Positions 1 to 64,000 of a stretch of 64,000 bases of DNA are shown piece after piece. How positions within the stretch are numbered: position 1 is the stretch's first letter; every line of letters begins with the position of its first letter. The position numbers and the translations under genes were made by a program. The notes under the pieces are model-generated. The model did not search any database. It was not told the origin of the DNA and saw only the letters and a program-made list of their open reading frames with translations. This stretch comes from Mariniphaga sp. (lineage in GTDB: Bacteria; Bacteroidota; Bacteroidia; Bacteroidales; Prolixibacteraceae), in contig JAGXGA010000022.1 of the NCBI GenBank assembly GCA_024636975.1, forward strand, positions 7,122 to 71,121. Reading direction: 5' to 3'.

Positions 1-631
1 GGTTGTAATCCTCCATCGAGATTTCGATCACCTCACAGGCTTCTTTACAATCATAAACAGCGGCAATTTCTGTATTGCTTTCCTGCCCTGGCATATCTTT
101 ATAGGTAAGAAAATAATGTTCCAGTCGCTGGATTACTATATTGGGCACATCTTTTAATTCTTTGAAGTGGCCATATACAGTATCGTTCAACAGCACAGCA
201 ATTATTTTATCATCCGCCTGATTTCCGTCAATCATTCGAAAGCCACCTATAGGGCGGGCATTTACCAGAAGATCGCCATGTGCAAGCGTTTTTTCTGTCA
301 GTACACAAATATCAATGGGGTCGCCATCGCCGGTAATGTTTTTCCGGCCGGTTTTCTGATTACAGTATTCGCCCACCTTTGTCCCGCAATATGTCTGAGG
401 TATAAAACCATAAAGTGCCGGAATGACATTTGAAAATTTCTGAGGTCTGTCCAGCCTAAGGTAGCCGCTTTCCTTATCTATTTCATATTTGACTGTGTCG
501 GTTGAAACCACTTCAATAAATGCAGTAACCTCCTGTGGTGCATTTTTCCCTATGGCTACACCATGCCATGGATGTGATTTGTATCGCAGGCCCATCAACC
601 TGCCAATCGGATCCGATAGTTTGTCAACCAT
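1..631 (-). CDS. ppa: Inorganic pyrophosphatase (family I); 3' end runs off the window start
   Basis: Own minus-strand translation from the ATG at 631-629 gives MVDKLSDPIGRLMGLRYKSHPWHGVAIGKNAPQEV...YGFIPQTYCG...DGDPIDICVL...GGFRMIDGNQADDKIIAVL, with Asp-rich PPase signatures. The frame stays open to position 1, so it is missing from the ORF track. Plus-strand ORFs 167..433 and 489..1019 are its shadows. Confidence 0.85.
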   Translation of the reverse strand, partial: MVDKLSDPIGRLMGLRYKSHPWHGVAIGKNAPQEVTAFIEVVSTDTVKYEIDKESGYLRLDRPQKFSNVIPALYGFIPQTYCGTKVGEYCNQKTGRKNITGDGDPIDICVLTEKTLAHGDLLVNARPIGGFRMIDGNQADDKIIAVLLNDTVYGHFKELKDVPNIVIQRLEHYFLTYKDMPGQESNTEIAAVYDCKEACEVIEISMEDYN

Positions 632-813
632 TGTTTTATTTTTATTGTTGCTATTTCAACCTTTAAGAACTGTTTTAGTTCAATTATTATCAAAATTTGA
701 TTGTAAGGGAAGCTTTTTGCTGATGATAAAGGTGAAATCTAAAGATAATTGCAGATTAAAAAAAAAGCTGCCTTATACAGACAGCTTTATAAAGATATAT
801 TTTAGGTGCATTT

Positions 814-2304
814 TTAGCCCAGCTTTGCTTCAATTCGGCTTCCTTTTTTATCAACAGCGGCAATCAAAATTTCGTTTCCTGTTTTTTCTGTTTCAAATAC
901 AAAAGGTTTACATTTCAAAGTTTGTGGCTTATGTTCTACTTTTCCGGCGAGTTTCCCATCAATTACTACTTCATAGTGATCAAGGGGTTCATCTCCCGCA
1001 TAGGCAGTTTGCCATGTAAAAACGTTCTTGCCACCTTTTTCTGATCTCTTCAGCATGCGCGGACCTGCCAGCTCTTCTTTTTCCATTTGGAAGTAATTGG
1101 TCTTACCATTCTTAACTTCAGCAGCCATCTGTTCTATTTCCAGCCTTTCGTCATTATTCAATCCATTGGGTTCAATCTGGCAGGCATAATAGTTCTGAAC
1201 CATCTGGCATTTCATCGGATCCTTATCAATCTGACCAATACCGATAATCAGGGTATGCACTCCGGGAGTGGTAAGTGAATATTCAATGAGCGGGCGGCTG
1301 GGTAAACCAGGTTTTCCCACCTTCCGGTAAACATGCTCAGGTTTATTTGACCAGGTAGGTTCCTTGTGGTACATCGCTGCATCAGCAAATGTTTTCATTC
1401 CAATTATACCCAAGCCTTTGGCTTCAGCGACAGGAATCACATTGTGCTGCATGTTAAACATCAGTCTGTCGTTGGCATTAATGGCTATGAGCATTCCTTC
1501 CAGAATACCCCATTCATCACGCTGAATCATATCTATCATTGCCGGTGGGTTGTTGTGTCCCGAGAAGCCGATGTGCCTGATTAATTTCTCATTTTTCGGG
1601 TTCATACCTGTAAGATTAGTGCCGTCGCGCAAATCGCGCAAGGCAACAAGAGCACCGAAGTTGCCATTTGGATCAAGTGGCGTTTCGAGTCCTTCATAGA
1701 GCACATCAATTTCTTTGGTATTGTGCAGGGTGTGAACCAGCACCATATCGAGGTAAGACCCTTCGGGGTACCAGCCTTTGTTGTCGCCAAATATCTGGGT
1801 GAGGGAACGTTTTACATCATCTACAGCACACTTCACATTTTCGCCATTCGACCAGTTAACCACCTCATCGCGTTCGGGCCAGCTGGGCTTACCCCAACGC
1901 ATACCTGTTTTACTTGTGAGCCAGATTGATTCACGAAGTTTTTTATTGTAATTTTCCTCTCCCGGTATCAGGTTCTTTTGCTGGAAAGCTTTATGAAAAT
2001 TGAGCTGGCTACCGGCATACAAGTTGGAGGTGTCGAAATAATTGATGCCCAAATCAAAGGCCTTCAAAATTATAGGTACCGGGTCCACATCTTCAGGTGT
2101 CCATTGCAGTGAAGCCTGTCCGCCCAAACCAAAAGTAGTGACCTTAAAGTCATGTTTGCCAAATTTACGCATCATTGGAGGTGGTACTTTTTCAATATTG
2201 AAACTACCCATTGGGATCACTGAAACAGCAGCAGTGGATGCCGCCGACACTTTCAGAAAATTTCTTCTGGAAATGCGGTTTTTATTGTTAGTTGCCATAA
2301 TCAT
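814..2304 (-). CDS. Aldo/keto reductase family oxidoreductase with twin-arginine (TAT) signal and a beta-rich C-terminal extension
   Basis: The N-terminus SRRNFLKVSAASTAAVSV is a TAT-type signal. The body resembles AKR proteins (GLGGQ, INYFDTSNLYAG, GFSGHNNP). The last ~90 aa form an extra beta-rich module. Confidence 0.7.
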   Translation of the reverse strand: MIMATNNKNRISRRNFLKVSAASTAAVSVIPMGSFNIEKVPPPMMRKFGKHDFKVTTFGLGGQASLQWTPEDVDPVPIILKAFDLGINYFDTSNLYAGSQLNFHKAFQQKNLIPGEENYNKKLRESIWLTSKTGMRWGKPSWPERDEVVNWSNGENVKCAVDDVKRSLTQIFGDNKGWYPEGSYLDMVLVHTLHNTKEIDVLYEGLETPLDPNGNFGALVALRDLRDGTNLTGMNPKNEKLIRHIGFSGHNNPPAMIDMIQRDEWGILEGMLIAINANDRLMFNMQHNVIPVAEAKGLGIIGMKTFADAAMYHKEPTWSNKPEHVYRKVGKPGLPSRPLIEYSLTTPGVHTLIIGIGQIDKDPMKCQMVQNYYACQIEPNGLNNDERLEIEQMAAEVKNGKTNYFQMEKEELAGPRMLKRSEKGGKNVFTWQTAYAGDEPLDHYEVVIDGKLAGKVEHKPQTLKCKPFVFETEKTGNEILIAAVDKKGSRIEAKLG

Positions 2305-2367
2305 TAGTTTTTCATAAAGTTACAAAAAAACAGCTTACTGCAATCACTTTTTTTTGAGAACATAAAA

Positions 2368-3018
2368 TCAAAATTCCGGTTCTGATTTCTTTTCCCTGTA
2401 AAAGTAACTCTTCTTTTCATCTTTTAAATCAAATGTGAACAGCCCTGTGTTGCGGAACTGATAAAAATAGTCGAGCATACCAATGTCGCCGGCACAGAAC
2501 AGGCTGTGAGCACTCATTACAAAAATCCAGAAATATACACCTGGGTTTCCAACTGTGATGATAATGCCGGCAAGGGATATTAATTTTATTGTTAAAAAAG
2601 GTGTGAGAGCAACCAGAGTAAATTGTTTCCGGTTCAGTACATGGCGGTCGGCCTCGGCATAAAATATGAATTTTTTAAGATAAGTGCCTATAGAAACTTT
2701 TTTGGCGCCGGTAATTTTAAATGCCAGTGCATGCAGCAGTTCATGGATAAGAATCAGGAAAGTGAAGGAGAAAACAATTGCTATTAATAAATATATCAAC
2801 GGCTGATAATTGCCCCTGATTGCCAAAACTAATGGGCGCGTTACAAAAAATAATCCTGTCAGAATCATCACAAGCTGGTACAGCATATACCCCCTGACCA
2901 GCTTACTGCCCGATGTAATCTGGTTGATAACAAATTCCTTTACCTGCTGATGTTCCAACTCATACAACAGTTCGTATTTACCGCTGTTCTGAAGCTCTTC
3001 TACATCCGGATTGTTCAT
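2368..3018 (-). CDS. Multi-pass membrane protein with HExxH motif (putative zincin, DUF3267-like)
   Basis: It has several hydrophobic helices and the motif HELLHALAF. Its start lies 1 nt downstream of the stop of the flippase gene. Confidence 0.45.
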   Translation of the reverse strand: MNNPDVEELQNSGKYELLYELEHQQVKEFVINQITSGSKLVRGYMLYQLVMILTGLFFVTRPLVLAIRGNYQPLIYLLIAIVFSFTFLILIHELLHALAFKITGAKKVSIGTYLKKFIFYAEADRHVLNRKQFTLVALTPFLTIKLISLAGIIITVGNPGVYFWIFVMSAHSLFCAGDIGMLDYFYQFRNTGLFTFDLKDEKKSYFYREKKSEPEF

Positions 3019-3019
3019 C

Positions 3020-4462
3020 TTACCTGTACATGAGAATTTTGAACATATCTTTTATATTTATCAGTCTTAGCAGAAAGGCAACTAAAACCGACCCTGCAAT
3101 AGTCAATAAATAGCCGTACAACCAATTCTCCATGTATTGGGTTAAGCTTGCCAATGAAATTACCACTCCTGTAAAAACTACCAGCTGGAGTATATAAGCA
3201 GCACCCGGCTTCAGTTTAAATATAGATAAGGCCAGAATAAGCTGGATGGCACCTGTAATAATTTGAGTGACCAGGCTGGCGTATGCTGAACCATACGCTT
3301 CAAAACGGGGAATGAGTATCAGGTTTAGCGTAACATTCAAAACCATACCACCAAATGCCATCATATTGAGTTGTTTTACACTGCCATTGGCAGTAAGCAA
3401 TGTTCCAAAAATATATGTGGTGGCAATTCCAATAAAACCAATCATAAGCAATCCCAGCAGATCGGAAGAATAGGCTGTGTTTGATTTGTACAATACCGAC
3501 ATGATTTCATTGTCGTAATAGATGCTTGTCACAGCAATAACTATGGCTGGTATAATCAAAAGTGTATATGACAGCTTTACCATTTGGCCTATCGGTTCAC
3601 CCTGTTTAATCATTTTTGAGAAAATGGGTAACAGCAGTCCTGCAAACAAAACTCCAAACATGGAAACTGCATCCAGAAGGCGAAAAGCCTGGGCATATAT
3701 ACCTGCCTGCTCTTGGCCCCGGCTACCTGGAAGCATTCTTTCAAGCATTACTGAATCAATTCGGTTATAAAGTGCCATCAACAAAATAAGGATGGCATAT
3801 GGATATGACTTCCGAAGGAATACCAAAAAAAAGACAACATTGAATTTTATCCTGATTCTTCCCGATTTTTGCAGCACAATTGCAAAAGTGATAATAGAAG
3901 TCAGCAGGTAAGCTGCCGTTTGTGCATATACAAACCAACTTATGGAAAATTGTTCCCTGAAAGTATGTGTAAACAGCAGGATACTGCAAATAATTATCAT
4001 CAGAGACCGATCGAGTACCGATATAATGCTGTCTGTTCGAAAAAGGTGCAGTGCACTTATATTCGACCTCAGGTACTGAATAAAAGATACAAGGAACTGG
4101 TTGAAAATAAGAAATATCAGCAGGTGTATTTGTAAATTGCTGTAACCGATTATTGCTGCAATAATAAGGCTTACAGCAGCATATAAAAATGCCAGTAAAA
4201 TTTTAAGCCCTACAATGTTTGAAAGGTGTTTTGGTAGAAGGTAATTATGCCGGGCAATATTACGGTTGTTGTAACTGGTAATGCCTATATCAAGTAAAAT
4301 ATTCAGGATGAGCGAGAAATTAAGAAGTGCAAAGTAAAATCCATAATTTTCATCACCCACTAAATTTTGCACCGTGCGGTCAATGCCAAAAATCCAAAAA
4401 GGCTTGATCAGCAAGTTGAGGGAAAGCAGTAATACCAGGTTTGTAACAAATTTCCGTTTCAA
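3020..4462 (-). CDS. Polysaccharide/oligosaccharide flippase (Wzx/MOP-superfamily-like), TTG start
   Basis: The 480-aa protein is very hydrophobic with about 12 or more TM segments. The only in-frame start near the 5' end is TTG at 4462-4460, 7 nt after the FkbM gene stop. The first internal Met is about 155 codons in. Confidence 0.6.
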   Translation of the reverse strand: MKRKFVTNLVLLLSLNLLIKPFWIFGIDRTVQNLVGDENYGFYFALLNFSLILNILLDIGITSYNNRNIARHNYLLPKHLSNIVGLKILLAFLYAAVSLIIAAIIGYSNLQIHLLIFLIFNQFLVSFIQYLRSNISALHLFRTDSIISVLDRSLMIIICSILLFTHTFREQFSISWFVYAQTAAYLLTSIITFAIVLQKSGRIRIKFNVVFFLVFLRKSYPYAILILLMALYNRIDSVMLERMLPGSRGQEQAGIYAQAFRLLDAVSMFGVLFAGLLLPIFSKMIKQGEPIGQMVKLSYTLLIIPAIVIAVTSIYYDNEIMSVLYKSNTAYSSDLLGLLMIGFIGIATTYIFGTLLTANGSVKQLNMMAFGGMVLNVTLNLILIPRFEAYGSAYASLVTQIITGAIQLILALSIFKLKPGAAYILQLVVFTGVVISLASLTQYMENWLYGYLLTIAGSVLVAFLLRLINIKDMFKILMYR

Positions 4463-4468
4463 AACATT

Positions 4469-5218
4469 TCAATCATTTAGTGAATCCGGAATAAAAAAGA
4501 AATTATGCTTATTATGAATACCGGTAGTAAAAGGCACCAGTTCCTTTTTATTAAGTACAAACGCAGAATACCCCAGTTTATTAAGAAAAGTGATGCATTT
4601 ATTCCGGTTTTCATTGGCCCAAAGTTCGCAATAAATTACCGGTTGATGCTTTTTTATGATTTTTTCTGCACCCTTTAGTACGAAGTATTCAAAGTTTTCC
4701 ACGTCAATTTTTAATCCTGTAATGGGCTCAGTCGATGTATTTAATTCCTTAAAGTCGTCGAGCCTCACCATTGGAACTTTAAACCGAAGTCCTGAATTGT
4801 TCTCCCTGATATCATCGTGAACTGCATGGCTAAGTCCGTGCATTGGTACCTTGTCAATTACAGGCATCACCATTTCAAGTTGTGTGTTTTCATCGCCAGC
4901 TGCCAACTGGTATTCTCTGATGTTTTCAAGCCCGAACTTTCTTTTAACACGCTTAAGTACGTTCATGTTTATTTCCAGGGGTTCAAACGAATAAACTGTA
5001 CTGTCGGGAAGCGCTTTTGCCAGGTGGTAACTGGTAACCCCAATGTTTGCGCCTAAATCGAGCACTTTGCCCTTATCTGGTAACAGGTCCATAAAATGAA
5101 AGAAATCCTTTTCCTTTTTATCCCACCTGATTTTTGCGATAACAAACAAGGCAAAAACATATAAGTAGGTGTGAAACCCGAGAATTTTTTGTAGAATATA
5201 TTTAGTGAATGTTTTCAT
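4469..5218 (-). CDS. FkbM-family SAM-dependent methyltransferase
   Basis: It carries the motif VLDLGANIGVTS and the later FEP/VRLDDF layout typical of FkbM methyltransferases. Confidence 0.65.
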   Translation of the reverse strand: MKTFTKYILQKILGFHTYLYVFALFVIAKIRWDKKEKDFFHFMDLLPDKGKVLDLGANIGVTSYHLAKALPDSTVYSFEPLEINMNVLKRVKRKFGLENIREYQLAAGDENTQLEMVMPVIDKVPMHGLSHAVHDDIRENNSGLRFKVPMVRLDDFKELNTSTEPITGLKIDVENFEYFVLKGAEKIIKKHQPVIYCELWANENRNKCITFLNKLGYSAFVLNKKELVPFTTGIHNKHNFFFIPDSLND

Positions 5219-5659
5219 TGGTAAGTTGATGTTTTACTTTTTCCGGCAAAAGTTTTATCTGAAATTTGCATTATCACCAAAACAACAGAATTCTTTAACA
5301 TTTTTTGCTTCCGGGAATATCTCATAAATGTTTATTTTGCCGGACAGTTTACAGTATAATGTTTATTTGTTGCAGTTACCTTTTTCGATTCGTACCTTAC
5401 GGTGTAATGCATCCCTTTAGATTTATTATTTAAAGTTATACTGCAAAGATATTGGAATTTTATATTTATTTTCATTCGAATAAATTACAGTTAATATTTT
5501 ATATTTAATTAAATATGTTGCTGAAAAAATATCTGTTCTTCGATAATCATGTATGCTTGTCAGCTAGGCAGCAAATTAATTTCCGGTGGAATTGCCCTGA
5601 GTTGTTGGTACCCGGTTGTTTTAATTATTGATGAAAACATGGCAATTTCAATTTAGGTT

Positions 5660-6799
5660 ATGAGGATAGCAATAAATACAAGACTGCTGCTAAAAAATAA
5701 GCTTGAGGGAATAGGATGGTTCACTATGGAAACGATGAAGCGGATAACCCGCAATCATCCTGAGCATGAATTCATTTTTATTTTCGACAGGGCCTATTCC
5801 AAAGATTTCATTTTCTCAAACAACATTACTCCTGTAGTAGTTGCTCCACCGGCAAGGCATCCGGTCCTTTTTTATTTATGGTTTGAATACAGTATCCCTT
5901 ATATATTGAAGAAGCATAATGCCGATCTGTTTTTATCACCCGACGGTTATTTATCCTTAAAAACGCAAATCCCACAGCTTGCAGTTATACATGATATCAG
6001 TTTCCGGCACCGACCTGAAGATTTGCCCTGGATGAAGAGTTGGTATTACAATTATTTTTTTCCGCGCTTTGCACACAAAGCAGCACGTATCGCTACTGTA
6101 TCCAATTATTCAAAAAAGGATATAGCCAGTTCATTCAAGATTGATTTATCGAACATCGATGTAGTTTATGATGGAGTTAACGACGGATTTAAACCCTCTA
6201 CACCTCAGGAACAGGATTTTATCAGGGAGAAATATACAGGAGGGGCTTCTTACTTTTTGTATGTTGGCGCTTTGCATCCCCGAAAAAACATAGCCAGCCT
6301 GTTGAGTGCTTTTAATATTTTTAAAAGAAAGAATCCTGGTCTGGAAAAATTGCTGGTTGTAGGAGGTGAAATGCATAAAACATCTGATATTTTTGATATA
6401 CTGGAAAAATTGCCTTTTAAAAAGGATATCATATTTACAGGCAGACTTTCTGAAACAGAGCTGATCAAAGTTTACGGTGCAGCCCTTGCTCTTGCTTACG
6501 TTCCTTATTTTGAGGGATTTGGCATGCCAATAGTAGAAGCTATGAGTGCCGGTATACCCGTAATATGTTCCAATACTACGTCAATGCCCGAAGTAGGGGG
6601 TGATGCTGTTCTGTATGCTGATCCTTCAAGTGTAGATCAAATTGCTGAAGCAATGATAAAATTAGCAACTGATTCTGAATTAAGAGCTGAACTTACTAAA
6701 AGAGGATTTGAGCAAAAAAAGAAATTTAGCTGGGATGAAACTTCCAGATTGCTGTGGAAGAGCATTGAACATATCATGCGTCCGATTGACCGGAAATGA
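5660..6799 (+). CDS. Glycosyltransferase family 4 (GT-B, retaining)
   Basis: The C-terminal EGFGMPIVEAMSAGIPVICSNTTSMPEVGGDA matches the GT4/GT1 E-x7-E region. Confidence 0.8.
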   Translation: MRIAINTRLLLKNKLEGIGWFTMETMKRITRNHPEHEFIFIFDRAYSKDFIFSNNITPVVVAPPARHPVLFYLWFEYSIPYILKKHNADLFLSPDGYLSLKTQIPQLAVIHDISFRHRPEDLPWMKSWYYNYFFPRFAHKAARIATVSNYSKKDIASSFKIDLSNIDVVYDGVNDGFKPSTPQEQDFIREKYTGGASYFLYVGALHPRKNIASLLSAFNIFKRKNPGLEKLLVVGGEMHKTSDIFDILEKLPFKKDIIFTGRLSETELIKVYGAALALAYVPYFEGFGMPIVEAMSAGIPVICSNTTSMPEVGGDAVLYADPSSVDQIAEAMIKLATDSELRAELTKRGFEQKKKFSWDETSRLLWKSIEHIMRPIDRK

Positions 6800-6952
6800 A
6801 TCCGGTTTCTTCATAAAAGGAGCATAATTTTTCTTAATATTCCTGGCATTTAGCCATTAGGATTTACATTTTGAACAAAAATTCGCATTATAAGTAAACT
6901 TTTTGCCTGCTGGATTTTTATATAAGGAAGAGAATTAAAAATCATTTACCTC

Positions 6953-8368
6953 ATGTATTCAATAAATCAAAATGCCGGTATAATTCTATTTGTCTTTATG
7001 CTAACGTTTTATGCCGGGAAAGCATTTGCTCAGGTTGATGCTGCAGCTTTATATCAGCAATATTGTGCCCAGTGTCATGGATCAGACCTTGATGGCGGTA
7101 ATTCCGCAAGCCTTATTGATGGAGTCTGGCAGTTCGGTGCCGAAAACAGTTACATAACCCGCAATATAAAGCACGGTATCCCTCACCTTGGAATGCCTTC
7201 CTATGAAAGCTCGCTTTCAGATGAGGAAATAAAGGCCGTTGTAGGATACATACGTGATGTTGAGAAAGAGGAAGGGGCTGAAAGGCCACCCATTGCGGAA
7301 ACCTTGGAAACAATGGATTATTTTATGGTGGCTGAAACCTTTGCCGATGATCTTGAAATACCATGGGCTATTGATTTCATCGATGAGAATACCGCCCTTA
7401 TTACAGAAAGGCCCGGGCGTTTGCGGATTGTAAGAAATGGAAAATTACAATCTGAACCGGTAGCGGGTACCCCAGAGGTATTGCATGAAGGGCAGGGCGG
7501 GTTAATGGATGTAGCTGTTGATCCGGAATACAGTGACAATGGCTGGATATACCTGGCATACAGTCATGCATTATCCAACTATGAAGGAGAGCGGCCTCCT
7601 GCAATGACACGCATTGTTCGTGGGAATATAGAAAACAATACCTGGACCAATGAGCAGGTTTTGTTTGAAGCGCCACCGGAAACATACCGCACCACACGTC
7701 ACCATTATGGCTGCCGTATTGTATTTGATCCTTGGGGGTACCTGTACTTTGCAATTGGCGACAGAGGTGCTGGTTACCAGGCCCAGGATTTTACCCTTCC
7801 CAACGGTAAAGTTCACCGTATCAATAAAGATGGATCAATTCCTGAGGATAATCCTTACCTGTATGATGATAAGGCTATGAAATCATTGTTTAGCCTGGGT
7901 AACCGAAATATCCAGGGTATGGCTATTCATCCTTCAACCGGTGAGCTGTGGACAACTGAGCACGGCCCCATGGGAGGCGATGAGCTTAATTTGATTGAGG
8001 CAGGTAAAAATTACGGTTGGGAAACAGTTACCTATGGAAGAAATTATAACGGTACAATTATAACTGAATTAACACACATGCCCGGGATGGAACAACCCAA
8101 CCTTTACTGGAAACCTTCCATTGCCGTATGTGGCCTTGATTTCTATAAAGGCGACCTGTTCGGAAAGTGGAAAGACAGGCTGCTTGTAGGAGCATTAAAA
8201 TATGAAGAAGTGCGATTGCTGCAGCTTGAAGAGAACCGGGTGATCCATGAGCAGATAATCCTGAAGGGAGCAGGGCGCGTGCGCGACGTGGCTGCCGGTC
8301 CTGATGGCGCTATTTACGTGGTACTTAACGATCCCCATAAAGTAATTCGTCTTACACCTAAAAGGTAG
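6953..8368 (+). CDS. PQQ-dependent sugar (glucose/sorbosone) dehydrogenase fused to an N-terminal c-type cytochrome domain
   Basis: It has a signal peptide, then the haem-binding CAQCHG motif. A beta-propeller-like body follows (HEGQGGLMDVAVDPEY, GDRG, HGPMGGDELN). Confidence 0.75.
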   Translation: MYSINQNAGIILFVFMLTFYAGKAFAQVDAAALYQQYCAQCHGSDLDGGNSASLIDGVWQFGAENSYITRNIKHGIPHLGMPSYESSLSDEEIKAVVGYIRDVEKEEGAERPPIAETLETMDYFMVAETFADDLEIPWAIDFIDENTALITERPGRLRIVRNGKLQSEPVAGTPEVLHEGQGGLMDVAVDPEYSDNGWIYLAYSHALSNYEGERPPAMTRIVRGNIENNTWTNEQVLFEAPPETYRTTRHHYGCRIVFDPWGYLYFAIGDRGAGYQAQDFTLPNGKVHRINKDGSIPEDNPYLYDDKAMKSLFSLGNRNIQGMAIHPSTGELWTTEHGPMGGDELNLIEAGKNYGWETVTYGRNYNGTIITELTHMPGMEQPNLYWKPSIAVCGLDFYKGDLFGKWKDRLLVGALKYEEVRLLQLEENRVIHEQIILKGAGRVRDVAAGPDGAIYVVLNDPHKVIRLTPKR

Positions 8369-8375
8369 TGTTTAA

Positions 8376-8405
8376 AAAGGCTGTCCCGGTTACGGAACAG
8401 CCTTT
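8376..8405. terminator. Bidirectional intrinsic terminator between convergent genes
   Basis: The stem aaaggctgt (8376-8384) pairs with acagccttt (8397-8405). An A-run lies on one side and a T-run on the other. Confidence 0.5.
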
Positions 8406-8436
8406 TTACTTGTTAAATGAGCTATCCTGTTAATTT

Positions 8437-9150
8437 CTAAGGTTTTTCGAATATCGAATCATCAATGTTATCATTGTAGCTGATTTCCTTAAAAGTAATA
8501 ACTGCTGTTCCCATCGGATTCTTCGATTCAATTTTCGTTGGCATCTTTACTCCACCAAACTCTTTATAATCACTCAGATTCTGTTCAACTTCCACTTCCT
8601 GGCCCTGAGCATTTACACGTGCCTTTACCTTTCTTATCAGGTAATCCTCGGCATCGATAAAATAGTTTTTTGTTGTCCCGTTTTTATCGGTCAGCTTAAT
8701 GTTATACATTGGAGTATCTTCAACATTTACTTTTCCAACCAAAGATGCCTCTGTCCCTTTTTCCTTATAGTTGTATAGTTCCCCATCGAAGTTGGCCTGA
8801 TCCATTGCCTGGCTTAATTCGGCACCCGTTAAATCCTGGGGCTCGGAACTCACCCAGGGGGCAATCATCCATCCTTTCTCTCCATTGTATGCCTGAACCA
8901 TTTTTTGTCCCTGCATTTCCATCTCCATCCGGAACTTGTCCGGGCGCTTCAATTTCATTGTCATTGGAATTTCCATTCCCATTTGTTCGATAGATGCCTG
9001 TATCGTATATGTTTCTTTTTCAAGAAGTTTTTCCTGACCAATTGCCTCAAAATGATTATCGAGAACTTCCTGTAAATTTTGAGCCTGCACATTGCTGGCT
9101 ACTGCAAAAAACAGTATGGCTGAAACGAGTAATAAATAAATTTTTTTCAT
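8437..9150 (-). CDS. Secreted protein, LolA/outer-membrane-lipoprotein-sorting-like fold (hypothetical)
   Basis: It has the signal peptide MKKIYLLLVSAILFFAVASNVQA. The beta-rich composition gives only a weak family impression. Confidence 0.35.
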   Translation of the reverse strand: MKKIYLLLVSAILFFAVASNVQAQNLQEVLDNHFEAIGQEKLLEKETYTIQASIEQMGMEIPMTMKLKRPDKFRMEMEMQGQKMVQAYNGEKGWMIAPWVSSEPQDLTGAELSQAMDQANFDGELYNYKEKGTEASLVGKVNVEDTPMYNIKLTDKNGTTKNYFIDAEDYLIRKVKARVNAQGQEVEVEQNLSDYKEFGGVKMPTKIESKNPMGTAVITFKEISYNDNIDDSIFEKP

Positions 9151-9238
9151 TTGTGCTTAATATAAAGTTTACTTTCGAAATGTATTATTAAGAATATGTC
9201 ATGAATGGCCTTGGAAAGTTACAACTTAATGAACATAT

Positions 9239-9901
9239 TTAAAAATATATTTCGGCTTCAATGTTTGCAAAAGGCACTCCTTTTGATATTAAAAGATCAC
9301 GTACTTCCACCACCATAAGTGCTTTTCCGCATAAAAAATACTTTACATCGGGAAAGTGTTTCAATTGGTCAAGGTAATCGGTTACCCTGCCCGGAAAGGT
9401 ATTGCACGATGATTCCCTGGAGCAGCAGCGGGTGTAATTTTCTTCAAAGGCCTCTTCCAGCTCATCTTCAAAATAAAACTGATTCAGGTAGCTCACTCCA
9501 TGAATTAACGATTTGCCTTTTTTCATACCTGAACGAAACATGCTGTAGAAGGGCGCTATTCCTGTGCCGGCAGCAATCCACCACGCCGGTTCATTACTTC
9601 CCAGGAAGCTGCCATAGGGTTCGGAAACCAATAATTTATCTCCCGGTATTAATGATGCAAGGCGCGGAGTGAGTACTCCATCTTTTTTCACATTAAATAA
9701 AACTGAAATATCAGGATCTGTATTACCGCTACAGATGCTGTATATTCTGGGAGGCTGATCATTATCAAGTCCAATTTTTATTACCTGCCCCGGAATAAAA
9801 TCATAATTACGTTGAAAGGAAATCAGATATACATCGGGTGATAGTTCAATATTACCGGTAACGACAGTCTCTCTCAACAGGGATGAATTTCCGGACGGCA
9901 T
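9239..9901 (-). CDS. Ferredoxin-NADP reductase-like FAD/NAD(P)-binding oxidoreductase
   Basis: It has the RIYSICS (RxYS FAD motif) and GTGIAPFYSM (NAD(P) motif) signatures. Confidence 0.6.
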   Translation of the reverse strand: MPSGNSSLLRETVVTGNIELSPDVYLISFQRNYDFIPGQVIKIGLDNDQPPRIYSICSGNTDPDISVLFNVKKDGVLTPRLASLIPGDKLLVSEPYGSFLGSNEPAWWIAAGTGIAPFYSMFRSGMKKGKSLIHGVSYLNQFYFEDELEEAFEENYTRCCSRESSCNTFPGRVTDYLDQLKHFPDVKYFLCGKALMVVEVRDLLISKGVPFANIEAEIYF

Positions 9902-9918
9902 AAATAAAGTTCTTTTTG

Positions 9919-11028
9919 TTAAACATTTGGAATGGTTAAGGTCACTACAAGATTATCATTTGAATTTAGCATCATATTTTTAACCCTGTAGAAGACTTTA
10001 AGTTCACTCATTGATGAAACTTCATCTGAATTGCCGCTTAATTCTATCACGGTAACCCTGTGAGCTTTTACTACGAGAGAAGAAGTGGCATCAAAACCAA
10101 CACCAGGTTGCACAAGTTCCAGCTCATAATCGACATCCGAGCGGTTTAACAATTCAATTTTCCGGGTTTCACCATTTCTCAGCAGGCCCGGTGAAGGAGT
10201 TATTTGAAGGGAAGCAAAAAACAAAGGTTCCATCAAACCGGCCCTTCCCACCAGTGTATTGTTGAAATATGCAACCGTTCGTCTGCTGAATAAGGCTTCT
10301 CTTATTCCCCCTTCGGTCCGGCTTTTAGAAAAAACAAGTGTCATAGGCCTGTGCTCACCGGCAACATTATAATCCATGCCAATGGGTTCATGGATGTCGG
10401 TATTTGCCAAAATTGTCAACTTTTTATCCCTGGCCCAGTCAATGGCTTCCGGATAAAATTCGTTGTAATTAAAAACCTCAATACCATGTAACATATTGTT
10501 GTTTAACAGCCGTGTATGCTCATTCCACCATAGTGTAGTGTCGGGCTGCTGCGCTTTCCATCCCGGATGATTCCAGGTGATAAACGCACCCTGATCACGT
10601 GCTTCCCGGAGGGCATCAAACACATCTTCACGGTCGAGTAAATTGGCATTGCGGATAAAAAGGGCATTAAAATGGCCGGGAGGCATATTTCTGGTGATTT
10701 CAGCTCCTTTTATAAGCAGGACATTAAGGCTTTTAGCCAGAGGTTCAGCAATATCAAAAGAACGGTTATGGTCAGCTTCAACATCTTTTGAATGAGGCCG
10801 GTACTCGATATGATCGGTGATCGAAATCCCATCGAGTCCTTCTCTCCAGGCTTCTTCTACCCGTACTGTGGGCCATACAGTGCCATCCGAGAAAATTGTG
10901 TGCATATGAAAATCGCACTTTAACGTGATATATCCTGGTATGTCAGGAATCCGGATAATTTTTCTTGACTGTCCGGATGAATTAAAAAACAAGAGGAATA
11001 GAATAAAAGAAATGATCAACGGGCGCAT
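9919..11028 (-). CDS. Secreted PHP-domain phosphoesterase
   Basis: HMHTIFSDG and ITDH are PHP metal motifs, preceded by a signal peptide. I prefer the ATG at 11028 over the TTG at 11034 used by the track. Confidence 0.65.
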   Translation of the reverse strand: MRPLIISFILFLLFFNSSGQSRKIIRIPDIPGYITLKCDFHMHTIFSDGTVWPTVRVEEAWREGLDGISITDHIEYRPHSKDVEADHNRSFDIAEPLAKSLNVLLIKGAEITRNMPPGHFNALFIRNANLLDREDVFDALREARDQGAFITWNHPGWKAQQPDTTLWWNEHTRLLNNNMLHGIEVFNYNEFYPEAIDWARDKKLTILANTDIHEPIGMDYNVAGEHRPMTLVFSKSRTEGGIREALFSRRTVAYFNNTLVGRAGLMEPLFFASLQITPSPGLLRNGETRKIELLNRSDVDYELELVQPGVGFDATSSLVVKAHRVTVIELSGNSDEVSSMSELKVFYRVKNMMLNSNDNLVVTLTIPNV

Positions 11029-11228
11029 AAACAAACAGTTTTAAACCATAATAAACAGGAGCATAAATATCAGGTTTTTTTATAAAACAGGCCACAAATC
11101 CAATAATTAAAATGCATAACCTTTAAAAACAATCTGTAAATGAATTTAAAATATCTTTTTAATATTTTTAAAAAGGCATTGCTTCGAATCAAATTTTTTA
11201 CAATCTTTGTTAGAAGAAACATCTTTCA

Positions 11229-12446
11229 ATGGAGAAGCTTTTCAGAAATAGCAGGAATCAGAGTCATGGAGTAGAGCAAAAGAAAATTTTGTATAAGAAA
11301 CAGATATTGAAGACCTTTTATTTTCATGGCTCCATGTCGAACAGCAAGTTATCGGGAATAATTAAACTCAGTACCCCTAAAATTAACAGTCTTTTGGTAG
11401 AGCTTATCGATGAAGGTCTTGTAAAAGAACTGGGCAGGGGAGATTCCAGCGGAGGGCGGCGGCCGAATATGTATGATTTGGTTGAAGACAGCTTTTATGT
11501 GGTGGGCATTACCATCAATGTAAACCGGACCATAATTTCAATATTCAACAGCAACAACAAGATGGTGGATGAAAACCGGTTCTTTCAGATAAAAATGCAA
11601 CCTGATTTTGATATTTTTCTTCAGGTAAATGATGAACTTGAAACGATGCTTCATAAGCATCAGATCCTAAAAGAAAAAGTGCTTGCAGTAGGAATTGAAC
11701 TGCCCGGATTAATAAACCAGAAGCAGGATGTCAATAAAACTTATTTTCCGGAAATTGAAAACCTGTCGGGTAAGTTGAGGGAGGTGTTTGGGCTACCGGT
11801 AGTTATAAGTCATGATGCCAAACTGCGGGCATTTGCCGAGCAGCATTTTGGTCTCGCAAAGAATAAAAAAAATGTGTTGTTGCTTCAGGTAGACTGGGGG
11901 CTGGGGCTCGGAATTATAATAAATGGAAAACTTTATACAGGCAAGTCGGGTTATTCAGGAGAGTTTGGTCATTTGCCCATAGTTGATAACGGCGTTCTGT
12001 GCACTTGCGGTAAACAAGGCTGTCTGGAAACCATTGTTTCTGCCAATGCAATAGCCCGCATGGCCATACAGGGTATAAAGGCTGGAAATTCTTCAATGAT
12101 AAAGGAACTGGTTCAGGATGATCCGGACAAAATCGATATTTCAGTTATAATTGAAGCAGCCAAACGGGGCGATCAGTTTGCCATCTCGATGTTTAATGAA
12201 GCTGCCCATTGGCTCGGGAAAGGAATTGTTTACCTCATACAGATTTTTAATCCGGAGCTTATAGTGATAGGAGGCAGGGTATCTGAGGCCAGTGAACTTA
12301 TTACAGCTCCCATTCAGCAGGCTATCAATACCTTTAGTAACCGGGATATAAGCAACGATACGGTAATTAAATTTTCAGAACTGGGACTAAAGGCAGGACC
12401 AATGGGGGCAGCGGCCTATGCTATTGACAGGATTGCTTCTGCATGA
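11229..12446 (+). CDS. ROK-family transcriptional regulator (NagC/Mlc-like)
   Basis: An N-terminal wHTH region is followed by the ROK sugar-kinase fold with GEFGHLPIVDNGVLCTCGKQGCLE. Confidence 0.75.
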   Translation: MEKLFRNSRNQSHGVEQKKILYKKQILKTFYFHGSMSNSKLSGIIKLSTPKINSLLVELIDEGLVKELGRGDSSGGRRPNMYDLVEDSFYVVGITINVNRTIISIFNSNNKMVDENRFFQIKMQPDFDIFLQVNDELETMLHKHQILKEKVLAVGIELPGLINQKQDVNKTYFPEIENLSGKLREVFGLPVVISHDAKLRAFAEQHFGLAKNKKNVLLLQVDWGLGLGIIINGKLYTGKSGYSGEFGHLPIVDNGVLCTCGKQGCLETIVSANAIARMAIQGIKAGNSSMIKELVQDDPDKIDISVIIEAAKRGDQFAISMFNEAAHWLGKGIVYLIQIFNPELIVIGGRVSEASELITAPIQQAINTFSNRDISNDTVIKFSELGLKAGPMGAAAYAIDRIASA

Positions 12447-12475
12447 ACAGAGGTTGAAATTTAAAAATTTACAGA

Positions 12476-14794
12476 ATGAAATTAAATTTTTCGACAGTAG
12501 AAAAAGCATTTTTTAATGAATCGAAGCTGCAGAACATTTCTACTCGTATGCCTTATATTGCAGTGGATAGTTTTCCAAAACTCGGATTGCTTTCCGCTCT
12601 GAGTTTTCTGGAATGGGCGGGTGAAAATCCAAATGGTGTTGTATGTCTTCCAACTGGAAAAACGGCACAATACTTTTTGCAGTTTACCAATCTTTTACTT
12701 TCAGAATGGGATACTGATAAAGGTGCTGATTTAAGAAAAAAATACAATCTGAGAGGAGCTAAACCCTCTTTAAATGAGCTGCAATTAGTGCAAATGGGCG
12801 ATTTTTATCCGATAAGTTCCTCGCAGCACAACAGTCTGCATAATTTTATTTTAAAAAACTATATTGAGAAGCTTGGATTTAATCTTCACAAAGCACTGCT
12901 TATTAATTCCGATAAAATAGAACTGGCCGAAGGAAGGCATTTCAGTGAAGTATTTCCCGATTTCCAGATCGATTTGAGTCTCCGTTACAGGGAAGCCAAA
13001 AACCGGCAGGAACAAATTCAGCAGCAATCGATATTTAAGATCGATCAATGGTGTACTGAATACGAAAATCAAATACGTGATAAAGGAGGTATTGGATATT
13101 TCCTGGGAGGAATAGGACCCGATGGCCACATCGCTTTCAATACGCGCGGGTCGGATCACTTTTCTTCCACTCGACTTACCACAACAAATTTTGAAACACA
13201 AGCCGTTACTGCTACCGATTTAGGCGGCATTGAAGTGTCGAGAAAACGTCTGGTAATTACTATAGGCCTGGGAACTATCGGTTTTAATCCGGAAAACAAG
13301 GCCATTATTTACGCTGCCGGTGAAGCCATCGCCGATACCATAAAATATTCACTTGAAAGTGAACCGACAGTTATATACCCGGCTACTTCACTGCATAAAT
13401 TAAAGAACAGCCGCTTTTATCTGACCGACGGCGCTTCGGTGAGCCTTGAAGATGCCGTTGATTACTTTTACAACAATGGACCCTGGACACATAAAAAGAC
13501 CGAACGGGCCGTTATTGAACTCTGTAAGAAAATCAACAAGTTTGGTGGGAAACTGGAATTGAATGACTTAAAAGAAGATAAGTATTGTAGCCGGATACCC
13601 GGATTAAATGAGAATACAGTTCAGTCGGTAATTGATTCGATCCTGGTAAAAATGCAAAGGGGGATGCAAGGGGAAACTAACCAGATATATTATCATACCG
13701 GACCGCATCACGACGATATTATGCTGGGAATTATGCCTCTCACAAACCGCCAGTCGCGTGACTCCACAAATGAACTGCACTTTTCAGTATTGACTTCAGG
13801 ATATACCGCTGTTACCAACAGTTTTCTGCTTGATTTATTGATTGATACAAGAGACCTGATAAGCATGGGGCATCTTGAGATGATAAATTATCCCGATTTT
13901 TTTGAGAATGGCTACAAATACAAGTGGGATAAGGATATTTATCATTATCTTGACAATATAGCTGCCCAAAATCCTGAAGAAAAGCGGCGGGGTGTATGTC
14001 ACCGCCTGATTCGTGCCCTGGTGCTGATATGGGAAATTGAAAACAAAAACACCCTTCTGGAGGTTATTGATGAAGTAGTGGCATCGCTTCAGAGCAGCTA
14101 CGGCGGAAGCATAAATCCACCAAAGGTTCAGAAGCTAAAGGGCATGATACGGGAATTTGAAGAAGAACTGGTTTGGGCTCACTATGGGATTATGGTGAAA
14201 AATGTACATCACCTGAGGTTGGGGTTCTACCAGGAAAACTTAACGGGAGGTAAGCCCGACATGGAGAAGGATGTTCTTCCCATACTGGAGGACTTCAGAA
14301 AGTATAAGCCCACTGTGATTAGCCTGGCAATGGATCCGCAAGGCAGTGGTCCCGACACACACTATAAGGTGTTACAGGCAATAGCCCGGGCAGTTGAAGA
14401 ATGGAATAAGGAAGAAGATTTAAGCAACCTCCGCATTGTGGGATACCGTAATGTGTGGTTTAAATACAACCCATGGGACGTGGAAGTAATTGTGCCGGTT
14501 TCATTAAATGCCCTGGCTACCTTGAATAAATCGTTTGCAGAGTGCTATGTAACCCAGGTAAATGCATCATTTCCCAGTTATCAGCACGATGGAATGTTTA
14601 GTGAACTTACTCAGCGTAACTGGTTTGAACAGCACAAGCAAATACAGTTTTTGCTCGGAAAAAACTTTTTCTACGAAAACAGTTCACCTCTCCTTAGAGC
14701 AACTCATGGAATGGTGTACCTGCGCGAACTGAATGTGCAGCAATTTATAGAAGAAGCCTCAAAATTGGGAAAATCGATGGAAGGAATTTTATAA
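12476..14794 (+). CDS. Long glucosamine-6-phosphate deaminase/isomerase-like protein fused to a LmbE/PIG-L-like deacetylase domain
   Basis: The N-terminal half resembles NagB/6-phosphogluconolactonase ([18 protein letters not shown]). The C-terminal half carries [12 protein letters not shown], a PIG-L/LmbE-type motif. Confidence 0.65.
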
Positions 14795-14810
14795 AATAAA
14801 ATGCAAGATT

Positions 14811-15590
14811 ATGGAATTGGTAATATACAAAACATACGATGAGATAAGCCGGTGGACAGCAGAACATATTGCAAACCGGATCAACGATTTCAATCCTTCA
14901 AAAAGCCGGCCTTTCGTTCTTGGATTGCCAACGGGCTCATCTCCTGAAGGAACCTATCGCGAACTGGTGAATTTACACCGTGAAGGTAAAGTATCGTTCG
15001 AACACGTGGTAACTTTTAACATGGATGAATATGTTGGACTGCCTGAAGATCATCCGCAAAGCTACCATTCATTTATGAAGACCCATTTTTTTGATCATGT
15101 CAATGTCAAAAAAGGCAACATACATATTCCCAATGGCAATGCCCCGGGTCTGGAGAAAGAGTGCCAGGACTACGAAGAAAAAATAAGGAATTATGGGGGT
15201 ATTCAGTTGTTTTTGGGTGGAATGGGTGCCGACGGCCATATTGCGTTCAATGTTCCGGGGTCTTCATTGAGCTCGCGGACACGGGTTATTAATTTAAACT
15301 TCGAAACCATTCTGGCAAATTCCCGCTTTTTTGGCAACAATGTGAAAAAGGTTCCCAAGCAAGCCATTACTGTTGGAGTGCAAACTGTATTCGATGCACG
15401 TGAGGTAGTGGTAATTGTAAATGGGTACAAAAAGGCACGTGCGCTTAAAAAAGTTGTTGAAGAAGGCATCAGCCACATGTGGACCTTGTCGGCGCTGCAA
15501 ATGCACCCTCACGGAATAATTGTTTGCGATGAGGAATCAACAATGGAATTAAAGGTGGGAACTGTTAAATACTTTACCAATAACAGGTAG
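14811..15590 (+). CDS. nagB: Glucosamine-6-phosphate deaminase
   Basis: [17 protein letters not shown] and [12 protein letters not shown] are canonical NagB motifs, and the 259-aa length fits. Confidence 0.9.
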
Positions 15591-15593
15591 CTA

Positions 15594-15785
15594 TTATAAC
15601 GACTGCCTGCTCATGGGTTTTTTAGGCTTTATTTCCACCTCCTGGCGGCATAAAGGGCAATAGTAAATTTCACATCCGGTACATGCAAAGCAGTTGCTGC
15701 ATACACGTTCGGCATCCAGGTTCGAAAAATCAAAACCGCATGCTGTGCAGGTGTAATATTTTTCTTTTTTGCCTCCTCCAAGCAT
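15594..15785 (-). CDS. 63-aa cysteine-rich (four CxxC pairs) zinc-ribbon-like protein, translationally coupled to the metal ABC permease
   Basis: The sequence is MLGGGKKEKYYTCTACGFDFSNLDAERVCSNCFACTGCEIYYCPLCRQEVE. Its ATG overlaps the TAA of the upstream permease by 1 nt. Confidence 0.45.
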   Translation of the reverse strand: MLGGGKKEKYYTCTACGFDFSNLDAERVCSNCFACTGCEIYYCPLCRQEVEIKPKKPMSRQSL

Positions 15786-16594
15786 TAAAAGAAGGTTTTA
15801 TATAATTTAAGCAGCCCAAACATAACAACTAAAGTAAATATGATGGTTGCCCCCGAAGGAATATCCATAAAATAGGATATGAACAATCCGATAAGAGTTC
15901 CCAGGAATGCAATAACCGACGACAGGATCAGCAGATTCTTAAAATCCTTTGTAAACAAATTGGCTGTTGCCTGCGGAATTGTTAAAAGCGACAGGATGAG
16001 GATGATGCCTACCACGCGAATGTTTAACACTACTGTCAAAGCAACAAGGGTAATGGTAAGGTAATTGAATAGGTTGACCGGCAAACCTGCCGCACGGGCA
16101 AATTCTTCGTCGAAAGCAATGTAAAGAATTTTCCTGTAGAAAAGTGAAAAGGTGAGTATAACAACCACATTCAGGATAAACATCCACCACAATTCAGCAA
16201 TACTCACTGTTAATATATTTCCGAACAGGTAACTCATCAGATTGGGTGTATACCCCGGAGTCATCCATACGAAAATTATTCCCAGTGCCATACCAAGCGA
16301 CCAGAAAATGGCAATTGATGAATCTTCGCGAACACGTGCCACTTTAGTGAAAAACTGAATGCCCAAAGCCGATCCCACTGCAAAGGCTACAGCTCCGATA
16401 AGGGGATTGAACCCTAACAAAAAAGCCAGCCCAATTCCTCCAAAAGAGGCATGTGTTATCCCGCCACTGATAAAAACTATGCGCCGTGAAACGATATAGC
16501 TTCCTACAATACCACATGATATACTGGCAAAAATGGCTGCAAGAAATGCCTTCTGGAAAAAATCGTAGGAAAACAGTTCAAAAAAGTTGTTCAT
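15785..16594 (-). CDS. Metal (Zn/Mn) ABC transporter permease
   Basis: It is a ZnuB/MntB-like multi-TM protein positioned in an operon with the ATPase and the substrate-binding protein. Confidence 0.85.
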   Translation of the reverse strand: MNNFFELFSYDFFQKAFLAAIFASISCGIVGSYIVSRRIVFISGGITHASFGGIGLAFLLGFNPLIGAVAFAVGSALGIQFFTKVARVREDSSIAIFWSLGMALGIIFVWMTPGYTPNLMSYLFGNILTVSIAELWWMFILNVVVILTFSLFYRKILYIAFDEEFARAAGLPVNLFNYLTITLVALTVVLNIRVVGIILILSLLTIPQATANLFTKDFKNLLILSSVIAFLGTLIGLFISYFMDIPSGATIIFTLVVMFGLLKLYKTFF

Positions 16595-16595
16595 C

Positions 16596-17342
16596 TCAGT
16601 TATGTCGTTTTAATACCGTATGCGGAATTTCACCGTGAGAAATCAATTTAATTGGGCAATTGTATCCATTAAGCTGTTCCTGGGTTATCATGTTGTCGGG
16701 ATGGTAATGCAGTTCACCGTTCACGCAGGCAATCGTTTTTACATAGCTCGATATGGTACCCACATCATGAGAGACAAGGACAATAGCCATGTGCTTATTA
16801 AGGTACCTCAGCCTTTCGTACAATTCTCCCTCGAACCGGTTATCCACAAATGTATCGGGTTCATCGAGCAGAAGGATTTTAGGATCACTGAGCAGGGCGC
16901 GGCATAAAAACACCCGCTGCATTTGTCCGCCCGATAATTCACCAATTGCTTTATTCCTGATGTTGGCTACTCCCATTTCATTTAAAAGGTTTTCTACCTT
17001 CTGTTTTACGTCTGAGGAATTCTTTTTCACAGCGCTTGCCATAAGAGACCCTGAACGCACAACATCGTAAACAGTAATAGGAAAATTTTTATCGATATGC
17101 TTTACCTGGGGTAAATAACCTATGGGTTTCTTTCTATTGTTGATGTCGGAGCGGAATATTAATCTGCCTTCCATGGGATTCAGCAATCCCAGTATAATTT
17201 TAAGCAAAGTGGTTTTGCCTCCTCCGTTGGGACCAATAACGCCAAGAAAGTCGTTCTCAAACACCTCAAGGTTTACATCCCATAAAACCGGTGTTTTATC
17301 GTAACCGGCCGAAAGGTTTTCTATTTTTATGAGTGCATCCAT
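16596..17342 (-). CDS. Metal (Zn/Mn) ABC transporter ATP-binding protein
   Basis: It has Walker A GPNGGGKTT, the signature LSGGQMQR and Walker B LLLDEP. Confidence 0.85.
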   Translation of the reverse strand: MDALIKIENLSAGYDKTPVLWDVNLEVFENDFLGVIGPNGGGKTTLLKIILGLLNPMEGRLIFRSDINNRKKPIGYLPQVKHIDKNFPITVYDVVRSGSLMASAVKKNSSDVKQKVENLLNEMGVANIRNKAIGELSGGQMQRVFLCRALLSDPKILLLDEPDTFVDNRFEGELYERLRYLNKHMAIVLVSHDVGTISSYVKTIACVNGELHYHPDNMITQEQLNGYNCPIKLISHGEIPHTVLKRHN

Positions 17343-18217
17343 TAAAAGTTATCTATAAAAAGTTGGGTGATACCCATCAAATTCTCTTCCCATTCCGGAT
17401 TTAGTGGCCAGACTTCCACAACTGTTCCATCTATTTCTTCGGCAAACACGCGGGCATGGTCACGGTCAAATTCGCTTTGAATATATATAACATCTATTTT
17501 TTCCTTCCTCGCCAGCTCAACCATTTTTGCCATATGTTGAGCTGTGGGCTCCTTGCCACCCGATTCAAGCGGATATTGAACCAGGTTGTAATCGCGGGCA
17601 TAATACGACAGGCTTGGATGAAAAGTAACAAATGCCCTTCCCTGATGATCTTTTAAAGCGTTCCGGATTTCTGCATCGAGCTGATCAATTTCCTTAACAA
17701 ACTTCTGATAGTTTGTTCTGTATTCGTCACTCTTTTCAGGAATTAACGCCGATAGCTCTTCAGTTATTTCTGCAGCCATTTGTTTTACCAGTTTGGGCGA
17801 CAACCAGATGTGGGGATCAACCCCTTCCACATGAACATGATCGCCATGTTGCACTTCTTCTCCTACAATAAGGTCTAACCCTTCAGAAAGGTTTACAACT
17901 TTCATGTCCCGGTTAATCTGTTCTATTTTTTCTCTCCACGACAATTCAAAACCAATGTAGCCCATCCGGAACCACACTTCAGAACGTGATATCTCTTTCA
18001 GTTGCGATGGCAATAATGAATAGGATTCAGGACTTGCTCCATGGGGTACCAGTACCTGGATTTTGAAATCATCACCTGCAATTTTTTCGACAAATGTTTT
18101 CTGCGGTAAAATGCTTACAGTAACAACAGGTTTTTCCTGTTCATCAGTCTGCTTGCTATTGGATGTGCAGGAAAAAAGGATAAAAGTTATAGAAATCAAC
18201 AAAAGAATTTTACTCAT
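17342..18217 (-). CDS. Metal (Zn/Mn) ABC transporter substrate-binding lipoprotein (ZnuA/TroA family)
   Basis: It has the lipoprotein signal LFSC and a cluster A-I fold. The His-rich loop QHGDHVHVEGVDPHIW is present. Confidence 0.85.
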   Translation of the reverse strand: MSKILLLISITFILFSCTSNSKQTDEQEKPVVTVSILPQKTFVEKIAGDDFKIQVLVPHGASPESYSLLPSQLKEISRSEVWFRMGYIGFELSWREKIEQINRDMKVVNLSEGLDLIVGEEVQHGDHVHVEGVDPHIWLSPKLVKQMAAEITEELSALIPEKSDEYRTNYQKFVKEIDQLDAEIRNALKDHQGRAFVTFHPSLSYYARDYNLVQYPLESGGKEPTAQHMAKMVELARKEKIDVIYIQSEFDRDHARVFAEEIDGTVVEVWPLNPEWEENLMGITQLFIDNF

Positions 18218-18320
18218 TTTTTTAGTTTTTTATTACTACAAAAGTCTTTGTTTGTTACCCGGCTTAAAATAGTATTCAAAACGGGTAAGAATATTATGCT
18301 ACAAAATTAAACTTATAGTT

Positions 18321-18590
18321 TCAATTATTATACTTTTTTATCTTTTTTGGCGGCACCGGATCATATCCCTGCGTTCCCCAGGGATGGCACCTAAGGATTC
18401 TGCGGGTAGCCAACCAAAATCCTTTAAATGGTCCGTGAATTTTTAAAGCTTGCACCGCATATTCCGAACAGGTAGGGTGGTGCCTGCAGGTTGCAGGAGT
18501 GAAAGGCGATATAGCAAATTTGTAAAAATATACCGGCACCAGCAATATCCAGCTCAAACCTGTTTTTATGTATTTCCAGATGGTATTCAT
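18321..18590 (-). CDS. yidD: Membrane protein insertion efficiency factor YidD
   Basis: [37 protein letters not shown] is the YidD signature. Confidence 0.85.
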
Positions 18591-18907
18591 CTTTTGTTTA
18601 TACTTTCTTATTTAGTAGAATTCATAATATATCCATTTTGTTGTGTCTGATTACCAATATTGGTTCCAAAAGTTACAGAAATTCTGAAAGAATTGCCAAA
18701 ATTTTTTAAATTTGTCTTTCCAGATTTGTAATTATTTAAAAACTGAAAATTCAGGTAAAACCTCAAAAAATGGAACAAATAAATAACAATTCGACAGTTA
18801 ATCTGGCTGTAATTGGTAACATATTTTTCATTCCTCGTTCCGTAAACATTTTTAAACTTTAAAAAACCTTATAAAATAAGTAATAAATCAATTAAATTTT
18901 AATAAAT

Positions 18908-19888
18908 ATGATGAAAAGAGTAGCAATTGGGGTTGATATAGGCGGAACCAATACTGCAATAGGAGTAGTTGATCCCGAAGGGAATGTAATGGTAAAAGAT
19001 AATATTCCAACTCCCGCACATGGCGATATAAAACGATACATTGCTGATCTGGCAACAGCCATCAATGAAGTTATCCGTTCGGTAAAGTTATTAAACCAGG
19101 ATCTGGAAATCCTTGGAATAGGTATCGGAGCGCCAAACGGAAATTATTACAGTGGCACAATTGAATATGCACCAAACCTTTCGTTTAAAGGTGTGGTTCA
19201 TTTGGTAGAATTGCTCAGGGAACATTTCCCCAAAATGGAAGCGCTGGCCTTAACCAACGATGCAAATGCTGCTGCAATTGGCGAGATGATTTATGGCGGT
19301 GCAAAAGATATGAAGAATTTTGTGATGTTCACTCTTGGAACCGGCGTTGGCAGTGGTATCATCGTTAATGGAGACCTGGTATACGGGCACGATGGTTTTG
19401 CAGGAGAATGCGGCCATACTACACTGGTGCCTGGTGGCCGCAGATGTGGTTGCGGTGCTCTTGGCCATCTCGAAGCCTACTGCTCTGCTCCCGGGATGAA
19501 ACGGACTGCGTTTGAACTCATGGCCCAATACAATGCCAACGACAGTTTGCTGGCCATTTACTCTTACAACGAGCTCGACTCGAAAATGATTTACGATGCA
19601 GCAGTTAAAGACGATAAAATTGCCCTTGAGGTTTTTGAAAAAACAGGTGCATGGCTCGGACAGGGTCTGGCCGATACGGTTCATCATCTGAGCCCCGAAG
19701 CAGTGTTCCTTTTTGGTGGACCAACTGCTGCCGGTGATTTCATTTTCAACCCAACCAAGGAACATATGGAGAAACACCTTCTTCCTATTTTTAAAGATAA
19801 AATTAAAATCCTTCCTTCGAAACTTAAGCCTGGCGATGCTGCTATTGTAGGAGCAAGCGCATTGGTGTGGAAGGAACTGGAAAAATAA
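18908..19888 (+). CDS. ROK-family glucokinase
   Basis: It has IGVDIGGTNTAIG, GECGHTTLVPGGRRCGCGALGHLE and no HTH domain. Confidence 0.8.
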   Translation: MMKRVAIGVDIGGTNTAIGVVDPEGNVMVKDNIPTPAHGDIKRYIADLATAINEVIRSVKLLNQDLEILGIGIGAPNGNYYSGTIEYAPNLSFKGVVHLVELLREHFPKMEALALTNDANAAAIGEMIYGGAKDMKNFVMFTLGTGVGSGIIVNGDLVYGHDGFAGECGHTTLVPGGRRCGCGALGHLEAYCSAPGMKRTAFELMAQYNANDSLLAIYSYNELDSKMIYDAAVKDDKIALEVFEKTGAWLGQGLADTVHHLSPEAVFLFGGPTAAGDFIFNPTKEHMEKHLLPIFKDKIKILPSKLKPGDAAIVGASALVWKELEK

Positions 19889-19913
19889 CCCAGGGTTAAA
19901 TCCTATAGAAAAG

Positions 19914-19950
19914 CCGCCTTAAACTTCTTGTTTGAGGCGGTTTTTATTTT
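19914..19950 (+). terminator. Intrinsic terminator after the glucokinase gene
   Basis: The stem ccgcct (19914-19919) pairs with aggcgg (19935-19940), followed by tttttatttt. Confidence 0.55.
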
Positions 19951-20037
19951 ATTATCCATTTGAAAGTAATCCCGTATAACAAGGTATCGCCTTAAATGGT
20001 CCGGTCTTAATTCAGTATTAAGTCATACTTAACTCAA

Positions 20038-20120
20038 TGTTAATTCAATTGTTATCGAATTTATATTGAGTTAACATTGAGTTTATATTGAGTTTACATT
20101 GAGTTTAATCAGGAGAAGGT
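20038..20120. repeat. AT-rich ~11-bp phased micro-repeat block (attgagtttaY x4) with an upstream inverted copy
   Basis: The block reads cttaactcaatgttaa ... tattgagttaac attgagtttat attgagtttac attgagtttaatc. Confidence 0.6.
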
Positions 20121-20318
20121 CCCTGCAAGGAAAGGATGAAAAGAGACAATGGGTTATAAAAACTATAGTTGAAAATTAAGTATAGGCATGCCTTAAAATA
20201 AGGTAATAGAAGGCTATAAACCGAAGGAAAGGATATATTTTATGCAACGGGCAGGGTATTGTATCCCAAACTTTTAGATATATTTTTTGTTGTGAATGAA
20301 AAGAATTATTTTTAGAAA

Positions 20319-22274
20319 ATGGAAATCCGGTATTTATTTATAGTTGCATGCTTTTTTATTAGTTTCAGTGTGCTGAAAGCTCAGCAGCCGGAAAATAATT
20401 TTACCGAAAAAGCAGCAGAGGTTGAAGCTGCAAATTATATTCAGAAACAAAATTTTAAAGAATCACTGAATTATTTTGCTTACGACCTGATTTATCAGCG
20501 TATGGAATGGCAGGTTGATCCAGCTGTGAGGTACATTAGTGGAAAGGTGACTTCCCATATAAAAAGTCGGACTGATGAATTGACCGATGTTGAGTTTGAC
20601 CTTGATTCTCTAATGATGGTCGATTCGGTCTTGCATGCCGGTATTGCCATTGAATTTACAAGAAATATGGATAAGCTGGTACTTCATCTTTCCCGGTCCC
20701 TTGCAATGGATGAAATTGATTCGGTGGCTGTTTTCTACCAGGGCGAACCGGTCAGCTCAGGCTTTGGATCATATACTCAATCGGTGCATGGTCCTGACAC
20801 AATACCTGTAATCTGGACACTTTCGGAACCTTATGGCGCCATGGAGTGGTGGCCCTGCAAGCAGTCGCTTGCCGATAAAATTGATTCGGTTGATATAATT
20901 GTTACATCTCCTGAGCCTTACCGCACCGCCAGTAACGGGGTGCTTGTTTCGGAGGAGATATCCGATGGTTTTCGCACCATGCACTGGAAGCACCGGTACC
21001 CCATTGTTACTTACCTTGTGGCTATTGCCGTTACGAATTATGCAAATTATTCCGATTTTCTTGAATTGGAGGATGGACGGCAGATTGAAATCCTCAATTA
21101 CGTTTATCCCGAAAGTCTTGAGTCAGCAAGGGAAAGAACACCTGTTACTGTTGAAATAATGAAAACCTTTAATGAGTTATTCGGTGAATATCCATTTGCA
21201 GCAGAGAAATACGGTCATGCCCAATTTGGATGGGGCGGTGGTATGGAACACCAAACCATGAGCTTTATGGGAGGATTTAATTTCGAACTGATAGCCCATG
21301 AATTGGCCCACCAGTGGTTTGGAAACTACATTACACTTGCCAGTTGGCAGGATATCTGGCTTAATGAAGGATTTGCAACATATCTGACAGGACTGGCCAT
21401 CGAGAATATTGCCGGTGCCGAGAGTTTCAGGCGCTGGAAACAAAGAAACGTAATGGTTATTACTACATTTACTGGTGGCTCTGTGTTTGTTAACGATACC
21501 ACAAACATATCAGCACTTTTTAGCGGGCGACTGTCCTATTCAAAGGGAGCTTATATTCTGCATATGTTGCGATGGATAATGGGCGATGAACGATTCTTTA
21601 ACGGCATACGCAATTACTATGAAGACCCGGAGGTGGCGAACGGTTTTGCTGAGCACGAACAATTGGTGGCTCACATGGAAGCGGCAGGTGATACCAGTCT
21701 GACAGAATTTTTTAACGACTGGTATTACGGTGAAGGATACCCGGTTTATTCACTGAAATATTCGGGTGATAATTCCCGGACAGAATTATTGCTTTTACAA
21801 AACAGTTCACATCCTTCGGTCGATTTTTTTGAAATGCCTGTCCCCGTGCGGGTGTACAATGAACAAAGAACTGATTCTGCCGATTTCAGGCTCTACCATA
21901 CCCATAATAACCAGGAATTTGTTGTTGAACCCGGATTTGAGGTAGCAGATGTTGTAATTGATCCTGATTTTTGGCTGATTTCCGTAACCGATACTGTAAT
22001 TGATGCCTCCGATGCTGTTGTTGATGCCTCCGTTGTTCCGTATAACGATGAAATACGGGTATATCCCAATCCTTTCCTGGGGCATATTACAGTTGCAGTA
22101 CCGGGAGAAAAGCCGGTTGAGGAAATTTTGTTGTTTAATTCGGAAGGCCAAAAGATTGACCGTCAAAATGGTTCACGGCTAAATTTCAACTGGGGGCATC
22201 TCCCCGAAGGTATCTATTTTCTTAGGGTAAATATGTCGGGAAAAGTGTATGAGCGCAAGTTAATAAAGCACTAA
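20319..22274 (+). CDS. M1-family zinc aminopeptidase with T9SS C-terminal sorting domain
   Basis: It has a signal peptide, HELAHQWFGN plus WLNEGFATY. The C-terminal ~75 aa (VYPNPF...GIYFLRV...) form a type A Por-secretion tail. Confidence 0.85.
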   Translation: MEIRYLFIVACFFISFSVLKAQQPENNFTEKAAEVEAANYIQKQNFKESLNYFAYDLIYQRMEWQVDPAVRYISGKVTSHIKSRTDELTDVEFDLDSLMMVDSVLHAGIAIEFTRNMDKLVLHLSRSLAMDEIDSVAVFYQGEPVSSGFGSYTQSVHGPDTIPVIWTLSEPYGAMEWWPCKQSLADKIDSVDIIVTSPEPYRTASNGVLVSEEISDGFRTMHWKHRYPIVTYLVAIAVTNYANYSDFLELEDGRQIEILNYVYPESLESARERTPVTVEIMKTFNELFGEYPFAAEKYGHAQFGWGGGMEHQTMSFMGGFNFELIAHELAHQWFGNYITLASWQDIWLNEGFATYLTGLAIENIAGAESFRRWKQRNVMVITTFTGGSVFVNDTTNISALFSGRLSYSKGAYILHMLRWIMGDERFFNGIRNYYEDPEVANGFAEHEQLVAHMEAAGDTSLTEFFNDWYYGEGYPVYSLKYSGDNSRTELLLLQNSSHPSVDFFEMPVPVRVYNEQRTDSADFRLYHTHNNQEFVVEPGFEVADVVIDPDFWLISVTDTVIDASDAVVDASVVPYNDEIRVYPNPFLGHITVAVPGEKPVEEILLFNSEGQKIDRQNGSRLNFNWGHLPEGIYFLRVNMSGKVYERKLIKH

Positions 22275-22346
22275 TCAGGATTTATTTTTTCTTCTTTTTA
22301 AATGTTGTTGTATATTCGTAGCACGAATTTTATATTTTGTGTTACT

Positions 22347-22748
22347 ATGACAGTTTCCCGTTTCGGTGTTTCGCTCGAGGAAAATCTATTACATGCTCTT
22401 GATGAGTTTGTTGAGGACAATGGATTTCCCAACCGTTCACAGGCGATCCGTTATCTTATTGAAAAAAACCTGGCAGAAGAGAAATGGAAATGCGATAATA
22501 TTGTTGCCGGGGCAATTGTGCTGGTATTTGATCATGAAAAAACCGATGTGCTGAAGCGATCTTCTGAATTGCAGTTTGAATACAGGGACGTTATACTTTC
22601 GTCACAGGGTTTTTACCTGAACCAAAGCAACTACCTTGAAATTGTTGCGGTCAAAGGAGCTTCAAGAAGGCTTACAGAAATTTCTGATAAATTAATCAGC
22701 ATTAAAGGCATTCAGCACGGAAAACTGGTAATGAGTAAAGCAGAGTAA
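22347..22748 (+). CDS. NikR-family regulator (ribbon-helix-helix plus ACT-like C-terminal domain) without canonical Ni ligands
   Basis: MTVSRFGVSLEENLLHALDEFVEDNGFPNRSQAIRYLI is a CopG/NikR RHH region. The C-terminal domain aligns by eye to E. coli NikR. I prefer the ATG at 22347 over the track start at 22302. Confidence 0.7.
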   Translation: MTVSRFGVSLEENLLHALDEFVEDNGFPNRSQAIRYLIEKNLAEEKWKCDNIVAGAIVLVFDHEKTDVLKRSSELQFEYRDVILSSQGFYLNQSNYLEIVAVKGASRRLTEISDKLISIKGIQHGKLVMSKAE

Positions 22749-22802
22749 TTTTTTTATCCATTCGGTAACACGAAAAGAATAATAGGTGACACAACTACTA
22801 AA

Positions 22803-24671
22803 ATGAAGAACATGAATTTACGACTCAGCAAATTTTTATACCTGGCTTCGCTTGGTTTATTATATATATGGCCGGTAGGCGAAGTTCGGGCCCAGATCAG
22901 TTATATGCCCGATACCATTAAAATTGAGGAAGTAGTGGTAACAGGCTCACGTGTGGAGGTTTCCCGAAGAAATGTACCTTTAACTGTTTCTACAGTCGAT
23001 CGCATGCAGATTGAAAGGAGTAATGAGTCGGCAGTATTACCTGTTTTAAGCCGCCGCATTCCCGGGCTTTTTGTCACTGAAAGGGGAGTGACCGGTTTTG
23101 GTGTGGGTACCGGTTCGGCAGGGCAAATCAGTATGCGGGGTGTTGGAGGTACTGCTCCAAATACCCAAGTACTGGTGCTTATCGATGGTCACCCGCAATT
23201 CCAGGGATTGTTTGGGCATCCGCTGCCCGATGCATATGTTTCATCGGATGTTGAAAAGGTTGAAGTTATACGTGGACCGGCTTCTATACTTTACGGTTCG
23301 AATGCAATGGGTGGAGTAATTAATATAATTACGCGTGAGCAACAGGAGGAAGGGGTATCAGGCAAAGCCAGACTTTCGTATGGTTCTTTCAACACGCAAA
23401 AGTACATGGCGAGCGGTGGGTTAAAGGAGGGGCCGTTTAGTGTATTTGCTTCTATAAACCACGACCGTACCGAAGGGCATCGCGATACTTCCGATTTTAA
23501 AATCGTGAATGGATATGTAAAAGCCGGATATGAGCTGAGTGATAATTTTGAAGTTTCGGCAGATGTAAGCATTGCCGACTTTAACGCCCAGGACCCGGGT
23601 ACAATATTTAACCCGATGTTTTTCGGAATCGATATTCTGAGAGGGAAATCGTCAGTGTCGGTAAAAAACCAATTTGATAAATTTGAAGGCGGGTTACTGG
23701 CTTTTTACAATTTTGGTGACCATTCATTTACCAACGGCTGGGAATCGAAAGACATGCATAAAGGCATCAGTCTGTACCAGGGGTTACGCCTTTTTCCTGA
23801 CAATAGAATAACATTGGGAGTGGATTATAAATCTGTTACAGGAATTGCCAACGACGGAGCCCCCGGGGGAGCTGATGTGTGGCATAGCGTATCAGATTAT
23901 GCAGGTTATGCATATGTTCAGCATACATTTGTTGAACAACTGATCCTTAGTGCCGGGTTTAGGATAGAAAACAATTCTATGTTTGGTGTCGAAACAATTC
24001 CCCAGGCCGGGTTCTCCTGGCTTGCAACTGACAATACAACAATTAAAGGTTCATGGTCAAAAGGGTTCAGGAATCCAACCCTTATGGAATTATACTTATT
24101 TGCACCTAATCAGGATCTGGAGCCTGAGCGGATAACGAATTACGAACTGGGGATGAGCCAGAAGAGTTCTGATGGACAGTTTAGGATCGATCTTGCCCTG
24201 TTTGCCCTGGAGGGAACCAATGTTATTGAGGTAAGACCCAATGATGCGCCGCCACCACCGGTAAAACGACAAAATGCAGGTTCTTTCTCAAATAAAGGTA
24301 TTGAACTGGAACTAAGCTGGAATGCAACCTCAAACCTGAGCTTTGCATCGAATTACAGCTATCTTAACCTCGATAAGCCAAGACTGGCTGCACCGGAACA
24401 TCAGTTCTATATTGAGGGAACTTACATGTTTGGTGATTTCCGTGCAAATCTTTCAATGCAGCAAATCTCCGGATTATACACCTACACAGCTGAGCCTGCC
24501 CCTTTACAGGAAAGCTATACCCTGGCAAATATGATGCTTGCATACCAGTTCAACAATAATTTTGAACTGTTTGTCTCCGGTAAAAATCTCCTCGATCAGG
24601 AGTACAGTATCAACTATGGATACCCAATGCCTGGAATCACAGTGTTTACAGGAGTGAACATACAATTTTGA
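22803..24671 (+). CDS. TonB-dependent receptor (small, BtuB/metal-type)
   Basis: It has a signal peptide, a plug domain (EEVVVTGSR, VEVIRGPASILYGSNAMGGVINIIT) and a terminal aromatic residue (NIQF). Confidence 0.85.
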   Translation: MKNMNLRLSKFLYLASLGLLYIWPVGEVRAQISYMPDTIKIEEVVVTGSRVEVSRRNVPLTVSTVDRMQIERSNESAVLPVLSRRIPGLFVTERGVTGFGVGTGSAGQISMRGVGGTAPNTQVLVLIDGHPQFQGLFGHPLPDAYVSSDVEKVEVIRGPASILYGSNAMGGVINIITREQQEEGVSGKARLSYGSFNTQKYMASGGLKEGPFSVFASINHDRTEGHRDTSDFKIVNGYVKAGYELSDNFEVSADVSIADFNAQDPGTIFNPMFFGIDILRGKSSVSVKNQFDKFEGGLLAFYNFGDHSFTNGWESKDMHKGISLYQGLRLFPDNRITLGVDYKSVTGIANDGAPGGADVWHSVSDYAGYAYVQHTFVEQLILSAGFRIENNSMFGVETIPQAGFSWLATDNTTIKGSWSKGFRNPTLMELYLFAPNQDLEPERITNYELGMSQKSSDGQFRIDLALFALEGTNVIEVRPNDAPPPPVKRQNAGSFSNKGIELELSWNATSNLSFASNYSYLNLDKPRLAAPEHQFYIEGTYMFGDFRANLSMQQISGLYTYTAEPAPLQESYTLANMMLAYQFNNNFELFVSGKNLLDQEYSINYGYPMPGITVFTGVNIQF

Positions 24672-24758
24672 TTAATAAGAAAGGGTTTGCTTAACCAGCA
24701 CACCCTTTCATTGAATTTTTTGTAAATTGAACCCCTGTAACTTATACAGATTAATTCA

Positions 24759-25739
24759 ATGGAAAATAATTCCCGTCGCCGGTTCATCGCAAAAAGTGCA
24801 GCGGTCATCTCCGGAATGTCTTTAGGTATTCAGGGTATAACTGCTGCCAATTCCAATTTATTTGGAACAGGAAGTTTAGCAGCAAATGTAAAGCGACCCA
24901 TACATGCTTTTACTAAAGTACTTCAGTTTTTATCGTACCACGAAATGGCAGAAATGCTGGCAGAACAAGGGTTTGCCGGAGCTGATCTGACAGTGCGGGC
25001 AGGGGGACAGGTACTACCTGAAAACGTGGAAACCGATTTGCCTGCAGCAGTGAAGGCACTTCGGGAAGCCGGTGTTGATTCACATATGATAACCACAAAT
25101 GTGATTGATGCTGAGGATAAATATACGCGTCCGATACTGAAAACCATAGCCGGCCTGGGTATTAAATACTACCGGACGGGATACCTTGAATACGATGCTT
25201 CAAAATCAATAAGCCAGAACCTGGATGATCATAAAAGGTCATTTGAAAAGCTTGAAAAAGTAAACAGGGAGTTTGGCGTTCATGGTGATTATCAAAACCA
25301 TTCAGGGAGGAGGGTAGGAGGCCCGGTTTGGGATTTGCACCCGTTGCTTAAAGATCGCGACCCTGAATTCCTGGGTGTACAGTATGATATCCGCCATGCC
25401 ACTGTTGAAGGTGCAGTATCGTGGCCGTTGGGAATGAAGCTTCTTGCTCCGTGGATTAAGACAATAGACATCAAAGATTTTATCTGGGAAAAAAACGAAC
25501 AGGGAGAATGGAAGATAAAAAATGTACCGCTGGGCAAGGGGATGGTTAATTTCAAAGAATATTTTGAGTTATATAAATCGATGAAAATAGAGGCTCCGGT
25601 TTCCATCCATTATGAATACGACCTGGGAGGAGCAGAGCATGGTAACCGGAATCCTTCGATAACTGCTGAAAAAATGGCTGAGTGGTTGAAAAAAGATCTG
25701 GATTATCTGGAGAGTCAGTTCCGGCAATTTGGCCTGTAG
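24759..25739 (+). CDS. TAT-exported sugar phosphate isomerase/epimerase (xylose isomerase-like TIM barrel)
   Basis: SRRRFIAKSAAVISGMSLG is a TAT signal. The remainder has the AP-endonuclease-2/xylose-isomerase-like barrel pattern. Confidence 0.65.
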   Translation: MENNSRRRFIAKSAAVISGMSLGIQGITAANSNLFGTGSLAANVKRPIHAFTKVLQFLSYHEMAEMLAEQGFAGADLTVRAGGQVLPENVETDLPAAVKALREAGVDSHMITTNVIDAEDKYTRPILKTIAGLGIKYYRTGYLEYDASKSISQNLDDHKRSFEKLEKVNREFGVHGDYQNHSGRRVGGPVWDLHPLLKDRDPEFLGVQYDIRHATVEGAVSWPLGMKLLAPWIKTIDIKDFIWEKNEQGEWKIKNVPLGKGMVNFKEYFELYKSMKIEAPVSIHYEYDLGGAEHGNRNPSITAEKMAEWLKKDLDYLESQFRQFGL

Positions 25740-25756
25740 CAATGACCGGTCGTTTA

Positions 25757-27109
25757 TTAACGGTTATGCAAATCGTTGCGGAAGGAAGTCCTTACACTCC
25801 GGAACCCGATGTATGATTTTGCCGTATCCTGGTATTCGTAGGAGCGGGTTCCATTCCGTATAAAATAAGGTATATCTTTCCATGAGCCCCCGCGAATAAC
25901 CTTACGTTTCATAACGGGCGGGTCATCGGGCAAGGCATTGTATTCAATTTCCGGATTTAGGTCGCTGGCCACATCGTAGGCTGATTCATAGAATGCGCTG
26001 CTTGTCCACTCTGCCACGTTACCTGCCATATCGTACAATCCAAAATCGTTGGGATCAAAATAGCCTACTGTCAATGTGTTGGTTGAAGTTGGGCTGTCGG
26101 AAACATAGTTTCCGCGAAGTGGTTTAAAGTTGGCCATAAAGCATCCGTCATCATTGCGTGTATAATAACTTCCCCACGGATAAACGGTATTTGTTCGTCC
26201 CCCGCGTGCAGCAAGTTCCCATTCAGTTTCGGTCGGCAAACGGTAATCATGCGCTCCAACTTCATTTAGCCGGCTGTTGTAATCCTGTTGAAGTTTGGTG
26301 CGCCAGGTACAGAAAGCGCGGGCCTGTTTCCATGTAACACCCACCACCGGATAATTATCGAATGCAACATGAGAAAAATATTTCATCGTAAACGGATCGT
26401 TGTAAGTATACGTAAAGTCGCGAATCCAGCTTAATGTATCGGGATAAACAGGTACCATTTCGCGCATAAGGAATGAACTGCGGTTGGCGATGGGTAATGT
26501 TTCACCCTGCTCGTTTACCACACTTCCTTCGTAAGCACTTTTTTCAAAGTTATAGCTGTTTTGCCGGCGTGCTGCCTGCTTGTAATCTACCCAGCTGAAT
26601 TCATAGATCAGTTTCCGGCTGTCGATTTCTTTTTTGAATGCAAGGCGTTCTTGTTCGGGGATATACATGTCGTTAAGTGCAAGCTGGTAATCCGGATCGC
26701 GCCAGTCGATTTTTTCATCCCAGTTGATAACCGGTTCATCCATTGGAACACCCATGGCATTTTCGGTTACAAGGTATTCGGGGTAGGTATTTCCCAGCAT
26801 TTTGCGTGCTATTGAATCGCGAACCCAATAAACGAATTGCCGGTATTCGTTATTCGTGATTTCGGTATCGTCCATCCAGAATGATTCGACGGTAACCCTT
26901 CTGGAACTTTGGCCAATATTAAGCACCTCGTCATCAGAAGAACCAATAACATATGAACCGCGCGGGATGTATACCATTCCGTAAGGAGACGGTTCAAACC
27001 AGTTTTTTGAGTTGCGTTCGCCGCCCGGCAGGTACTGAACTATTTCATTCCTGCATGAATGGAAAAGCAGGCCGGAGGCCAAAACCATATATATCATTGC
27101 TTTTCTCAT
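25757..27109 (-). CDS. GldK/GldJ-family lipoprotein paralogue (SUMF1/FGE-like fold)
   Basis: It has the lipoprotein signal LLFHSC. It is collinear and highly similar to the gldK product at 30692..32032, for example FWMDDTEITNNEYRQFVYWVRDSIARK and RKVIRGGSWKD. Confidence 0.75.
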   Translation of the reverse strand: MRKAMIYMVLASGLLFHSCRNEIVQYLPGGERNSKNWFEPSPYGMVYIPRGSYVIGSSDDEVLNIGQSSRRVTVESFWMDDTEITNNEYRQFVYWVRDSIARKMLGNTYPEYLVTENAMGVPMDEPVINWDEKIDWRDPDYQLALNDMYIPEQERLAFKKEIDSRKLIYEFSWVDYKQAARRQNSYNFEKSAYEGSVVNEQGETLPIANRSSFLMREMVPVYPDTLSWIRDFTYTYNDPFTMKYFSHVAFDNYPVVGVTWKQARAFCTWRTKLQQDYNSRLNEVGAHDYRLPTETEWELAARGGRTNTVYPWGSYYTRNDDGCFMANFKPLRGNYVSDSPTSTNTLTVGYFDPNDFGLYDMAGNVAEWTSSAFYESAYDVASDLNPEIEYNALPDDPPVMKRKVIRGGSWKDIPYFIRNGTRSYEYQDTAKSYIGFRSVRTSFRNDLHNR

Positions 27110-27159
27110 TCCTGTATGTTGATACTATTTGAGTTTGTTAAAAAGTATTGGATGGTATT

Positions 27160-27190
27160 GAAAAAAAGAGCCTTATGAAACCATAAGGCT
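27160..27190 (-). terminator. Intrinsic terminator after gldN
   Basis: On the minus strand the sequence reads AGCCTTATGGTTTCATAAGGCT followed by CTTTTTTTC. It lies 20 nt after the gldN stop. Confidence 0.55.
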
Positions 27191-27209
27191 TTAAAGTTTC
27201 TTATATATT

Positions 27210-28058
27210 TTAATACTCCCAGAGATCTTGTTCAAAATTAAAAATTTCCGCTTCAACCCGCTTCGATTCAAGCATGGCCTCCCTGCCGGTCAGATAATCG
27301 CTGATCAGCCTGTTGTTATATACATTTGACTCCTGTACGATGTAGCTGTTAAAAAAGCGTTTGATAAACAGGTCATCGAACGACATTGATTGTGCTTCAT
27401 TGTATGGATTCATAACCAGGTTGGTTGCCAGCAGGTCTCTGACTTCAGGATAATATACCCAGAATACTTTCTGACGCATTACTTCGCCTGCAGGATCCTC
27501 AGCACGTGTAAATTCACGGATAGGGCAAATACCCAGTATGCGTACATTCAGTGAAGATGCCTGTTTGTCGAAATACCATTCTTCCTTTACCATGTATTGT
27601 TTAATCTCTCCGGGTCTGATTTCGCCCTGGATGGTAACGGTTTTGCGTTCACCGGTATCGAAATCAATGGTTTCTTCTGTTGTTGCTTCAGCGCCAAAAG
27701 CTTCCTGAACCTGTTCAAAGGTCATGGGTACTTTAAAGTCATCATCCAGACGTGCATCGAAAGGAGTAATCTGACCACTTTTGATTCCTTCAAGTAAAAG
27801 GGATATCAGGTTCTGTCTTCCATCCATTTCAGATGTAGGGAAGTAGAGCGTTTGATTCATTTTCTCGCGCAAATCGATAATACGCCATATTTTCTTCGAC
27901 CAGAATACATCTGCTTCACGTACCGTAGGCAGTGGCATAGGTTTTTTCTGGCTTACATCGGTCGACTGGTAGGCCCCGTTAATAAGCTGGGCATTTACCT
28001 CGTAGCCTGTTCCGGCTAACATCAAAACTGCTATTCCTATATAAATTAGTATCTTCAT
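27210..28058 (-). CDS. gldN: T9SS/gliding protein GldN (PorN)
   Basis: It is a signal-peptide protein positioned immediately after gldM, with GldN-like length and sequence. Confidence 0.8.
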   Translation of the reverse strand: MKILIYIGIAVLMLAGTGYEVNAQLINGAYQSTDVSQKKPMPLPTVREADVFWSKKIWRIIDLREKMNQTLYFPTSEMDGRQNLISLLLEGIKSGQITPFDARLDDDFKVPMTFEQVQEAFGAEATTEETIDFDTGERKTVTIQGEIRPGEIKQYMVKEEWYFDKQASSLNVRILGICPIREFTRAEDPAGEVMRQKVFWVYYPEVRDLLATNLVMNPYNEAQSMSFDDLFIKRFFNSYIVQESNVYNNRLISDYLTGREAMLESKRVEAEIFNFEQDLWEY

Positions 28059-28060
28059 AT

Positions 28061-29674
28061 TTATTGAATTTTTAAACCTATAGGGTCTAAATCACGGGTA
28101 GTACCGTCATCGCCCACTGCTTTTATATTAGCTATATAAACAAGGCTGTTTGGATTAAGCCTTCTGAATTGATCTTTTTGTTCATCGGTAAATCGGTTGG
28201 AGTTACTTTCCCATGCATTAACATAACCACCCGCACCGGTTATTTCTACTCTGAATTGCGTTACAGTATATTTAAAATTAAAATCAAAATCTTCCAGAAC
28301 TGCCAGTACGCCGTCTTCAACTAAAAGTCGTTCTTTACGGACTGTACCTCCCCCTGACAGGCCAGCTACCTGTGCCACCGGGTCGGGAACTCTTTTAACA
28401 CGCCAGTTTGTTGTACCCAGCAAACGCCTCTGTCCACCAATATTGGCATGCACCGATACGGTTGTCCTGCGTCCCTGTTCGTCTAATTCATTAGGTTTAA
28501 TTATAAACGCATTGCCTTGTTTAACTACAGATCCGTTAGTCATTGATACTTCCAGGTTTTCCTGCGGAATGCCCCCTCCACCCACGTCGAAAGGGTTTTC
28601 CAGCCCACGGTAGAATACATTCATTTGGGTAGCCGACATGGTAACGGAAGGTTGGGTTACCTGGTATTCCTGGGAGAACGGATAGTTTTTAATAGTTCCG
28701 GCCGGTGTTTTGTATTTGATCAGCCCCTCCCAGGTAAAGGTTCCGGGTTGCGATGTTTTTACCCTGAAGGTTGCCTTTCCGCCAGTTACCGGTACCTGTT
28801 GGTTGTTGATAAAAATTTCGGGCTGTTGGGTAGTATCTTCAGCTGCCAGAAAAACGTCTGCAACATATTCATCACCCTGCAAAACAACACTTGATGTAGG
28901 GATTACCTGAGCTCCCAGTTTATTGAAAAGGAATGACCCTGCATCAATTTGGGAATAGAGGTAATTAATAACGTTCGCTTCCGAGTTTTTTACATCGATC
29001 TGAATTTTAGAAAGAAGCGTAAGCACTGCAACCAATGGTTTATCCATGAATCGTTCTGTTTCCCACGATTTTTTTTCTCCGCCTTCACGCAGATTGATTT
29101 TAGGGTCAGAAGTATCGAGAGCGGCCAAAACGGTTTCTCTTAAATCAACATCATCTTCCTCAATCAGCGCTAACAGTTCATTTTTGTATTCATTGATCTC
29201 TTCCTTCAATTCTGTTGCATTTTTTTGAGTAATCATATGTTCCGAGGGTACATTCAGATCATCTTCTTTGCTGATGATAAGTGTATCTCCGGCTTCTGTT
29301 ACATAGTAAAATTCATCGCCCAGTACCCTGTTTTCTGAATTTACAGGTTTATAGCCTGATTTTCTCACCAATTCTTCCTTGATGCCGGAGATAAAGGAAA
29401 ACATGCTGTCGGTTGTCTGGCGCACGTTATCGGCTTTAGCTTTCCATTCCCCAACACGGGTTTCATTTTCAGCATAGGCCCGTTCGAATGAAGCGTACAC
29501 CTGTGCGTTTTTCATATCCACTGTTTTGATGGTTTCATTCAGACTCGTATCTACGACCCTGAATGCCTCAAGTACCTCAGCTGCAACGTTTAAAGCTAGC
29601 ATTGCAGTCAGTACAAGGTACATCATGTTTATCATTTTTTGCCGCGGTGTTTCCGGGCAGTTCTTTGAACCCAT
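28061..29674 (-). CDS. gldM: T9SS/gliding protein GldM (PorM)
   Basis: The N-terminal MINMMYLVLTAMLALNV is the hallmark GldM TM helix. At 537 aa it sits in the K-L-M-N order. Confidence 0.9.
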   Translation of the reverse strand: MGSKNCPETPRQKMINMMYLVLTAMLALNVAAEVLEAFRVVDTSLNETIKTVDMKNAQVYASFERAYAENETRVGEWKAKADNVRQTTDSMFSFISGIKEELVRKSGYKPVNSENRVLGDEFYYVTEAGDTLIISKEDDLNVPSEHMITQKNATELKEEINEYKNELLALIEEDDVDLRETVLAALDTSDPKINLREGGEKKSWETERFMDKPLVAVLTLLSKIQIDVKNSEANVINYLYSQIDAGSFLFNKLGAQVIPTSSVVLQGDEYVADVFLAAEDTTQQPEIFINNQQVPVTGGKATFRVKTSQPGTFTWEGLIKYKTPAGTIKNYPFSQEYQVTQPSVTMSATQMNVFYRGLENPFDVGGGGIPQENLEVSMTNGSVVKQGNAFIIKPNELDEQGRRTTVSVHANIGGQRRLLGTTNWRVKRVPDPVAQVAGLSGGGTVRKERLLVEDGVLAVLEDFDFNFKYTVTQFRVEITGAGGYVNAWESNSNRFTDEQKDQFRRLNPNSLVYIANIKAVGDDGTTRDLDPIGLKIQ

Positions 29675-29694
29675 AATTCAGTTACTTCAAATTT

Positions 29695-30666
29695 TTATTT
29701 TTTGTAACTCAATGCACCAAGCATGTTGCCATAAATGGTATTAAGCGCTTCCAGATGTTTATTTAACTGCTCTGCGTTTTCCTTATATTTTTGCAATTCG
29801 GAAACCGAAGATGCCAATACTTCATTCATGTGGGTCAAATCACTGCTGAATTTGTGGTTGGCTTCAAACTGTGATTTAGTACCCATCAGCTGAGATTCGA
29901 GGCTTTGATTTAAAGCATTAATATTCTGGTTCAATTTTTCCAGGCTGGTTGAATATACTTTAGAACCTTTGCTAACCGATTCGAGTTCGGCTGAAAATTT
30001 TCCGGATGCACCGTTTACTGTATCAGCAAGGTTATTTCCAGCTTCTGAAAGCCTGGCTGAAAACTCATCGCTGCTCCTGTTTAATTTGTCGAATGATATT
30101 TTACCTGTTTCAGAAAGTTGCTGTGATGCCGTTGAATACGACTGAACCAGTTTTTCAACCGAAGAGTTTACGGTTTCGTTGGCCCGATTGTTAATTTCAG
30201 CGAATGACATCATTGATTCTGAAGCGCTACTCAGGTTTTTGACATACATATCGGTGGCAAGGGTGGCTGAAGAAATGTCGCTGATACCATTGGCAGCATT
30301 CGACAGGTTGTTCAGGCTTTGGCCTACCTTATCAAATAAATCAGGTGAAAACTCTGAAGAAGAGAGCAGTTGGTTAAAGCCGTTTTTTCCTTTTCTTGAG
30401 TAATCATCCAGTTCCATCACCTCATAATCGTCGCGAAGTTCAGGGTAAACCTTTGACCATTCCGGCATTTCGTGAGTAGGTTCAAAGGCTGATAAAAAGA
30501 AAATAAAAGCTTCTGTTACCAAACCGACTGTAAGGAATAGTCCTGCATATTGCCAGTGCTGGAGTTTGAACAAGGCTCCAATCATAACAATGGATGCACC
30601 CCATCCGTAAACATATCCCATGAATGTTTTCCAGCGTTTTGTCTTAAATAATTCACCAATATTCAT
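29695..30666 (-). CDS. gldL: T9SS/gliding motor protein GldL (PorL-length form)
   Basis: It has two N-terminal TM helices with the motif YGWGASIVMIGALFKLQHW...GLVTEAFIFFLSAFEP. Confidence 0.85.
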   Translation of the reverse strand: MNIGELFKTKRWKTFMGYVYGWGASIVMIGALFKLQHWQYAGLFLTVGLVTEAFIFFLSAFEPTHEMPEWSKVYPELRDDYEVMELDDYSRKGKNGFNQLLSSSEFSPDLFDKVGQSLNNLSNAANGISDISSATLATDMYVKNLSSASESMMSFAEINNRANETVNSSVEKLVQSYSTASQQLSETGKISFDKLNRSSDEFSARLSEAGNNLADTVNGASGKFSAELESVSKGSKVYSTSLEKLNQNINALNQSLESQLMGTKSQFEANHKFSSDLTHMNEVLASSVSELQKYKENAEQLNKHLEALNTIYGNMLGALSYKK

Positions 30667-30691
30667 TTCTTCGAGGTTTAAGGTTTGTTAA

Positions 30692-32032
30692 TTAATTAAA
30701 TTCATCTCCAAATGTTGAACGTACACAACGAAATCCGACAAAAGATTTTGTTGTATCCTGGTATTCGAATCCCCTGGTTGAAACCTGGGTAAAGTATGCG
30801 ATATCTTTCCATGAACCCCCGCGGATAACTTTTCTTTTCATGACAGGAGGGTCATCGGGCCGGGCATTGTAAGTAAAGGTTGGATTCAGATCACTGAAAT
30901 AATTGTAACCGGCTTCGTCATAAGCGGTTTCTGTCCATTCTGCAACGTTCCCCGACATGTCGTATAAACCATATTGGTTGGGTTCATAACTTCCCACTTT
31001 CATTGTAGAAATTCCACCGTCTTCAACATAATTTCCCCGCAGCGGCTTGAAGTTTGAGAGAAATACCCCGTCTTCATCACGTGCGTAATAGCCACCCCAT
31101 GGGTACATTGAAAATTCTTTACCACCGCGGGCAGCATACTCCCATTCAACTTCTGTAGGCAAGCGATATGCCTGCATTGACGGCTGTCTTCTGGTGGTTA
31201 AATATTCAGTTTGAATTTTAGTTCTCCAATTGCAGAATGCCATAGCTTGTTTCCAGGTAACACCTACAACAGGATATTCATCAAAACCCGGATGCCAGAA
31301 ATATCGGGTTGCCCAGGGTTCATTGTATGAATAGGTAAAATCCCGCATCCATGTAAGGGTATCCGGATAAACATGCACCTGGTCGTTCATAATAAAAGCT
31401 GACCTATTCTCGATGGGTTGCAGTTCTCCTTCACTGTTGTAAACACTACCATTGTAACGTTGATTTTGGAAATCGTAACTGTTGGCACGCTTAGCAGCCT
31501 GGTGCAGATCGATCCACCAGTACTCATAAACCAGTTTACGGGTATCAATTTCCTTTTTGCCAAAAAAACGTTCGTTTTCGGGCAGATACATATCTTCCAT
31601 AGCCAACTGGTAATCGGGATCATTCCAGTTGAGCCGTTCCCTCCAGTTAATGGTAGGCGGGTCGATTGGGTTGCCTTCCCTGTCTTCTGTTATAAGGAAT
31701 TCAGGGTATTGTTCTCCAACCATTTTACGGGCAATGGAATCTCTTACCCAACTTACGAATTGGCGGTATTCATTATTTGTAATTTCTGTGTCATCCATCC
31801 AAAAGGCATCTTGCGAAACTGTTTTGGTAGGTGTTCCTGACATAGCCGGATCCTGATCACTGGGACCGATATTGAAACTTCCACGCCGGACATAAACCAT
31901 TCCATAGGGCTGCGTTTCCCGCCATTTAGGCCGATTTTGTACTCCGACCAATTCACCATTCCCAGAGGGGTTGCAACTGGTGAAACTGATAAGGGTTGTG
32001 AGTACAAGTGCAATAAAAAGAAGTTTTTTCAT
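30692..32032 (-). CDS. gldK: T9SS/gliding lipoprotein GldK (PorK)
   Basis: It has the lipoprotein signal SFTSC and a SUMF1/FGE-like fold. It is the first gene of the K-L-M-N block. Confidence 0.85.
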   Translation of the reverse strand: MKKLLFIALVLTTLISFTSCNPSGNGELVGVQNRPKWRETQPYGMVYVRRGSFNIGPSDQDPAMSGTPTKTVSQDAFWMDDTEITNNEYRQFVSWVRDSIARKMVGEQYPEFLITEDREGNPIDPPTINWRERLNWNDPDYQLAMEDMYLPENERFFGKKEIDTRKLVYEYWWIDLHQAAKRANSYDFQNQRYNGSVYNSEGELQPIENRSAFIMNDQVHVYPDTLTWMRDFTYSYNEPWATRYFWHPGFDEYPVVGVTWKQAMAFCNWRTKIQTEYLTTRRQPSMQAYRLPTEVEWEYAARGGKEFSMYPWGGYYARDEDGVFLSNFKPLRGNYVEDGGISTMKVGSYEPNQYGLYDMSGNVAEWTETAYDEAGYNYFSDLNPTFTYNARPDDPPVMKRKVIRGGSWKDIAYFTQVSTRGFEYQDTTKSFVGFRCVRSTFGDEFN

Positions 32033-32054
32033 AGCTCAAATATATCGCTTTCTT

Positions 32055-32999
32055 TTATAAATATCTTATACTTTTATATTTCTGACTTCGGTTGCGTTCC
32101 AAAGTAACCGAATAACTTACAAATATTTCATGCGACGCAAATCCATAATACCCAATGGCTGATGTAACCAAATCAAACGAGTATCCCACTTTTAATCCAT
32201 TAGCCAGTTCAAGGCCCATCAACAGGGCAACAGCGTCATCTACCCTGTAGGAAAGTCCCCCCCAAAACTTGTCGTTGTAAACAATGTTTGTGTTTACATC
32301 CAACTGCCATGTAGCAATGTCGGACTTAAACAAGAACGAAGGTCGTAACTCAAATAACGGGTCTGCCAAACGAATATTGTATCCCCCCATTAAATAATAA
32401 TGTCTTGGTAAATATGATCTTGCAGATTCATCGAATTCGATGGTGGCCTCATTGATGTGTGTTGTTGAAAATCCAAGGAAATAATTATTGGTGGTAAGGT
32501 ATAATCCTGCACCGGCATCAAATGCGAGCTGACTTGCTTCTCCCTGGGGCACCGACTGATCGTTTGTGGGATCTGTAAATCTGTCATCATCGATGCCTTT
32601 CCAATCTCCGTTTACGCTTTGGTTGTAAAATCCTGCTGACACCCCTATGGAAAGGGCGCCAAAGCTCAATTCAGTTCTGTAGGCATAATTGGCGTTAATC
32701 AGTATATTTTCAAAATTTCCCAACCGGTCGCTTATTATATTAAGTCCAAGGCCTCCTGATGTTCCAAATAAATTTGTTGAAGCGTCAACACTAAAAACAA
32801 GCGTCTCTGGTGCACCTTTCATTCCAACCCATTGATAGCGGTTTAAAATTAGTCCATTTAATGCATTGTCGGCTCCTGCATAGGCCGGATTTACTCCCAG
32901 TTTATAAAACATATTGTTTGTAAACTGTGGGTCTATCTGACCTGAAGCTGCCAAATTAATAATAAATATCAAATATAGAAAAGAAATAATTTTTTTCAT
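32055..32999 (-). CDS. PorP/SprF-family T9SS outer-membrane protein
   Basis: It has a signal peptide and PQFTNNMFYKLGVNPAYAG (the PorP/SprF N-terminal motif), is beta-barrel-like, and lies upstream of gldK as in porPKLMN. I prefer the ATG at 32999. Confidence 0.75.
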   Translation of the reverse strand: MKKIISFLYLIFIINLAASGQIDPQFTNNMFYKLGVNPAYAGADNALNGLILNRYQWVGMKGAPETLVFSVDASTNLFGTSGGLGLNIISDRLGNFENILINANYAYRTELSFGALSIGVSAGFYNQSVNGDWKGIDDDRFTDPTNDQSVPQGEASQLAFDAGAGLYLTTNNYFLGFSTTHINEATIEFDESARSYLPRHYYLMGGYNIRLADPLFELRPSFLFKSDIATWQLDVNTNIVYNDKFWGGLSYRVDDAVALLMGLELANGLKVGYSFDLVTSAIGYYGFASHEIFVSYSVTLERNRSQKYKSIRYL

Positions 33000-33117
33000 A
33001 CACCAATATGGATGTGAATCCATTATATTTTCCAATCCGCGCTAAAGAAATAAAAAAATGTTCTTTATAACAAACTTCTGCCGGTTCGGTAAACCTAAGA
33101 ACGCACTCATTAATTTA

Positions 33118-34260
33118 TTATTTTGAAAGGCGATCCATTTTTTGGAGGAACCGAAGCCAGCGTTCAGGAATTTCATTTGCTGCAGCCTGCCTGTATTCCT
33201 CTTCTGAACAGGCTATTTCAATAGTTTCACCGTTTATTCCCTTTACATCAAACCACCAGCGGTTTAACTCCCTTTCGTGCCTGAAAACAACCGGATGGTC
33301 AAGGTCTTCTATTTCTACCTTATAAGCGGTTCTGGTAAAGCATTGTTTTCTGGCTGAAACACCTTTTAAAAAATACCAGGTAATTTCTGCTGCCAATGCC
33401 GATGTGAGGCCATCCTTATTATTTTCGGCAGCGGTTTCAAATAATCCAAAAACCGACAGACGAGGGCTTAACCCTGCATAATGCGCCAGCTGACAGGCCT
33501 CTTCTCCCCGCAACCCATTGGGGTTTCTGGCTGAAGTAGCAGGAGCTTCAATATATTTGAGTGCCCCCATGTCGAATGACAAAACATTGGAATTCCGAAG
33601 CAACAGTTCAGCCTGGTTTATATTATCACGCAACTCGCCAAGCCGGAGATGATTACCAAAGTCGCTGGTTTTATTTAGCAGCTGTTCGCCCGTAAGGTGT
33701 TGCTGGTAGCCAATCAGACTGAATTGAAACAAATGAGGAAACATCCTGAAGAGACGTGTAAGGTAGTTTTTGGAACTGAATGTTTCGGTTCCTGTCTTAA
33801 CATCAAATACTGCATCTATTGCGGACAACCAGAAAAACCTTTCATTTCGAAAGGCTTCACAGATCCCAATAGTAAGCTCCTGGCTTCCTCCCAAAACAAC
33901 TGTCACAATGTTTAATTCGTTCAGGTATTCCACAATATCACGCAATGCAAGTAATGTTCCTTTATGGCTTATGGACGGCTTAAGGTTACCCAGATCACTT
34001 ATTTTTAGTTTTCCTTCAAAAGCTGCCAACCGATAAAGTGATTTCCTTATTATATCTGGAGAAGAGGATCCTTTCTTTTGTCTCTTACCATTTGTTTCAG
34101 GAATTCCAAGCAGGGCAATATCGGTTTTTATCAGTGACTTTAGGTTTATCGTGCCACTGAATCTTTCAACATGCGGACCAAGGCCGTATTTTCCTAAAGG
34201 AGCACTTTTCTCAATGATTTGAGAAAAATCAACCAGATCAAAGTAATCGGTTAAGTTCAT
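33118..34260 (-). CDS. Arginase/formiminoglutamase-fold protein with degenerate metal-binding motifs
   Basis: Collinear arginase-family blocks are present, but GGDHS is replaced by GGSQE, DAHxD by DAVFD, and SxDxDxxDP by SFDMGALKY. Confidence 0.55.
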   Translation of the reverse strand: MNLTDYFDLVDFSQIIEKSAPLGKYGLGPHVERFSGTINLKSLIKTDIALLGIPETNGKRQKKGSSSPDIIRKSLYRLAAFEGKLKISDLGNLKPSISHKGTLLALRDIVEYLNELNIVTVVLGGSQELTIGICEAFRNERFFWLSAIDAVFDVKTGTETFSSKNYLTRLFRMFPHLFQFSLIGYQQHLTGEQLLNKTSDFGNHLRLGELRDNINQAELLLRNSNVLSFDMGALKYIEAPATSARNPNGLRGEEACQLAHYAGLSPRLSVFGLFETAAENNKDGLTSALAAEITWYFLKGVSARKQCFTRTAYKVEIEDLDHPVVFRHERELNRWWFDVKGINGETIEIACSEEEYRQAAANEIPERWLRFLQKMDRLSK

Positions 34261-34317
34261 TTGAAATAGATTTCTGCAAAAATAAAGGCAAATGTTAATT
34301 CATCTGCCTCTTATTGC

Positions 34318-36657
34318 CTATTTTTTTCTTCGGCCCCCTCTTGCTTTTGGCTCAGGTGATTGACTAATTATGTTTTTGCAATCTTCCAGCGAAAGTTCTT
34401 CTGCCTTCATTTTCTTTGGAATCTTGTAATTCTTTTTCTGGTACGAAATGTAAGGTCCCCACCGGCCGTTTAAAACTTTCAGTTCAGGCTCCTCGTCAAA
34501 CTCCATTATAACTGCTTTTCGCTCTTTTTCCCGTTTGGCTTCAATTAATTGAATGGCGTGCTGAAGTTCTACAGTAAGAGGATCATCTTCTTTATCTAAT
34601 GAAACAAATTTATTGTCGTGCCTGATGTAAGGGCCAAAGCGTCCTATACCAACAGTCACTTTTTTGTTTTCATATTCACCCAGATCGCGTGGCAATTTAA
34701 ATAAATCGAGTGCCTCTTCCAGAGTTATAGTTTCAAGGTGCTGTCCTGTCCGCAGACTGGCAAACTGAGGTTTTTCATCATCTGTTTCAGGATTTGCAAC
34801 ACCTAACTGTGCTAAAGGTCCGTACCTTCCTATTTTTACTGAAACCTGTTTGCCTGTTTTAGGATCCGGACCCAGTACACGTTCTCCTTTTGATCGTTCT
34901 GAATGCTTTAGAACATTCTCCACCTGTCCATGAAACGGCCGGTAAAATTTGTCGATCATTTCATTCCAGACTTTTTCTCCTTCGGCTATATCATCAAATT
35001 CTTTTTCAACATTTGCGGTAAAGTTAAAGTCCATTATCTGTTCAAAGTTTTCCATCAGAAAATCATTGACCACCATGCCGATATCTGTCGGGAAAAGCTT
35101 TGATCGTTCAGCTCCCGTAATCTCTGTTTTAACTTTACCCGTAATTTTGTCGTTCTTTAAGGTAATTATATTGTATGCCCTTTCAATACCTGGCCGGTCT
35201 TCCTTCACCACATAAGTGCGGTTTTGGATGGTAGTAATGGTAGGGGCATAAGTGGATGGTCGTCCTATTCCAAGTTCCTCAAGCTTTTTCACAAGCGATG
35301 CTTCTGTAAATCGTGGAGGCCTTTGTGAATACCTTTGGGTAGCCAGTATCGATGCCATGTCAAGTGAATCATTTGCTTTCAGCGGAGGAATAATATCCTG
35401 ACCAGCCACACTGCTTAAGTTTTCATCGTCGGTTGACTCCATATATACTTTCAGAAACCCATCGAAAATAATAACTTCACCTGAGGCGATAAAATCTTCA
35501 GGTGCGGTGGAAACCGAAATGGTAACCGTAGTTTTTTCGAGCAGGGCATCAGCCATTTGTGAAGCCATCGTGCGTTTCCAGATCAATTCATATAAGCGTT
35601 GTTCCTGGTTTGAGCCTGCAACTGTTTCCTGGTCCATATAGGTAGGCCGGATTGCTTCATGGGCTTCCTGTGCTCCTTTCGATTTGGTCTGATATTTTCT
35701 GATTTTTACATAATTCTCACCATGCAGCTCAGTAATTTTCTTTTTTGCCGTATTAATGGCCAAATCGGAAAGATTAACTGAGTCGGTTCGCATATAAGTG
35801 ATTTTACCGTTTTCGTACAAACGCTGGGCTACTGACATAGTCTGGGCTACAGAAAAATTTAGCTTTCGGCTGGCTTCCTGCTGAAGGGTAGATGTGGTAA
35901 AAGGTTGTGCTGGCGAACGCTTACCTGGTTTTTTTATTACATCGGCTATAGTGAACTCAGCCGACCGGCATTTTTCCAAAAAGGCATTGGCTTCATCTTT
36001 GGTTGGAAACCTTTTATTTAATTCGGCCTTTACTTCTGCCGGATTGCCTCCATCGTCAATTGTAAGAAATGTGCCTGTAATGCGGTACCAATTGTCACTT
36101 TCAAAATTCATAATATCCCGCTCGCGATCTACAATCAGCCTTACAGCCACCGATTGAACACGCCCTGCTGAAAGTGAAGGTTTAACTTTTTTCCATAACA
36201 CCGGAGAGATCTCAAAGCCAACAACACGGTCGAGCACCCGCCTTGCCTGTTGCGCATTTACAAGGTTGTCGTCAATGCTGCGGGGGTTTTTTATAGCCTT
36301 TTCAATAGCTTCTTTTGTGATTTCATGGAAGACTATCCTCTTTGTGTTTTCAGGTTTAAGCTTTAAAACCTCTTTGAGGTGCCATGCAATGGCTTCACCT
36401 TCACGGTCTTCATCCGATGCAAGCCATACCATTTGGGCATCTTTAGCTAGCTTCTTTAGTTCAGTAACTATTTTTTTCTTATCAGGAGAAACAACATATT
36501 TTGGCTGGTAATTATTTTCCAGATCAATACCAAAATCTTTTTTTTCAAGGTCACGTATGTGACCCATACATGAGGTTACTGTAAAGTTTTTACCTAAAAA
36601 TTTCCCTATGGTTTTTGCTTTTGCCGGGGACTCAACTATAACAAGGTTTTCCTGCAT
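34318..36657 (-). CDS. topA: DNA topoisomerase I
   Basis: It has the Toprim N-terminus LVIVESPAKAKTI and the active-site region TYMRTDS. Repeated C-terminal domains bring it to 779 aa. Confidence 0.95.
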   Translation of the reverse strand: MQENLVIVESPAKAKTIGKFLGKNFTVTSCMGHIRDLEKKDFGIDLENNYQPKYVVSPDKKKIVTELKKLAKDAQMVWLASDEDREGEAIAWHLKEVLKLKPENTKRIVFHEITKEAIEKAIKNPRSIDDNLVNAQQARRVLDRVVGFEISPVLWKKVKPSLSAGRVQSVAVRLIVDRERDIMNFESDNWYRITGTFLTIDDGGNPAEVKAELNKRFPTKDEANAFLEKCRSAEFTIADVIKKPGKRSPAQPFTTSTLQQEASRKLNFSVAQTMSVAQRLYENGKITYMRTDSVNLSDLAINTAKKKITELHGENYVKIRKYQTKSKGAQEAHEAIRPTYMDQETVAGSNQEQRLYELIWKRTMASQMADALLEKTTVTISVSTAPEDFIASGEVIIFDGFLKVYMESTDDENLSSVAGQDIIPPLKANDSLDMASILATQRYSQRPPRFTEASLVKKLEELGIGRPSTYAPTITTIQNRTYVVKEDRPGIERAYNIITLKNDKITGKVKTEITGAERSKLFPTDIGMVVNDFLMENFEQIMDFNFTANVEKEFDDIAEGEKVWNEMIDKFYRPFHGQVENVLKHSERSKGERVLGPDPKTGKQVSVKIGRYGPLAQLGVANPETDDEKPQFASLRTGQHLETITLEEALDLFKLPRDLGEYENKKVTVGIGRFGPYIRHDNKFVSLDKEDDPLTVELQHAIQLIEAKREKERKAVIMEFDEEPELKVLNGRWGPYISYQKKNYKIPKKMKAEELSLEDCKNIISQSPEPKARGGRRKK

Positions 36658-36833
36658 ACTTTTATTTTCTCTAATGAAAATTTCTGCAAATTAAAGAAAA
36701 TGAAACGCTAAGTTCAAAATATAATGTATTTATTTTATTTCTATGGGTTTGGTAATGATTAATTTATTTGCTGATTGATAAAATATTACATGACCTGATT
36801 CGTTTAATTTTATGCTTCACCCATTGAAAGATA

Positions 36834-36841
36834 TATCTTTG
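36834..36841 (+). promoter_or_regulatory. Bacteroidota -7 promoter box (TAnnTTTG) upstream of the PBP1A gene
   Basis: TATCTTTG lies 27 nt upstream of the ATG at 36868. This is a motif match only. Confidence 0.3.
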
Positions 36842-36867
36842 TCAAAAAATAATAATTACTGAATTTT

Positions 36868-39228
36868 ATGGCCGAAGAAGAAGAAAAAATAAATAACAAC
36901 TGGAAGAAACCCATTATAATATTCTGGTCAATATTCGTTTTAGGAGTCGCAAGTGTTGTGATCCTCTTTGCACTTATTGCAAGGGGTACTCTTGGTTTTA
37001 TGCCAACCTTCGAAGAGTTGGAGAACCCTCCGAATCTTCTTTCTTCTGAGATTTATTCGGAAGACGGAAACATTCTGGATAAATACTTCATAAACGAAAA
37101 CAGGGCATTTGTACATTACAGCAACCTTCCGCCTCATTTAATGGATGCCCTGGTGGCTACTGAGGATGTGCGGTTCTTCAACCATTCAGGTATCGATGTC
37201 CGAGGACTTCTGCGTGTATTTAAAGGTGTTGTTACCGGCGATGCAAGTTCGGGCGGTGGTAGTACAATCAGCCAGCAGCTTGCAAAAATGCTGTTTCCAA
37301 GGGAAGAAATTGCAAGCAAACCGGAACTGGTGTTAAGGAAGTTTCGGGAATGGGTTATTGCCGTTAATCTTGAACGCAATTACACAAAGGAAGAAATCAT
37401 TCTGATGTATCTGAACAAGTACGATTTCCTGAATCTGGCTGTAGGTATAAAATCGGCTGCCAGCGTGTATTTCAGCATACCGCCCGATTCGCTTCAGTTG
37501 CATCAGTCGGCCATGCTGGTCGGAATGGCACAAAACTCATCGCTTTACAATCCGGTGAGGCGACCAGAGCTGGTGATAAATCGACGCAATGTGGTATTAA
37601 ATCAGATGGCAAAATATGGGTTTATAACCAAAGCGGTAAGAGATTCAGTAAAACAACTCCCGCTCGATCTTGATTTCAATAAGGTGGATTATAAAACCGG
37701 CCCGGCACCATATCTTCGCGAATACCTGAGGCTGACTCTAACAGCAAAAGAACCTGAAAGAAAAAATTACGCCTCATGGCAAATGCAAAAATTCAGGGAG
37801 GATTCCATCGAATGGGAAACAAATCCTTTGTACGGATGGTCTTCTAAAAACATTAAACCCAACGGAGAGAATTACAATTTATATACCGACGGTTTAAAAA
37901 TTTACACCACAATTGACTCTCGTATGCAGAAATATGCTGTAGAGTCGGTTGAATATCATTTGAAAAATAACCTCCAGCCCGATTTCGACGGTGGAATGAA
38001 GAACCTTAAGAATCCTCCCTTCGGAAATAACATGACCAATGATGAGGTGGAGGAATTAATTAATCGCGAAATTAGGAGGAGTGAGCGATATCGTTTATTG
38101 AGCAACCAGGGAAAAAATTTCACTGAAATAAAGAAAAACTTCAGGGATCCTGTCGAGATGACTATCTTTTCGTGGAAAGGTGAGATTGACACCATTATGT
38201 CGCCAATGGACTCAATTAAATGGTACCTCAGGTATTTCCGGTCTTCGTTTATGGCTATGGAAACTGAGTCGGGTAAAGTAAAGGCATATGTTGGCGGCCC
38301 CAATTATCAGTATTTCATGTACGACATGGTAAAGGGAGGCAAACGGCAGGTAGGTTCCACTGTAAAACCTTTCCTTTATACTCTTGCCATGCAGAATGGT
38401 TATACACCTTGTACCAAGGTGCCATATGTGAGCCAGCAGTTTCAGATGCCTGACGGAACAATATGGGAGCCGAAAGATTCAGAACTTGATACTGAAAATG
38501 AAGGCAAGATGGTAACTCTCAAATGGGGGCTTGCCAATTCACGCAATAAAATATCGGCATGGGTAATGAAACAGTTTAATCCAAATGCTGTTGCTGAAGT
38601 GATGAAACGCATGGGGGTCTACAGTCCTATTGATCCTGTACCTTCAATGTTTTTGGGAACCTCTGATATAACCCTTTATGAAATGGTAGGTGCCTTTAAT
38701 ACATACCCAAACCAGGGAGTTTATGTGAAGCCTTATTTTGTTTCCCGTATAGAAGACCGCTATGGCAATGTTATCAGCGATTTTCAGGCTGACAGGTATG
38801 AAGCATTTAATGAAGAAACAGCTTACCTTATGGTAAATCTGCTGCAGGGAGTTATCGACAATGGAACAGGAATACGGCTTAGAAATCGCGACGGGTATGG
38901 TAAGTTTACAATGCCTATTGCAGGCAAAACCGGAACCACACAAAACCATTCCGATGGCTGGTTCATAGGCATGACACCCGACCTGACTGCAGGGGTATGG
39001 ACAGGTGCCGATTTGCGAAGCATTCATTTTCGTACCATCACCTCCGGACAAGGCGCCAACATGGCATTGCCAATTTGGGGTTACTTCTATAAAAAGGTAC
39101 TGGCCGATCCTTCGTTGGGTTACTCCGAGGATATAAGCTTCAAAAAACCTGATGACTTCAACATCAACCTGGAATGTGAAGATGACAACCAGGTTAAGTC
39201 ATTTCCCGAGTCAGATGATTTCTTCTGA
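36868..39228 (+). CDS. Class A penicillin-binding protein (PBP1A; glycosyltransferase plus transpeptidase)
   Basis: It has the GT51 motifs EDVRFFNHSGID and GGSTISQQLAK. The transpeptidase motifs STVKP and KTGTT are also present. Confidence 0.9.
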   Translation: MAEEEEKINNNWKKPIIIFWSIFVLGVASVVILFALIARGTLGFMPTFEELENPPNLLSSEIYSEDGNILDKYFINENRAFVHYSNLPPHLMDALVATEDVRFFNHSGIDVRGLLRVFKGVVTGDASSGGGSTISQQLAKMLFPREEIASKPELVLRKFREWVIAVNLERNYTKEEIILMYLNKYDFLNLAVGIKSAASVYFSIPPDSLQLHQSAMLVGMAQNSSLYNPVRRPELVINRRNVVLNQMAKYGFITKAVRDSVKQLPLDLDFNKVDYKTGPAPYLREYLRLTLTAKEPERKNYASWQMQKFREDSIEWETNPLYGWSSKNIKPNGENYNLYTDGLKIYTTIDSRMQKYAVESVEYHLKNNLQPDFDGGMKNLKNPPFGNNMTNDEVEELINREIRRSERYRLLSNQGKNFTEIKKNFRDPVEMTIFSWKGEIDTIMSPMDSIKWYLRYFRSSFMAMETESGKVKAYVGGPNYQYFMYDMVKGGKRQVGSTVKPFLYTLAMQNGYTPCTKVPYVSQQFQMPDGTIWEPKDSELDTENEGKMVTLKWGLANSRNKISAWVMKQFNPNAVAEVMKRMGVYSPIDPVPSMFLGTSDITLYEMVGAFNTYPNQGVYVKPYFVSRIEDRYGNVISDFQADRYEAFNEETAYLMVNLLQGVIDNGTGIRLRNRDGYGKFTMPIAGKTGTTQNHSDGWFIGMTPDLTAGVWTGADLRSIHFRTITSGQGANMALPIWGYFYKKVLADPSLGYSEDISFKKPDDFNINLECEDDNQVKSFPESDDFF

Positions 39229-39425
39229 CAGGTTTTCTTAAATACCAATAAATAGTTTTAATTCAAAAACCAGGATTGAAACCCCTTCTTGCTGTTATTT
39301 TTTCAGATGGGGTATCAGCATATAGCTGATAAGATTCAGCTATTATAACATCGTATAACAGCAATTTAATTAGCTGTAATTTTTGTCGGTTGTCTAGTTT
39401 TACAATTCATTTAAATGCAGAAGAA

Positions 39426-39725
39426 ATGAAAAGTAAAACAACAGTTAATTTTCACAATAAGATCAAATCCCTATTGGCTCCCGAAAAATTTGAATACGTG
39501 GAATCCGATCTTGTTTATGAATCGAATGAAAGGCTGGAAGCTTTCTGGCATATCATTATTGCAGGATATTCAATTGACTTTGCCCTTATAAACTACATTA
39601 AACTATACGAATACCTAAAGGACAAACCCATTGAATATTCAGAAGCTCTCACAACCTATTCCAGTTATCCCGGTTTGGAATCGGGAATGTATGTTACCAA
39701 AACCAAATGGTTCGAACTGAATTAA
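39426..39725 (+). CDS. Hypothetical small protein
   Basis: This rests only on an open frame and a downstream terminator. The track start at 39390 is TTG; the first ATG is at 39426. Confidence 0.3.
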   Translation: MKSKTTVNFHNKIKSLLAPEKFEYVESDLVYESNERLEAFWHIIIAGYSIDFALINYIKLYEYLKDKPIEYSEALTTYSSYPGLESGMYVTKTKWFELN

Positions 39726-39751
39726 TCAAGCAGTTCGGATATTATCTGTAG

Positions 39752-39795
39752 ACCGGTTCTGATTCAGTTTAGAACCGGTTTATTTTTATTTTTTC
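39752..39795 (+). terminator. Intrinsic terminator, overlapping the stop codon of the convergent nitroreductase gene
   Basis: The stem accggttct pairs with agaaccggt, followed by ttatttttatttttt. Confidence 0.45.
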
Positions 39796-40287
39796 ATTCT
39801 GGAGTTCACTTGCCGGTTTACCTTCCCTTTTTACATGCGGATAACCTGCCGCAACAATACTGAGTATTCTGTAATTCTCCGGAATACCAAGCAGCTGCTG
39901 AATGTATTGTTCTGATGTAACTGATTCTGAATGATGCCTTTTTCTTATCTGTATCCAACAAGTACCAAGTCCGAATGACTGTGCGGTAAGTTGCAGCAGA
40001 ATGGAAGCAATGGAACAATCCTCAATCCATACATCGTTTTTGTTTTCGTCGGCACACACTACAATTGCCAACCGGGCAGTATCCAGTGGAGTACTTCCAT
40101 GCGGTTTGCATTTCTTTAGCTTTTGAAGGATGTCCCTGTCGTCCACAAAAATAAATTCCCATGGATTTATATTCTTTGATGAAGGAGAGCGCAGTGCTGC
40201 CTCTTTCAATATTTCAACCTTTTCATACTCAATAGCCTGTTCGGTAAATTTCCTGATGCTGCGCCGGAACCTGAGTAGTTCAATCAT
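39769..40287 (-). CDS. Nitroreductase-family protein
   Basis: RRSIRKF at the N-terminus and the later SPSSKNINPWEF are typical of the nitroreductase fold. Confidence 0.75.
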   Translation of the reverse strand: MIELLRFRRSIRKFTEQAIEYEKVEILKEAALRSPSSKNINPWEFIFVDDRDILQKLKKCKPHGSTPLDTARLAIVVCADENKNDVWIEDCSIASILLQLTAQSFGLGTCWIQIRKRHHSESVTSEQYIQQLLGIPENYRILSIVAAGYPHVKREGKPASELQNEKIKINRF

Positions 40288-40400
40288 TTTTTTCTTTCAA
40301 AAATAATCTTCTTTGAGCAAATTTGTCAAATGATAATGTATTGGTATGGGATTCAAAACATTTTTTTTAAATTCAACCCATAGAAATAAATTTTTTGACA

Positions 40401-41465
40401 ATGAAAACTCAATTCCTGTTCCTGTTTTTTGCGGTGTTAACTGTTGCCTCCTGTCGAAATGGTAAATATTATACAATGGAAGACTTTCCGGATGTAGAAA
40501 AAATTGATGCTCATTACCATATTTATACAACTGAAGAAAATTCGGTGGAGCAGGCCCATACAGATAATTTCATGCTTTTAAATATAAATACATACTCCGG
40601 AGGTTGCGAACGTGTAGTGGATGCCCACCAAAACCTGAAATTACTGAAGCAGCAGGAACCTGAAGCAACTGCATTCACTGCCACTTTCTGCCTTGAGGGT
40701 TGGAATGAACCTGGCTGGGCCGATAATACCATTGCATGGATTGACCAGTGCATAGCCGATGGCGCAATAGCGGTGAAGGTATGGAAGAACGTTGGTATGG
40801 AATACCGCGACAACGACAGCGCCCTGATAATGATCGACGACCCGCAGTTCTCCCCGGTATTCAGCCATCTGGAGGAAAAAGGAATTCCTCTTGTAGGGCA
40901 CCTTGGAGAACCTAAAAACTGCTGGTTGCCTCTTGATGAGATGACCACTAAAAACGACAGCAATTATTTTGCTGAAAACCCGCAGTACCATATGTACCTG
41001 CATCCTGAATACCCTTCCTATGAAGAGCAGATGGCTGCCCGTGACCGGATGCTGGAGAAACATCCTGACCTTGTTTTTATTGGATGCCATCTGGCCAGTC
41101 TTGAGTGGAGCGTTGATGAAATGGCCCGTTTCCTCGATCGCTTCCCCAATGCTTCAATGGATATGGCTGCCCGTATGGGACAGTTGTTTTACCAGACCGC
41201 GGAAGATCGCGAAAAGGTGCGTGATTTCTTTATTAACTACCAGGACCGCCTGCTTTACGGAACCGATATCATCGACAGGGGTGGTAGCAGGGAAGCCTTT
41301 CAAAACCGACTGCACCAGACCTGGCTTGACGACTGGGAATACCTGGTTACCGATAATAATATGTCCAGTAATCTGATCGATGGCAGTTTCCGTGGATTGA
41401 AACTGCCAAAGGAAGTAGTTGATAAAATTTACGCTTCGAATGCCAGGGAATGGTACAAACTATGA
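40401..41465 (+). CDS. Amidohydrolase-family (TIM-barrel metal hydrolase) lipoprotein
   Basis: It has the lipoprotein signal LTVASC, DAHYH near the N-terminus and the later YGTD motif. I prefer the ATG at 40401. Confidence 0.6.
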   Translation: MKTQFLFLFFAVLTVASCRNGKYYTMEDFPDVEKIDAHYHIYTTEENSVEQAHTDNFMLLNINTYSGGCERVVDAHQNLKLLKQQEPEATAFTATFCLEGWNEPGWADNTIAWIDQCIADGAIAVKVWKNVGMEYRDNDSALIMIDDPQFSPVFSHLEEKGIPLVGHLGEPKNCWLPLDEMTTKNDSNYFAENPQYHMYLHPEYPSYEEQMAARDRMLEKHPDLVFIGCHLASLEWSVDEMARFLDRFPNASMDMAARMGQLFYQTAEDREKVRDFFINYQDRLLYGTDIIDRGGSREAFQNRLHQTWLDDWEYLVTDNNMSSNLIDGSFRGLKLPKEVVDKIYASNAREWYKL

Positions 41466-41480
41466 TTTGCTGAATCTATC

Positions 41481-42818
41481 CTACAATTCGATAGGTATAC
41501 CATTGTAAAAATCAAGAATCTTTGCGCGGAAGATGTATTCGTATCTTGCCTGCAAAAGTTCCGACCGTGCAACAGTCAGGTAATTCTTGCTTTCATTGTA
41601 CTCTACCGTATTTATCATACCCACATTGAACTTTTCCTCCGTATAACGGAAGGCTTCTTCCATCGATTCAACAGCTTTTTCGCTTGAGATGTACCTGTTT
41701 AAAGCTGCAAGTGCATTGGTATAGGCTTGCTCAATGTCTTTCCGGAGTAAATTCGATGCAGTCTGCAACCGGTATTCATAATCCTGAATTTGCAGCTTTG
41801 CATTCGAGACAGCGGTGTTTACCTGGTACCGGTTAAAAATTGGAATGTTCAGCGTTACACCAACCCCATACCTTTTATTATTGTCAAGCTGATCGCTGAA
41901 ATTAATTTTATCTCCAAAAATGTCGGTGTACTGATCATTGTAAAGGTTGTAATAGTTCGCGCCGGCACTCAGTACCGGGAACCTGTTCCCTTTGGCTATG
42001 CTTAGCTGCCTTCTTGCACTTTCCACCCTGAGTTGTGCTGCCTTTATTTCAGGCCGTGAATCAAGTGCATTTTTATAGACATCGAATGAATTGGACATTG
42101 AAATGTTAGCCTTTATCTCCGGGAGCGTTGGTTTTTCAACCTTAAAACTTTTTTCAATGGGCAGTTCCAGGAACTGGTATAAATTAAGATAAGCCAGTTG
42201 AATCCGGTTCTGGTCATTTACAAGTTGCAACTCCTCTCGTGCCAGCTGGGCTTCGATTTCAAGCAATGCGCCGCGTGCAAGGCTGCCTGCATCCACCAGC
42301 TTACCGGTGCGTTCTACCTGTTGTTTGGTTACTTCGATCTGGGCTTCTGATATTAGCGCCAGTTCTTCAGCAAACAAAATTTCAAGATACGCTGCAGCTG
42401 TATTCAGCATGATATCATCTTTTGTTTTTTGCAGATCATGAATGGCGGCATGCAAATCAAGTTCGTACATTCTGATGGTATTGGTCAGAATGAAGCCGTT
42501 CCATAATGTTATATCGCTCGAAAGATATCCGTTCACCTGCATCGAGTTTACATTTTTATAGGTATTATCGTAGGTGAGCGACCTCCCAAAATTGTAATTG
42601 TTGGAAAGACTGCCGTTGAGGTTAGGTAACCTGTCGTACCCTGCCTGATCTAAAAGATTCTCGTTATAACTGGTATTTAATTGCTGCTGTTTAATCTGGA
42701 TATTGTTCTCAATTGCATAGTCGATGCATTTCTGTAGCGACCATGTTTCTTGTGCGGTGGTTTCCAGTGCTGACAGGAAAAAGAGAAATCCTGCAATAAT
42801 TGTTGTTGTCTTCATCAT
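41481..42818 (-). CDS. TolC-family outer-membrane efflux protein
   Basis: It has a signal peptide and a duplicated coiled-coil/beta architecture. It sits at the end of the efflux operon. Confidence 0.85.
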   Translation of the reverse strand: MMKTTTIIAGFLFFLSALETTAQETWSLQKCIDYAIENNIQIKQQQLNTSYNENLLDQAGYDRLPNLNGSLSNNYNFGRSLTYDNTYKNVNSMQVNGYLSSDITLWNGFILTNTIRMYELDLHAAIHDLQKTKDDIMLNTAAAYLEILFAEELALISEAQIEVTKQQVERTGKLVDAGSLARGALLEIEAQLAREELQLVNDQNRIQLAYLNLYQFLELPIEKSFKVEKPTLPEIKANISMSNSFDVYKNALDSRPEIKAAQLRVESARRQLSIAKGNRFPVLSAGANYYNLYNDQYTDIFGDKINFSDQLDNNKRYGVGVTLNIPIFNRYQVNTAVSNAKLQIQDYEYRLQTASNLLRKDIEQAYTNALAALNRYISSEKAVESMEEAFRYTEEKFNVGMINTVEYNESKNYLTVARSELLQARYEYIFRAKILDFYNGIPIEL

Positions 42819-42946
42819 AATCTATTGTTTTATTTCAGGTCCAAATGTGTTGAAAATAGTGTTCAATGTTAAGCAAATTATCAATCAGTGAGTCCTGGAG
42901 CAGGTTATCACTTTGAAAAACTGTCAACCTTGTTCCATTTCCAGCA

Positions 42947-44071
42947 TTAAACTTTACCGTTATCTCCTTCCTTTAGTTTTTTGGGATCAATTTTTTCCCC
43001 CTTTACTTTGTCTTCTTTGTTCAATCCGGTGGTAATTTCAATGTTTATACCATCCGATAGGCCGGTTTGAACGTATTGTTTTTTGAACTGCTGTTCTACT
43101 TCAGTCTGAACCTCAACAAACGAGGAGTCGTTTTCAAACTTCAGCAATCCTTCAGGTATTACCAGTACACTGTCTTTTCTGTCGAGCACTATATTGGCAT
43201 TTGCACTGTACCCGGCACGTATGAACTGATCGTTTACAAGACTCACACTGGCTTTTATTTCAAACTGTATGGCTCCGTTTTCCTCTACCCCCTTAGGTGA
43301 TATATATTCCAGAATTGCCTGGAACTTCTCTTTTTCTATGGCCCCTATTTCAAGTTCAATGGGCATGCCTGCACTAATCTTACCAACTTCCGTTTCATCA
43401 ACCTTTCCTTCGAAAATCATGTCGCTCATATCTGCAACAGTAGCAATGGTAGTCCCGTCGTTGAATGTATTCGACTGTATTACCGAATTGCCCAGTTTTA
43501 CAGGCACATCAAGTACCATTCCGGAAGTGGTTGACCTGACTAATGTATTAGTAGTGGTTTCTGCCTTTTTTGTTACACCATTTTTTATAAGCTCAAGATT
43601 ATTTTCAGCTGCAGTTAGTTCTTCCCTTGAGGAATCGTAGGTTACTTTGGCATTTTTAAATTCTTCGTATGAAATAACTTCCTTGTCGAAAAGTTTTTGT
43701 TGCCTTTCATAATCAATTTTGGCATCTTCAAAAGTTATTTTTGCCCTGTTGAGCCTGGTTTCAGCGGAATTAAGGTTCACCATATCAGGGATGATCTTAA
43801 TACGTGCAACCACCTGGTCCTTTTCAACCCGGTCGCCTGCTTCCACGAATAACTCATCAATAATTCCCGATACCTGCGGCTTGATGTCGACTTCAAAACG
43901 TGGGACCACTGAACCTGTGGCAACTGTTTTTTTGATCACATCGCTTACAAACGGATTCTTTGTTTCAAATACATCCGGTTTCTTTTTCGATTTATTGTAG
44001 AGGAAAAACAGGGTTCCTGCAAATGCCCCTATCAATACAACGATTCCGATGATTTTAAATACTTTTTTCAT
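42947..44071 (-). CDS. Efflux periplasmic adaptor (HlyD/MacA family)
   Basis: It has an N-terminal TM helix and the lipoyl/beta-barrel pattern GIIDELFVEAGDRVEKDQVVARI. Confidence 0.85.
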   Translation of the reverse strand: MKKVFKIIGIVVLIGAFAGTLFFLYNKSKKKPDVFETKNPFVSDVIKKTVATGSVVPRFEVDIKPQVSGIIDELFVEAGDRVEKDQVVARIKIIPDMVNLNSAETRLNRAKITFEDAKIDYERQQKLFDKEVISYEEFKNAKVTYDSSREELTAAENNLELIKNGVTKKAETTTNTLVRSTTSGMVLDVPVKLGNSVIQSNTFNDGTTIATVADMSDMIFEGKVDETEVGKISAGMPIELEIGAIEKEKFQAILEYISPKGVEENGAIQFEIKASVSLVNDQFIRAGYSANANIVLDRKDSVLVIPEGLLKFENDSSFVEVQTEVEQQFKKQYVQTGLSDGINIEITTGLNKEDKVKGEKIDPKKLKEGDNGKV

Positions 44072-44104
44072 GACTCTGATTTTTTATTGTTTCTGTTTCT
44101 GTTT

Positions 44105-45370
44105 TTATTTTTCTTCCCTGATGGCATCAATGGGTTTTATTTTAACGGCCCGCCGTGCAGGAATCATACCGGCAAAAATTCCGGAGAATACCAGCACCGA
44201 TAATGCTGCTATTGCCATTCTGAAACTGATTTCCGGACGCCTGAAAAACATTTCGTCGCCTGCTGATTCCAGAACTACATTCAGCGCCTCGAGCAAACCT
44301 ACTCCAAGCGCCAGTCCAAAATATCCGGCCAAAACTGTAAGAAATACACTTTCGGCAACAATGTGCATAATTACATTTGATGGCGTTGCTCCAATGGCCC
44401 GCTGAATGCCTATTTCCTGGGTGCGTTCCCTGATTATTACCATCATAATGTTGCTTACACCAATGACACCTGCCAGCAGAGTTCCAATTCCCACTATCCA
44501 TGTAAGCATTTGTATGCCGGTGAACAGTCCGTTGAATTTTTTCCATTCTACTTCTATATTGAACGAGCCGATAGCCTGCATATCTTCCGGGGCAATGTGG
44601 TGCCGGGCTTTCAGCAGTTCTTTCAGGCGTTCCTCAAGTTTGCTGACGGGTACTCCGGGCTTGGAGGTTACCGAAAAGAAGTGTACTACATCGCCCATAT
44701 TATAAGTGCGTTGCATGGTGCTGAAAGGGATCATAATGGCTTCATTTTTTTGCCCGCCGCCAATATTAATCCTGGTCTGCGGATCCACTACTCCTACCAC
44801 CTGGAAGTAAACGCCATTTATTTTAAGGTATTCACCTATCGGTTCTTCACCCTCGGGAAACATAACTTCAGCAACCCTTTCCCCAATAACACATACCTTG
44901 CGGTCTTGCATGATGTCGATTTCGTTCAGCAGACGGCCTTTAAGCGGAACCCACGGGTCGATTTTAAAATAGTCGGGGTAGTCGCCGTAAATATTAAAAG
45001 CGCCTGTATTATTGCCTCTTATGGTGTTGTCGCCGCCATAAGAATTGGGGCCAAACAATCTTGGCGAAAGGTATTCCACATCGTTTAAATTGGCCTTGAG
45101 GTATTGTATGTCATCATTTTTATAGTTCCATGACCTGCCACGTTTGAATCCTTCATAGGGCATACTTGTACGTTCAGTCCAAAAAAAAGCCGAATTGGTA
45201 GCAAATGCCTTGATGCCGTCCATAATGCCGTTTTCAAGGGCACGTCCGGCCCCCGACATAACGATGAGCATGAAAATCCCCCAGAACACCCCGAAGGCGG
45301 TCATGAAACTGCGCATCCTGTTCTTTTTCAGCGCCTCAATTATCTCTTTCCAAAGGTCTAAATCAAACAT
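44105..45370 (-). CDS. ABC transporter permease (MacB/FtsX family)
   Basis: It has a MacB-type periplasmic domain and a C-terminal FtsX domain ending in PARRAVKIKPIDAIREE. Confidence 0.85.
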   Translation of the reverse strand: MFDLDLWKEIIEALKKNRMRSFMTAFGVFWGIFMLIVMSGAGRALENGIMDGIKAFATNSAFFWTERTSMPYEGFKRGRSWNYKNDDIQYLKANLNDVEYLSPRLFGPNSYGGDNTIRGNNTGAFNIYGDYPDYFKIDPWVPLKGRLLNEIDIMQDRKVCVIGERVAEVMFPEGEEPIGEYLKINGVYFQVVGVVDPQTRINIGGGQKNEAIMIPFSTMQRTYNMGDVVHFFSVTSKPGVPVSKLEERLKELLKARHHIAPEDMQAIGSFNIEVEWKKFNGLFTGIQMLTWIVGIGTLLAGVIGVSNIMMVIIRERTQEIGIQRAIGATPSNVIMHIVAESVFLTVLAGYFGLALGVGLLEALNVVLESAGDEMFFRRPEISFRMAIAALSVLVFSGIFAGMIPARRAVKIKPIDAIREEK

Positions 45371-45413
45371 CTCATTTAATTATTACAGGTTTCATTACTT
45401 GGGTTCCGTTGAA

Positions 45414-46676
45414 TTATTCATCCCTCAGCGCTTCAATAGGTTTAATACGTGCGGCCCGCTTGGCAGGAATGTATCCGGCAAGTGCCCCTGCAAAAATCAA
45501 AAGCAGGGTGGCTGTAGCGGCAATGTTTATATCAACCGTCGGATTCCGGAAAATCATATCCCCGTTTCCGTTGTTGGTTGCAGCGGCGGCCTCAAATTGC
45601 CGCTCTACAAGCAGATTAATTCCTTCCATAAGCCCGGTGCCCAATACCAGTCCTATATATCCGGCAATTGTGGTTATAAGTATTGCTTCCAGTAAAATCA
45701 GTCCGATAACCGATCCCGGGGTAGCGCCAATAGCTTTGCGGATGCCGATTTCCTTGGTGCGTTCCTTCACTACTATAAGCATGATGTTACTGACACCAAC
45801 TACTCCGGCTATCAAAGTTCCTGCGCCAATGATCCATATGAAAATTTTTATGGCCTCGAAGATCCGCATTGTCTGCAGGTAATTTTCAAGCTTGTTGTAG
45901 GAACCCAAAGCAGCGCGGTCAGTTGGGTCAAATTTATGTTTCCGCGCCAGCGCTGCCCTTACTTTTTCCTCAATTACTTTACTTTCTTCAATGCTGTTGG
46001 CATTTATGGTAAGGGCAAAATTGTGCAGCCGGTTGGCACCATTAAATACTTTTTGTCCGGTAGTAACCGGCACATATGCATTCCGGTGACGGGTGCCCCC
46101 GCCTTCGAGACAGATGCCCACCACCTTAAACGGAACATTGTTAATCCGCACGTATTCGCCTATGGCTTCCTGTCCCTTGAAAAGTGCATCGTATATATCT
46201 TTTCCCAATACTACCGATTTACGGGATTCCTTGATATCCACATTATTAATAAACCGCCCGCTGGCTATTTCAATCGATTCTACTTCCCTTAGCTCGGGAT
46301 GGCAGGTAATGGCGGTGTATTCACCAAATTCACTGCCATAGGCAAAGCGGTTGCCTGAAATAAAATACCGGCCTGAAGTGAATTCAATTTCAGGAATATC
46401 CTTTAGCAGGTCATAATCGGTATTGGTGAATTGTATCTGCCTGTTTTCCTTCATGCCCTGGTAAGGAATGCTGGTACGTCCGCTCCATAACCACATGGCA
46501 TTTACTGCATCACGCATGAAGTTTTGTGCCACCCCATTGCTAAGTCCATTGCCCGACCCGAGTAAAATCATCAGCATGAAAATCCCCCAGGCTACTGAAA
46601 AGCCGGTGAGGAAGGTTCTCATTTTATTTTTTTTAATGGTGGCCAGAATCTCTTGCCATTTATCAATGTCGAACAT
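45414..46676 (-). CDS. ABC transporter permease (MacB/FtsX family), tandem paralogue
   Basis: It has the same architecture as the neighbouring permease and ends in PAKRAARIKPIEALRDE. Confidence 0.85.
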   Translation of the reverse strand: MFDIDKWQEILATIKKNKMRTFLTGFSVAWGIFMLMILLGSGNGLSNGVAQNFMRDAVNAMWLWSGRTSIPYQGMKENRQIQFTNTDYDLLKDIPEIEFTSGRYFISGNRFAYGSEFGEYTAITCHPELREVESIEIASGRFINNVDIKESRKSVVLGKDIYDALFKGQEAIGEYVRINNVPFKVVGICLEGGGTRHRNAYVPVTTGQKVFNGANRLHNFALTINANSIEESKVIEEKVRAALARKHKFDPTDRAALGSYNKLENYLQTMRIFEAIKIFIWIIGAGTLIAGVVGVSNIMLIVVKERTKEIGIRKAIGATPGSVIGLILLEAILITTIAGYIGLVLGTGLMEGINLLVERQFEAAAATNNGNGDMIFRNPTVDINIAATATLLLIFAGALAGYIPAKRAARIKPIEALRDE

Positions 46677-46768
46677 TGCAGTAATTATTAAATGTTGAAA
46701 TTATAATGTACGCTTGTGAATGCCGCTGCTTCTGTTAAAGCTGCTGCGGTTAAATCCTGATTTGTTTT

Positions 46769-47494
46769 TCAGGCGGTTACACGGGCCTTGGTATACTGCT
46801 GCTTCCACTCTTTCAGTTCGCCGTTCTGAATGATTTCGGAAATAATACCGTCTTTAAGCCTGATGATCTGGTGCGTCATGGCGGCAATATCGTGCTCATG
46901 GGTTACAATAATCACAGTAATCCCGTCACCATTGATCTCTTTGAGTATTTCCATTACTTCGTATGAGGTAGCTGTGTCAAGGGCCCCTGTAGGTTCATCG
47001 GCTACAATTACCTTTGGTTGCGAAATAAGTGAACGCGCAATGGCAACCCGCTGTTTCTGACCACCCGAAAGCTCGTTGGGCATGTGGGTTGCCCATGGTA
47101 AAAGACCCATTTTATCGAGGTACTCCAACGCGATCTTGTTGCGCTTTTTACGGTTTACCCCCTGGTAATAGAGCGGGAGGGCTACATTTTCCATGGCGTT
47201 TTTAAACGAAATAAGGTTGAACGACTGGAAAACAAATCCCAGCATTTCATTCCGAAGCTTCGCTGCATGCTTTTCCGACATGTCCTTTACAAGTGTTCCG
47301 TCGAGGTAATACGAACCCTCATCGTAATTGTCGAGGATGCCAAGTATATTTAGCAGGGTGGATTTACCCGAACCCGATGATCCCATTATGGAAACAAAGG
47401 CGCCTTTGGGTATATTCAGGTCGATTCCCTTTAAAACATGCAGGGAATTGTTGCCTGTTCCGTATGATTTATGAACGTTGTTTAAATGAATCAT
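46769..47494 (-). CDS. ABC transporter ATP-binding protein (MacB/LolD-like)
   Basis: It has GSSGSGKSTLLN, LSGGQKQRVAIAR and VIVADEPTGALD. I prefer the ATG at 47494 over the TTG at 47518. Confidence 0.85.
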   Translation of the reverse strand: MIHLNNVHKSYGTGNNSLHVLKGIDLNIPKGAFVSIMGSSGSGKSTLLNILGILDNYDEGSYYLDGTLVKDMSEKHAAKLRNEMLGFVFQSFNLISFKNAMENVALPLYYQGVNRKKRNKIALEYLDKMGLLPWATHMPNELSGGQKQRVAIARSLISQPKVIVADEPTGALDTATSYEVMEILKEINGDGITVIIVTHEHDIAAMTHQIIRLKDGIISEIIQNGELKEWKQQYTKARVTA

Positions 47495-47768
47495 GATTGT
47501 TCTGTTTTCTGTTTTCAAAAAATATTGTTTTCTGTGGCTTTGCTTTTATGAGTATAAATTTCCTGTTTTTCTTACAGTTTTAATACTTTTATCGATAAAC
47601 ACCCGATTTTTATATGTGAATGCCCGAATTAACAAAGTTTATCAACCGGCAAATATTTTGCTGTTTGTTGAATGAGACGCACAGGACATCCAACTCGTTA
47701 CAGCAATCTGCATTTTTTTTTAAAATGATACTTGTTTTTTATTTTTGCATTCCTTGTAACTTTGCCCC

Positions 47769-49301
47769 ATGGGATTTAAATCGGTTTCTTTAAAATTACC
47801 AACGGGATATTCCGAACAACAGCTGCGACAGGCAATTGGCAAAGCTTTGCATATCCGGAATTTTTCATTTCAGATTGAGCAAAAAAGCCTTGATGCCCGC
47901 CAAAAGCCAAATGTATGGTGGCAGCTTCGTGTGGGGGTTCATTCCAACGAGTTGAAAGGAGGGGAAGAGCCGGTTCAGCCGGAGCTTGAAATTCCTTCGA
48001 AAAAACGCAGTTACCCGGTTGCCGTTGTGGGCAGCGGACCGGCAGGATTCTTTGCTGCACTGGTGTTGCAGAAAGCAGGTTTCCGGGTTACACTTATTGA
48101 ACGTGGATCAGAGGTAGCCGTCAGAAGCCGTGCCCTGGCCGTGTTTGAACAAGGTGGCATGTTCGATTCAAAAAACAACTACGCGTTTGGGGAAGGCGGC
48201 GCAGGCACTTTTTCCGACGGCAAACTTACCTCCCGCTCAAAGCACATTTCAAAAGAGAAACAGTTCATCCTTTCGAATTACATCAAAGCGGGCGCACCCG
48301 AAGAAATTGCTTACCTGGCGCATCCGCACCTGGGAACCGATAACCTTCGGAAGATTGTTATAAACCTTCGCATGCAGTTTCAGGAGCTGGGTGGTGAAGT
48401 ATTATTCGATACCCTCCTGGAGGACATAGTGGTAAAAAACTCCCGGGTAACCGAAGTAATTACTTCCAGCGGGAATTTGTCTGTGGGGGCGTTATTCATC
48501 GCTTCGGGGCATTCTGCCTATGAAACCTACCGGATGCTGATACGCCGCGGAATACCCTTCCGTACAAAAAAATTTGCACTGGGCAGCCGGATGGAACATC
48601 GCCAGGAAATTATCAATCGCGCCCAGTGGGGTCATGAATCGTTGCCCGGAGTGAAGGCAGCCGAATACAGGCTTACATCGCAAGCCGACGGAAATCATCC
48701 GGTATTCTCCTTCTGCATGTGTCCGGGCGGAGTAGTGGTGCCTGCAGCTGCTTACCCCGAAACAAATATTGTAAACGGCATGAGCTATTACAGTCGCAAC
48801 GGGCAGTTTGCAAATGCAGCCTGCGTGGCAGGAATCCATCCCGGTGCCCTTGCCGGAAAAGAAGTTTCACCTTTGGTAGCACTGGAGAGGGTGGAAGCTA
48901 TGGAACGATCATTTTATCAGTATACCGGCAGTTATAAGGCGCCAGCGTGCAGTATTCAGGAATTTACAAATCAAAAAAACATTAAGAATAATTTCGACAG
49001 CAGCTATCCGCTAGGATTAACAGCTGCACCTCTGTGGGAATTGCTGCCTGTACAAGTGGTAGCATCACTGCAGGCCGGACTTAGCGATTTCATACGAAAG
49101 ATCAAAGGCTTTGAAACCGGAATCCTATTGGGATTTGAAAGCAAAACTTCTTCGCCGGTGCAAGTGCTGAGGGAACCTAACGGCAAGTGCGAAGGGTTCG
49201 AAAACCTTTACATCATTGGAGAAGGCAGTGGATATGCCGGGGGCATCATCTCCAGCGGCGCCGATGGCGTGAAGGCGGCAATGACGCTGGCACAGGAGTA
49301 G
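47769..49301 (+). CDS. FAD-dependent protein (uncharacterised NAD(FAD)-utilising dehydrogenase family)
   Basis: VAVVGSGPAGFFAAL is a dinucleotide-binding motif. The 510-aa length fits. Confidence 0.65.
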   Translation: MGFKSVSLKLPTGYSEQQLRQAIGKALHIRNFSFQIEQKSLDARQKPNVWWQLRVGVHSNELKGGEEPVQPELEIPSKKRSYPVAVVGSGPAGFFAALVLQKAGFRVTLIERGSEVAVRSRALAVFEQGGMFDSKNNYAFGEGGAGTFSDGKLTSRSKHISKEKQFILSNYIKAGAPEEIAYLAHPHLGTDNLRKIVINLRMQFQELGGEVLFDTLLEDIVVKNSRVTEVITSSGNLSVGALFIASGHSAYETYRMLIRRGIPFRTKKFALGSRMEHRQEIINRAQWGHESLPGVKAAEYRLTSQADGNHPVFSFCMCPGGVVVPAAAYPETNIVNGMSYYSRNGQFANAACVAGIHPGALAGKEVSPLVALERVEAMERSFYQYTGSYKAPACSIQEFTNQKNIKNNFDSSYPLGLTAAPLWELLPVQVVASLQAGLSDFIRKIKGFETGILLGFESKTSSPVQVLREPNGKCEGFENLYIIGEGSGYAGGIISSGADGVKAAMTLAQE

Positions 49302-49414
49302 GAGGGAAGTAGCCGGCGGCAGGTCACAGCAGGCAGCAAGCAAAAAGTAAACGGTATAAAGTCCGTTTAACGGCTTCAGCCGTATAATATAAGAAATAAC
49401 TTAGCAGACCTCTT

Positions 49415-49545
49415 GCGGGCTGAAAGCCCAGCTTAATTCAGCCCAGGGCAGCCGTCCTGGGTAAGAAGTGCCATTATTCCACGCGGCGCAATTACCTACT
49501 CGGATTGAAATGCAAACATTATAGGCGCCGCCTTCTCTGGCCTGG
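49415..49545 (+). repeat. Repeat family A, copy 1 (~130 bp, three GC-rich hairpins)
   Basis: It reads gcgggctgaaagcccag..ttcagcccagggcagccgtcctgggtaag...gcggcgc..cggattgaaatgcaaacat..gcgccgc. It aligns in the same orientation with 61672-61805. Confidence 0.75.
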
Positions 49546-49776
49546 TTTTAAACAATGCATGCATTGCCTAAAATAACGGGGACAACCGTCTGGTTTTGAA
49601 GCAAAGATCAGGATTAAGGCTGTAGTTATATGATAGTAAACAATCACACTGATTGCCAAGGCAATATCATGTAAGAAATACCTTGAGTAAATTTGCAGTC
49701 ATGGGAGTTACTTATTTGATGGTTTATGGGCCTGCCAATCGCACCAACAATGCCGTCATTACAGCTCCGGCCGGCC

Positions 49777-49870
49777 GGCGGCTGAAAGCCTGCCTGTTCG
49801 TGCATGCTGGCCCGGCTTAATTCAGCCCAAAGCATTTCGTCAGTTGCCGGACAGGCGCCTCCGGGGTAAA
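49777..49870 (+). repeat. Repeat family A, partial degenerate copy
   Basis: It reads ggcggctgaaagcc...cggcttaattcagccc...ccggacaggcgcctccggggtaaa. Confidence 0.55.
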
Positions 49871-49910
49871 ACGCAAAACAACCCTACTTTTAGCATACAT
49901 TCCCCTTATT

Positions 49911-50000
49911 GAATTCAGATTAAATTCGATATTAATTCGATGTAAATTCGTTAAAACGCGAATTAACTACGAATTAACTACGAGCTAACCACGAATTTAT
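49911..50000. repeat. AT-rich ~11-bp phased micro-repeats, three units followed by inverted units
   Basis: Units taaattcgata ttaattcgatg taaattcgtta are followed by inverted units acgaattaact acgaattaact acgagctaacc acgaattta. Confidence 0.6.
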
Positions 50001-50405
50001 ATATAATAAGTCCCACCTCGGTATTCAACCGAACATCAAAATGAATAACTTTAATCAGTTTTTCAATTGCAGGTACCTGCAAAATATCATGAGATTGCTT
50101 TTCCGCCAACTGGTCGGAGCTGCAATGACGGCTCTGTAGCGGGGACAGAATGCGGCGTAACAAGTACCATGATATGGGATATAACATTTACGCCGCAGAC
50201 AAAACCTGCCTCAAATTAGTTATATAGTAGGTATTTGTTAAGTTGGTGCTTTTCCTTTTAGTAATCATTCATGAATATTGACCAATACTGCCTTTCTAAA
50301 TTATCTTCTATACTAAAATGTTTATATTTAAATCTTTGTTTAATTTGCCGGCAGTGAAAAATAATCAGGAAGGATGTAACTATTCCGTAAAAAAATTTAT
50401 ATAAA

Positions 50406-51191
50406 ATGAAGGACATTGTATTATCGGTTTTAATATTACTTGTATTTAGCATGGTACCGGAAACCCTACAGGCACAGTTTAAATGGCCTGGGAATGCCAA
50501 AGCGGCAGTTTGTTTTACATACGACGACGGGCTCGACTGCCACCTCGATGTGGCTGTACCGCAGCTCGATGAGTTTGACTTTAAAGGAACTTTTTATGCT
50601 ACAGGGAATTCACAAAGCCTTTACAAGCGGATGGATGATTGGCGGCAGATTGTCAGCAACGGCCATGAACTGGGTAATCACACCTTGTTTCATCCGTGCG
50701 ACGCGCAGCGGCTCGACTGGGTAAAACCTGAATACGACCTTAACAACTATACCATGGACAGGCTTATGAGCGAGCTGCAGGCCGCCAACTCACTGCTGAA
50801 AGCCATCGATGGGAAAGAGCAGCGAACCTATGCCTACACGTGCGGTGATTTTATTGCAGGAGGAGAGGATTTCAGCGGAAAGATTCAGCCGCTGTTCCGG
50901 GCTGCCCGGGGTGCGGGTGAGATTTCCGAATCAATGGATGGTTACAACATTTACAATACTCCAAGCTGGATGGTGGAGGATAATTCAGCGGCAGAGATGA
51001 TCGCTTTTGCAGAGACTGCGAGGGAAAGAGGTATTGTAGCTGTATTTATGTTCCACAGCGTAGGGGGAGGCTATCTGAACGTGGATGCGGATGAGCACCG
51101 GAAGCTTCTTGAATACTTCGATCAGCACCGTGATGACTATTACATTGGCACTTTCCTGGAAGTAATGGAATACATCCGCGGAAACCAGTAA
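50406..51191 (+). CDS. Secreted polysaccharide deacetylase (CE4-like)
   Basis: It has a signal peptide, FTYDDG (the Asp-Asp motif) and the later GHELGNHTLFH. Confidence 0.7.
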   Translation: MKDIVLSVLILLVFSMVPETLQAQFKWPGNAKAAVCFTYDDGLDCHLDVAVPQLDEFDFKGTFYATGNSQSLYKRMDDWRQIVSNGHELGNHTLFHPCDAQRLDWVKPEYDLNNYTMDRLMSELQAANSLLKAIDGKEQRTYAYTCGDFIAGGEDFSGKIQPLFRAARGAGEISESMDGYNIYNTPSWMVEDNSAAEMIAFAETARERGIVAVFMFHSVGGGYLNVDADEHRKLLEYFDQHRDDYYIGTFLEVMEYIRGNQ

Positions 51192-51220
51192 AAGCAGAAG
51201 CTTTTTCAACTAATCATGCT

Positions 51221-53437
51221 TTAATCAGTTTTAAGTGCATTTGGTGCAGTGGTTTCTAGATCAAGATCAAGGTGGGTTAGTTTATCCGTTACTTCAAAAT
51301 CGTATCCGGGGTATTCATACATAGGCATTCGGGGTTCGGTTTCGCCCAGGGAGTAGCCAAACACCCTTTCATATTCATCGCGGATTTCCCCCATGTTTTC
51401 CATTTGCCGCAGGTACTCGGCAAGGGTTTTGGCTTCAACAATAACCACTGTTTCCATCTTGTCAATAATAGGGCTGTGATTTCGTGTACGGTCGTGCCGG
51501 AACTGGAGTATGCGGCGGCCGTATCGTGTAATGCCGATGGTGCGGAAAGTAAGGCTTTTGCCAACGCCTGGAAGGTTCATGATGTTACGATCGGTGGCAA
51601 GGAATGGAATGTTGAGGTTTTTTCTCAAATCCGCCAGATTTTCGATTATATTCCCGGTATGGTGTAACAGTTTCTGCACTTTTGGCAACTCTTCTGCCGG
51701 CAATCTTCCCACGTATTTTTCTTCTATCTCTTCCTGGAGGGCACGGGCGTTAGGGGTAAAGTTGGCGCTGTTCTCCCGGAACCCTTTTACGGTGAACGTA
51801 TAGTAAGTGAGTATGCCGATGTCGTTCAATGTCTTTCGGAGCTTTGCCGTATGTCCGCGTCTTGAGGCAGGTGCCGTAAGCACCAGCTGGTTGACTACAG
51901 CCCATCCGGCATCGAGCAGCATTTTTACTGCTTGCCGCGCTTCCGGGGTAATTTCCATGGGCGATTCGAAATGCGTTTGAATTACAAATTGCCGGATACC
52001 GGCCCGGGAGGCTTTCTTTTTGAAATCGGCAAGAATTTTTACCAACACAGGAGTTACCCGTTGAGGCAGGTAAGCAGGCAGTCGGGTACCTATACGCACC
52101 CTTACCATTTCGGCATATTTTTCATGTTCCCCCCGCAGTTTGTTCTCTTCCTTTTTGCAGACGATCATCCTGTAAATCTCATCCAGTATGTTTTTCAGGC
52201 TGTTGTCGGAACTCATAAGTGCATCTCCGCCTGTAAGCAGGATGTCGCGCAACTGGGTATCGTCTTTAAAATAACTGAGCAATTTTGGCAGACGTTCCTT
52301 CCATGTTTCTTTGGGTTTTAACTTTGTCAGGTTAAAATTGTAGCGTCCGCTCTGGAAGTCGTACATCCTTTGGCAGTATGCACATAGTCCGCCGCAGGCA
52401 CGGCCCATTGTGTCGGGAATAAAGATTGCCACCTCGGGATATCGCCGGTGGATGTTGTGCGAGGGCAGTATCCACCCTGCCGCATTGGGTTTGCCTGCCT
52501 GCACCTTGTCCTCTTTTTCCCAGGCGTGGATTTGTCCGAATTCCTCTGCCAGTTGCCTGCTGTACAATACATAGCAACGGATGGCCAGATCACCGCCCAC
52601 TGCGAAACCCGGCGTTCGCACATTCAACAGCGACAGGTAATATGGGTTAATGAAAAAAGGAATTCCCTTTTCCTTTGCTTCCCGGAGAATGTTCATTGTC
52701 TCCTGGTCAAGGGAGTAATCGAGCAGCTCGTTCAGCATATCGGGAGTCCGGACTGCAAAAGTGAGGTGAAAACGGGCTTCGGTCCACCATGAATTCATTA
52801 GTGAACTTTTTTGTTTAAGGTTTAACCCCGGTTCAAAAGTATAATGGTTACTTTTGATTTCCCCGCTGTCAATTTTTTTAATTAGGAGCCGGATAACCCG
52901 GTCGCGGTTGTTCTTCCGCAAGCCGGCAATTTTTGGTTCTGTACCTGCCGGATAGCGTTCCATCCACTCTTTTACCTGTTCATGGCGTGGAATTTTGAAC
53001 CTCAATTTTCCGTTTAGCTGCCTGAACAAGTAAAACATATCAAGGAAGAAATCGGGTTTTGCACCGCCAATACCAAAATTAGTAGCCAGCCACAACATCT
53101 TTACCGGGCAGGTTTCAGCCAGTTCCCCCGGAATGTTCGGATCGGGCCATGCTTCCCCTTCATGCTCGATGTAATCGAGTATCCGGATAGCTGCCATATC
53201 TCTCCAGGTAAGCAGCTCATAAAACTCATATCCTGAATTTTTTCCATAAAAATATGCTGCTGCTGCCGGATTTTGTTGTAAAATGGGTAAGACCCATTCT
53301 TTGATTCCGGTTTTGGCTTCCAGTTCATTTTTCGAATTTCTGAGAATTTGTTCCAGCATTGGATTTTCCTTCAGTATGGTCAGTAAAATTTTCCGTGCAT
53401 GAACATTAATGGCAATTTTGTCAAGAAAAGTTTTCAT
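51221..53437 (-). CDS. KamA-family (lysine 2,3-aminomutase-like) radical SAM protein, long form
   Basis: The CxxxCxxC cluster ACGGLCAYCQ lies at 52373-52396. LLTGGDALM and NPYYLSLL are KamA-like blocks. I prefer the ATG at 53437 (MKTFLDK) over the TTG at 53479. Confidence 0.7.
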   Translation of the reverse strand: MKTFLDKIAINVHARKILLTILKENPMLEQILRNSKNELEAKTGIKEWVLPILQQNPAAAAYFYGKNSGYEFYELLTWRDMAAIRILDYIEHEGEAWPDPNIPGELAETCPVKMLWLATNFGIGGAKPDFFLDMFYLFRQLNGKLRFKIPRHEQVKEWMERYPAGTEPKIAGLRKNNRDRVIRLLIKKIDSGEIKSNHYTFEPGLNLKQKSSLMNSWWTEARFHLTFAVRTPDMLNELLDYSLDQETMNILREAKEKGIPFFINPYYLSLLNVRTPGFAVGGDLAIRCYVLYSRQLAEEFGQIHAWEKEDKVQAGKPNAAGWILPSHNIHRRYPEVAIFIPDTMGRACGGLCAYCQRMYDFQSGRYNFNLTKLKPKETWKERLPKLLSYFKDDTQLRDILLTGGDALMSSDNSLKNILDEIYRMIVCKKEENKLRGEHEKYAEMVRVRIGTRLPAYLPQRVTPVLVKILADFKKKASRAGIRQFVIQTHFESPMEITPEARQAVKMLLDAGWAVVNQLVLTAPASRRGHTAKLRKTLNDIGILTYYTFTVKGFRENSANFTPNARALQEEIEEKYVGRLPAEELPKVQKLLHHTGNIIENLADLRKNLNIPFLATDRNIMNLPGVGKSLTFRTIGITRYGRRILQFRHDRTRNHSPIIDKMETVVIVEAKTLAEYLRQMENMGEIRDEYERVFGYSLGETEPRMPMYEYPGYDFEVTDKLTHLDLDLETTAPNALKTD

Positions 53438-53570
53438 GATTTTTGATTCCAATATCCCCTTTTTTAATAATATAAGCAAAAAAGCTTGATTTTCAATTTG
53501 TAATTTTGAAGTAGAAATGGTTTTTAAAACACTTTTAACAGGGTAAAATCATAAACCATAATTGTAAGTG

Positions 53571-53624
53571 GTAACAGTCCTGAAGGGGGCGAAAGCAAAA
53601 GCAACGGGCAACACCTGTTCAACC
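53571..53624 (+). repeat. Repeat family B, copy 1
   Basis: cctgaagggggcgaaagcaaaagcaacgggcaacacctgtt aligns with 58891-58943 (cccgaatggggcgtaagcaacagcaacgggcaacgcccgtt). Confidence 0.65.
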
Positions 53625-53717
53625 ATTATTTTAAACCGTAGTAGAGTTGTTAAATAGTTTAAAATTAACAGGTATGCAATTGCGCGAAAGCTGAAGTAGT
53701 AGAGGTTTATGAAATAA

Positions 53718-56700
53718 TCAGGGTAAATCTACTTCCATATTTCGTAACTGAATATCAATAGCACTTTCGCTCGATTTTATAAAGTATTTCATATCTGTTA
53801 ACCCAAACACATTTACATTGTCGTGTCCTGTTATATAAGTATTGTTTTCAATGAATTTCTCCTTGCCAAAAAGGATTTTTTCTACCTCAGAAGATGGCCT
53901 AACTAAATGATTTCCAAAATTATTACGATAAGACTGTGATATTTTTTCAATAAATTCATTGTCCCTAATTGTGGAATATGGATGTAGAATTATCAAGTAA
54001 TCTTTTGCCCTGCTAATCGCCACATTATAAATATACTCCTTCGACAGTAAACATTTTGGATGGTTTGTGTAATAGTAATTATTAGGATTGCTAATAAAAA
54101 AAACTATATCACATTCATCGCCCTGAAAACCATGAACAGTGTCGGAATAAACTTTAACTTCTTCGGAAATGCCAAAAGAAGTAATCAATTTATTCATAAG
54201 AATTGCCTGTGCCTTGTATGGTGCAATCAATCCGATTGTCCATTGTTGATTTTTATTAATTGCATCAAAGTATTTGACGATTTCTGAAACCAAAATCGCA
54301 CAGTAGGTTTGGTATGAACTATAAAGCAATTTATTGATTTTGTAAATTGAGTCTTCCTGATTTAATGGAATATCAATAAAGGTAACAGCAGTTGAAATCA
54401 ACGTTTTAAATTCTCCGGGTAAAGTTTTGCTTTCTTTTCTGTTTACTTCTCTGTCGTGTTGCAAAAGCTTCGAGTAAGAAAGTTCACTAAAAAGTTGTCC
54501 AATTTGCTTTGTGCTGCGATATTGTTTATCAAGATTTTCAATTTCATCAATTTCTCTAACATTTTGCTCTTTCGGATTAAAACTTCCAAGCCCCATCATT
54601 TTATATATATTCTCGTCTTGAAAATCAAAATTTTCCAACTCATTGTCATTTACTTCTATAACAGGTGGAATTTGTTTCGGGTCACCTGCTACTATAAATT
54701 GTGCATTTGGATTAGTTTTAAACAAAGACAAAATTGCAAAAACAATGTAATGCAGTCCTGTCATTGACGATTCGTCGAAAATTACATAATCAAAGTTTCG
54801 GTGTTTGAAAAGTTTATAGGAGAGTTTTTCGTTTTCTTTTTCGCTATTTACAACATAGTAGGGTAAACGGTGAATCGTAGAAACGACAACATTTATATAT
54901 TTTAAAGCATTTTTACTTAAAGAATCTCTGTAGATTTCTTCGTCCATCTCTTTCAGTTCAGGGTCAGCAGATGCAGTTCCAAGTCTAGCTATAAGAATAT
55001 CTGAATTTATATTGTATAACTTTTTGCAAAGCACATCGGCGGCCTTATTTGTGGGCGTGAGAATAAGGAATTTTGCATTACGATTTTCCTTCAAGATATC
55101 GATTATTTTGTTGCATAAAGAAGTGGTTTTCCCAGTTCCGGGAGGTCCATAAATGTATTTTAGGGCGGGCAAAGTTTCCTTAATATCTTCCCATTCAATA
55201 ATATTATTTTTATTGACAAAAGCTTTAAATAGTTTATCTAACAATTCAACAACAGGCGTAAATTTAATCTCAACCCTAATTACACTTGATAATCGCGAGA
55301 CAAGTGACTGTGGAATTGATTCTCGGCAATAAATTAGCAGGTCCTGTCCTTTTTTTGACACACCTTCTACCTTAACGTTTTCATCTCTATGATTCTTCCG
55401 TATCAGGGTTACTTTTAAATCCTCGCTATCTTCAATACTCTGAGGAATGTATGCGCTTGCACCGCAAAGCAAAAAGTATTTGTCGGAAACTTTATCGTCA
55501 ATGTTATAACGTTTTATTTCCTGAAATGAAACCGACTTTTGCTTTATTGTAGTTTGCTTTTCGCTATATGTCAATAGTAACTTCAAATATGCTTCGAACC
55601 ACTGATAGGAATATTTAGTACTTTCGTTAATTGCCTTTGATAATGCTCTTCTGCTTTTCTTTATTTCTAGTTTATTTTTAATTTCAGTTACGCCTTTTGC
55701 TAACTCATCGTCTTCGTCGAAATCCGAAGATAAAATATTCTTTTTTATTTTTTCCTGATGAGGCTTTGTTTTTACAATAGATTTTGACAATGAATCTAAC
55801 TTTTCAATAGCATTCTCCAGTTCTTCAGAATCATATTCTGACTCTTTGGAATTTTGTTTGGTTTTTAGTTCTGTTTTTGCTTTTTCATTCTCTAAAAGTT
55901 CTTTTGCTCTTCTTGCTTCTTCTTCACTTCCAAACATTTGCGATATTCGTTGTTCTTTTGTTAAAATCACACTTGGTTTAAATTGTAATAACTCAATAAG
56001 TAGTTGTGCTTCAGTGCTTTTTACATCATATCCTTCCGCTAAGTCGTTGATAGTTATTTTATGTGGCGCAACAAAATTGCCATTTTTGGTGGCAAGCCAT
56101 TTTGATTCATGAAGAAATTTTTCGGCAGAAGATTTAAAGTATTCAGTGCGCGCTGAGTAATAAAAATAATCATGCTTCCCTTTAATGACCTCATTAAAAT
56201 TCTGATAACTATTCACGATTTTAATCATCTGCTTCCAAAGTAATTGCAAACGTGAAATGTCTTTTGATTCAACTATTTCTGAACTTCCATCTATTATTTT
56301 GTCAAAGACATAATTACGGGTTGAATGCGAAAGAGGAAGTTTATTCTTTTCTCGCCAATCTGTTATTTCTATTGTTAAAACTTTGGGAATAGTACTTACT
56401 CCAAGTTTCAACAAGAACTCATACAATAATTCGCGATCGGCATTATCAATTTGTTTATGATAATCGTCCAAATCAACAAACAGTGTATCGGGTTTTGTTT
56501 CAAAGTATTTATCCAAATCCTTATTTGGGTAATAAATTTCACATGGTCTTCCACGATAGGTTTTTTGGTCTTTTTTACTTTTATACGATACAAACTCTTT
56601 ATCTTTTAATAAAGTAATAAAATTGTCGATTATTGTTTTATTGCCGTGATTCTCTTTGTAGTATCTAAAGAATTTTTTGAAATGAGTATCTGTGTCTATT

Positions 56701-58466
56701 TCTCCACCGATATCGTATAAAGGCAAAATGTGGAAGATTTCGTCTTTGATATCCGGTTCTTTGATTCCAAATGCGGTTATAAATTCCTTTGAATATTTAT
56801 TCGATAAAAGGTTTTTATGAATAGTAATAAATGCCGAATTCCCGCCATCGCTCGGCAAAAACAGAATTGGGTGGTAGTTTTTTGTATTACTTTCATATCG
56901 AAAAGCAGCCGCAGGGTTTCGTCCTGTATCTTTAAAAATAGGTTTGGTTTTGAATTTTTCAATATATGATTTCCTCTCAGAAAGATATTCATAGAATTGA
57001 TGTAACCACTCAAAAGTCTGTTTCTCAATAAATCCAGTATCTATCATATTAGCAATTTTATTCTCCAAATCTAAATTTGCTTTAATAAGATTTGGCTCTT
57101 TTCTATTCCATGAATTCTCACTACCGCCATCAATGTAATCTGTTATTTCTGAATCCTTTCTTCTTCCAAGGGTTGTAAATACCCATTTTGCGTGAGGATT
57201 TCCTGTAAGTTGAGAAAGTTTTTCGTTGGAAAAAAGGAATGTTAAATCAGGCGTATCAGCCCAATAAGCATTCTTTTTATTTGTATACTCTCCGTCTTTT
57301 GCTGGTAATAATTCTTCTGTTTGAAATTTCTTTTTAATTTTTTTAAAAAATGGATAAAAGAGTTTTTCTTCTTCAGAATCATCCTCCAGAAAGTCGTTTT
57401 CTTGGTAAGGAATAATATTAATAATATCATCATCAATCAATTGCATATCTCTTAAAATCAAGAAACTATCTGAGGCTAATTTCGCAAGTTTCTTAACTGC
57501 CTTTTTATTCCATCCTTCATTCCTTTTTATTCCTTCGCGGCTGTCAGTCAATAAAAAAGGTGCGTGAACAATGAAATTTAAATTGGTTGTTTCTTTTGTA
57601 GGGAAAAAGCAAAAAGCAGGAAGATTTTTTGGTTTCAATTTCCCTTTTTCGAGAAAAAATCCAACAGAATAAGAATGCAACCGCCCTTCAATTTGTCTTG
57701 AAAAAAGCAACATTTTTTCATTTTTTTTATTCATTCCAACTTGTTGCGACAATTCAAGTTTTCTATAAGAAATATTACCGTTTTCTTCTACTTCTCTAAT
57801 AATTTTTTGAGAATACTCGCCGGTTTCACCATTGGCATCCCATCTTACTTCCAGCAAATTTGAAAGAAACAAAATCGGATAACTCAAAGATTTTAGCTTG
57901 CCTAAAATATCGGCATATGCTTTCACTTTGGGCATTTCTTTTTTGTCGAATGGAAAATAAAATACGGTTTCATCGGATTTTCTTTTATCAATATCCATTT
58001 TCAATTTTACAGGAACAATAAATCGTTCTATTTTAAATTGAAAATCGCGGTCATAGATATGAGGTGTTTTACTATATTGAAAAACTGCTTTAAAACCTAC
58101 TCCAAATTTCCCAATGGTAGAATGGTCTGTCTTATTAGATTGAGCAACTGCTGTGATTGAATTTATATCACCCAAACAATTAATTTGTTTGTCTTTCTTT
58201 TCAGTCTCAGGATTTGAAACCCAAAAATGTTTTGTTCCATTGTGCTTAAAGTATAATCCGTTTACTTTCAAATTAAATTCAGCCATTGTCGCTTTTGCGT
58301 CATCGGCATTTTGTAGCAACTCATAAATAAAATGCGCTTGGTCTGAATATTTTTCTACAACACTATCCCACATGTTGCCTACAGCAAAATCTTCCATCAA
58401 TGTGTTAGCTGTATTATTTCTTTTCCCAAAGAGTTTCTCAAACCATATCTTTTGTTGTTCGGTCAT
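53718..58466 (-). CDS. 1582-aa fusion protein: N-terminal sacsin/MORC-type GHKL ATPase, ~750-aa uncharacterised middle, C-terminal Upf1-like SF1 helicase
   Basis: The GHKL N-box is YELLQNADDA (aa 48-57) and the G-box is IGKFGVGFKAVF (aa 118-129). FIVHAPFLLTDSRE is sacsin-like. The helicase has Walker A YGPPGTGKTT (aa 1106-1115), Walker B VIFDESSM and GDPKQIPPV. Further helicase motifs are QYRS, VHGFQGDECDIVF and NVAISRAKDYLIILH. A hand-counted 100-nt sample gave ~29% GC, against mid-40s or higher in neighbouring genes. Confidence 0.8.
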   Translation of the reverse strand: MTEQQKIWFEKLFGKRNNTANTLMEDFAVGNMWDSVVEKYSDQAHFIYELLQNADDAKATMAEFNLKVNGLYFKHNGTKHFWVSNPETEKKDKQINCLGDINSITAVAQSNKTDHSTIGKFGVGFKAVFQYSKTPHIYDRDFQFKIERFIVPVKLKMDIDKRKSDETVFYFPFDKKEMPKVKAYADILGKLKSLSYPILFLSNLLEVRWDANGETGEYSQKIIREVEENGNISYRKLELSQQVGMNKKNEKMLLFSRQIEGRLHSYSVGFFLEKGKLKPKNLPAFCFFPTKETTNLNFIVHAPFLLTDSREGIKRNEGWNKKAVKKLAKLASDSFLILRDMQLIDDDIINIIPYQENDFLEDDSEEEKLFYPFFKKIKKKFQTEELLPAKDGEYTNKKNAYWADTPDLTFLFSNEKLSQLTGNPHAKWVFTTLGRRKDSEITDYIDGGSENSWNRKEPNLIKANLDLENKIANMIDTGFIEKQTFEWLHQFYEYLSERKSYIEKFKTKPIFKDTGRNPAAAFRYESNTKNYHPILFLPSDGGNSAFITIHKNLLSNKYSKEFITAFGIKEPDIKDEIFHILPLYDIGGEIDTDTHFKKFFRYYKENHGNKTIIDNFITLLKDKEFVSYKSKKDQKTYRGRPCEIYYPNKDLDKYFETKPDTLFVDLDDYHKQIDNADRELLYEFLLKLGVSTIPKVLTIEITDWREKNKLPLSHSTRNYVFDKIIDGSSEIVESKDISRLQLLWKQMIKIVNSYQNFNEVIKGKHDYFYYSARTEYFKSSAEKFLHESKWLATKNGNFVAPHKITINDLAEGYDVKSTEAQLLIELLQFKPSVILTKEQRISQMFGSEEEARRAKELLENEKAKTELKTKQNSKESEYDSEELENAIEKLDSLSKSIVKTKPHQEKIKKNILSSDFDEDDELAKGVTEIKNKLEIKKSRRALSKAINESTKYSYQWFEAYLKLLLTYSEKQTTIKQKSVSFQEIKRYNIDDKVSDKYFLLCGASAYIPQSIEDSEDLKVTLIRKNHRDENVKVEGVSKKGQDLLIYCRESIPQSLVSRLSSVIRVEIKFTPVVELLDKLFKAFVNKNNIIEWEDIKETLPALKYIYGPPGTGKTTSLCNKIIDILKENRNAKFLILTPTNKAADVLCKKLYNINSDILIARLGTASADPELKEMDEEIYRDSLSKNALKYINVVVSTIHRLPYYVVNSEKENEKLSYKLFKHRNFDYVIFDESSMTGLHYIVFAILSLFKTNPNAQFIVAGDPKQIPPVIEVNDNELENFDFQDENIYKMMGLGSFNPKEQNVREIDEIENLDKQYRSTKQIGQLFSELSYSKLLQHDREVNRKESKTLPGEFKTLISTAVTFIDIPLNQEDSIYKINKLLYSSYQTYCAILVSEIVKYFDAINKNQQWTIGLIAPYKAQAILMNKLITSFGISEEVKVYSDTVHGFQGDECDIVFFISNPNNYYYTNHPKCLLSKEYIYNVAISRAKDYLIILHPYSTIRDNEFIEKISQSYRNNFGNHLVRPSSEVEKILFGKEKFIENNTYITGHDNVNVFGLTDMKYFIKSSESAIDIQLRNMEVDLP

Positions 58467-58547
58467 AAATTCTAATTTTTTAAGGATCGTTTAAAAATAA
58501 AATATAGTATTACTGGTAGCAAGCCATTCTTCTAACTGGATTCGATA

Positions 58548-58680
58548 TCAGGAAATGCCTTTACATATTCCTCCCAAGTATTCAAATAGAGAATTTTCAA
58601 TTTGATCATCTATTAATTTCTGATGGTTTTTTGTGCTGAATGTAAGATGAAACATAAACTTTGGATAATGATTGTGGCAT
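58548..58680 (-). pseudogene. Frameshifted, 3'-truncated IS200/IS605-type Y1 (RAYT-like) transposase stub
   Basis: The minus strand reads ATG..MPQSLSKVYV. One extra T follows, then HLTFSTKNHQKLIDDQIENSLFEYLGGICKGIS and TGA. This matches the N-terminal pattern M-QSLSK-Y-HL-FSTKN of REP-associated/IS200-like transposases. The HuH and Tyr regions are absent. Confidence 0.55.
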
Positions 58681-58756
58681 GATTAAATGATTTTTGGTAT
58701 GAAGTTTAAGAATAGTAAGTTAAAATTTTTTTTATTTAGTTGCAAATTTTATTTGC

Positions 58757-59005
58757 CATTGGGCCATTGCCCCGGAAGGGAATAGGAGTTTATCTGCTAC
58801 ATCGGGCGTTACCCGATGCTGATACCGGAAGGGCGTAGCCCTTCTTTCCTGTAAAATGATATTATATTATATTCTATAATTGTAGTTTGACAAAACCCCG
58901 AATGGGGCGTAAGCAACAGCAACGGGCAACGCCCGTTGGAAGGTGGGAAGGGCATCCTGAAAGCCCTGCAGGGGCGTAGGCAAGGTGTAATGATTAATCC
59001 CGTCA
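58757..59005. repeat. Cluster of GC-rich hairpin modules (REP/BIME-like), including repeat family B copy 2 at 58891-58943
   Basis: The modules are gggccattgccc, atcgggcgttacccgat, gggcgtagccc, cccgaatgggg, gggcaacgccc and gggcatcctgaaagccc. Each is a short GC stem with a 3-9 nt loop. Confidence 0.65.
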
Positions 59006-59081
59006 ATACCGTTCATCATACGCTACATTATCTTTTTAAGGAAAGCTAACAGTTCTTCTTAAGATGTTAATACAATTCAAT

Positions 59082-59089
59082 TATCTTTG
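59082..59089 (+). promoter_or_regulatory. Bacteroidota -7 promoter box (TAnnTTTG) upstream of era
   Basis: TATCTTTG lies 113 nt upstream of the era ATG. This is a motif match only. Confidence 0.25.
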
Positions 59090-59202
59090 CGCTGATTTTT
59101 AGCAGTTTGTCCGGCCCTCATCATTACCGGTTGTAAATGATGTAATTTGAACAGGTTTTGAATGCCGGATTATGGAATAGTAACAGAAAGCAGAAACAAT
59201 AA

Positions 59203-60087
59203 ATGACACATAAAGCAGGATTTGTAAATATAGTTGGAAACCCGAATGTGGGCAAATCGACCCTGATGAATGCCCTGGTAGGGGAGAAATTATCAATTAT
59301 CACCAAAAAGATGCAGACCACCCGTCACCGCATTAAAGGCATTGTGAACGGAGAGGATTTTCAGATTGTTTATTCCGATACGCCCGGAATATTGAAGCCG
59401 GGATATAAGCTTCAGGAGACCATGATGAAGTTTGTAGACACAGCTCTTACCGATGCCGATGTAATACTTTTTGTAACCGATGTGGTGGAAAAACAAGGTA
59501 AAAATCCTGATTACATCGAGCGCATCCGCAAATCGAATGTGCCGGTAATTGCGGTCATTAATAAAATTGATTTATCGGACCAGGAAAAAGTAACCCGGTT
59601 GTTCGATTACTGGAGCGAAGTTTTCCCCGGGGGCAGCATTTACCCGGTTTCGGCACAGGAGAAATTTAACCTTGAACCGGTATTCAACCGTATCCTTGAA
59701 CTTCTTCCTGAGAATCCTCCGTTTTTTGGAAAAGATGAATTTACCGACAGGAACGAAAGGTTTTTCATGCAGGAGATCATCCGCGAAAAAATATTGATGC
59801 ATTATGAGAAGGAGATTCCTTACTCTGTGGAAGTTGAGGTGGAAACGTTTAAAGAAAAGGGAGGTCTTATTGAAGTCAGGGCGGTAATCCATGTTGTCCG
59901 CGACAGCCAGAAAGGCATTATCATTGGTAAGGCCGGTAAAATGCTTAAAATCATTGGCAGCGAAGCCCGGCTCGATGCCGAGGAGTTTTTTGGAAAAAAA
60001 ATTTTCCTGGAATTGTATGTAAAGGTTTCCAAGGACTGGCGCGAAAAGGACAATCAGCTTAAAAATTTTGGTTACGGAGAATATTGA
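59203..60087 (+). CDS. era: GTPase Era
   Basis: [14 protein letters not shown] (G1), DTPG (G3) and NKID (G4) are followed by a C-terminal KH domain. Confidence 0.95.
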   Translation: MTHKAGFVNIVGNPNVGKSTLMNALVGEKLSIITKKMQTTRHRIKGIVNGEDFQIVYSDTPGILKPGYKLQETMMKFVDTALTDADVILFVTDVVEKQGKNPDYIERIRKSNVPVIAVINKIDLSDQEKVTRLFDYWSEVFPGGSIYPVSAQEKFNLEPVFNRILELLPENPPFFGKDEFTDRNERFFMQEIIREKILMHYEKEIPYSVEVEVETFKEKGGLIEVRAVIHVVRDSQKGIIIGKAGKMLKIIGSEARLDAEEFFGKKIFLELYVKVSKDWREKDNQLKNFGYGEY

Positions 60088-60168
60088 TTCAGGCAAGTTT
60101 CGAATTCAGTTACAGAAGCAGGGCAACATATAATTGTTAATGTTTCCCGACAAATTACATTTGATAAA

Positions 60169-61479
60169 ATGAGCAGCAGAATATTAGCTATAGTAGGAAG
60201 GCCTAATGTGGGCAAATCGACTTTATTCAACCGGCTTACCGAAACGCGGGAGGCCATAGTTGATGAGGTGTCGGGTGTTACCCGCGACCGTAATTACGGT
60301 AAGGCAGAATGGAATGGGAAGATTTTTTCAGTTATCGATACCGGAGGATACGTAGTCAATTCAGACGATGTGTTTGAGTCGGAAATTAATAAACAGGTGC
60401 ATCTGGCTATTGAAGAAGCTGATGTGATTCTTTTTGTTACCGATGTGGAATCGGGAATTACCGATCTCGATGATGCCATTGCTGCCATTTTACGCAGAGC
60501 CAGAAAGAAAGTTGTGGTTGCCGTAAACAAGGTGGATAACAATATGCGCATTGCGGATGCCCAGGAGTTTTATGGGCTGGGATTGGGAGAAATCTATACC
60601 ATCTCCTCGATGACCGGCAGCGGAACGGGCGATCTGCTCGACAAGGTGGCCGAACAGTTTCCCGATGATGCAGGAAATGAGGAGGAACATGAACTGCCAT
60701 ATTTTTCAGTGGTAGGACGACCCAATGTTGGTAAATCGTCGTTCATTAACAGCCTCCTCGGTGAAGACAGGTATATTGTTACGGATGTGGCCGGTACTAC
60801 ACGGGACTCTATCCATACCCGCTATAATAAATTCGGGCATGATTTCATAATTATCGATACCGCCGGCCTCCGTAAAAAGGGAAAGGTTCATGAGAATATT
60901 GAGTTCTACTCTGTGCTGCGCTCTGTGCGTACCATCGAAAGTTCGGATGTATGCATGCTCATGGTTGATGCCACCCGCGGTATGGAAGCACAGGATGTAA
61001 GCATCTTTAACCTGATTGTACGTAACAAAAAGGGGGTGGTAATACTTGTGAATAAATGGGATGTCATCGAAAAAGACCAGCATTCAACCAAAAAGATGGA
61101 GGCTGAAATCCGTGAACGCATTGCACCTTTTAATGATGTGCCGGTGCTTTTTATTTCAGCGCTGACCAAACAACGGGTGCATAAGTCACTCGATGTGGCC
61201 ATGCAGGTATTTAAAAACCGGCAGCAGCGCATTAAAACATCCAAGCTAAACGATGTGTTGCTGGAAGCCATTGAGAAATACCCGCCTCCCTCGGTAAAAG
61301 GGAAGTACATCAAAATAAAATTTGTCACGCAGTTACCCTCACCAACCCCATCATTTGCACTGTTTGCCAACTTACCGCAATACGTTAAAGAACCCTATAA
61401 GCGGTATATTGAAAACCAGATCCGTGAGAATTTTGACTTCACAGGCGTGCCCATTCAGGTTTATTTCAGGCAGAAGTAG
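60169..61479 (+). CDS. der: Ribosome-associated GTPase Der (EngA), two tandem GTPase domains
   Basis: [12 protein letters not shown] and [12 protein letters not shown] are G1 motifs. Two DTGG/DTAG and NKVD/NKWD sets are followed by a KH-like C-terminus. Confidence 0.95.
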
Positions 61480-61489
61480 CTCTGAGGAA

Positions 61490-61566
61490 GTTTAAAGTTA
61501 AAGGTTTAAAGTTTAAAGAGGTTTGAAGTTCAGAGTTCAGGGTTCGAGGTTCCCTGTTCCCTGTTA
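61490..61566. repeat. Degenerating 7-8-bp tandem repeat directly after the der stop
   Basis: The units read gtttaaag ttaaag gtttaaag tttaaag ag gtttgaag ttcagag ttcaggg ttcgagg ttccctg ttccctg. Confidence 0.6.
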
Positions 61567-61671
61567 AATTTGCTTAAGCAATAATATTTTATAAATAAGA
61601 TGTAAAAGTTGACAAACAAAGCAACTGGTGAGACTTTCTCAAGTGTAGGAGGAAAGCCATGTAGCCCTCCT

Positions 61672-61805
61672 ACGGGCTGAAAGCCCAGATTATTCAGCCC
61701 GGTGGCAGCGCCCCGGGTAAGTAGAGCAATCATCCCCCGCAGCGCAAGCACTGACTCCGATTGAAATGCAAACATCGCATGCGCCGTTTTCTCCGGCCTG
61801 AATGG
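61672..61805 (+). repeat. Repeat family A, copy 2
   Basis: It reads acgggctgaaagcccag..ttcagcccggtggcagcgccccgggtaag...ccgattgaaatgcaaacat...ctccggcctg and is collinear with 49415-49545. Confidence 0.75.
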
Positions 61806-61956
61806 ATACGAGTTGTAAACACTAATTAATCGAATTGTATTTAATTAAGGATTTAGTTTTATGATAGAAATATTGGAGGTAGAAGAAATGACTCCTTTCC
61901 ACCAATCTACATCTAATCTCATTAAATCAAAAATAAATTTCCACTCTTCCAATTTA

Positions 61957-62150
61957 TTATGAGGCTAAAGCCAAATGAGATTAATGCTCTCTCAACCCGT
62001 TGGCTAAAGCCCCACGGCAATAAATCACCACTTAATCACTACTTAATCTTACTTAATCACCCTGTCAAATTTTGATGAGGCTAAAGCCACTGGAGGTGAA
62101 TGCTCCATCAACCCATTGGCCCAGCGGCAATAATCCCATAAATCACCACA
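61957..62150 (+). repeat. Repeat family C: two ~75-bp direct copies (61957-62032 and 62072-62150) separated by acttaatc micro-repeats
   Basis: Copy 1 reads tgaggctaaagcc..atgctc..caacccgttggc..cggcaataa..atcaccac. Copy 2 reads tgaggctaaagcc..atgctccatcaacccattggc..cggcaataa..atcaccac. Confidence 0.7.
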
Positions 62151-62236
62151 TCATTTCAATAAATTACAACCACCTTTCCAATTATTAATGCATTTTTTAT
62201 TCGATTTTCGTAAATTAGTTGTTTAAAACTACAACT

Positions 62237-62545
62237 ATGTTTATAGTCCATGTATTTGTTCATGTGAAAGATAATCTGGAGGAGGAATTTCGTGCTGCAA
62301 CCATTGAGAATGCCCGCAGCAGTTTGCAGGAACCGGGTGTTGCACGATTTGATTTGGTACAGCAGCAGGATGATCCTGCGCGGTTTGTGCTGGTTGAGGT
62401 GTACCGGCAGCCGGAAGATGCAGCAAGGCATAAGGAAACCGGTCATTATAAAAAATGGCGTGATGCTGTGGAAATTATGATGGCAGAGCCGCGCAGCAGC
62501 ATTAAGTTTTCAAATGTATTTCCAATGGAAGAAGGATGGGGTTAA
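62237..62545 (+). CDS. Antibiotic-biosynthesis-monooxygenase (ABM/Dabb-fold) domain protein
   Basis: It has the ~100-aa ferredoxin-like pattern [11 protein letters not shown]...[20 protein letters not shown]...[11 protein letters not shown] prefer the ATG at 62237 over the TTG at 62219. Confidence 0.65.
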
Positions 62546-63693
62546 ATTTTGAATATGCTACGGCCACTAAGATCATTTTTGGTGCAGGCAAAATCAAAAA
62601 TTTGCCGCAGCTGCTGAATGACTCCGGCAGGAGAGTCATGCTGGTCACCGGAAAGAATTCCGGCAGGTATGATGATCTGTTTCAGATACTGTACAAGGAG
62701 AACTTTGAAATTACCACATTCGCCATTCCCTCGGAACCTGCAACTGATGTTGTTTCTGAGGGTACAGAACTGACGCGGGAGAAAGGGTGCACAGTTGTTG
62801 TGGGGTTGGGTGGCGGCAGCGCAATAGACGGTGCCAAGGCCATTGCTGCACTAGCTCCCAATAGGGGCAATATAACCGATTACCTCGAGGTGATTGGCAA
62901 GGGAAAAGCGCTGGAGCAAAACCCGCTGCCGTTTATAGCCGTTCCAACCACTGCCGGCACAGGAGCTGAAGTTACCAAAAATGCTGTCATCCTTTCCCCT
63001 GAGCATAAGGTGAAGGTCAGTCTCCGCAGTGATTTAATGTTTCCCCGGGTTGCGGTTATCGACCCGGAGCTGACTTTTTCGATGACTCCTGAAATTACTG
63101 CAGCTACCGGTATGGATGCCCTGACGCATCTTCTTGAAACTTTTGTGTCGAATCAGTCGAATCCTTTCATCGACTCTCTGTGCCGTGAGGGGATGTACAG
63201 AATTTCCGCCTCCCTTGAAACAGCTTATGATGATGGCAGCAACCGTGTTGCACGTGAGGATATGGCATTTGCTGCCATGTTGGGTGGAATGGCTCTTGCA
63301 AATGTGAAACTGGGTGCTGTGCATGGTTTTGCCGGCCCAATGGGAGGAATGTTTTCTGTTCCGCATGGCGCTGTTTGTGCCACCTTACTGCCGGCTGTTA
63401 TGAAGGTTAATTACAAGGCAGTGAAGGAACAAAACCTGCAGTATGCTGTTGAAAAGTATCACGAGCTGGGGCGCATACTGACAAGAAACTCAAAGGCTGC
63501 TGCGCACGATGGTATCGAATGGGTGGAGCGGATGATTCAAAAATTGCAGATACCACGGCTTTCCTCCTTTGGGTTGTCTTCATCCGACTTTCCCTCATTG
63601 GTAGAAAAGGCAAAGGATGCCAGCAGCATGAAGGGCAATCCGGTAGCGCTTTCCGACGAGGAACTTTATGAGGTGCTGGAGCTGTCTGGATAA
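62536..63693 (+). CDS. Iron-containing (group III) alcohol dehydrogenase
   Basis: It has [24 protein letters not shown] and the His-rich metal region ([10 protein letters not shown]..). Its start overlaps the ABM gene stop by 10 nt. Confidence 0.85.
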
Positions 63694-63710
63694 GGGAAAG
63701 ATGCGAATTT

Positions 63711-64000
63711 TAGATACAACACGTACAGACCATTACTATCGACCAGTTCAGCGTGGATGGGTAAATGCTTTCCGAACGGCAAGCATCCAAAACAAACTCA
63801 ATGAACTGGACGGGTGGATTCGCAACCGGCTCCGCTACTGCGTATGGTTCCGATTCATCGGGAGAGCCGTTCACGAAAGGGTGGATGTCCGTCAGCTGAC
63901 GGACAAAGCCCTCCCGATGGCTATCGGGATTGGAACTACAATTACTGTTGAACGATTGAAGAAACGGGGTTACGTTCCTTTGCTGGAACTCTACAATCAA
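63711..64000 (+). pseudogene. Group II intron maturase (domain X)-like fragment, 5'-truncated, open to the window end
   Basis: The plus-strand frame has no stop from 63711 to 64000. It reads ...YYRPVQRGWVNAFRTASIQNKLNELDGWIRNRLRYCVW...GTTITVERLKKRGYVPLLELY. This resembles the RGWxNYF...LDxWIRRRLR maturase block and the C-terminal tail. The reverse-transcriptase part is absent because the ADH gene ends 17 nt upstream. Confidence 0.45.

What the first reader, a model, noticed from the sequence alone, without database searches (positions are those of the whole stretch)
53718..58466. Single 1582-aa ORF fusing a sacsin/MORC-type GHKL ATPase to an Upf1-like SF1 helicase: candidate stand-alone defence or nucleic-acid surveillance protein
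Seen directly: the N-terminus has the GHKL N-box ELLQNADDA (Asn53), the G-box GKFGVGF (aa 119-125) and the sacsin-type block FIVHAPFLLTDSRE. The C-terminal ~480 aa carry a full SF1 Upf1/Dna2-like motif set. That set comprises GPPGTGKT with Lys1113, FDESSM, GDPKQIPPV, QYRS, APYKAQ, HGFQGDECD and NVAISRAK. The gene stands alone, is far more AT-rich than its neighbours, and is bracketed by repeat clusters and a dead transposase. Established: GHKL/MORC-type ATPases and COG1112/Upf1-like helicases each recur in prokaryotic conflict systems. Upf1-like helicases, for example, occur in Mokosh- and Nhi-type systems alongside nuclease or PLD modules. Inference: I do not recognise this exact architecture (GHKL plus long unknown middle plus SF1 helicase, with no visible nuclease, PLD or methylase partner) as any named system. 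Two NTPase engines in one polypeptide would suit a sensor-plus-translocase design.
Basis: partly seen in the sequence, partly recalled or inferred. Interest (0 to 1): 0.85.

Follow-up and report, generated by a model that had tools for sequence, protein, structure and literature searches.

The report
Tiamat-like ATPase fused to Upf1-like helicase
This is an intact 1582-residue gene that joins an Hsp90/sacsin-type ATPase module, shared with the little-understood Tiamat anti-phage protein, to an Upf1-like helicase in place of Tiamat's nuclease; it belongs to a large, unnamed, horizontally spread family that sits in bacterial defence islands.

Summary
ORF 53718-58466 (-) encodes 1582 aa, every quoted motif sits at the stated residue, and GC is 32% against 42-45% around it.

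- **N-terminus:** Profiles support a sacsin/Hsp90-type GHKL ATPase, not a MORC type. The first ~830 aa are homologous to PADLOC TmtA (Tiamat) models.
- **C-terminus:** It is an Upf1/Senataxin/Dna2-like SF1B helicase, closest among defence proteins to Mokosh MkoA. No nuclease, PLD or methylase domain was found. Tiamat's NOV_C/DUF3883 nuclease is absent and the helicase takes its place.
- **Family:** The architecture is not a one-off. About 66 of the 69 untruncated best loci among GTDB species representatives carry the same fusion, across at least eight phyla and one archaeon. Both ATPase sites are invariant in 69 sequences.
- **Context:** Close relatives stand alone among Gabija, Avs3, Lamassu and R-M genes. 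Sister clades sit directly after PDC-S68 (17 of 72 loci) or a type III R-M pair.
- **Here:** The gene is a solitary low-GC insert next to era/der. It is flanked by a 72-nt direct repeat and a decayed IS200/RAYT-like remnant.

Verdict: a new, untested helicase-effector variant of the Tiamat kind. The mechanism is inferred.

The parts
53718..58466 (-). Whole ORF, 1582 aa plus stop codon: a Tiamat-like GHKL module fused to an Upf1-like SF1B helicase
   Evidence: identical protein P0001 in public data
57477..58364 (-). Sacsin/Hsp90-type GHKL (Bergerat-fold) ATPase domain, about aa 35-330
   Evidence: Pfam SACS aa 35-138 and NCBIfam P_loop_sacsin. Sacsin SR1 5v44/5v46 matched by sequence and by fold. 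E49, N53, D56, G99, N102, K112, G119, G122, G124, T167, T290, R310 and N320 are invariant in 69 sequences.
58296..58322 (-). GHKL N-box ELLQNADDA (E49 as general base, N53 as Mg ligand; these roles come from GHKL knowledge, not from a test here)
   Evidence: invariant
58092..58112 (-). GHKL G-box / ATP lid GKFGVGF, aa 119-125
   Evidence: invariant
57534..57575 (-). Sacsin-type block FIVHAPFLLTDSRE, aa 298-311, with invariant R310. R310 may correspond to the Hsp90 middle-domain arginine (inference).
55977..57476 (-). Middle region, aa 331-830. It is shared with Tiamat TmtA and resembles the Hsp90 middle domain. It has no Pfam family and no conserved polar (catalytic-looking) residues.
   Evidence: PADLOC TmtA PDLC03972 matches aa 40-808. 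aa 140-830 alone score E 5e-27. The model has pLDDT 80.7 and Foldseek aligns 570-740 columns to full-length Hsp90. Only hydrophobic or aromatic positions are conserved in the diverse alignment A3. No Pfam hit.
55590..55976 (-). Charged, low-complexity, length-variable linker, aa 831-959
   Evidence: Sequence read directly. It is the least conserved stretch of the 69-sequence alignment (0.27-0.40). No PADLOC hit and only weak, sub-threshold Pfam matches (HEAT_ECM29 E 0.029, CENP-Q E 2.2) for aa 830-1100.
53937..55589 (-). Upf1-like SF1B helicase module, aa 960-1510: a beta-rich pre-helicase region (probably the 1B barrel and stalk; inference) followed by RecA1 and RecA2
   Evidence: AAA_11, AAA_19 and AAA_12. 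IGHMBP2 family and PLuB helicase-like models, both below cut-off. MkoA E 7e-39. PDB sequence hits to SETX, Dna2, IGHMBP2 and Upf1. Foldseek hits to Upf1, Senataxin/Sen1, IGHMBP2 and Dna2 at E about 1e-16 (the model is only pLDDT 61.8).
55125..55148 (-). Walker A GPPGTGKT (K1113)
   Evidence: invariant 69/69
54762..54779 (-). Walker B / motif II FDESSM (D1231, E1232)
54003..54026 (-). Motif VI NVAISRAK (R1486, arginine finger)
53721..53936 (-). Family-specific C-terminal tail, aa 1511-1582. E1529, N1552, and in 66-68 of 69 sequences N1542, H1548, Y1561, D1571 and Q1573, are conserved. Function unknown.
   Evidence: no Pfam hit; modelled at low confidence as four short strands
53548..53619 (+). 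Downstream copy of the 72-nt direct repeat that brackets the gene; contains the hairpin AACGGGCAACACCTGTT
58866..58937 (+). Upstream copy of the 72-nt direct repeat (75% identical), inside a cluster of GC-rich REP-like hairpins at about 58760-58985
58500..58680 (-). Frameshifted remnant that begins MPQSLSKVYV. From memory this resembles the N-terminus of an IS200/RAYT-type (Y1) transposase. No profile test was run.

Best explanation
**What it is.** The gene encodes a stand-alone anti-phage or anti-mobile-element protein of the Tiamat superfamily. The usual C-terminal NOV_C/DUF3883 nuclease has been replaced by an Upf1-like 5'-3' SF1B helicase.

**Shown here.**
- The first ~830 aa are a sacsin/Hsp90-type GHKL ATPase plus an Hsp90-like middle region, homologous to TmtA.
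- The last ~620 aa are an Upf1/Senataxin/Dna2-like helicase followed by a conserved 50-aa tail.
- Both nucleotide sites are invariant across a cross-phylum family.
- The same N-terminal module is joined in other proteins to a NOV_C nuclease, to a histidine-kinase-type HATPase_c, or to an unknown ~220-aa domain.
- Family members sit in variable defence islands.

**Inferred mechanism.**
1. The N-terminal module acts as an ATP-gated dimerising clamp and sensor, as in Hsp90, MutL and MORC. It recognises an infection cue, either a phage protein 'client' or a foreign nucleic-acid structure.
2. Clamp closure licenses the helicase.
3. The helicase translocates on single-stranded DNA or RNA of the invader. 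It dismantles replication or transcription intermediates, or exposes them to unlinked host nucleases such as R-M enzymes.

In this genome the gene is a recently acquired, low-GC single-gene islet inserted between a 752-aa ORF and era.
For: **Domains.** Pfam, NCBIfam and PADLOC hits. Foldseek of the N-terminal model (pLDDT 80.7) finds Hsp90 and sacsin. Foldseek of the C-terminal model finds Upf1, SETX, IGHMBP2 and Dna2.

**Tiamat homology beyond the ATPase domain.** Residues 140-830 alone score E 5e-27 against 147-808 of the 1302 positions of a TmtA model. A bona fide SACS+NOV_C protein on a Sulfuricurvum plasmid, next to NERD and QatABCD, shares aa 40-834 and scores TmtA E 2.5e-83.

**Swappable C-termini.** Helicase in 68 of the top 150 representatives. 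HATPase_c in P0201. A shared unknown C-terminal end in P0135, P0140, P0152 and others.

**Selection.** E49, N53, D56, G119, G122, G124, R310, K1113, D1231, E1232, Q1265, R1317 and R1486 are 69/69 invariant in sequences 27-67% identical.

**Spread.** At least 583 loci among GTDB species representatives carry the N-terminal module. Of the best 80, about 66 of 69 untruncated genes carry the fusion. They span Bacteroidota, Bacillota, Planctomycetota, Proteobacteria, Acidobacteriota, Spirochaetota and one methanogen. Two plasmid copies exist.

**Context.**
- Gabija, a 2153-aa NACHT protein, 2CompART/ARG genes, a caspase-helicase, recombinases, IS elements and an Eco57I-type MTase lie next to close homologues.
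- Avs3a, LmuA/B/C, HEC-06, type II/IIG R-M, mad3 and NsnB hits occur among 98 ORFs within 7 kb of 13 close-clade loci.
- PDC-S68 lies immediately upstream in 17 of 72 loci, and a type III MTase+REase pair in 4-5 loci.

**GC.** The gene is lower in GC than its flanks in 46 of 60 loci, and by 10-13 points in this window.

**Precedent.** A GHKL plus Hsp90-like middle domain has been proposed as a sensor N-terminus of Shedu nucleases (bioRxiv 10.1101/2023.08.10.552793).
Against: - No experiment exists for any helicase-fused member. Tiamat itself has no published mechanism in the library searched.
- No nuclease or other killing domain is detectable, so how a bare helicase would stop a phage is unexplained.
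- In this window the neighbours are housekeeping genes, not defence genes.
- The defence-island evidence comes from a few dozen loci and was not scored against a genome-wide background.
- Sister clades are tightly linked to PDC-S68 or type III R-M, so the solo form could depend on partners encoded elsewhere.
- The C-terminal structural model is of modest quality (pLDDT 61.8).
- Sensor and effector roles are assigned from domain-swapping logic only.
Confidence: 0.6

Rival explanations
1. The protein is an accessory motor of a multi-gene restriction or helicase system rather than a self-sufficient system. It would work with a type III R-M enzyme or a RecD-like PDC-S68 partner, for example to load, loop or clear DNA as proposed for MORC/paraMORC ATPases in R-M operons. 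The copy in this window would then be an orphan that depends on partners encoded elsewhere, or does little alone.
For: - In 17 of 72 loci a ~1200-aa PDC-S68 RecD-like helicase gene ends within a few to about 190 bases upstream on the same strand.
- In L013, L082, L084 and L094 (and similarly L014) a type III MTase and REase_III directly precede the gene, with gaps of about 20-40 nt in L013, L082, L084 and L094 (about 150 nt in L014).
- Iyer et al. 2008 (PMC2292703) describe the same logic for other GHKL families.
- There is no nuclease in the polypeptide.
Against: - The clade to which the window protein belongs (at least 50% identity) shows no recurrent neighbour in 13 loci.
- The 752-aa ORF downstream has no homologue near any other family member.
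- All catalytic residues stay invariant in solo copies.
- Adjacency to different systems is also what plain defence-island clustering would give.
Confidence: 0.22
2. The protein is a cargo or maintenance function of mobile elements, for example a replication, transfer or addiction helicase of plasmids, ICEs or transposons. On this reading it is not an immune protein, and its patchy low-GC distribution simply reflects the element's mobility.
For: - Full-length homologues occur on Chryseobacterium and Hymenobacter plasmids.
- Serine recombinases, IS21, IS91, Transposase_mut and integrase genes lie nearby in several loci.
- A transposase remnant and flanking direct repeats occur in the window.
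Against: - No conserved element backbone accompanies the gene; the neighbours differ from locus to locus.
- On the plasmids it sits inside an R-M-like operon, not beside rep, par or tra genes.
- Among 50,697 phage records there is only one weak partial hit.
- The N-terminal homology is to a validated defence protein family.
Confidence: 0.1
3. The protein is a housekeeping nucleic-acid surveillance or chaperone-coupled RNA/DNA quality-control enzyme, a bacterial analogue of Upf1, Senataxin or sacsin.
For: - The helicase fold matches RNA-surveillance helicases (Upf1, SETX, IGHMBP2).
- Sacsin and Hsp90 are chaperones.
- The flanking genes here are era and der, which are ribosome-assembly GTPases.
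Against: - The gene is 10-13 GC points below its surroundings.
- No fixed genomic context exists in any of about 70 loci.
- The distribution is sporadic across phyla, with near-relatives in unrelated lineages.
- Defence genes cluster around homologues.
Confidence: 0.05

Closest known systems
Tiamat (TmtA), a single-gene anti-phage system (Millman et al. 2022; PADLOC models PDLC03964-03972)
   Same: - The N-terminal ~830 aa are homologous: a sacsin/Hsp90-type GHKL plus the long middle region (TmtA E 7e-47 for aa 40-808; aa 140-830 alone E 5e-27).
- It is a single large polypeptide.
- It occurs in defence islands and on plasmids.
   Different: - The part of the TmtA profile after position ~808 is not matched.
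- Canonical relatives end in a NOV_C/DUF3883 (PD-(D/E)XK-type) nuclease. This protein ends in a ~550-aa Upf1-like helicase plus a conserved tail.
- The helicase alone hits no TmtA model (best E 0.012).
- No helicase-type member has been tested experimentally.
Mokosh (MkoA / MkoC), COG1112 Upf1-like helicase systems
   Same: The helicase module is the closest defence-database match (MkoA E 7e-39, MkoC E 1e-25). It has the same Upf1-like fold that was reported for MkoA (bioRxiv 10.1101/2022.05.11.491447).
   Different: - There is no PLD nuclease, either fused or adjacent, and no Ser/Thr kinase domain.
- Mokosh has no GHKL module.
MORC / paraMORC GHKL ATPases of restriction-modification operons (Iyer, Abhiman and Aravind 2008, PMC2292703)
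   Same: A GHKL ATPase works next to helicases. Sister clades of this family sit directly after a type III MTase+REase pair, which is the same contextual theme.
   Different: - The GHKL here is sacsin/Hsp90-type. There is no HATPase_c_3 hit, and MutL/MLH1 is only a weak structural match.
- The helicase is SF1, not SFII, and is fused rather than adjacent.
- The window copy has no R-M neighbour.
PDC-S68 (PADLOC phage-defence candidate; RecD-like SF1 helicase of ~1200 aa)
   Same: It lies immediately upstream on the same strand in 17 of 72 family loci. This suggests an unrecognised two-gene unit in those clades.
   Different: It is a different protein. No PDC-S68 homologue lies next to the window gene or next to its close clade.
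Nhi / Dna2-like nuclease-helicases
   Same: Upf1/Dna2-type SF1B helicase core.
   Different: No nuclease domain is present. PADLOC Nhi and AbiO models did not hit this protein.
Shedu variants with GHKL + Hsp90-like middle N-terminal domains
   Same: A GHKL plus middle-domain module sits at the N-terminus of a defence effector and has been proposed as a sensor.
   Different: The effector there is a DUF4263 nuclease and the GHKL is HATPase_c_3 type. No sequence relationship was tested here.

Membership tests
Tiamat (TmtA) | N-terminal sacsin/Hsp90-type GHKL ATPase matching TmtA profiles | tested here: met
   Seven TmtA models (of nine in PADLOC) hit, the best being PDLC03972 at E 6.9e-47 for aa 40-808. 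Pfam SACS and NCBIfam P_loop_sacsin are above their cut-offs.
Tiamat (TmtA) | TmtA middle region downstream of the ATPase domain | tested here: met
   Residues 140-830 alone score E 5e-27 over profile positions 147-808 of 1302.
Tiamat (TmtA) | C-terminal NOV_C/DUF3883 (PD-(D/E)XK-type) nuclease | tested here: not met
   No NOV_C hit. Profile positions beyond ~808 are unmatched. The SACS+NOV_C comparator is L012:7908-10928. The literature states that Tiamat has a PD-(D/E)XK domain.
Tiamat (TmtA) | Would be called Tiamat by PADLOC or DefenseFinder with their own coverage and score thresholds | not testable with these tools
   Only raw HMM scores are available. HMM coverage is about 59% and target coverage about 49% for the best model. 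The pipelines' thresholds are not available here.
Tiamat (TmtA) | Demonstrated phage protection | not testable with these tools
   This needs an experiment.
Upf1-like SF1B helicases (COG1112; Pfam AAA_11 + AAA_12) | Complete SF1 motif set (Walker A, Walker B/II, III, IV, V, VI) and the Upf1-like fold | tested here: met
   AAA_11 at E 1.7e-12 and AAA_12 at E 7e-22. Motifs located and invariant in 69 sequences. Foldseek hits to Upf1, SETX, IGHMBP2 and Dna2 at E about 1e-16.
Mokosh | PLD-family nuclease, fused (type II) or in an adjacent gene (type I) | tested here: not met
   No PLD domain in the protein or in the neighbours.
Mokosh | COG1112 helicase homologous to MkoA/MkoC | tested here: met
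   MkoA at E 6.8e-39 and MkoC at E 1.1e-25 for aa 1090-1582.
MORC / paraMORC | MORC-type GHKL (HATPase_c_3) with an S5 transducer domain | tested here: not met
   No HATPase_c_3 hit at E<=0.1. The structural neighbours are Hsp90, GRP94 and sacsin. MLH1 appears only at E about 1e-3.
MORC / paraMORC | Operon with an SFII helicase, endonuclease and methylase | tested here: not met
   The window neighbours are housekeeping genes. The feature is met only in distant sister clades: L013, L014, L082, L084 and L094.
Sacsin/Hsp90-type GHKL ATPases | Bergerat-fold N-box (ExxxNxxD) and G-box (GxxGxG), plus Hsp90-like middle-domain architecture | tested here: met
   Motifs at aa 49-57 and 119-125. Foldseek finds full-length Hsc82/Hsp90 at E 4e-8 over 570-740 columns, although TM-scores are low (0.26-0.35), and sacsin SR1 at E 3e-5.
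PDC-S68-linked two-gene form | A ~1200-aa RecD-like PDC-S68 gene immediately upstream on the same strand | tested here: not met
   The space upstream of the window gene holds only the transposase remnant and hairpins. The partner is present in 17 of 72 other loci.
Nhi | Nuclease domain fused to an Upf1-like helicase | tested here: not met
   No nuclease domain was found and no Nhi model hit.

The most novel reading that the evidence does not exclude
This may be a nuclease-free, two-motor, single-polypeptide immune system. An Hsp90/sacsin-like ATP clamp would recognise a phage protein or nucleic-acid cue and license an Upf1-like helicase. The helicase itself would be the effector, stripping or unwinding invader replication or transcription intermediates, or unwinding at toxic levels to cause abortive infection. 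The invariant 50-aa C-terminal tail (E1529, N1542, H1548, N1552, Y1561, D1571, Q1573) could be a new catalytic or coupling element. That would define a distinct, widespread branch of the Tiamat superfamily. It would also show that the Tiamat N-terminal module is a general-purpose sensor that drives interchangeable effectors: nuclease, helicase or kinase-like ATPase.
Probability: 0.3. Interest if true: 0.8.

Novelty: new variant of a known kind. Interest (0 to 1): 0.6.

Why it matters
- **A handle on Tiamat.** Tiamat is a validated anti-phage system with no known mechanism. The same ~830-aa Hsp90/sacsin-like module is wired to a nuclease, a helicase, a kinase-type ATPase or an unknown domain. 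That gives a testable picture of it as a modular sensor or switch.
- **A gap in annotation.** The helicase-fused branch is common, spans many phyla and is annotated only as a generic helicase or ATPase.
- **A mechanistic question.** If the branch protects on its own, immunity can be executed by a helicase without a nuclease.
- **Testable partnerships.** Its tight linkage to PDC-S68 and to type III R-M in sister clades points to specific cooperative arrangements.
- **Eukaryotic relatives.** It may also shed light on what sacsin- and NO VEIN-type GHKL modules do in eukaryotes.

Tried and rejected
- **MORC-type GHKL.** Rejected. There is no HATPase_c_3 hit, and the structural neighbours are Hsp90 and sacsin.
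- **Hidden nuclease, PLD or methylase.** Pfam at E<=5 on four separate segments found nothing (aa 140-560, 560-830, 830-1100 and 1495-1582). PADLOC on three segments found only TmtA models for aa 140-830, nothing for aa 830-1100, and helicase-type models (MkoA/MkoC, GajB, PDC-S68 and others) for aa 1090-1582. No conserved polar residues occur in the middle region of the diverse alignment.
- **The 752-aa downstream ORF as a partner.** Rejected. It has no Pfam or PADLOC hit and no homologue near any of 72 family loci.
- **An RNA element or special promoter around the gene.** No Rfam hit was found, and promoter- and terminator-like sites occur at chance frequency.
- **Phage origin.** Only one weak partial hit appeared among 50,697 phage records.
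- **Empty-site comparison.** Exact-protein look-ups of the flanking era gene and the 752-aa gene returned only the same strain carrying the insert. The insertion event could not be reconstructed.
- **Literature.** Searches for Tiamat/TmtA, sacsin-like plus helicase, PDC-S68 and PLuB found no description of this architecture or of a Tiamat mechanism. The published Millman 2022 paper is not held, and the preprint version does not mention Tiamat.
- **Shorter representatives.** The ~1030-1200-aa representatives without a helicase were first suspected to be truncations. Several share genuine alternative C-termini, so not all are fragments. Contig-end truncation cannot be excluded for many others.


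Full report

Yes. The ORF listing finds a single ATG-started ORF at 53718..58466 on the - strand, 1582 aa long. I re-derived the coordinates by script:

| Motif | Residues |
|---|---|
| ELLQNADDA | 49-57 (N53) |
| GKFGVGF | 119-125 |
| FIVHAPFLLTDSRE | 298-311 |
| GPPGTGKT | 1107-1114 (K1113) |
| FDESSM | 1230-1235 |
| GDPKQIPPV | 1261-1269 |
| QYRS | 1315-1318 |
| APYKAQ | 1415-1420 |
| HGFQGDECD | 1445-1453 |
| NVAISRAK | 1481-1488 |

The gene is 32.2% GC. The rest of the window is 42.2% and the 10-kb flanks are 45.4%.

The neighbours are housekeeping genes:
- Upstream on the other strand lie era (59203-60087) and der (60169-61479).
- On the other side lie a 752-aa ORF without any family hit, a polysaccharide deacetylase, an FAD-dependent protein and ABC/MacB/HlyD transporter genes.

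The 'repeat clusters and dead transposase' are also there:
- A 72-nt direct repeat (53548-53619 and 58866-58937, 75% identical) brackets the gene. Its 19-nt core occurs nowhere else in the window, against 0 expected.
- The 736-nt upstream spacer holds GC-rich hairpins.
- It also holds a frameshifted fragment that starts MPQSLSKVYV. I recognise this from memory as the start of IS200/RAYT-type transposases, but I did not test it with a profile.

**2. What are the domains?**

*N-terminus.* Pfam gives SACS (aa 35-138, E 6.6e-13). NCBIfam gives P_loop_sacsin at 68.8 bits against a cut-off of 50. The MORC-type model HATPase_c_3 does not hit.

An AlphaFold2 model of aa 1-850, built on 41 homologues, has mean pLDDT 80.7. 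Foldseek against the PDB gives the following:
- Full-length Hsc82/Hsp90 comes first (E 4e-8 to 1e-5). The alignments span 570-740 columns, but TM-scores are low (0.26-0.35), so domain orientation differs.
- Sacsin SR1 follows (E 3e-5), then GRP94.
- MLH1 appears only at about 1e-3.

The module is therefore a sacsin/Hsp90-type GHKL with an Hsp90-like middle region, not a MORC.

*C-terminus.* The sequence evidence is:
- Pfam gives AAA_11 and AAA_19 (aa 1096-1269) and AAA_12 (aa 1308-1494, E 7e-22).
- NCBIfam gives the IGHMBP2 family and 'PLuB helicase-like', both below their cut-offs.
- PDB sequence search gives SETX-like helicases, Dna2, IGHMBP2 and Upf1.

The model of aa 940-1582 is mediocre (pLDDT 61.8). 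It still retrieves Upf1, Senataxin/Sen1, IGHMBP2 and Dna2 at E about 1e-16 over nearly its whole length. The beta-rich stretch before Walker A is therefore probably the Upf1-type 1B barrel and stalk (inference).

*Between the two halves.* A charged, poorly conserved linker spans aa 831-959.

*After the helicase.* A ~70-aa tail follows. Across 69 diverse sequences, E1529 and N1552 are invariant, and N1542, H1548, Y1561, D1571 and Q1573 are conserved in 66-68 of 69. The tail has no Pfam match. I cannot explain it.

*What is absent.* No nuclease, PLD or methylase domain was found, whether the protein was scanned whole or in segments.

**3. The link to a named system**

PADLOC's HMM library places the N-terminal half in Tiamat:
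- Seven TmtA models (of the nine in PADLOC) hit. The best is PDLC03972, E 6.9e-47, with aa 40-808 aligned to profile positions 38-808 of 1302.
- The match is not just the ATP-binding domain. Residues 140-830 scanned alone still score E 5e-27 over positions 147-808.
- The helicase half hits MkoA (E 6.8e-39) and MkoC of Mokosh, but no TmtA model (best E 0.012).

What canonical Tiamat looks like was checked on a plasmid protein from Sulfuricurvum kujiense:
- It shares aa 40-834 with the query.
- It scores TmtA E 2.5e-83.
- It has SACS at the N-terminus and NOV_C (DUF3883) at the C-terminus.
- It sits between a NERD gene and QatABCD.

A preprint also lists Tiamat among single-gene systems with a PD-(D/E)XK domain. 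The window protein therefore keeps the Tiamat core and replaces the nuclease with a helicase.

**4. How big and how old is the family?**

- The word-indexed search returned more than 120 clusters at 57-67% identity and 100% coverage. All are 1536-1690 aa long. All those that carry an organism name are Bacteroidota. The only names given are 'DEAD/DEAH box helicase' and 'AAA family ATPase'.
- An exhaustive phmmer search with aa 1-850 against 1.84 billion 50%-identity representatives found 3581 hits at E<=1e-3 and 1251 at E<=1e-30.
- Among the best 150, every protein longer than 1500 aa (68 of them) has the helicase.
- Shorter representatives include true alternative architectures. One group ends in a histidine-kinase-type HATPase_c (P0201). 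Another shares an unannotated C-terminal end (P0135, P0140, P0152, P0220, P0244 and others).
The best 80 come from Bacteroidota, Bacillota, Planctomycetota, Gamma-, Alpha- and Deltaproteobacteria, Acidobacteriota, Chloroflexota, Spirochaetota and the archaeon Methanimicrococcus hongohii.
- After local ORF extension, about 66 of 69 untruncated genes carry the helicase fusion.
- Two plasmids, Chryseobacterium pA2BH1 and Hymenobacter pHsw1, carry full-length homologues at 32% and 27% identity.
- In a 69-sequence alignment spanning 27-67% identity, all catalytic residues of both ATPase sites are invariant 69/69. These are E49, N53, D56, G119, G122, G124, R310, K1113, T1114, D1231, E1232, Q1265, R1317 and R1486.

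Both engines are therefore under purifying selection.

**5. Context**

Close relatives (at least 50% identity) have no recurrent neighbour. They sit among defence and mobility genes:

| Host | Neighbours |
|---|---|
| Sphingobacterium | Gabija (OLD-TOPRIM + UvrD), a 2153-aa NACHT protein (Avs3a by PADLOC), a 2CompART/ARG cluster |
| Chryseobacterium | a caspase-DEAD helicase, 2CompART/ARG, a serine recombinase, DUF1016 |
| Alkaliflexus | IS21, an Eco57I-type methylase, IS91, an integrase |
| Chitinophagaceae | mostly unannotated genes |

Among 98 ORFs within 7 kb of 13 such loci, PADLOC finds Avs3a, LmuA/B/C, HEC-06, type II and IIG R-M, mad3 and NsnB at E<=1e-8.

More distant clades differ:
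- In 17 of 72 loci a ~1200-aa gene lies immediately upstream on the same strand. It is PADLOC's candidate PDC-S68 (E = 0), a RecD-like SF1 helicase.
- In L013, L082, L084 and L094, and similarly L014, a type III methyltransferase and REase_III directly precede the gene.

In 46 of 60 loci the gene has lower GC than its flanks. The mean difference is -4.4 points and the extreme is -26. Phage genomes essentially lack the gene.

I did not compute a background-corrected defence score, so the island evidence is qualitative.

**6. How it most likely works**

*Shown here:*
- Two intact nucleotide-hydrolysing sites.
- An N-terminal module shared with a validated defence protein.
- Interchangeable C-terminal modules.
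- A defence-island, horizontally transferred lifestyle.

*From established knowledge of the families:*
- GHKL ATPases of the Hsp90, MutL, GyrB and MORC kind are ATP-driven dimerising clamps.
- Upf1-like SF1B helicases translocate 5'-3' on single-stranded RNA or DNA and strip proteins or unwind duplexes.

*Inferred:* The N-terminal module is the sensor or switch and the helicase is the output.
1. A cue, either a phage protein bound like an Hsp90 client or a foreign nucleic-acid structure, closes the clamp.
2. Clamp closure activates the helicase.
3. The helicase disrupts invader replication or transcription intermediates, or feeds them to nucleases encoded elsewhere.

A comparable sensor role has been proposed for GHKL plus Hsp90-like N-terminal domains of some Shedu nucleases.

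The main rival is that the protein is an accessory motor for R-M or PDC-S68 rather than self-sufficient. The tight operons in sister clades and the lack of a nuclease favour it. The partner-less but fully conserved close clade weakens it. Roles as mobile-element cargo or as a housekeeping surveillance enzyme fit the data less well (section 5).

**7. Comparison and novelty**

- *Tiamat.* The protein works like, and is homologous to, the front part of Tiamat. It fails Tiamat's nuclease feature.
- *Mokosh.* It shares Mokosh's helicase. It lacks the PLD nuclease and the kinase.
- *MORC/paraMORC.* It echoes the MORC/paraMORC-R-M theme of Iyer et al. 2008. Its GHKL and helicase are of different classes, and the two are fused rather than adjacent.

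I found no paper describing the fusion or any Tiamat mechanism in the searchable library. The library lacks many subscription papers, including the published Millman 2022 article. Whether PADLOC or DefenseFinder would already label it 'Tiamat' depends on coverage thresholds that I could not check.

I therefore rate it a new variant of a known kind: a widespread, unnamed, helicase-effector branch of the Tiamat superfamily. It is not a categorically new system and not unique to this window.

**8. This particular copy**

It is an intact, solitary, low-GC insert between a 752-aa ORF and era. It is bracketed by a 72-nt direct repeat and lies next to a decayed transposase-like fragment and REP-like hairpins. 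This suggests acquisition at a repeat-rich intergenic site. No strain lacking the insert was found, so the event could not be reconstructed.

The source organism is not identified. The nearest relatives are 74% identical over a partial match in a Draconibacterium MAG and 62-67% identical in Bacteroidales/Marinilabiliales-type genomes. These point to Bacteroidota.

Noticed in passing
window 53548-53619 and 58866-58937: A 72-nt direct repeat (75% identical) exactly brackets the gene, 5318 nt apart. Its 19-nt hairpin core occurs only at these two places in the window. It could mark the insertion or recombination site of the gene cassette.
   Followed up: partly
window 58500-58985: A frameshifted ORF fragment starts MPQSLSKVYV, which looks IS200/RAYT-like from memory and was not profile-tested. 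It is followed by a cluster of GC-rich hairpins such as GGGCGTAGCCC and AACGGGCAACGCCCGTT, resembling REP/BIME elements.
   Followed up: partly
window 49406-49544, 49790-49836, 61663-61800, 61942-62120: Other dispersed intergenic repeats occur in the window. They include a GGGCTGAAAGCCC-type family of 47-109 nt at 64-75% identity and a tandem pair of 63 nt. The genome appears rich in REP-like elements.
   Followed up: no
window 51221-53479 (-): A 752-aa ORF lies directly downstream of the gene on the same strand (238-nt gap, GC about 0.48). It has no Pfam or PADLOC hit and no homologue next to any other family member. Its function is unknown.
   Followed up: partly
L030:6278-9865, L056:6102-9809 and 15 further loci (L024, L033, L039, L040, L041, L043, L048, L055, L057, L058, L070, L073, L081, L088, L089): A ~1200-aa RecD-like helicase that matches PADLOC candidate PDC-S68 full-length (E = 0) lies beside the GHKL-SF1 gene in 17 of 72 loci. 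In nearly all of them it is immediately upstream on the same strand. This suggests that the supposedly single-gene candidate PDC-S68 is often half of a two-gene unit.
   Followed up: partly
L013 3038-12824; L014 904-12995; L082, L084, L094: In a distant clade (27-37% identity), including two plasmids, the gene directly follows a type III methyltransferase and REase_III. In L013 and L014 it is in turn followed by further helicase or primase-polymerase genes. This looks like a possible composite R-M-plus-motor operon.
   Followed up: partly
P0192, P0201, P0204, P0210, P0228; and P0132, P0135, P0140, P0152, P0220, P0244, P0245, P0268: The same ~830-aa N-terminal module is also found fused to a histidine-kinase-type HATPase_c domain (Pfam-confirmed for P0201; inferred for the other four from a shared C-terminal end motif), or to an unannotated ~200-aa C-terminal domain ending in an 'F-x-x-x-H-L-x-D-L'-like motif.
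   Followed up: partly
window 53721-53936 (aa 1511-1582): The C-terminal tail after the helicase is conserved across phyla. E1529, N1542, H1548, N1552, Y1561, D1571 and Q1573 are invariant or nearly so. It has no family match and a low-confidence structural model, so its role is unexplained.
   Followed up: partly
L033, L039, L046, L048, L055, L057, L061, L073, L074, L076, L078, L081 (3' ends of the focal genes): Twelve members, mostly from Bacillota, carry an extra 110-180-aa C-terminal extension beyond the tail. Most share a conserved beta-rich block (KGAINGWCYLVPYEGKLK...), and two have a Cys-rich variant. The one extension scanned (L033) has no Pfam hit, and none looks like a nuclease.
   Followed up: partly
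L004 5419-9863 and L009/L010/L011 equivalents: Three unannotated genes (216, 702 and 562 aa) sit directly upstream of the Chryseobacterium-type homologues on the same strand. In L009-L011 a serine recombinase lies just upstream of the trio; in L004 one lies about 6 kb downstream of the focal gene. They may be another uncharacterised system or island cargo.
   Followed up: no
window 5001-6000 and 18001-19000: Two other low-GC patches (0.344 and 0.331, against about 0.42) might mark further acquired DNA in the window.
   Followed up: no
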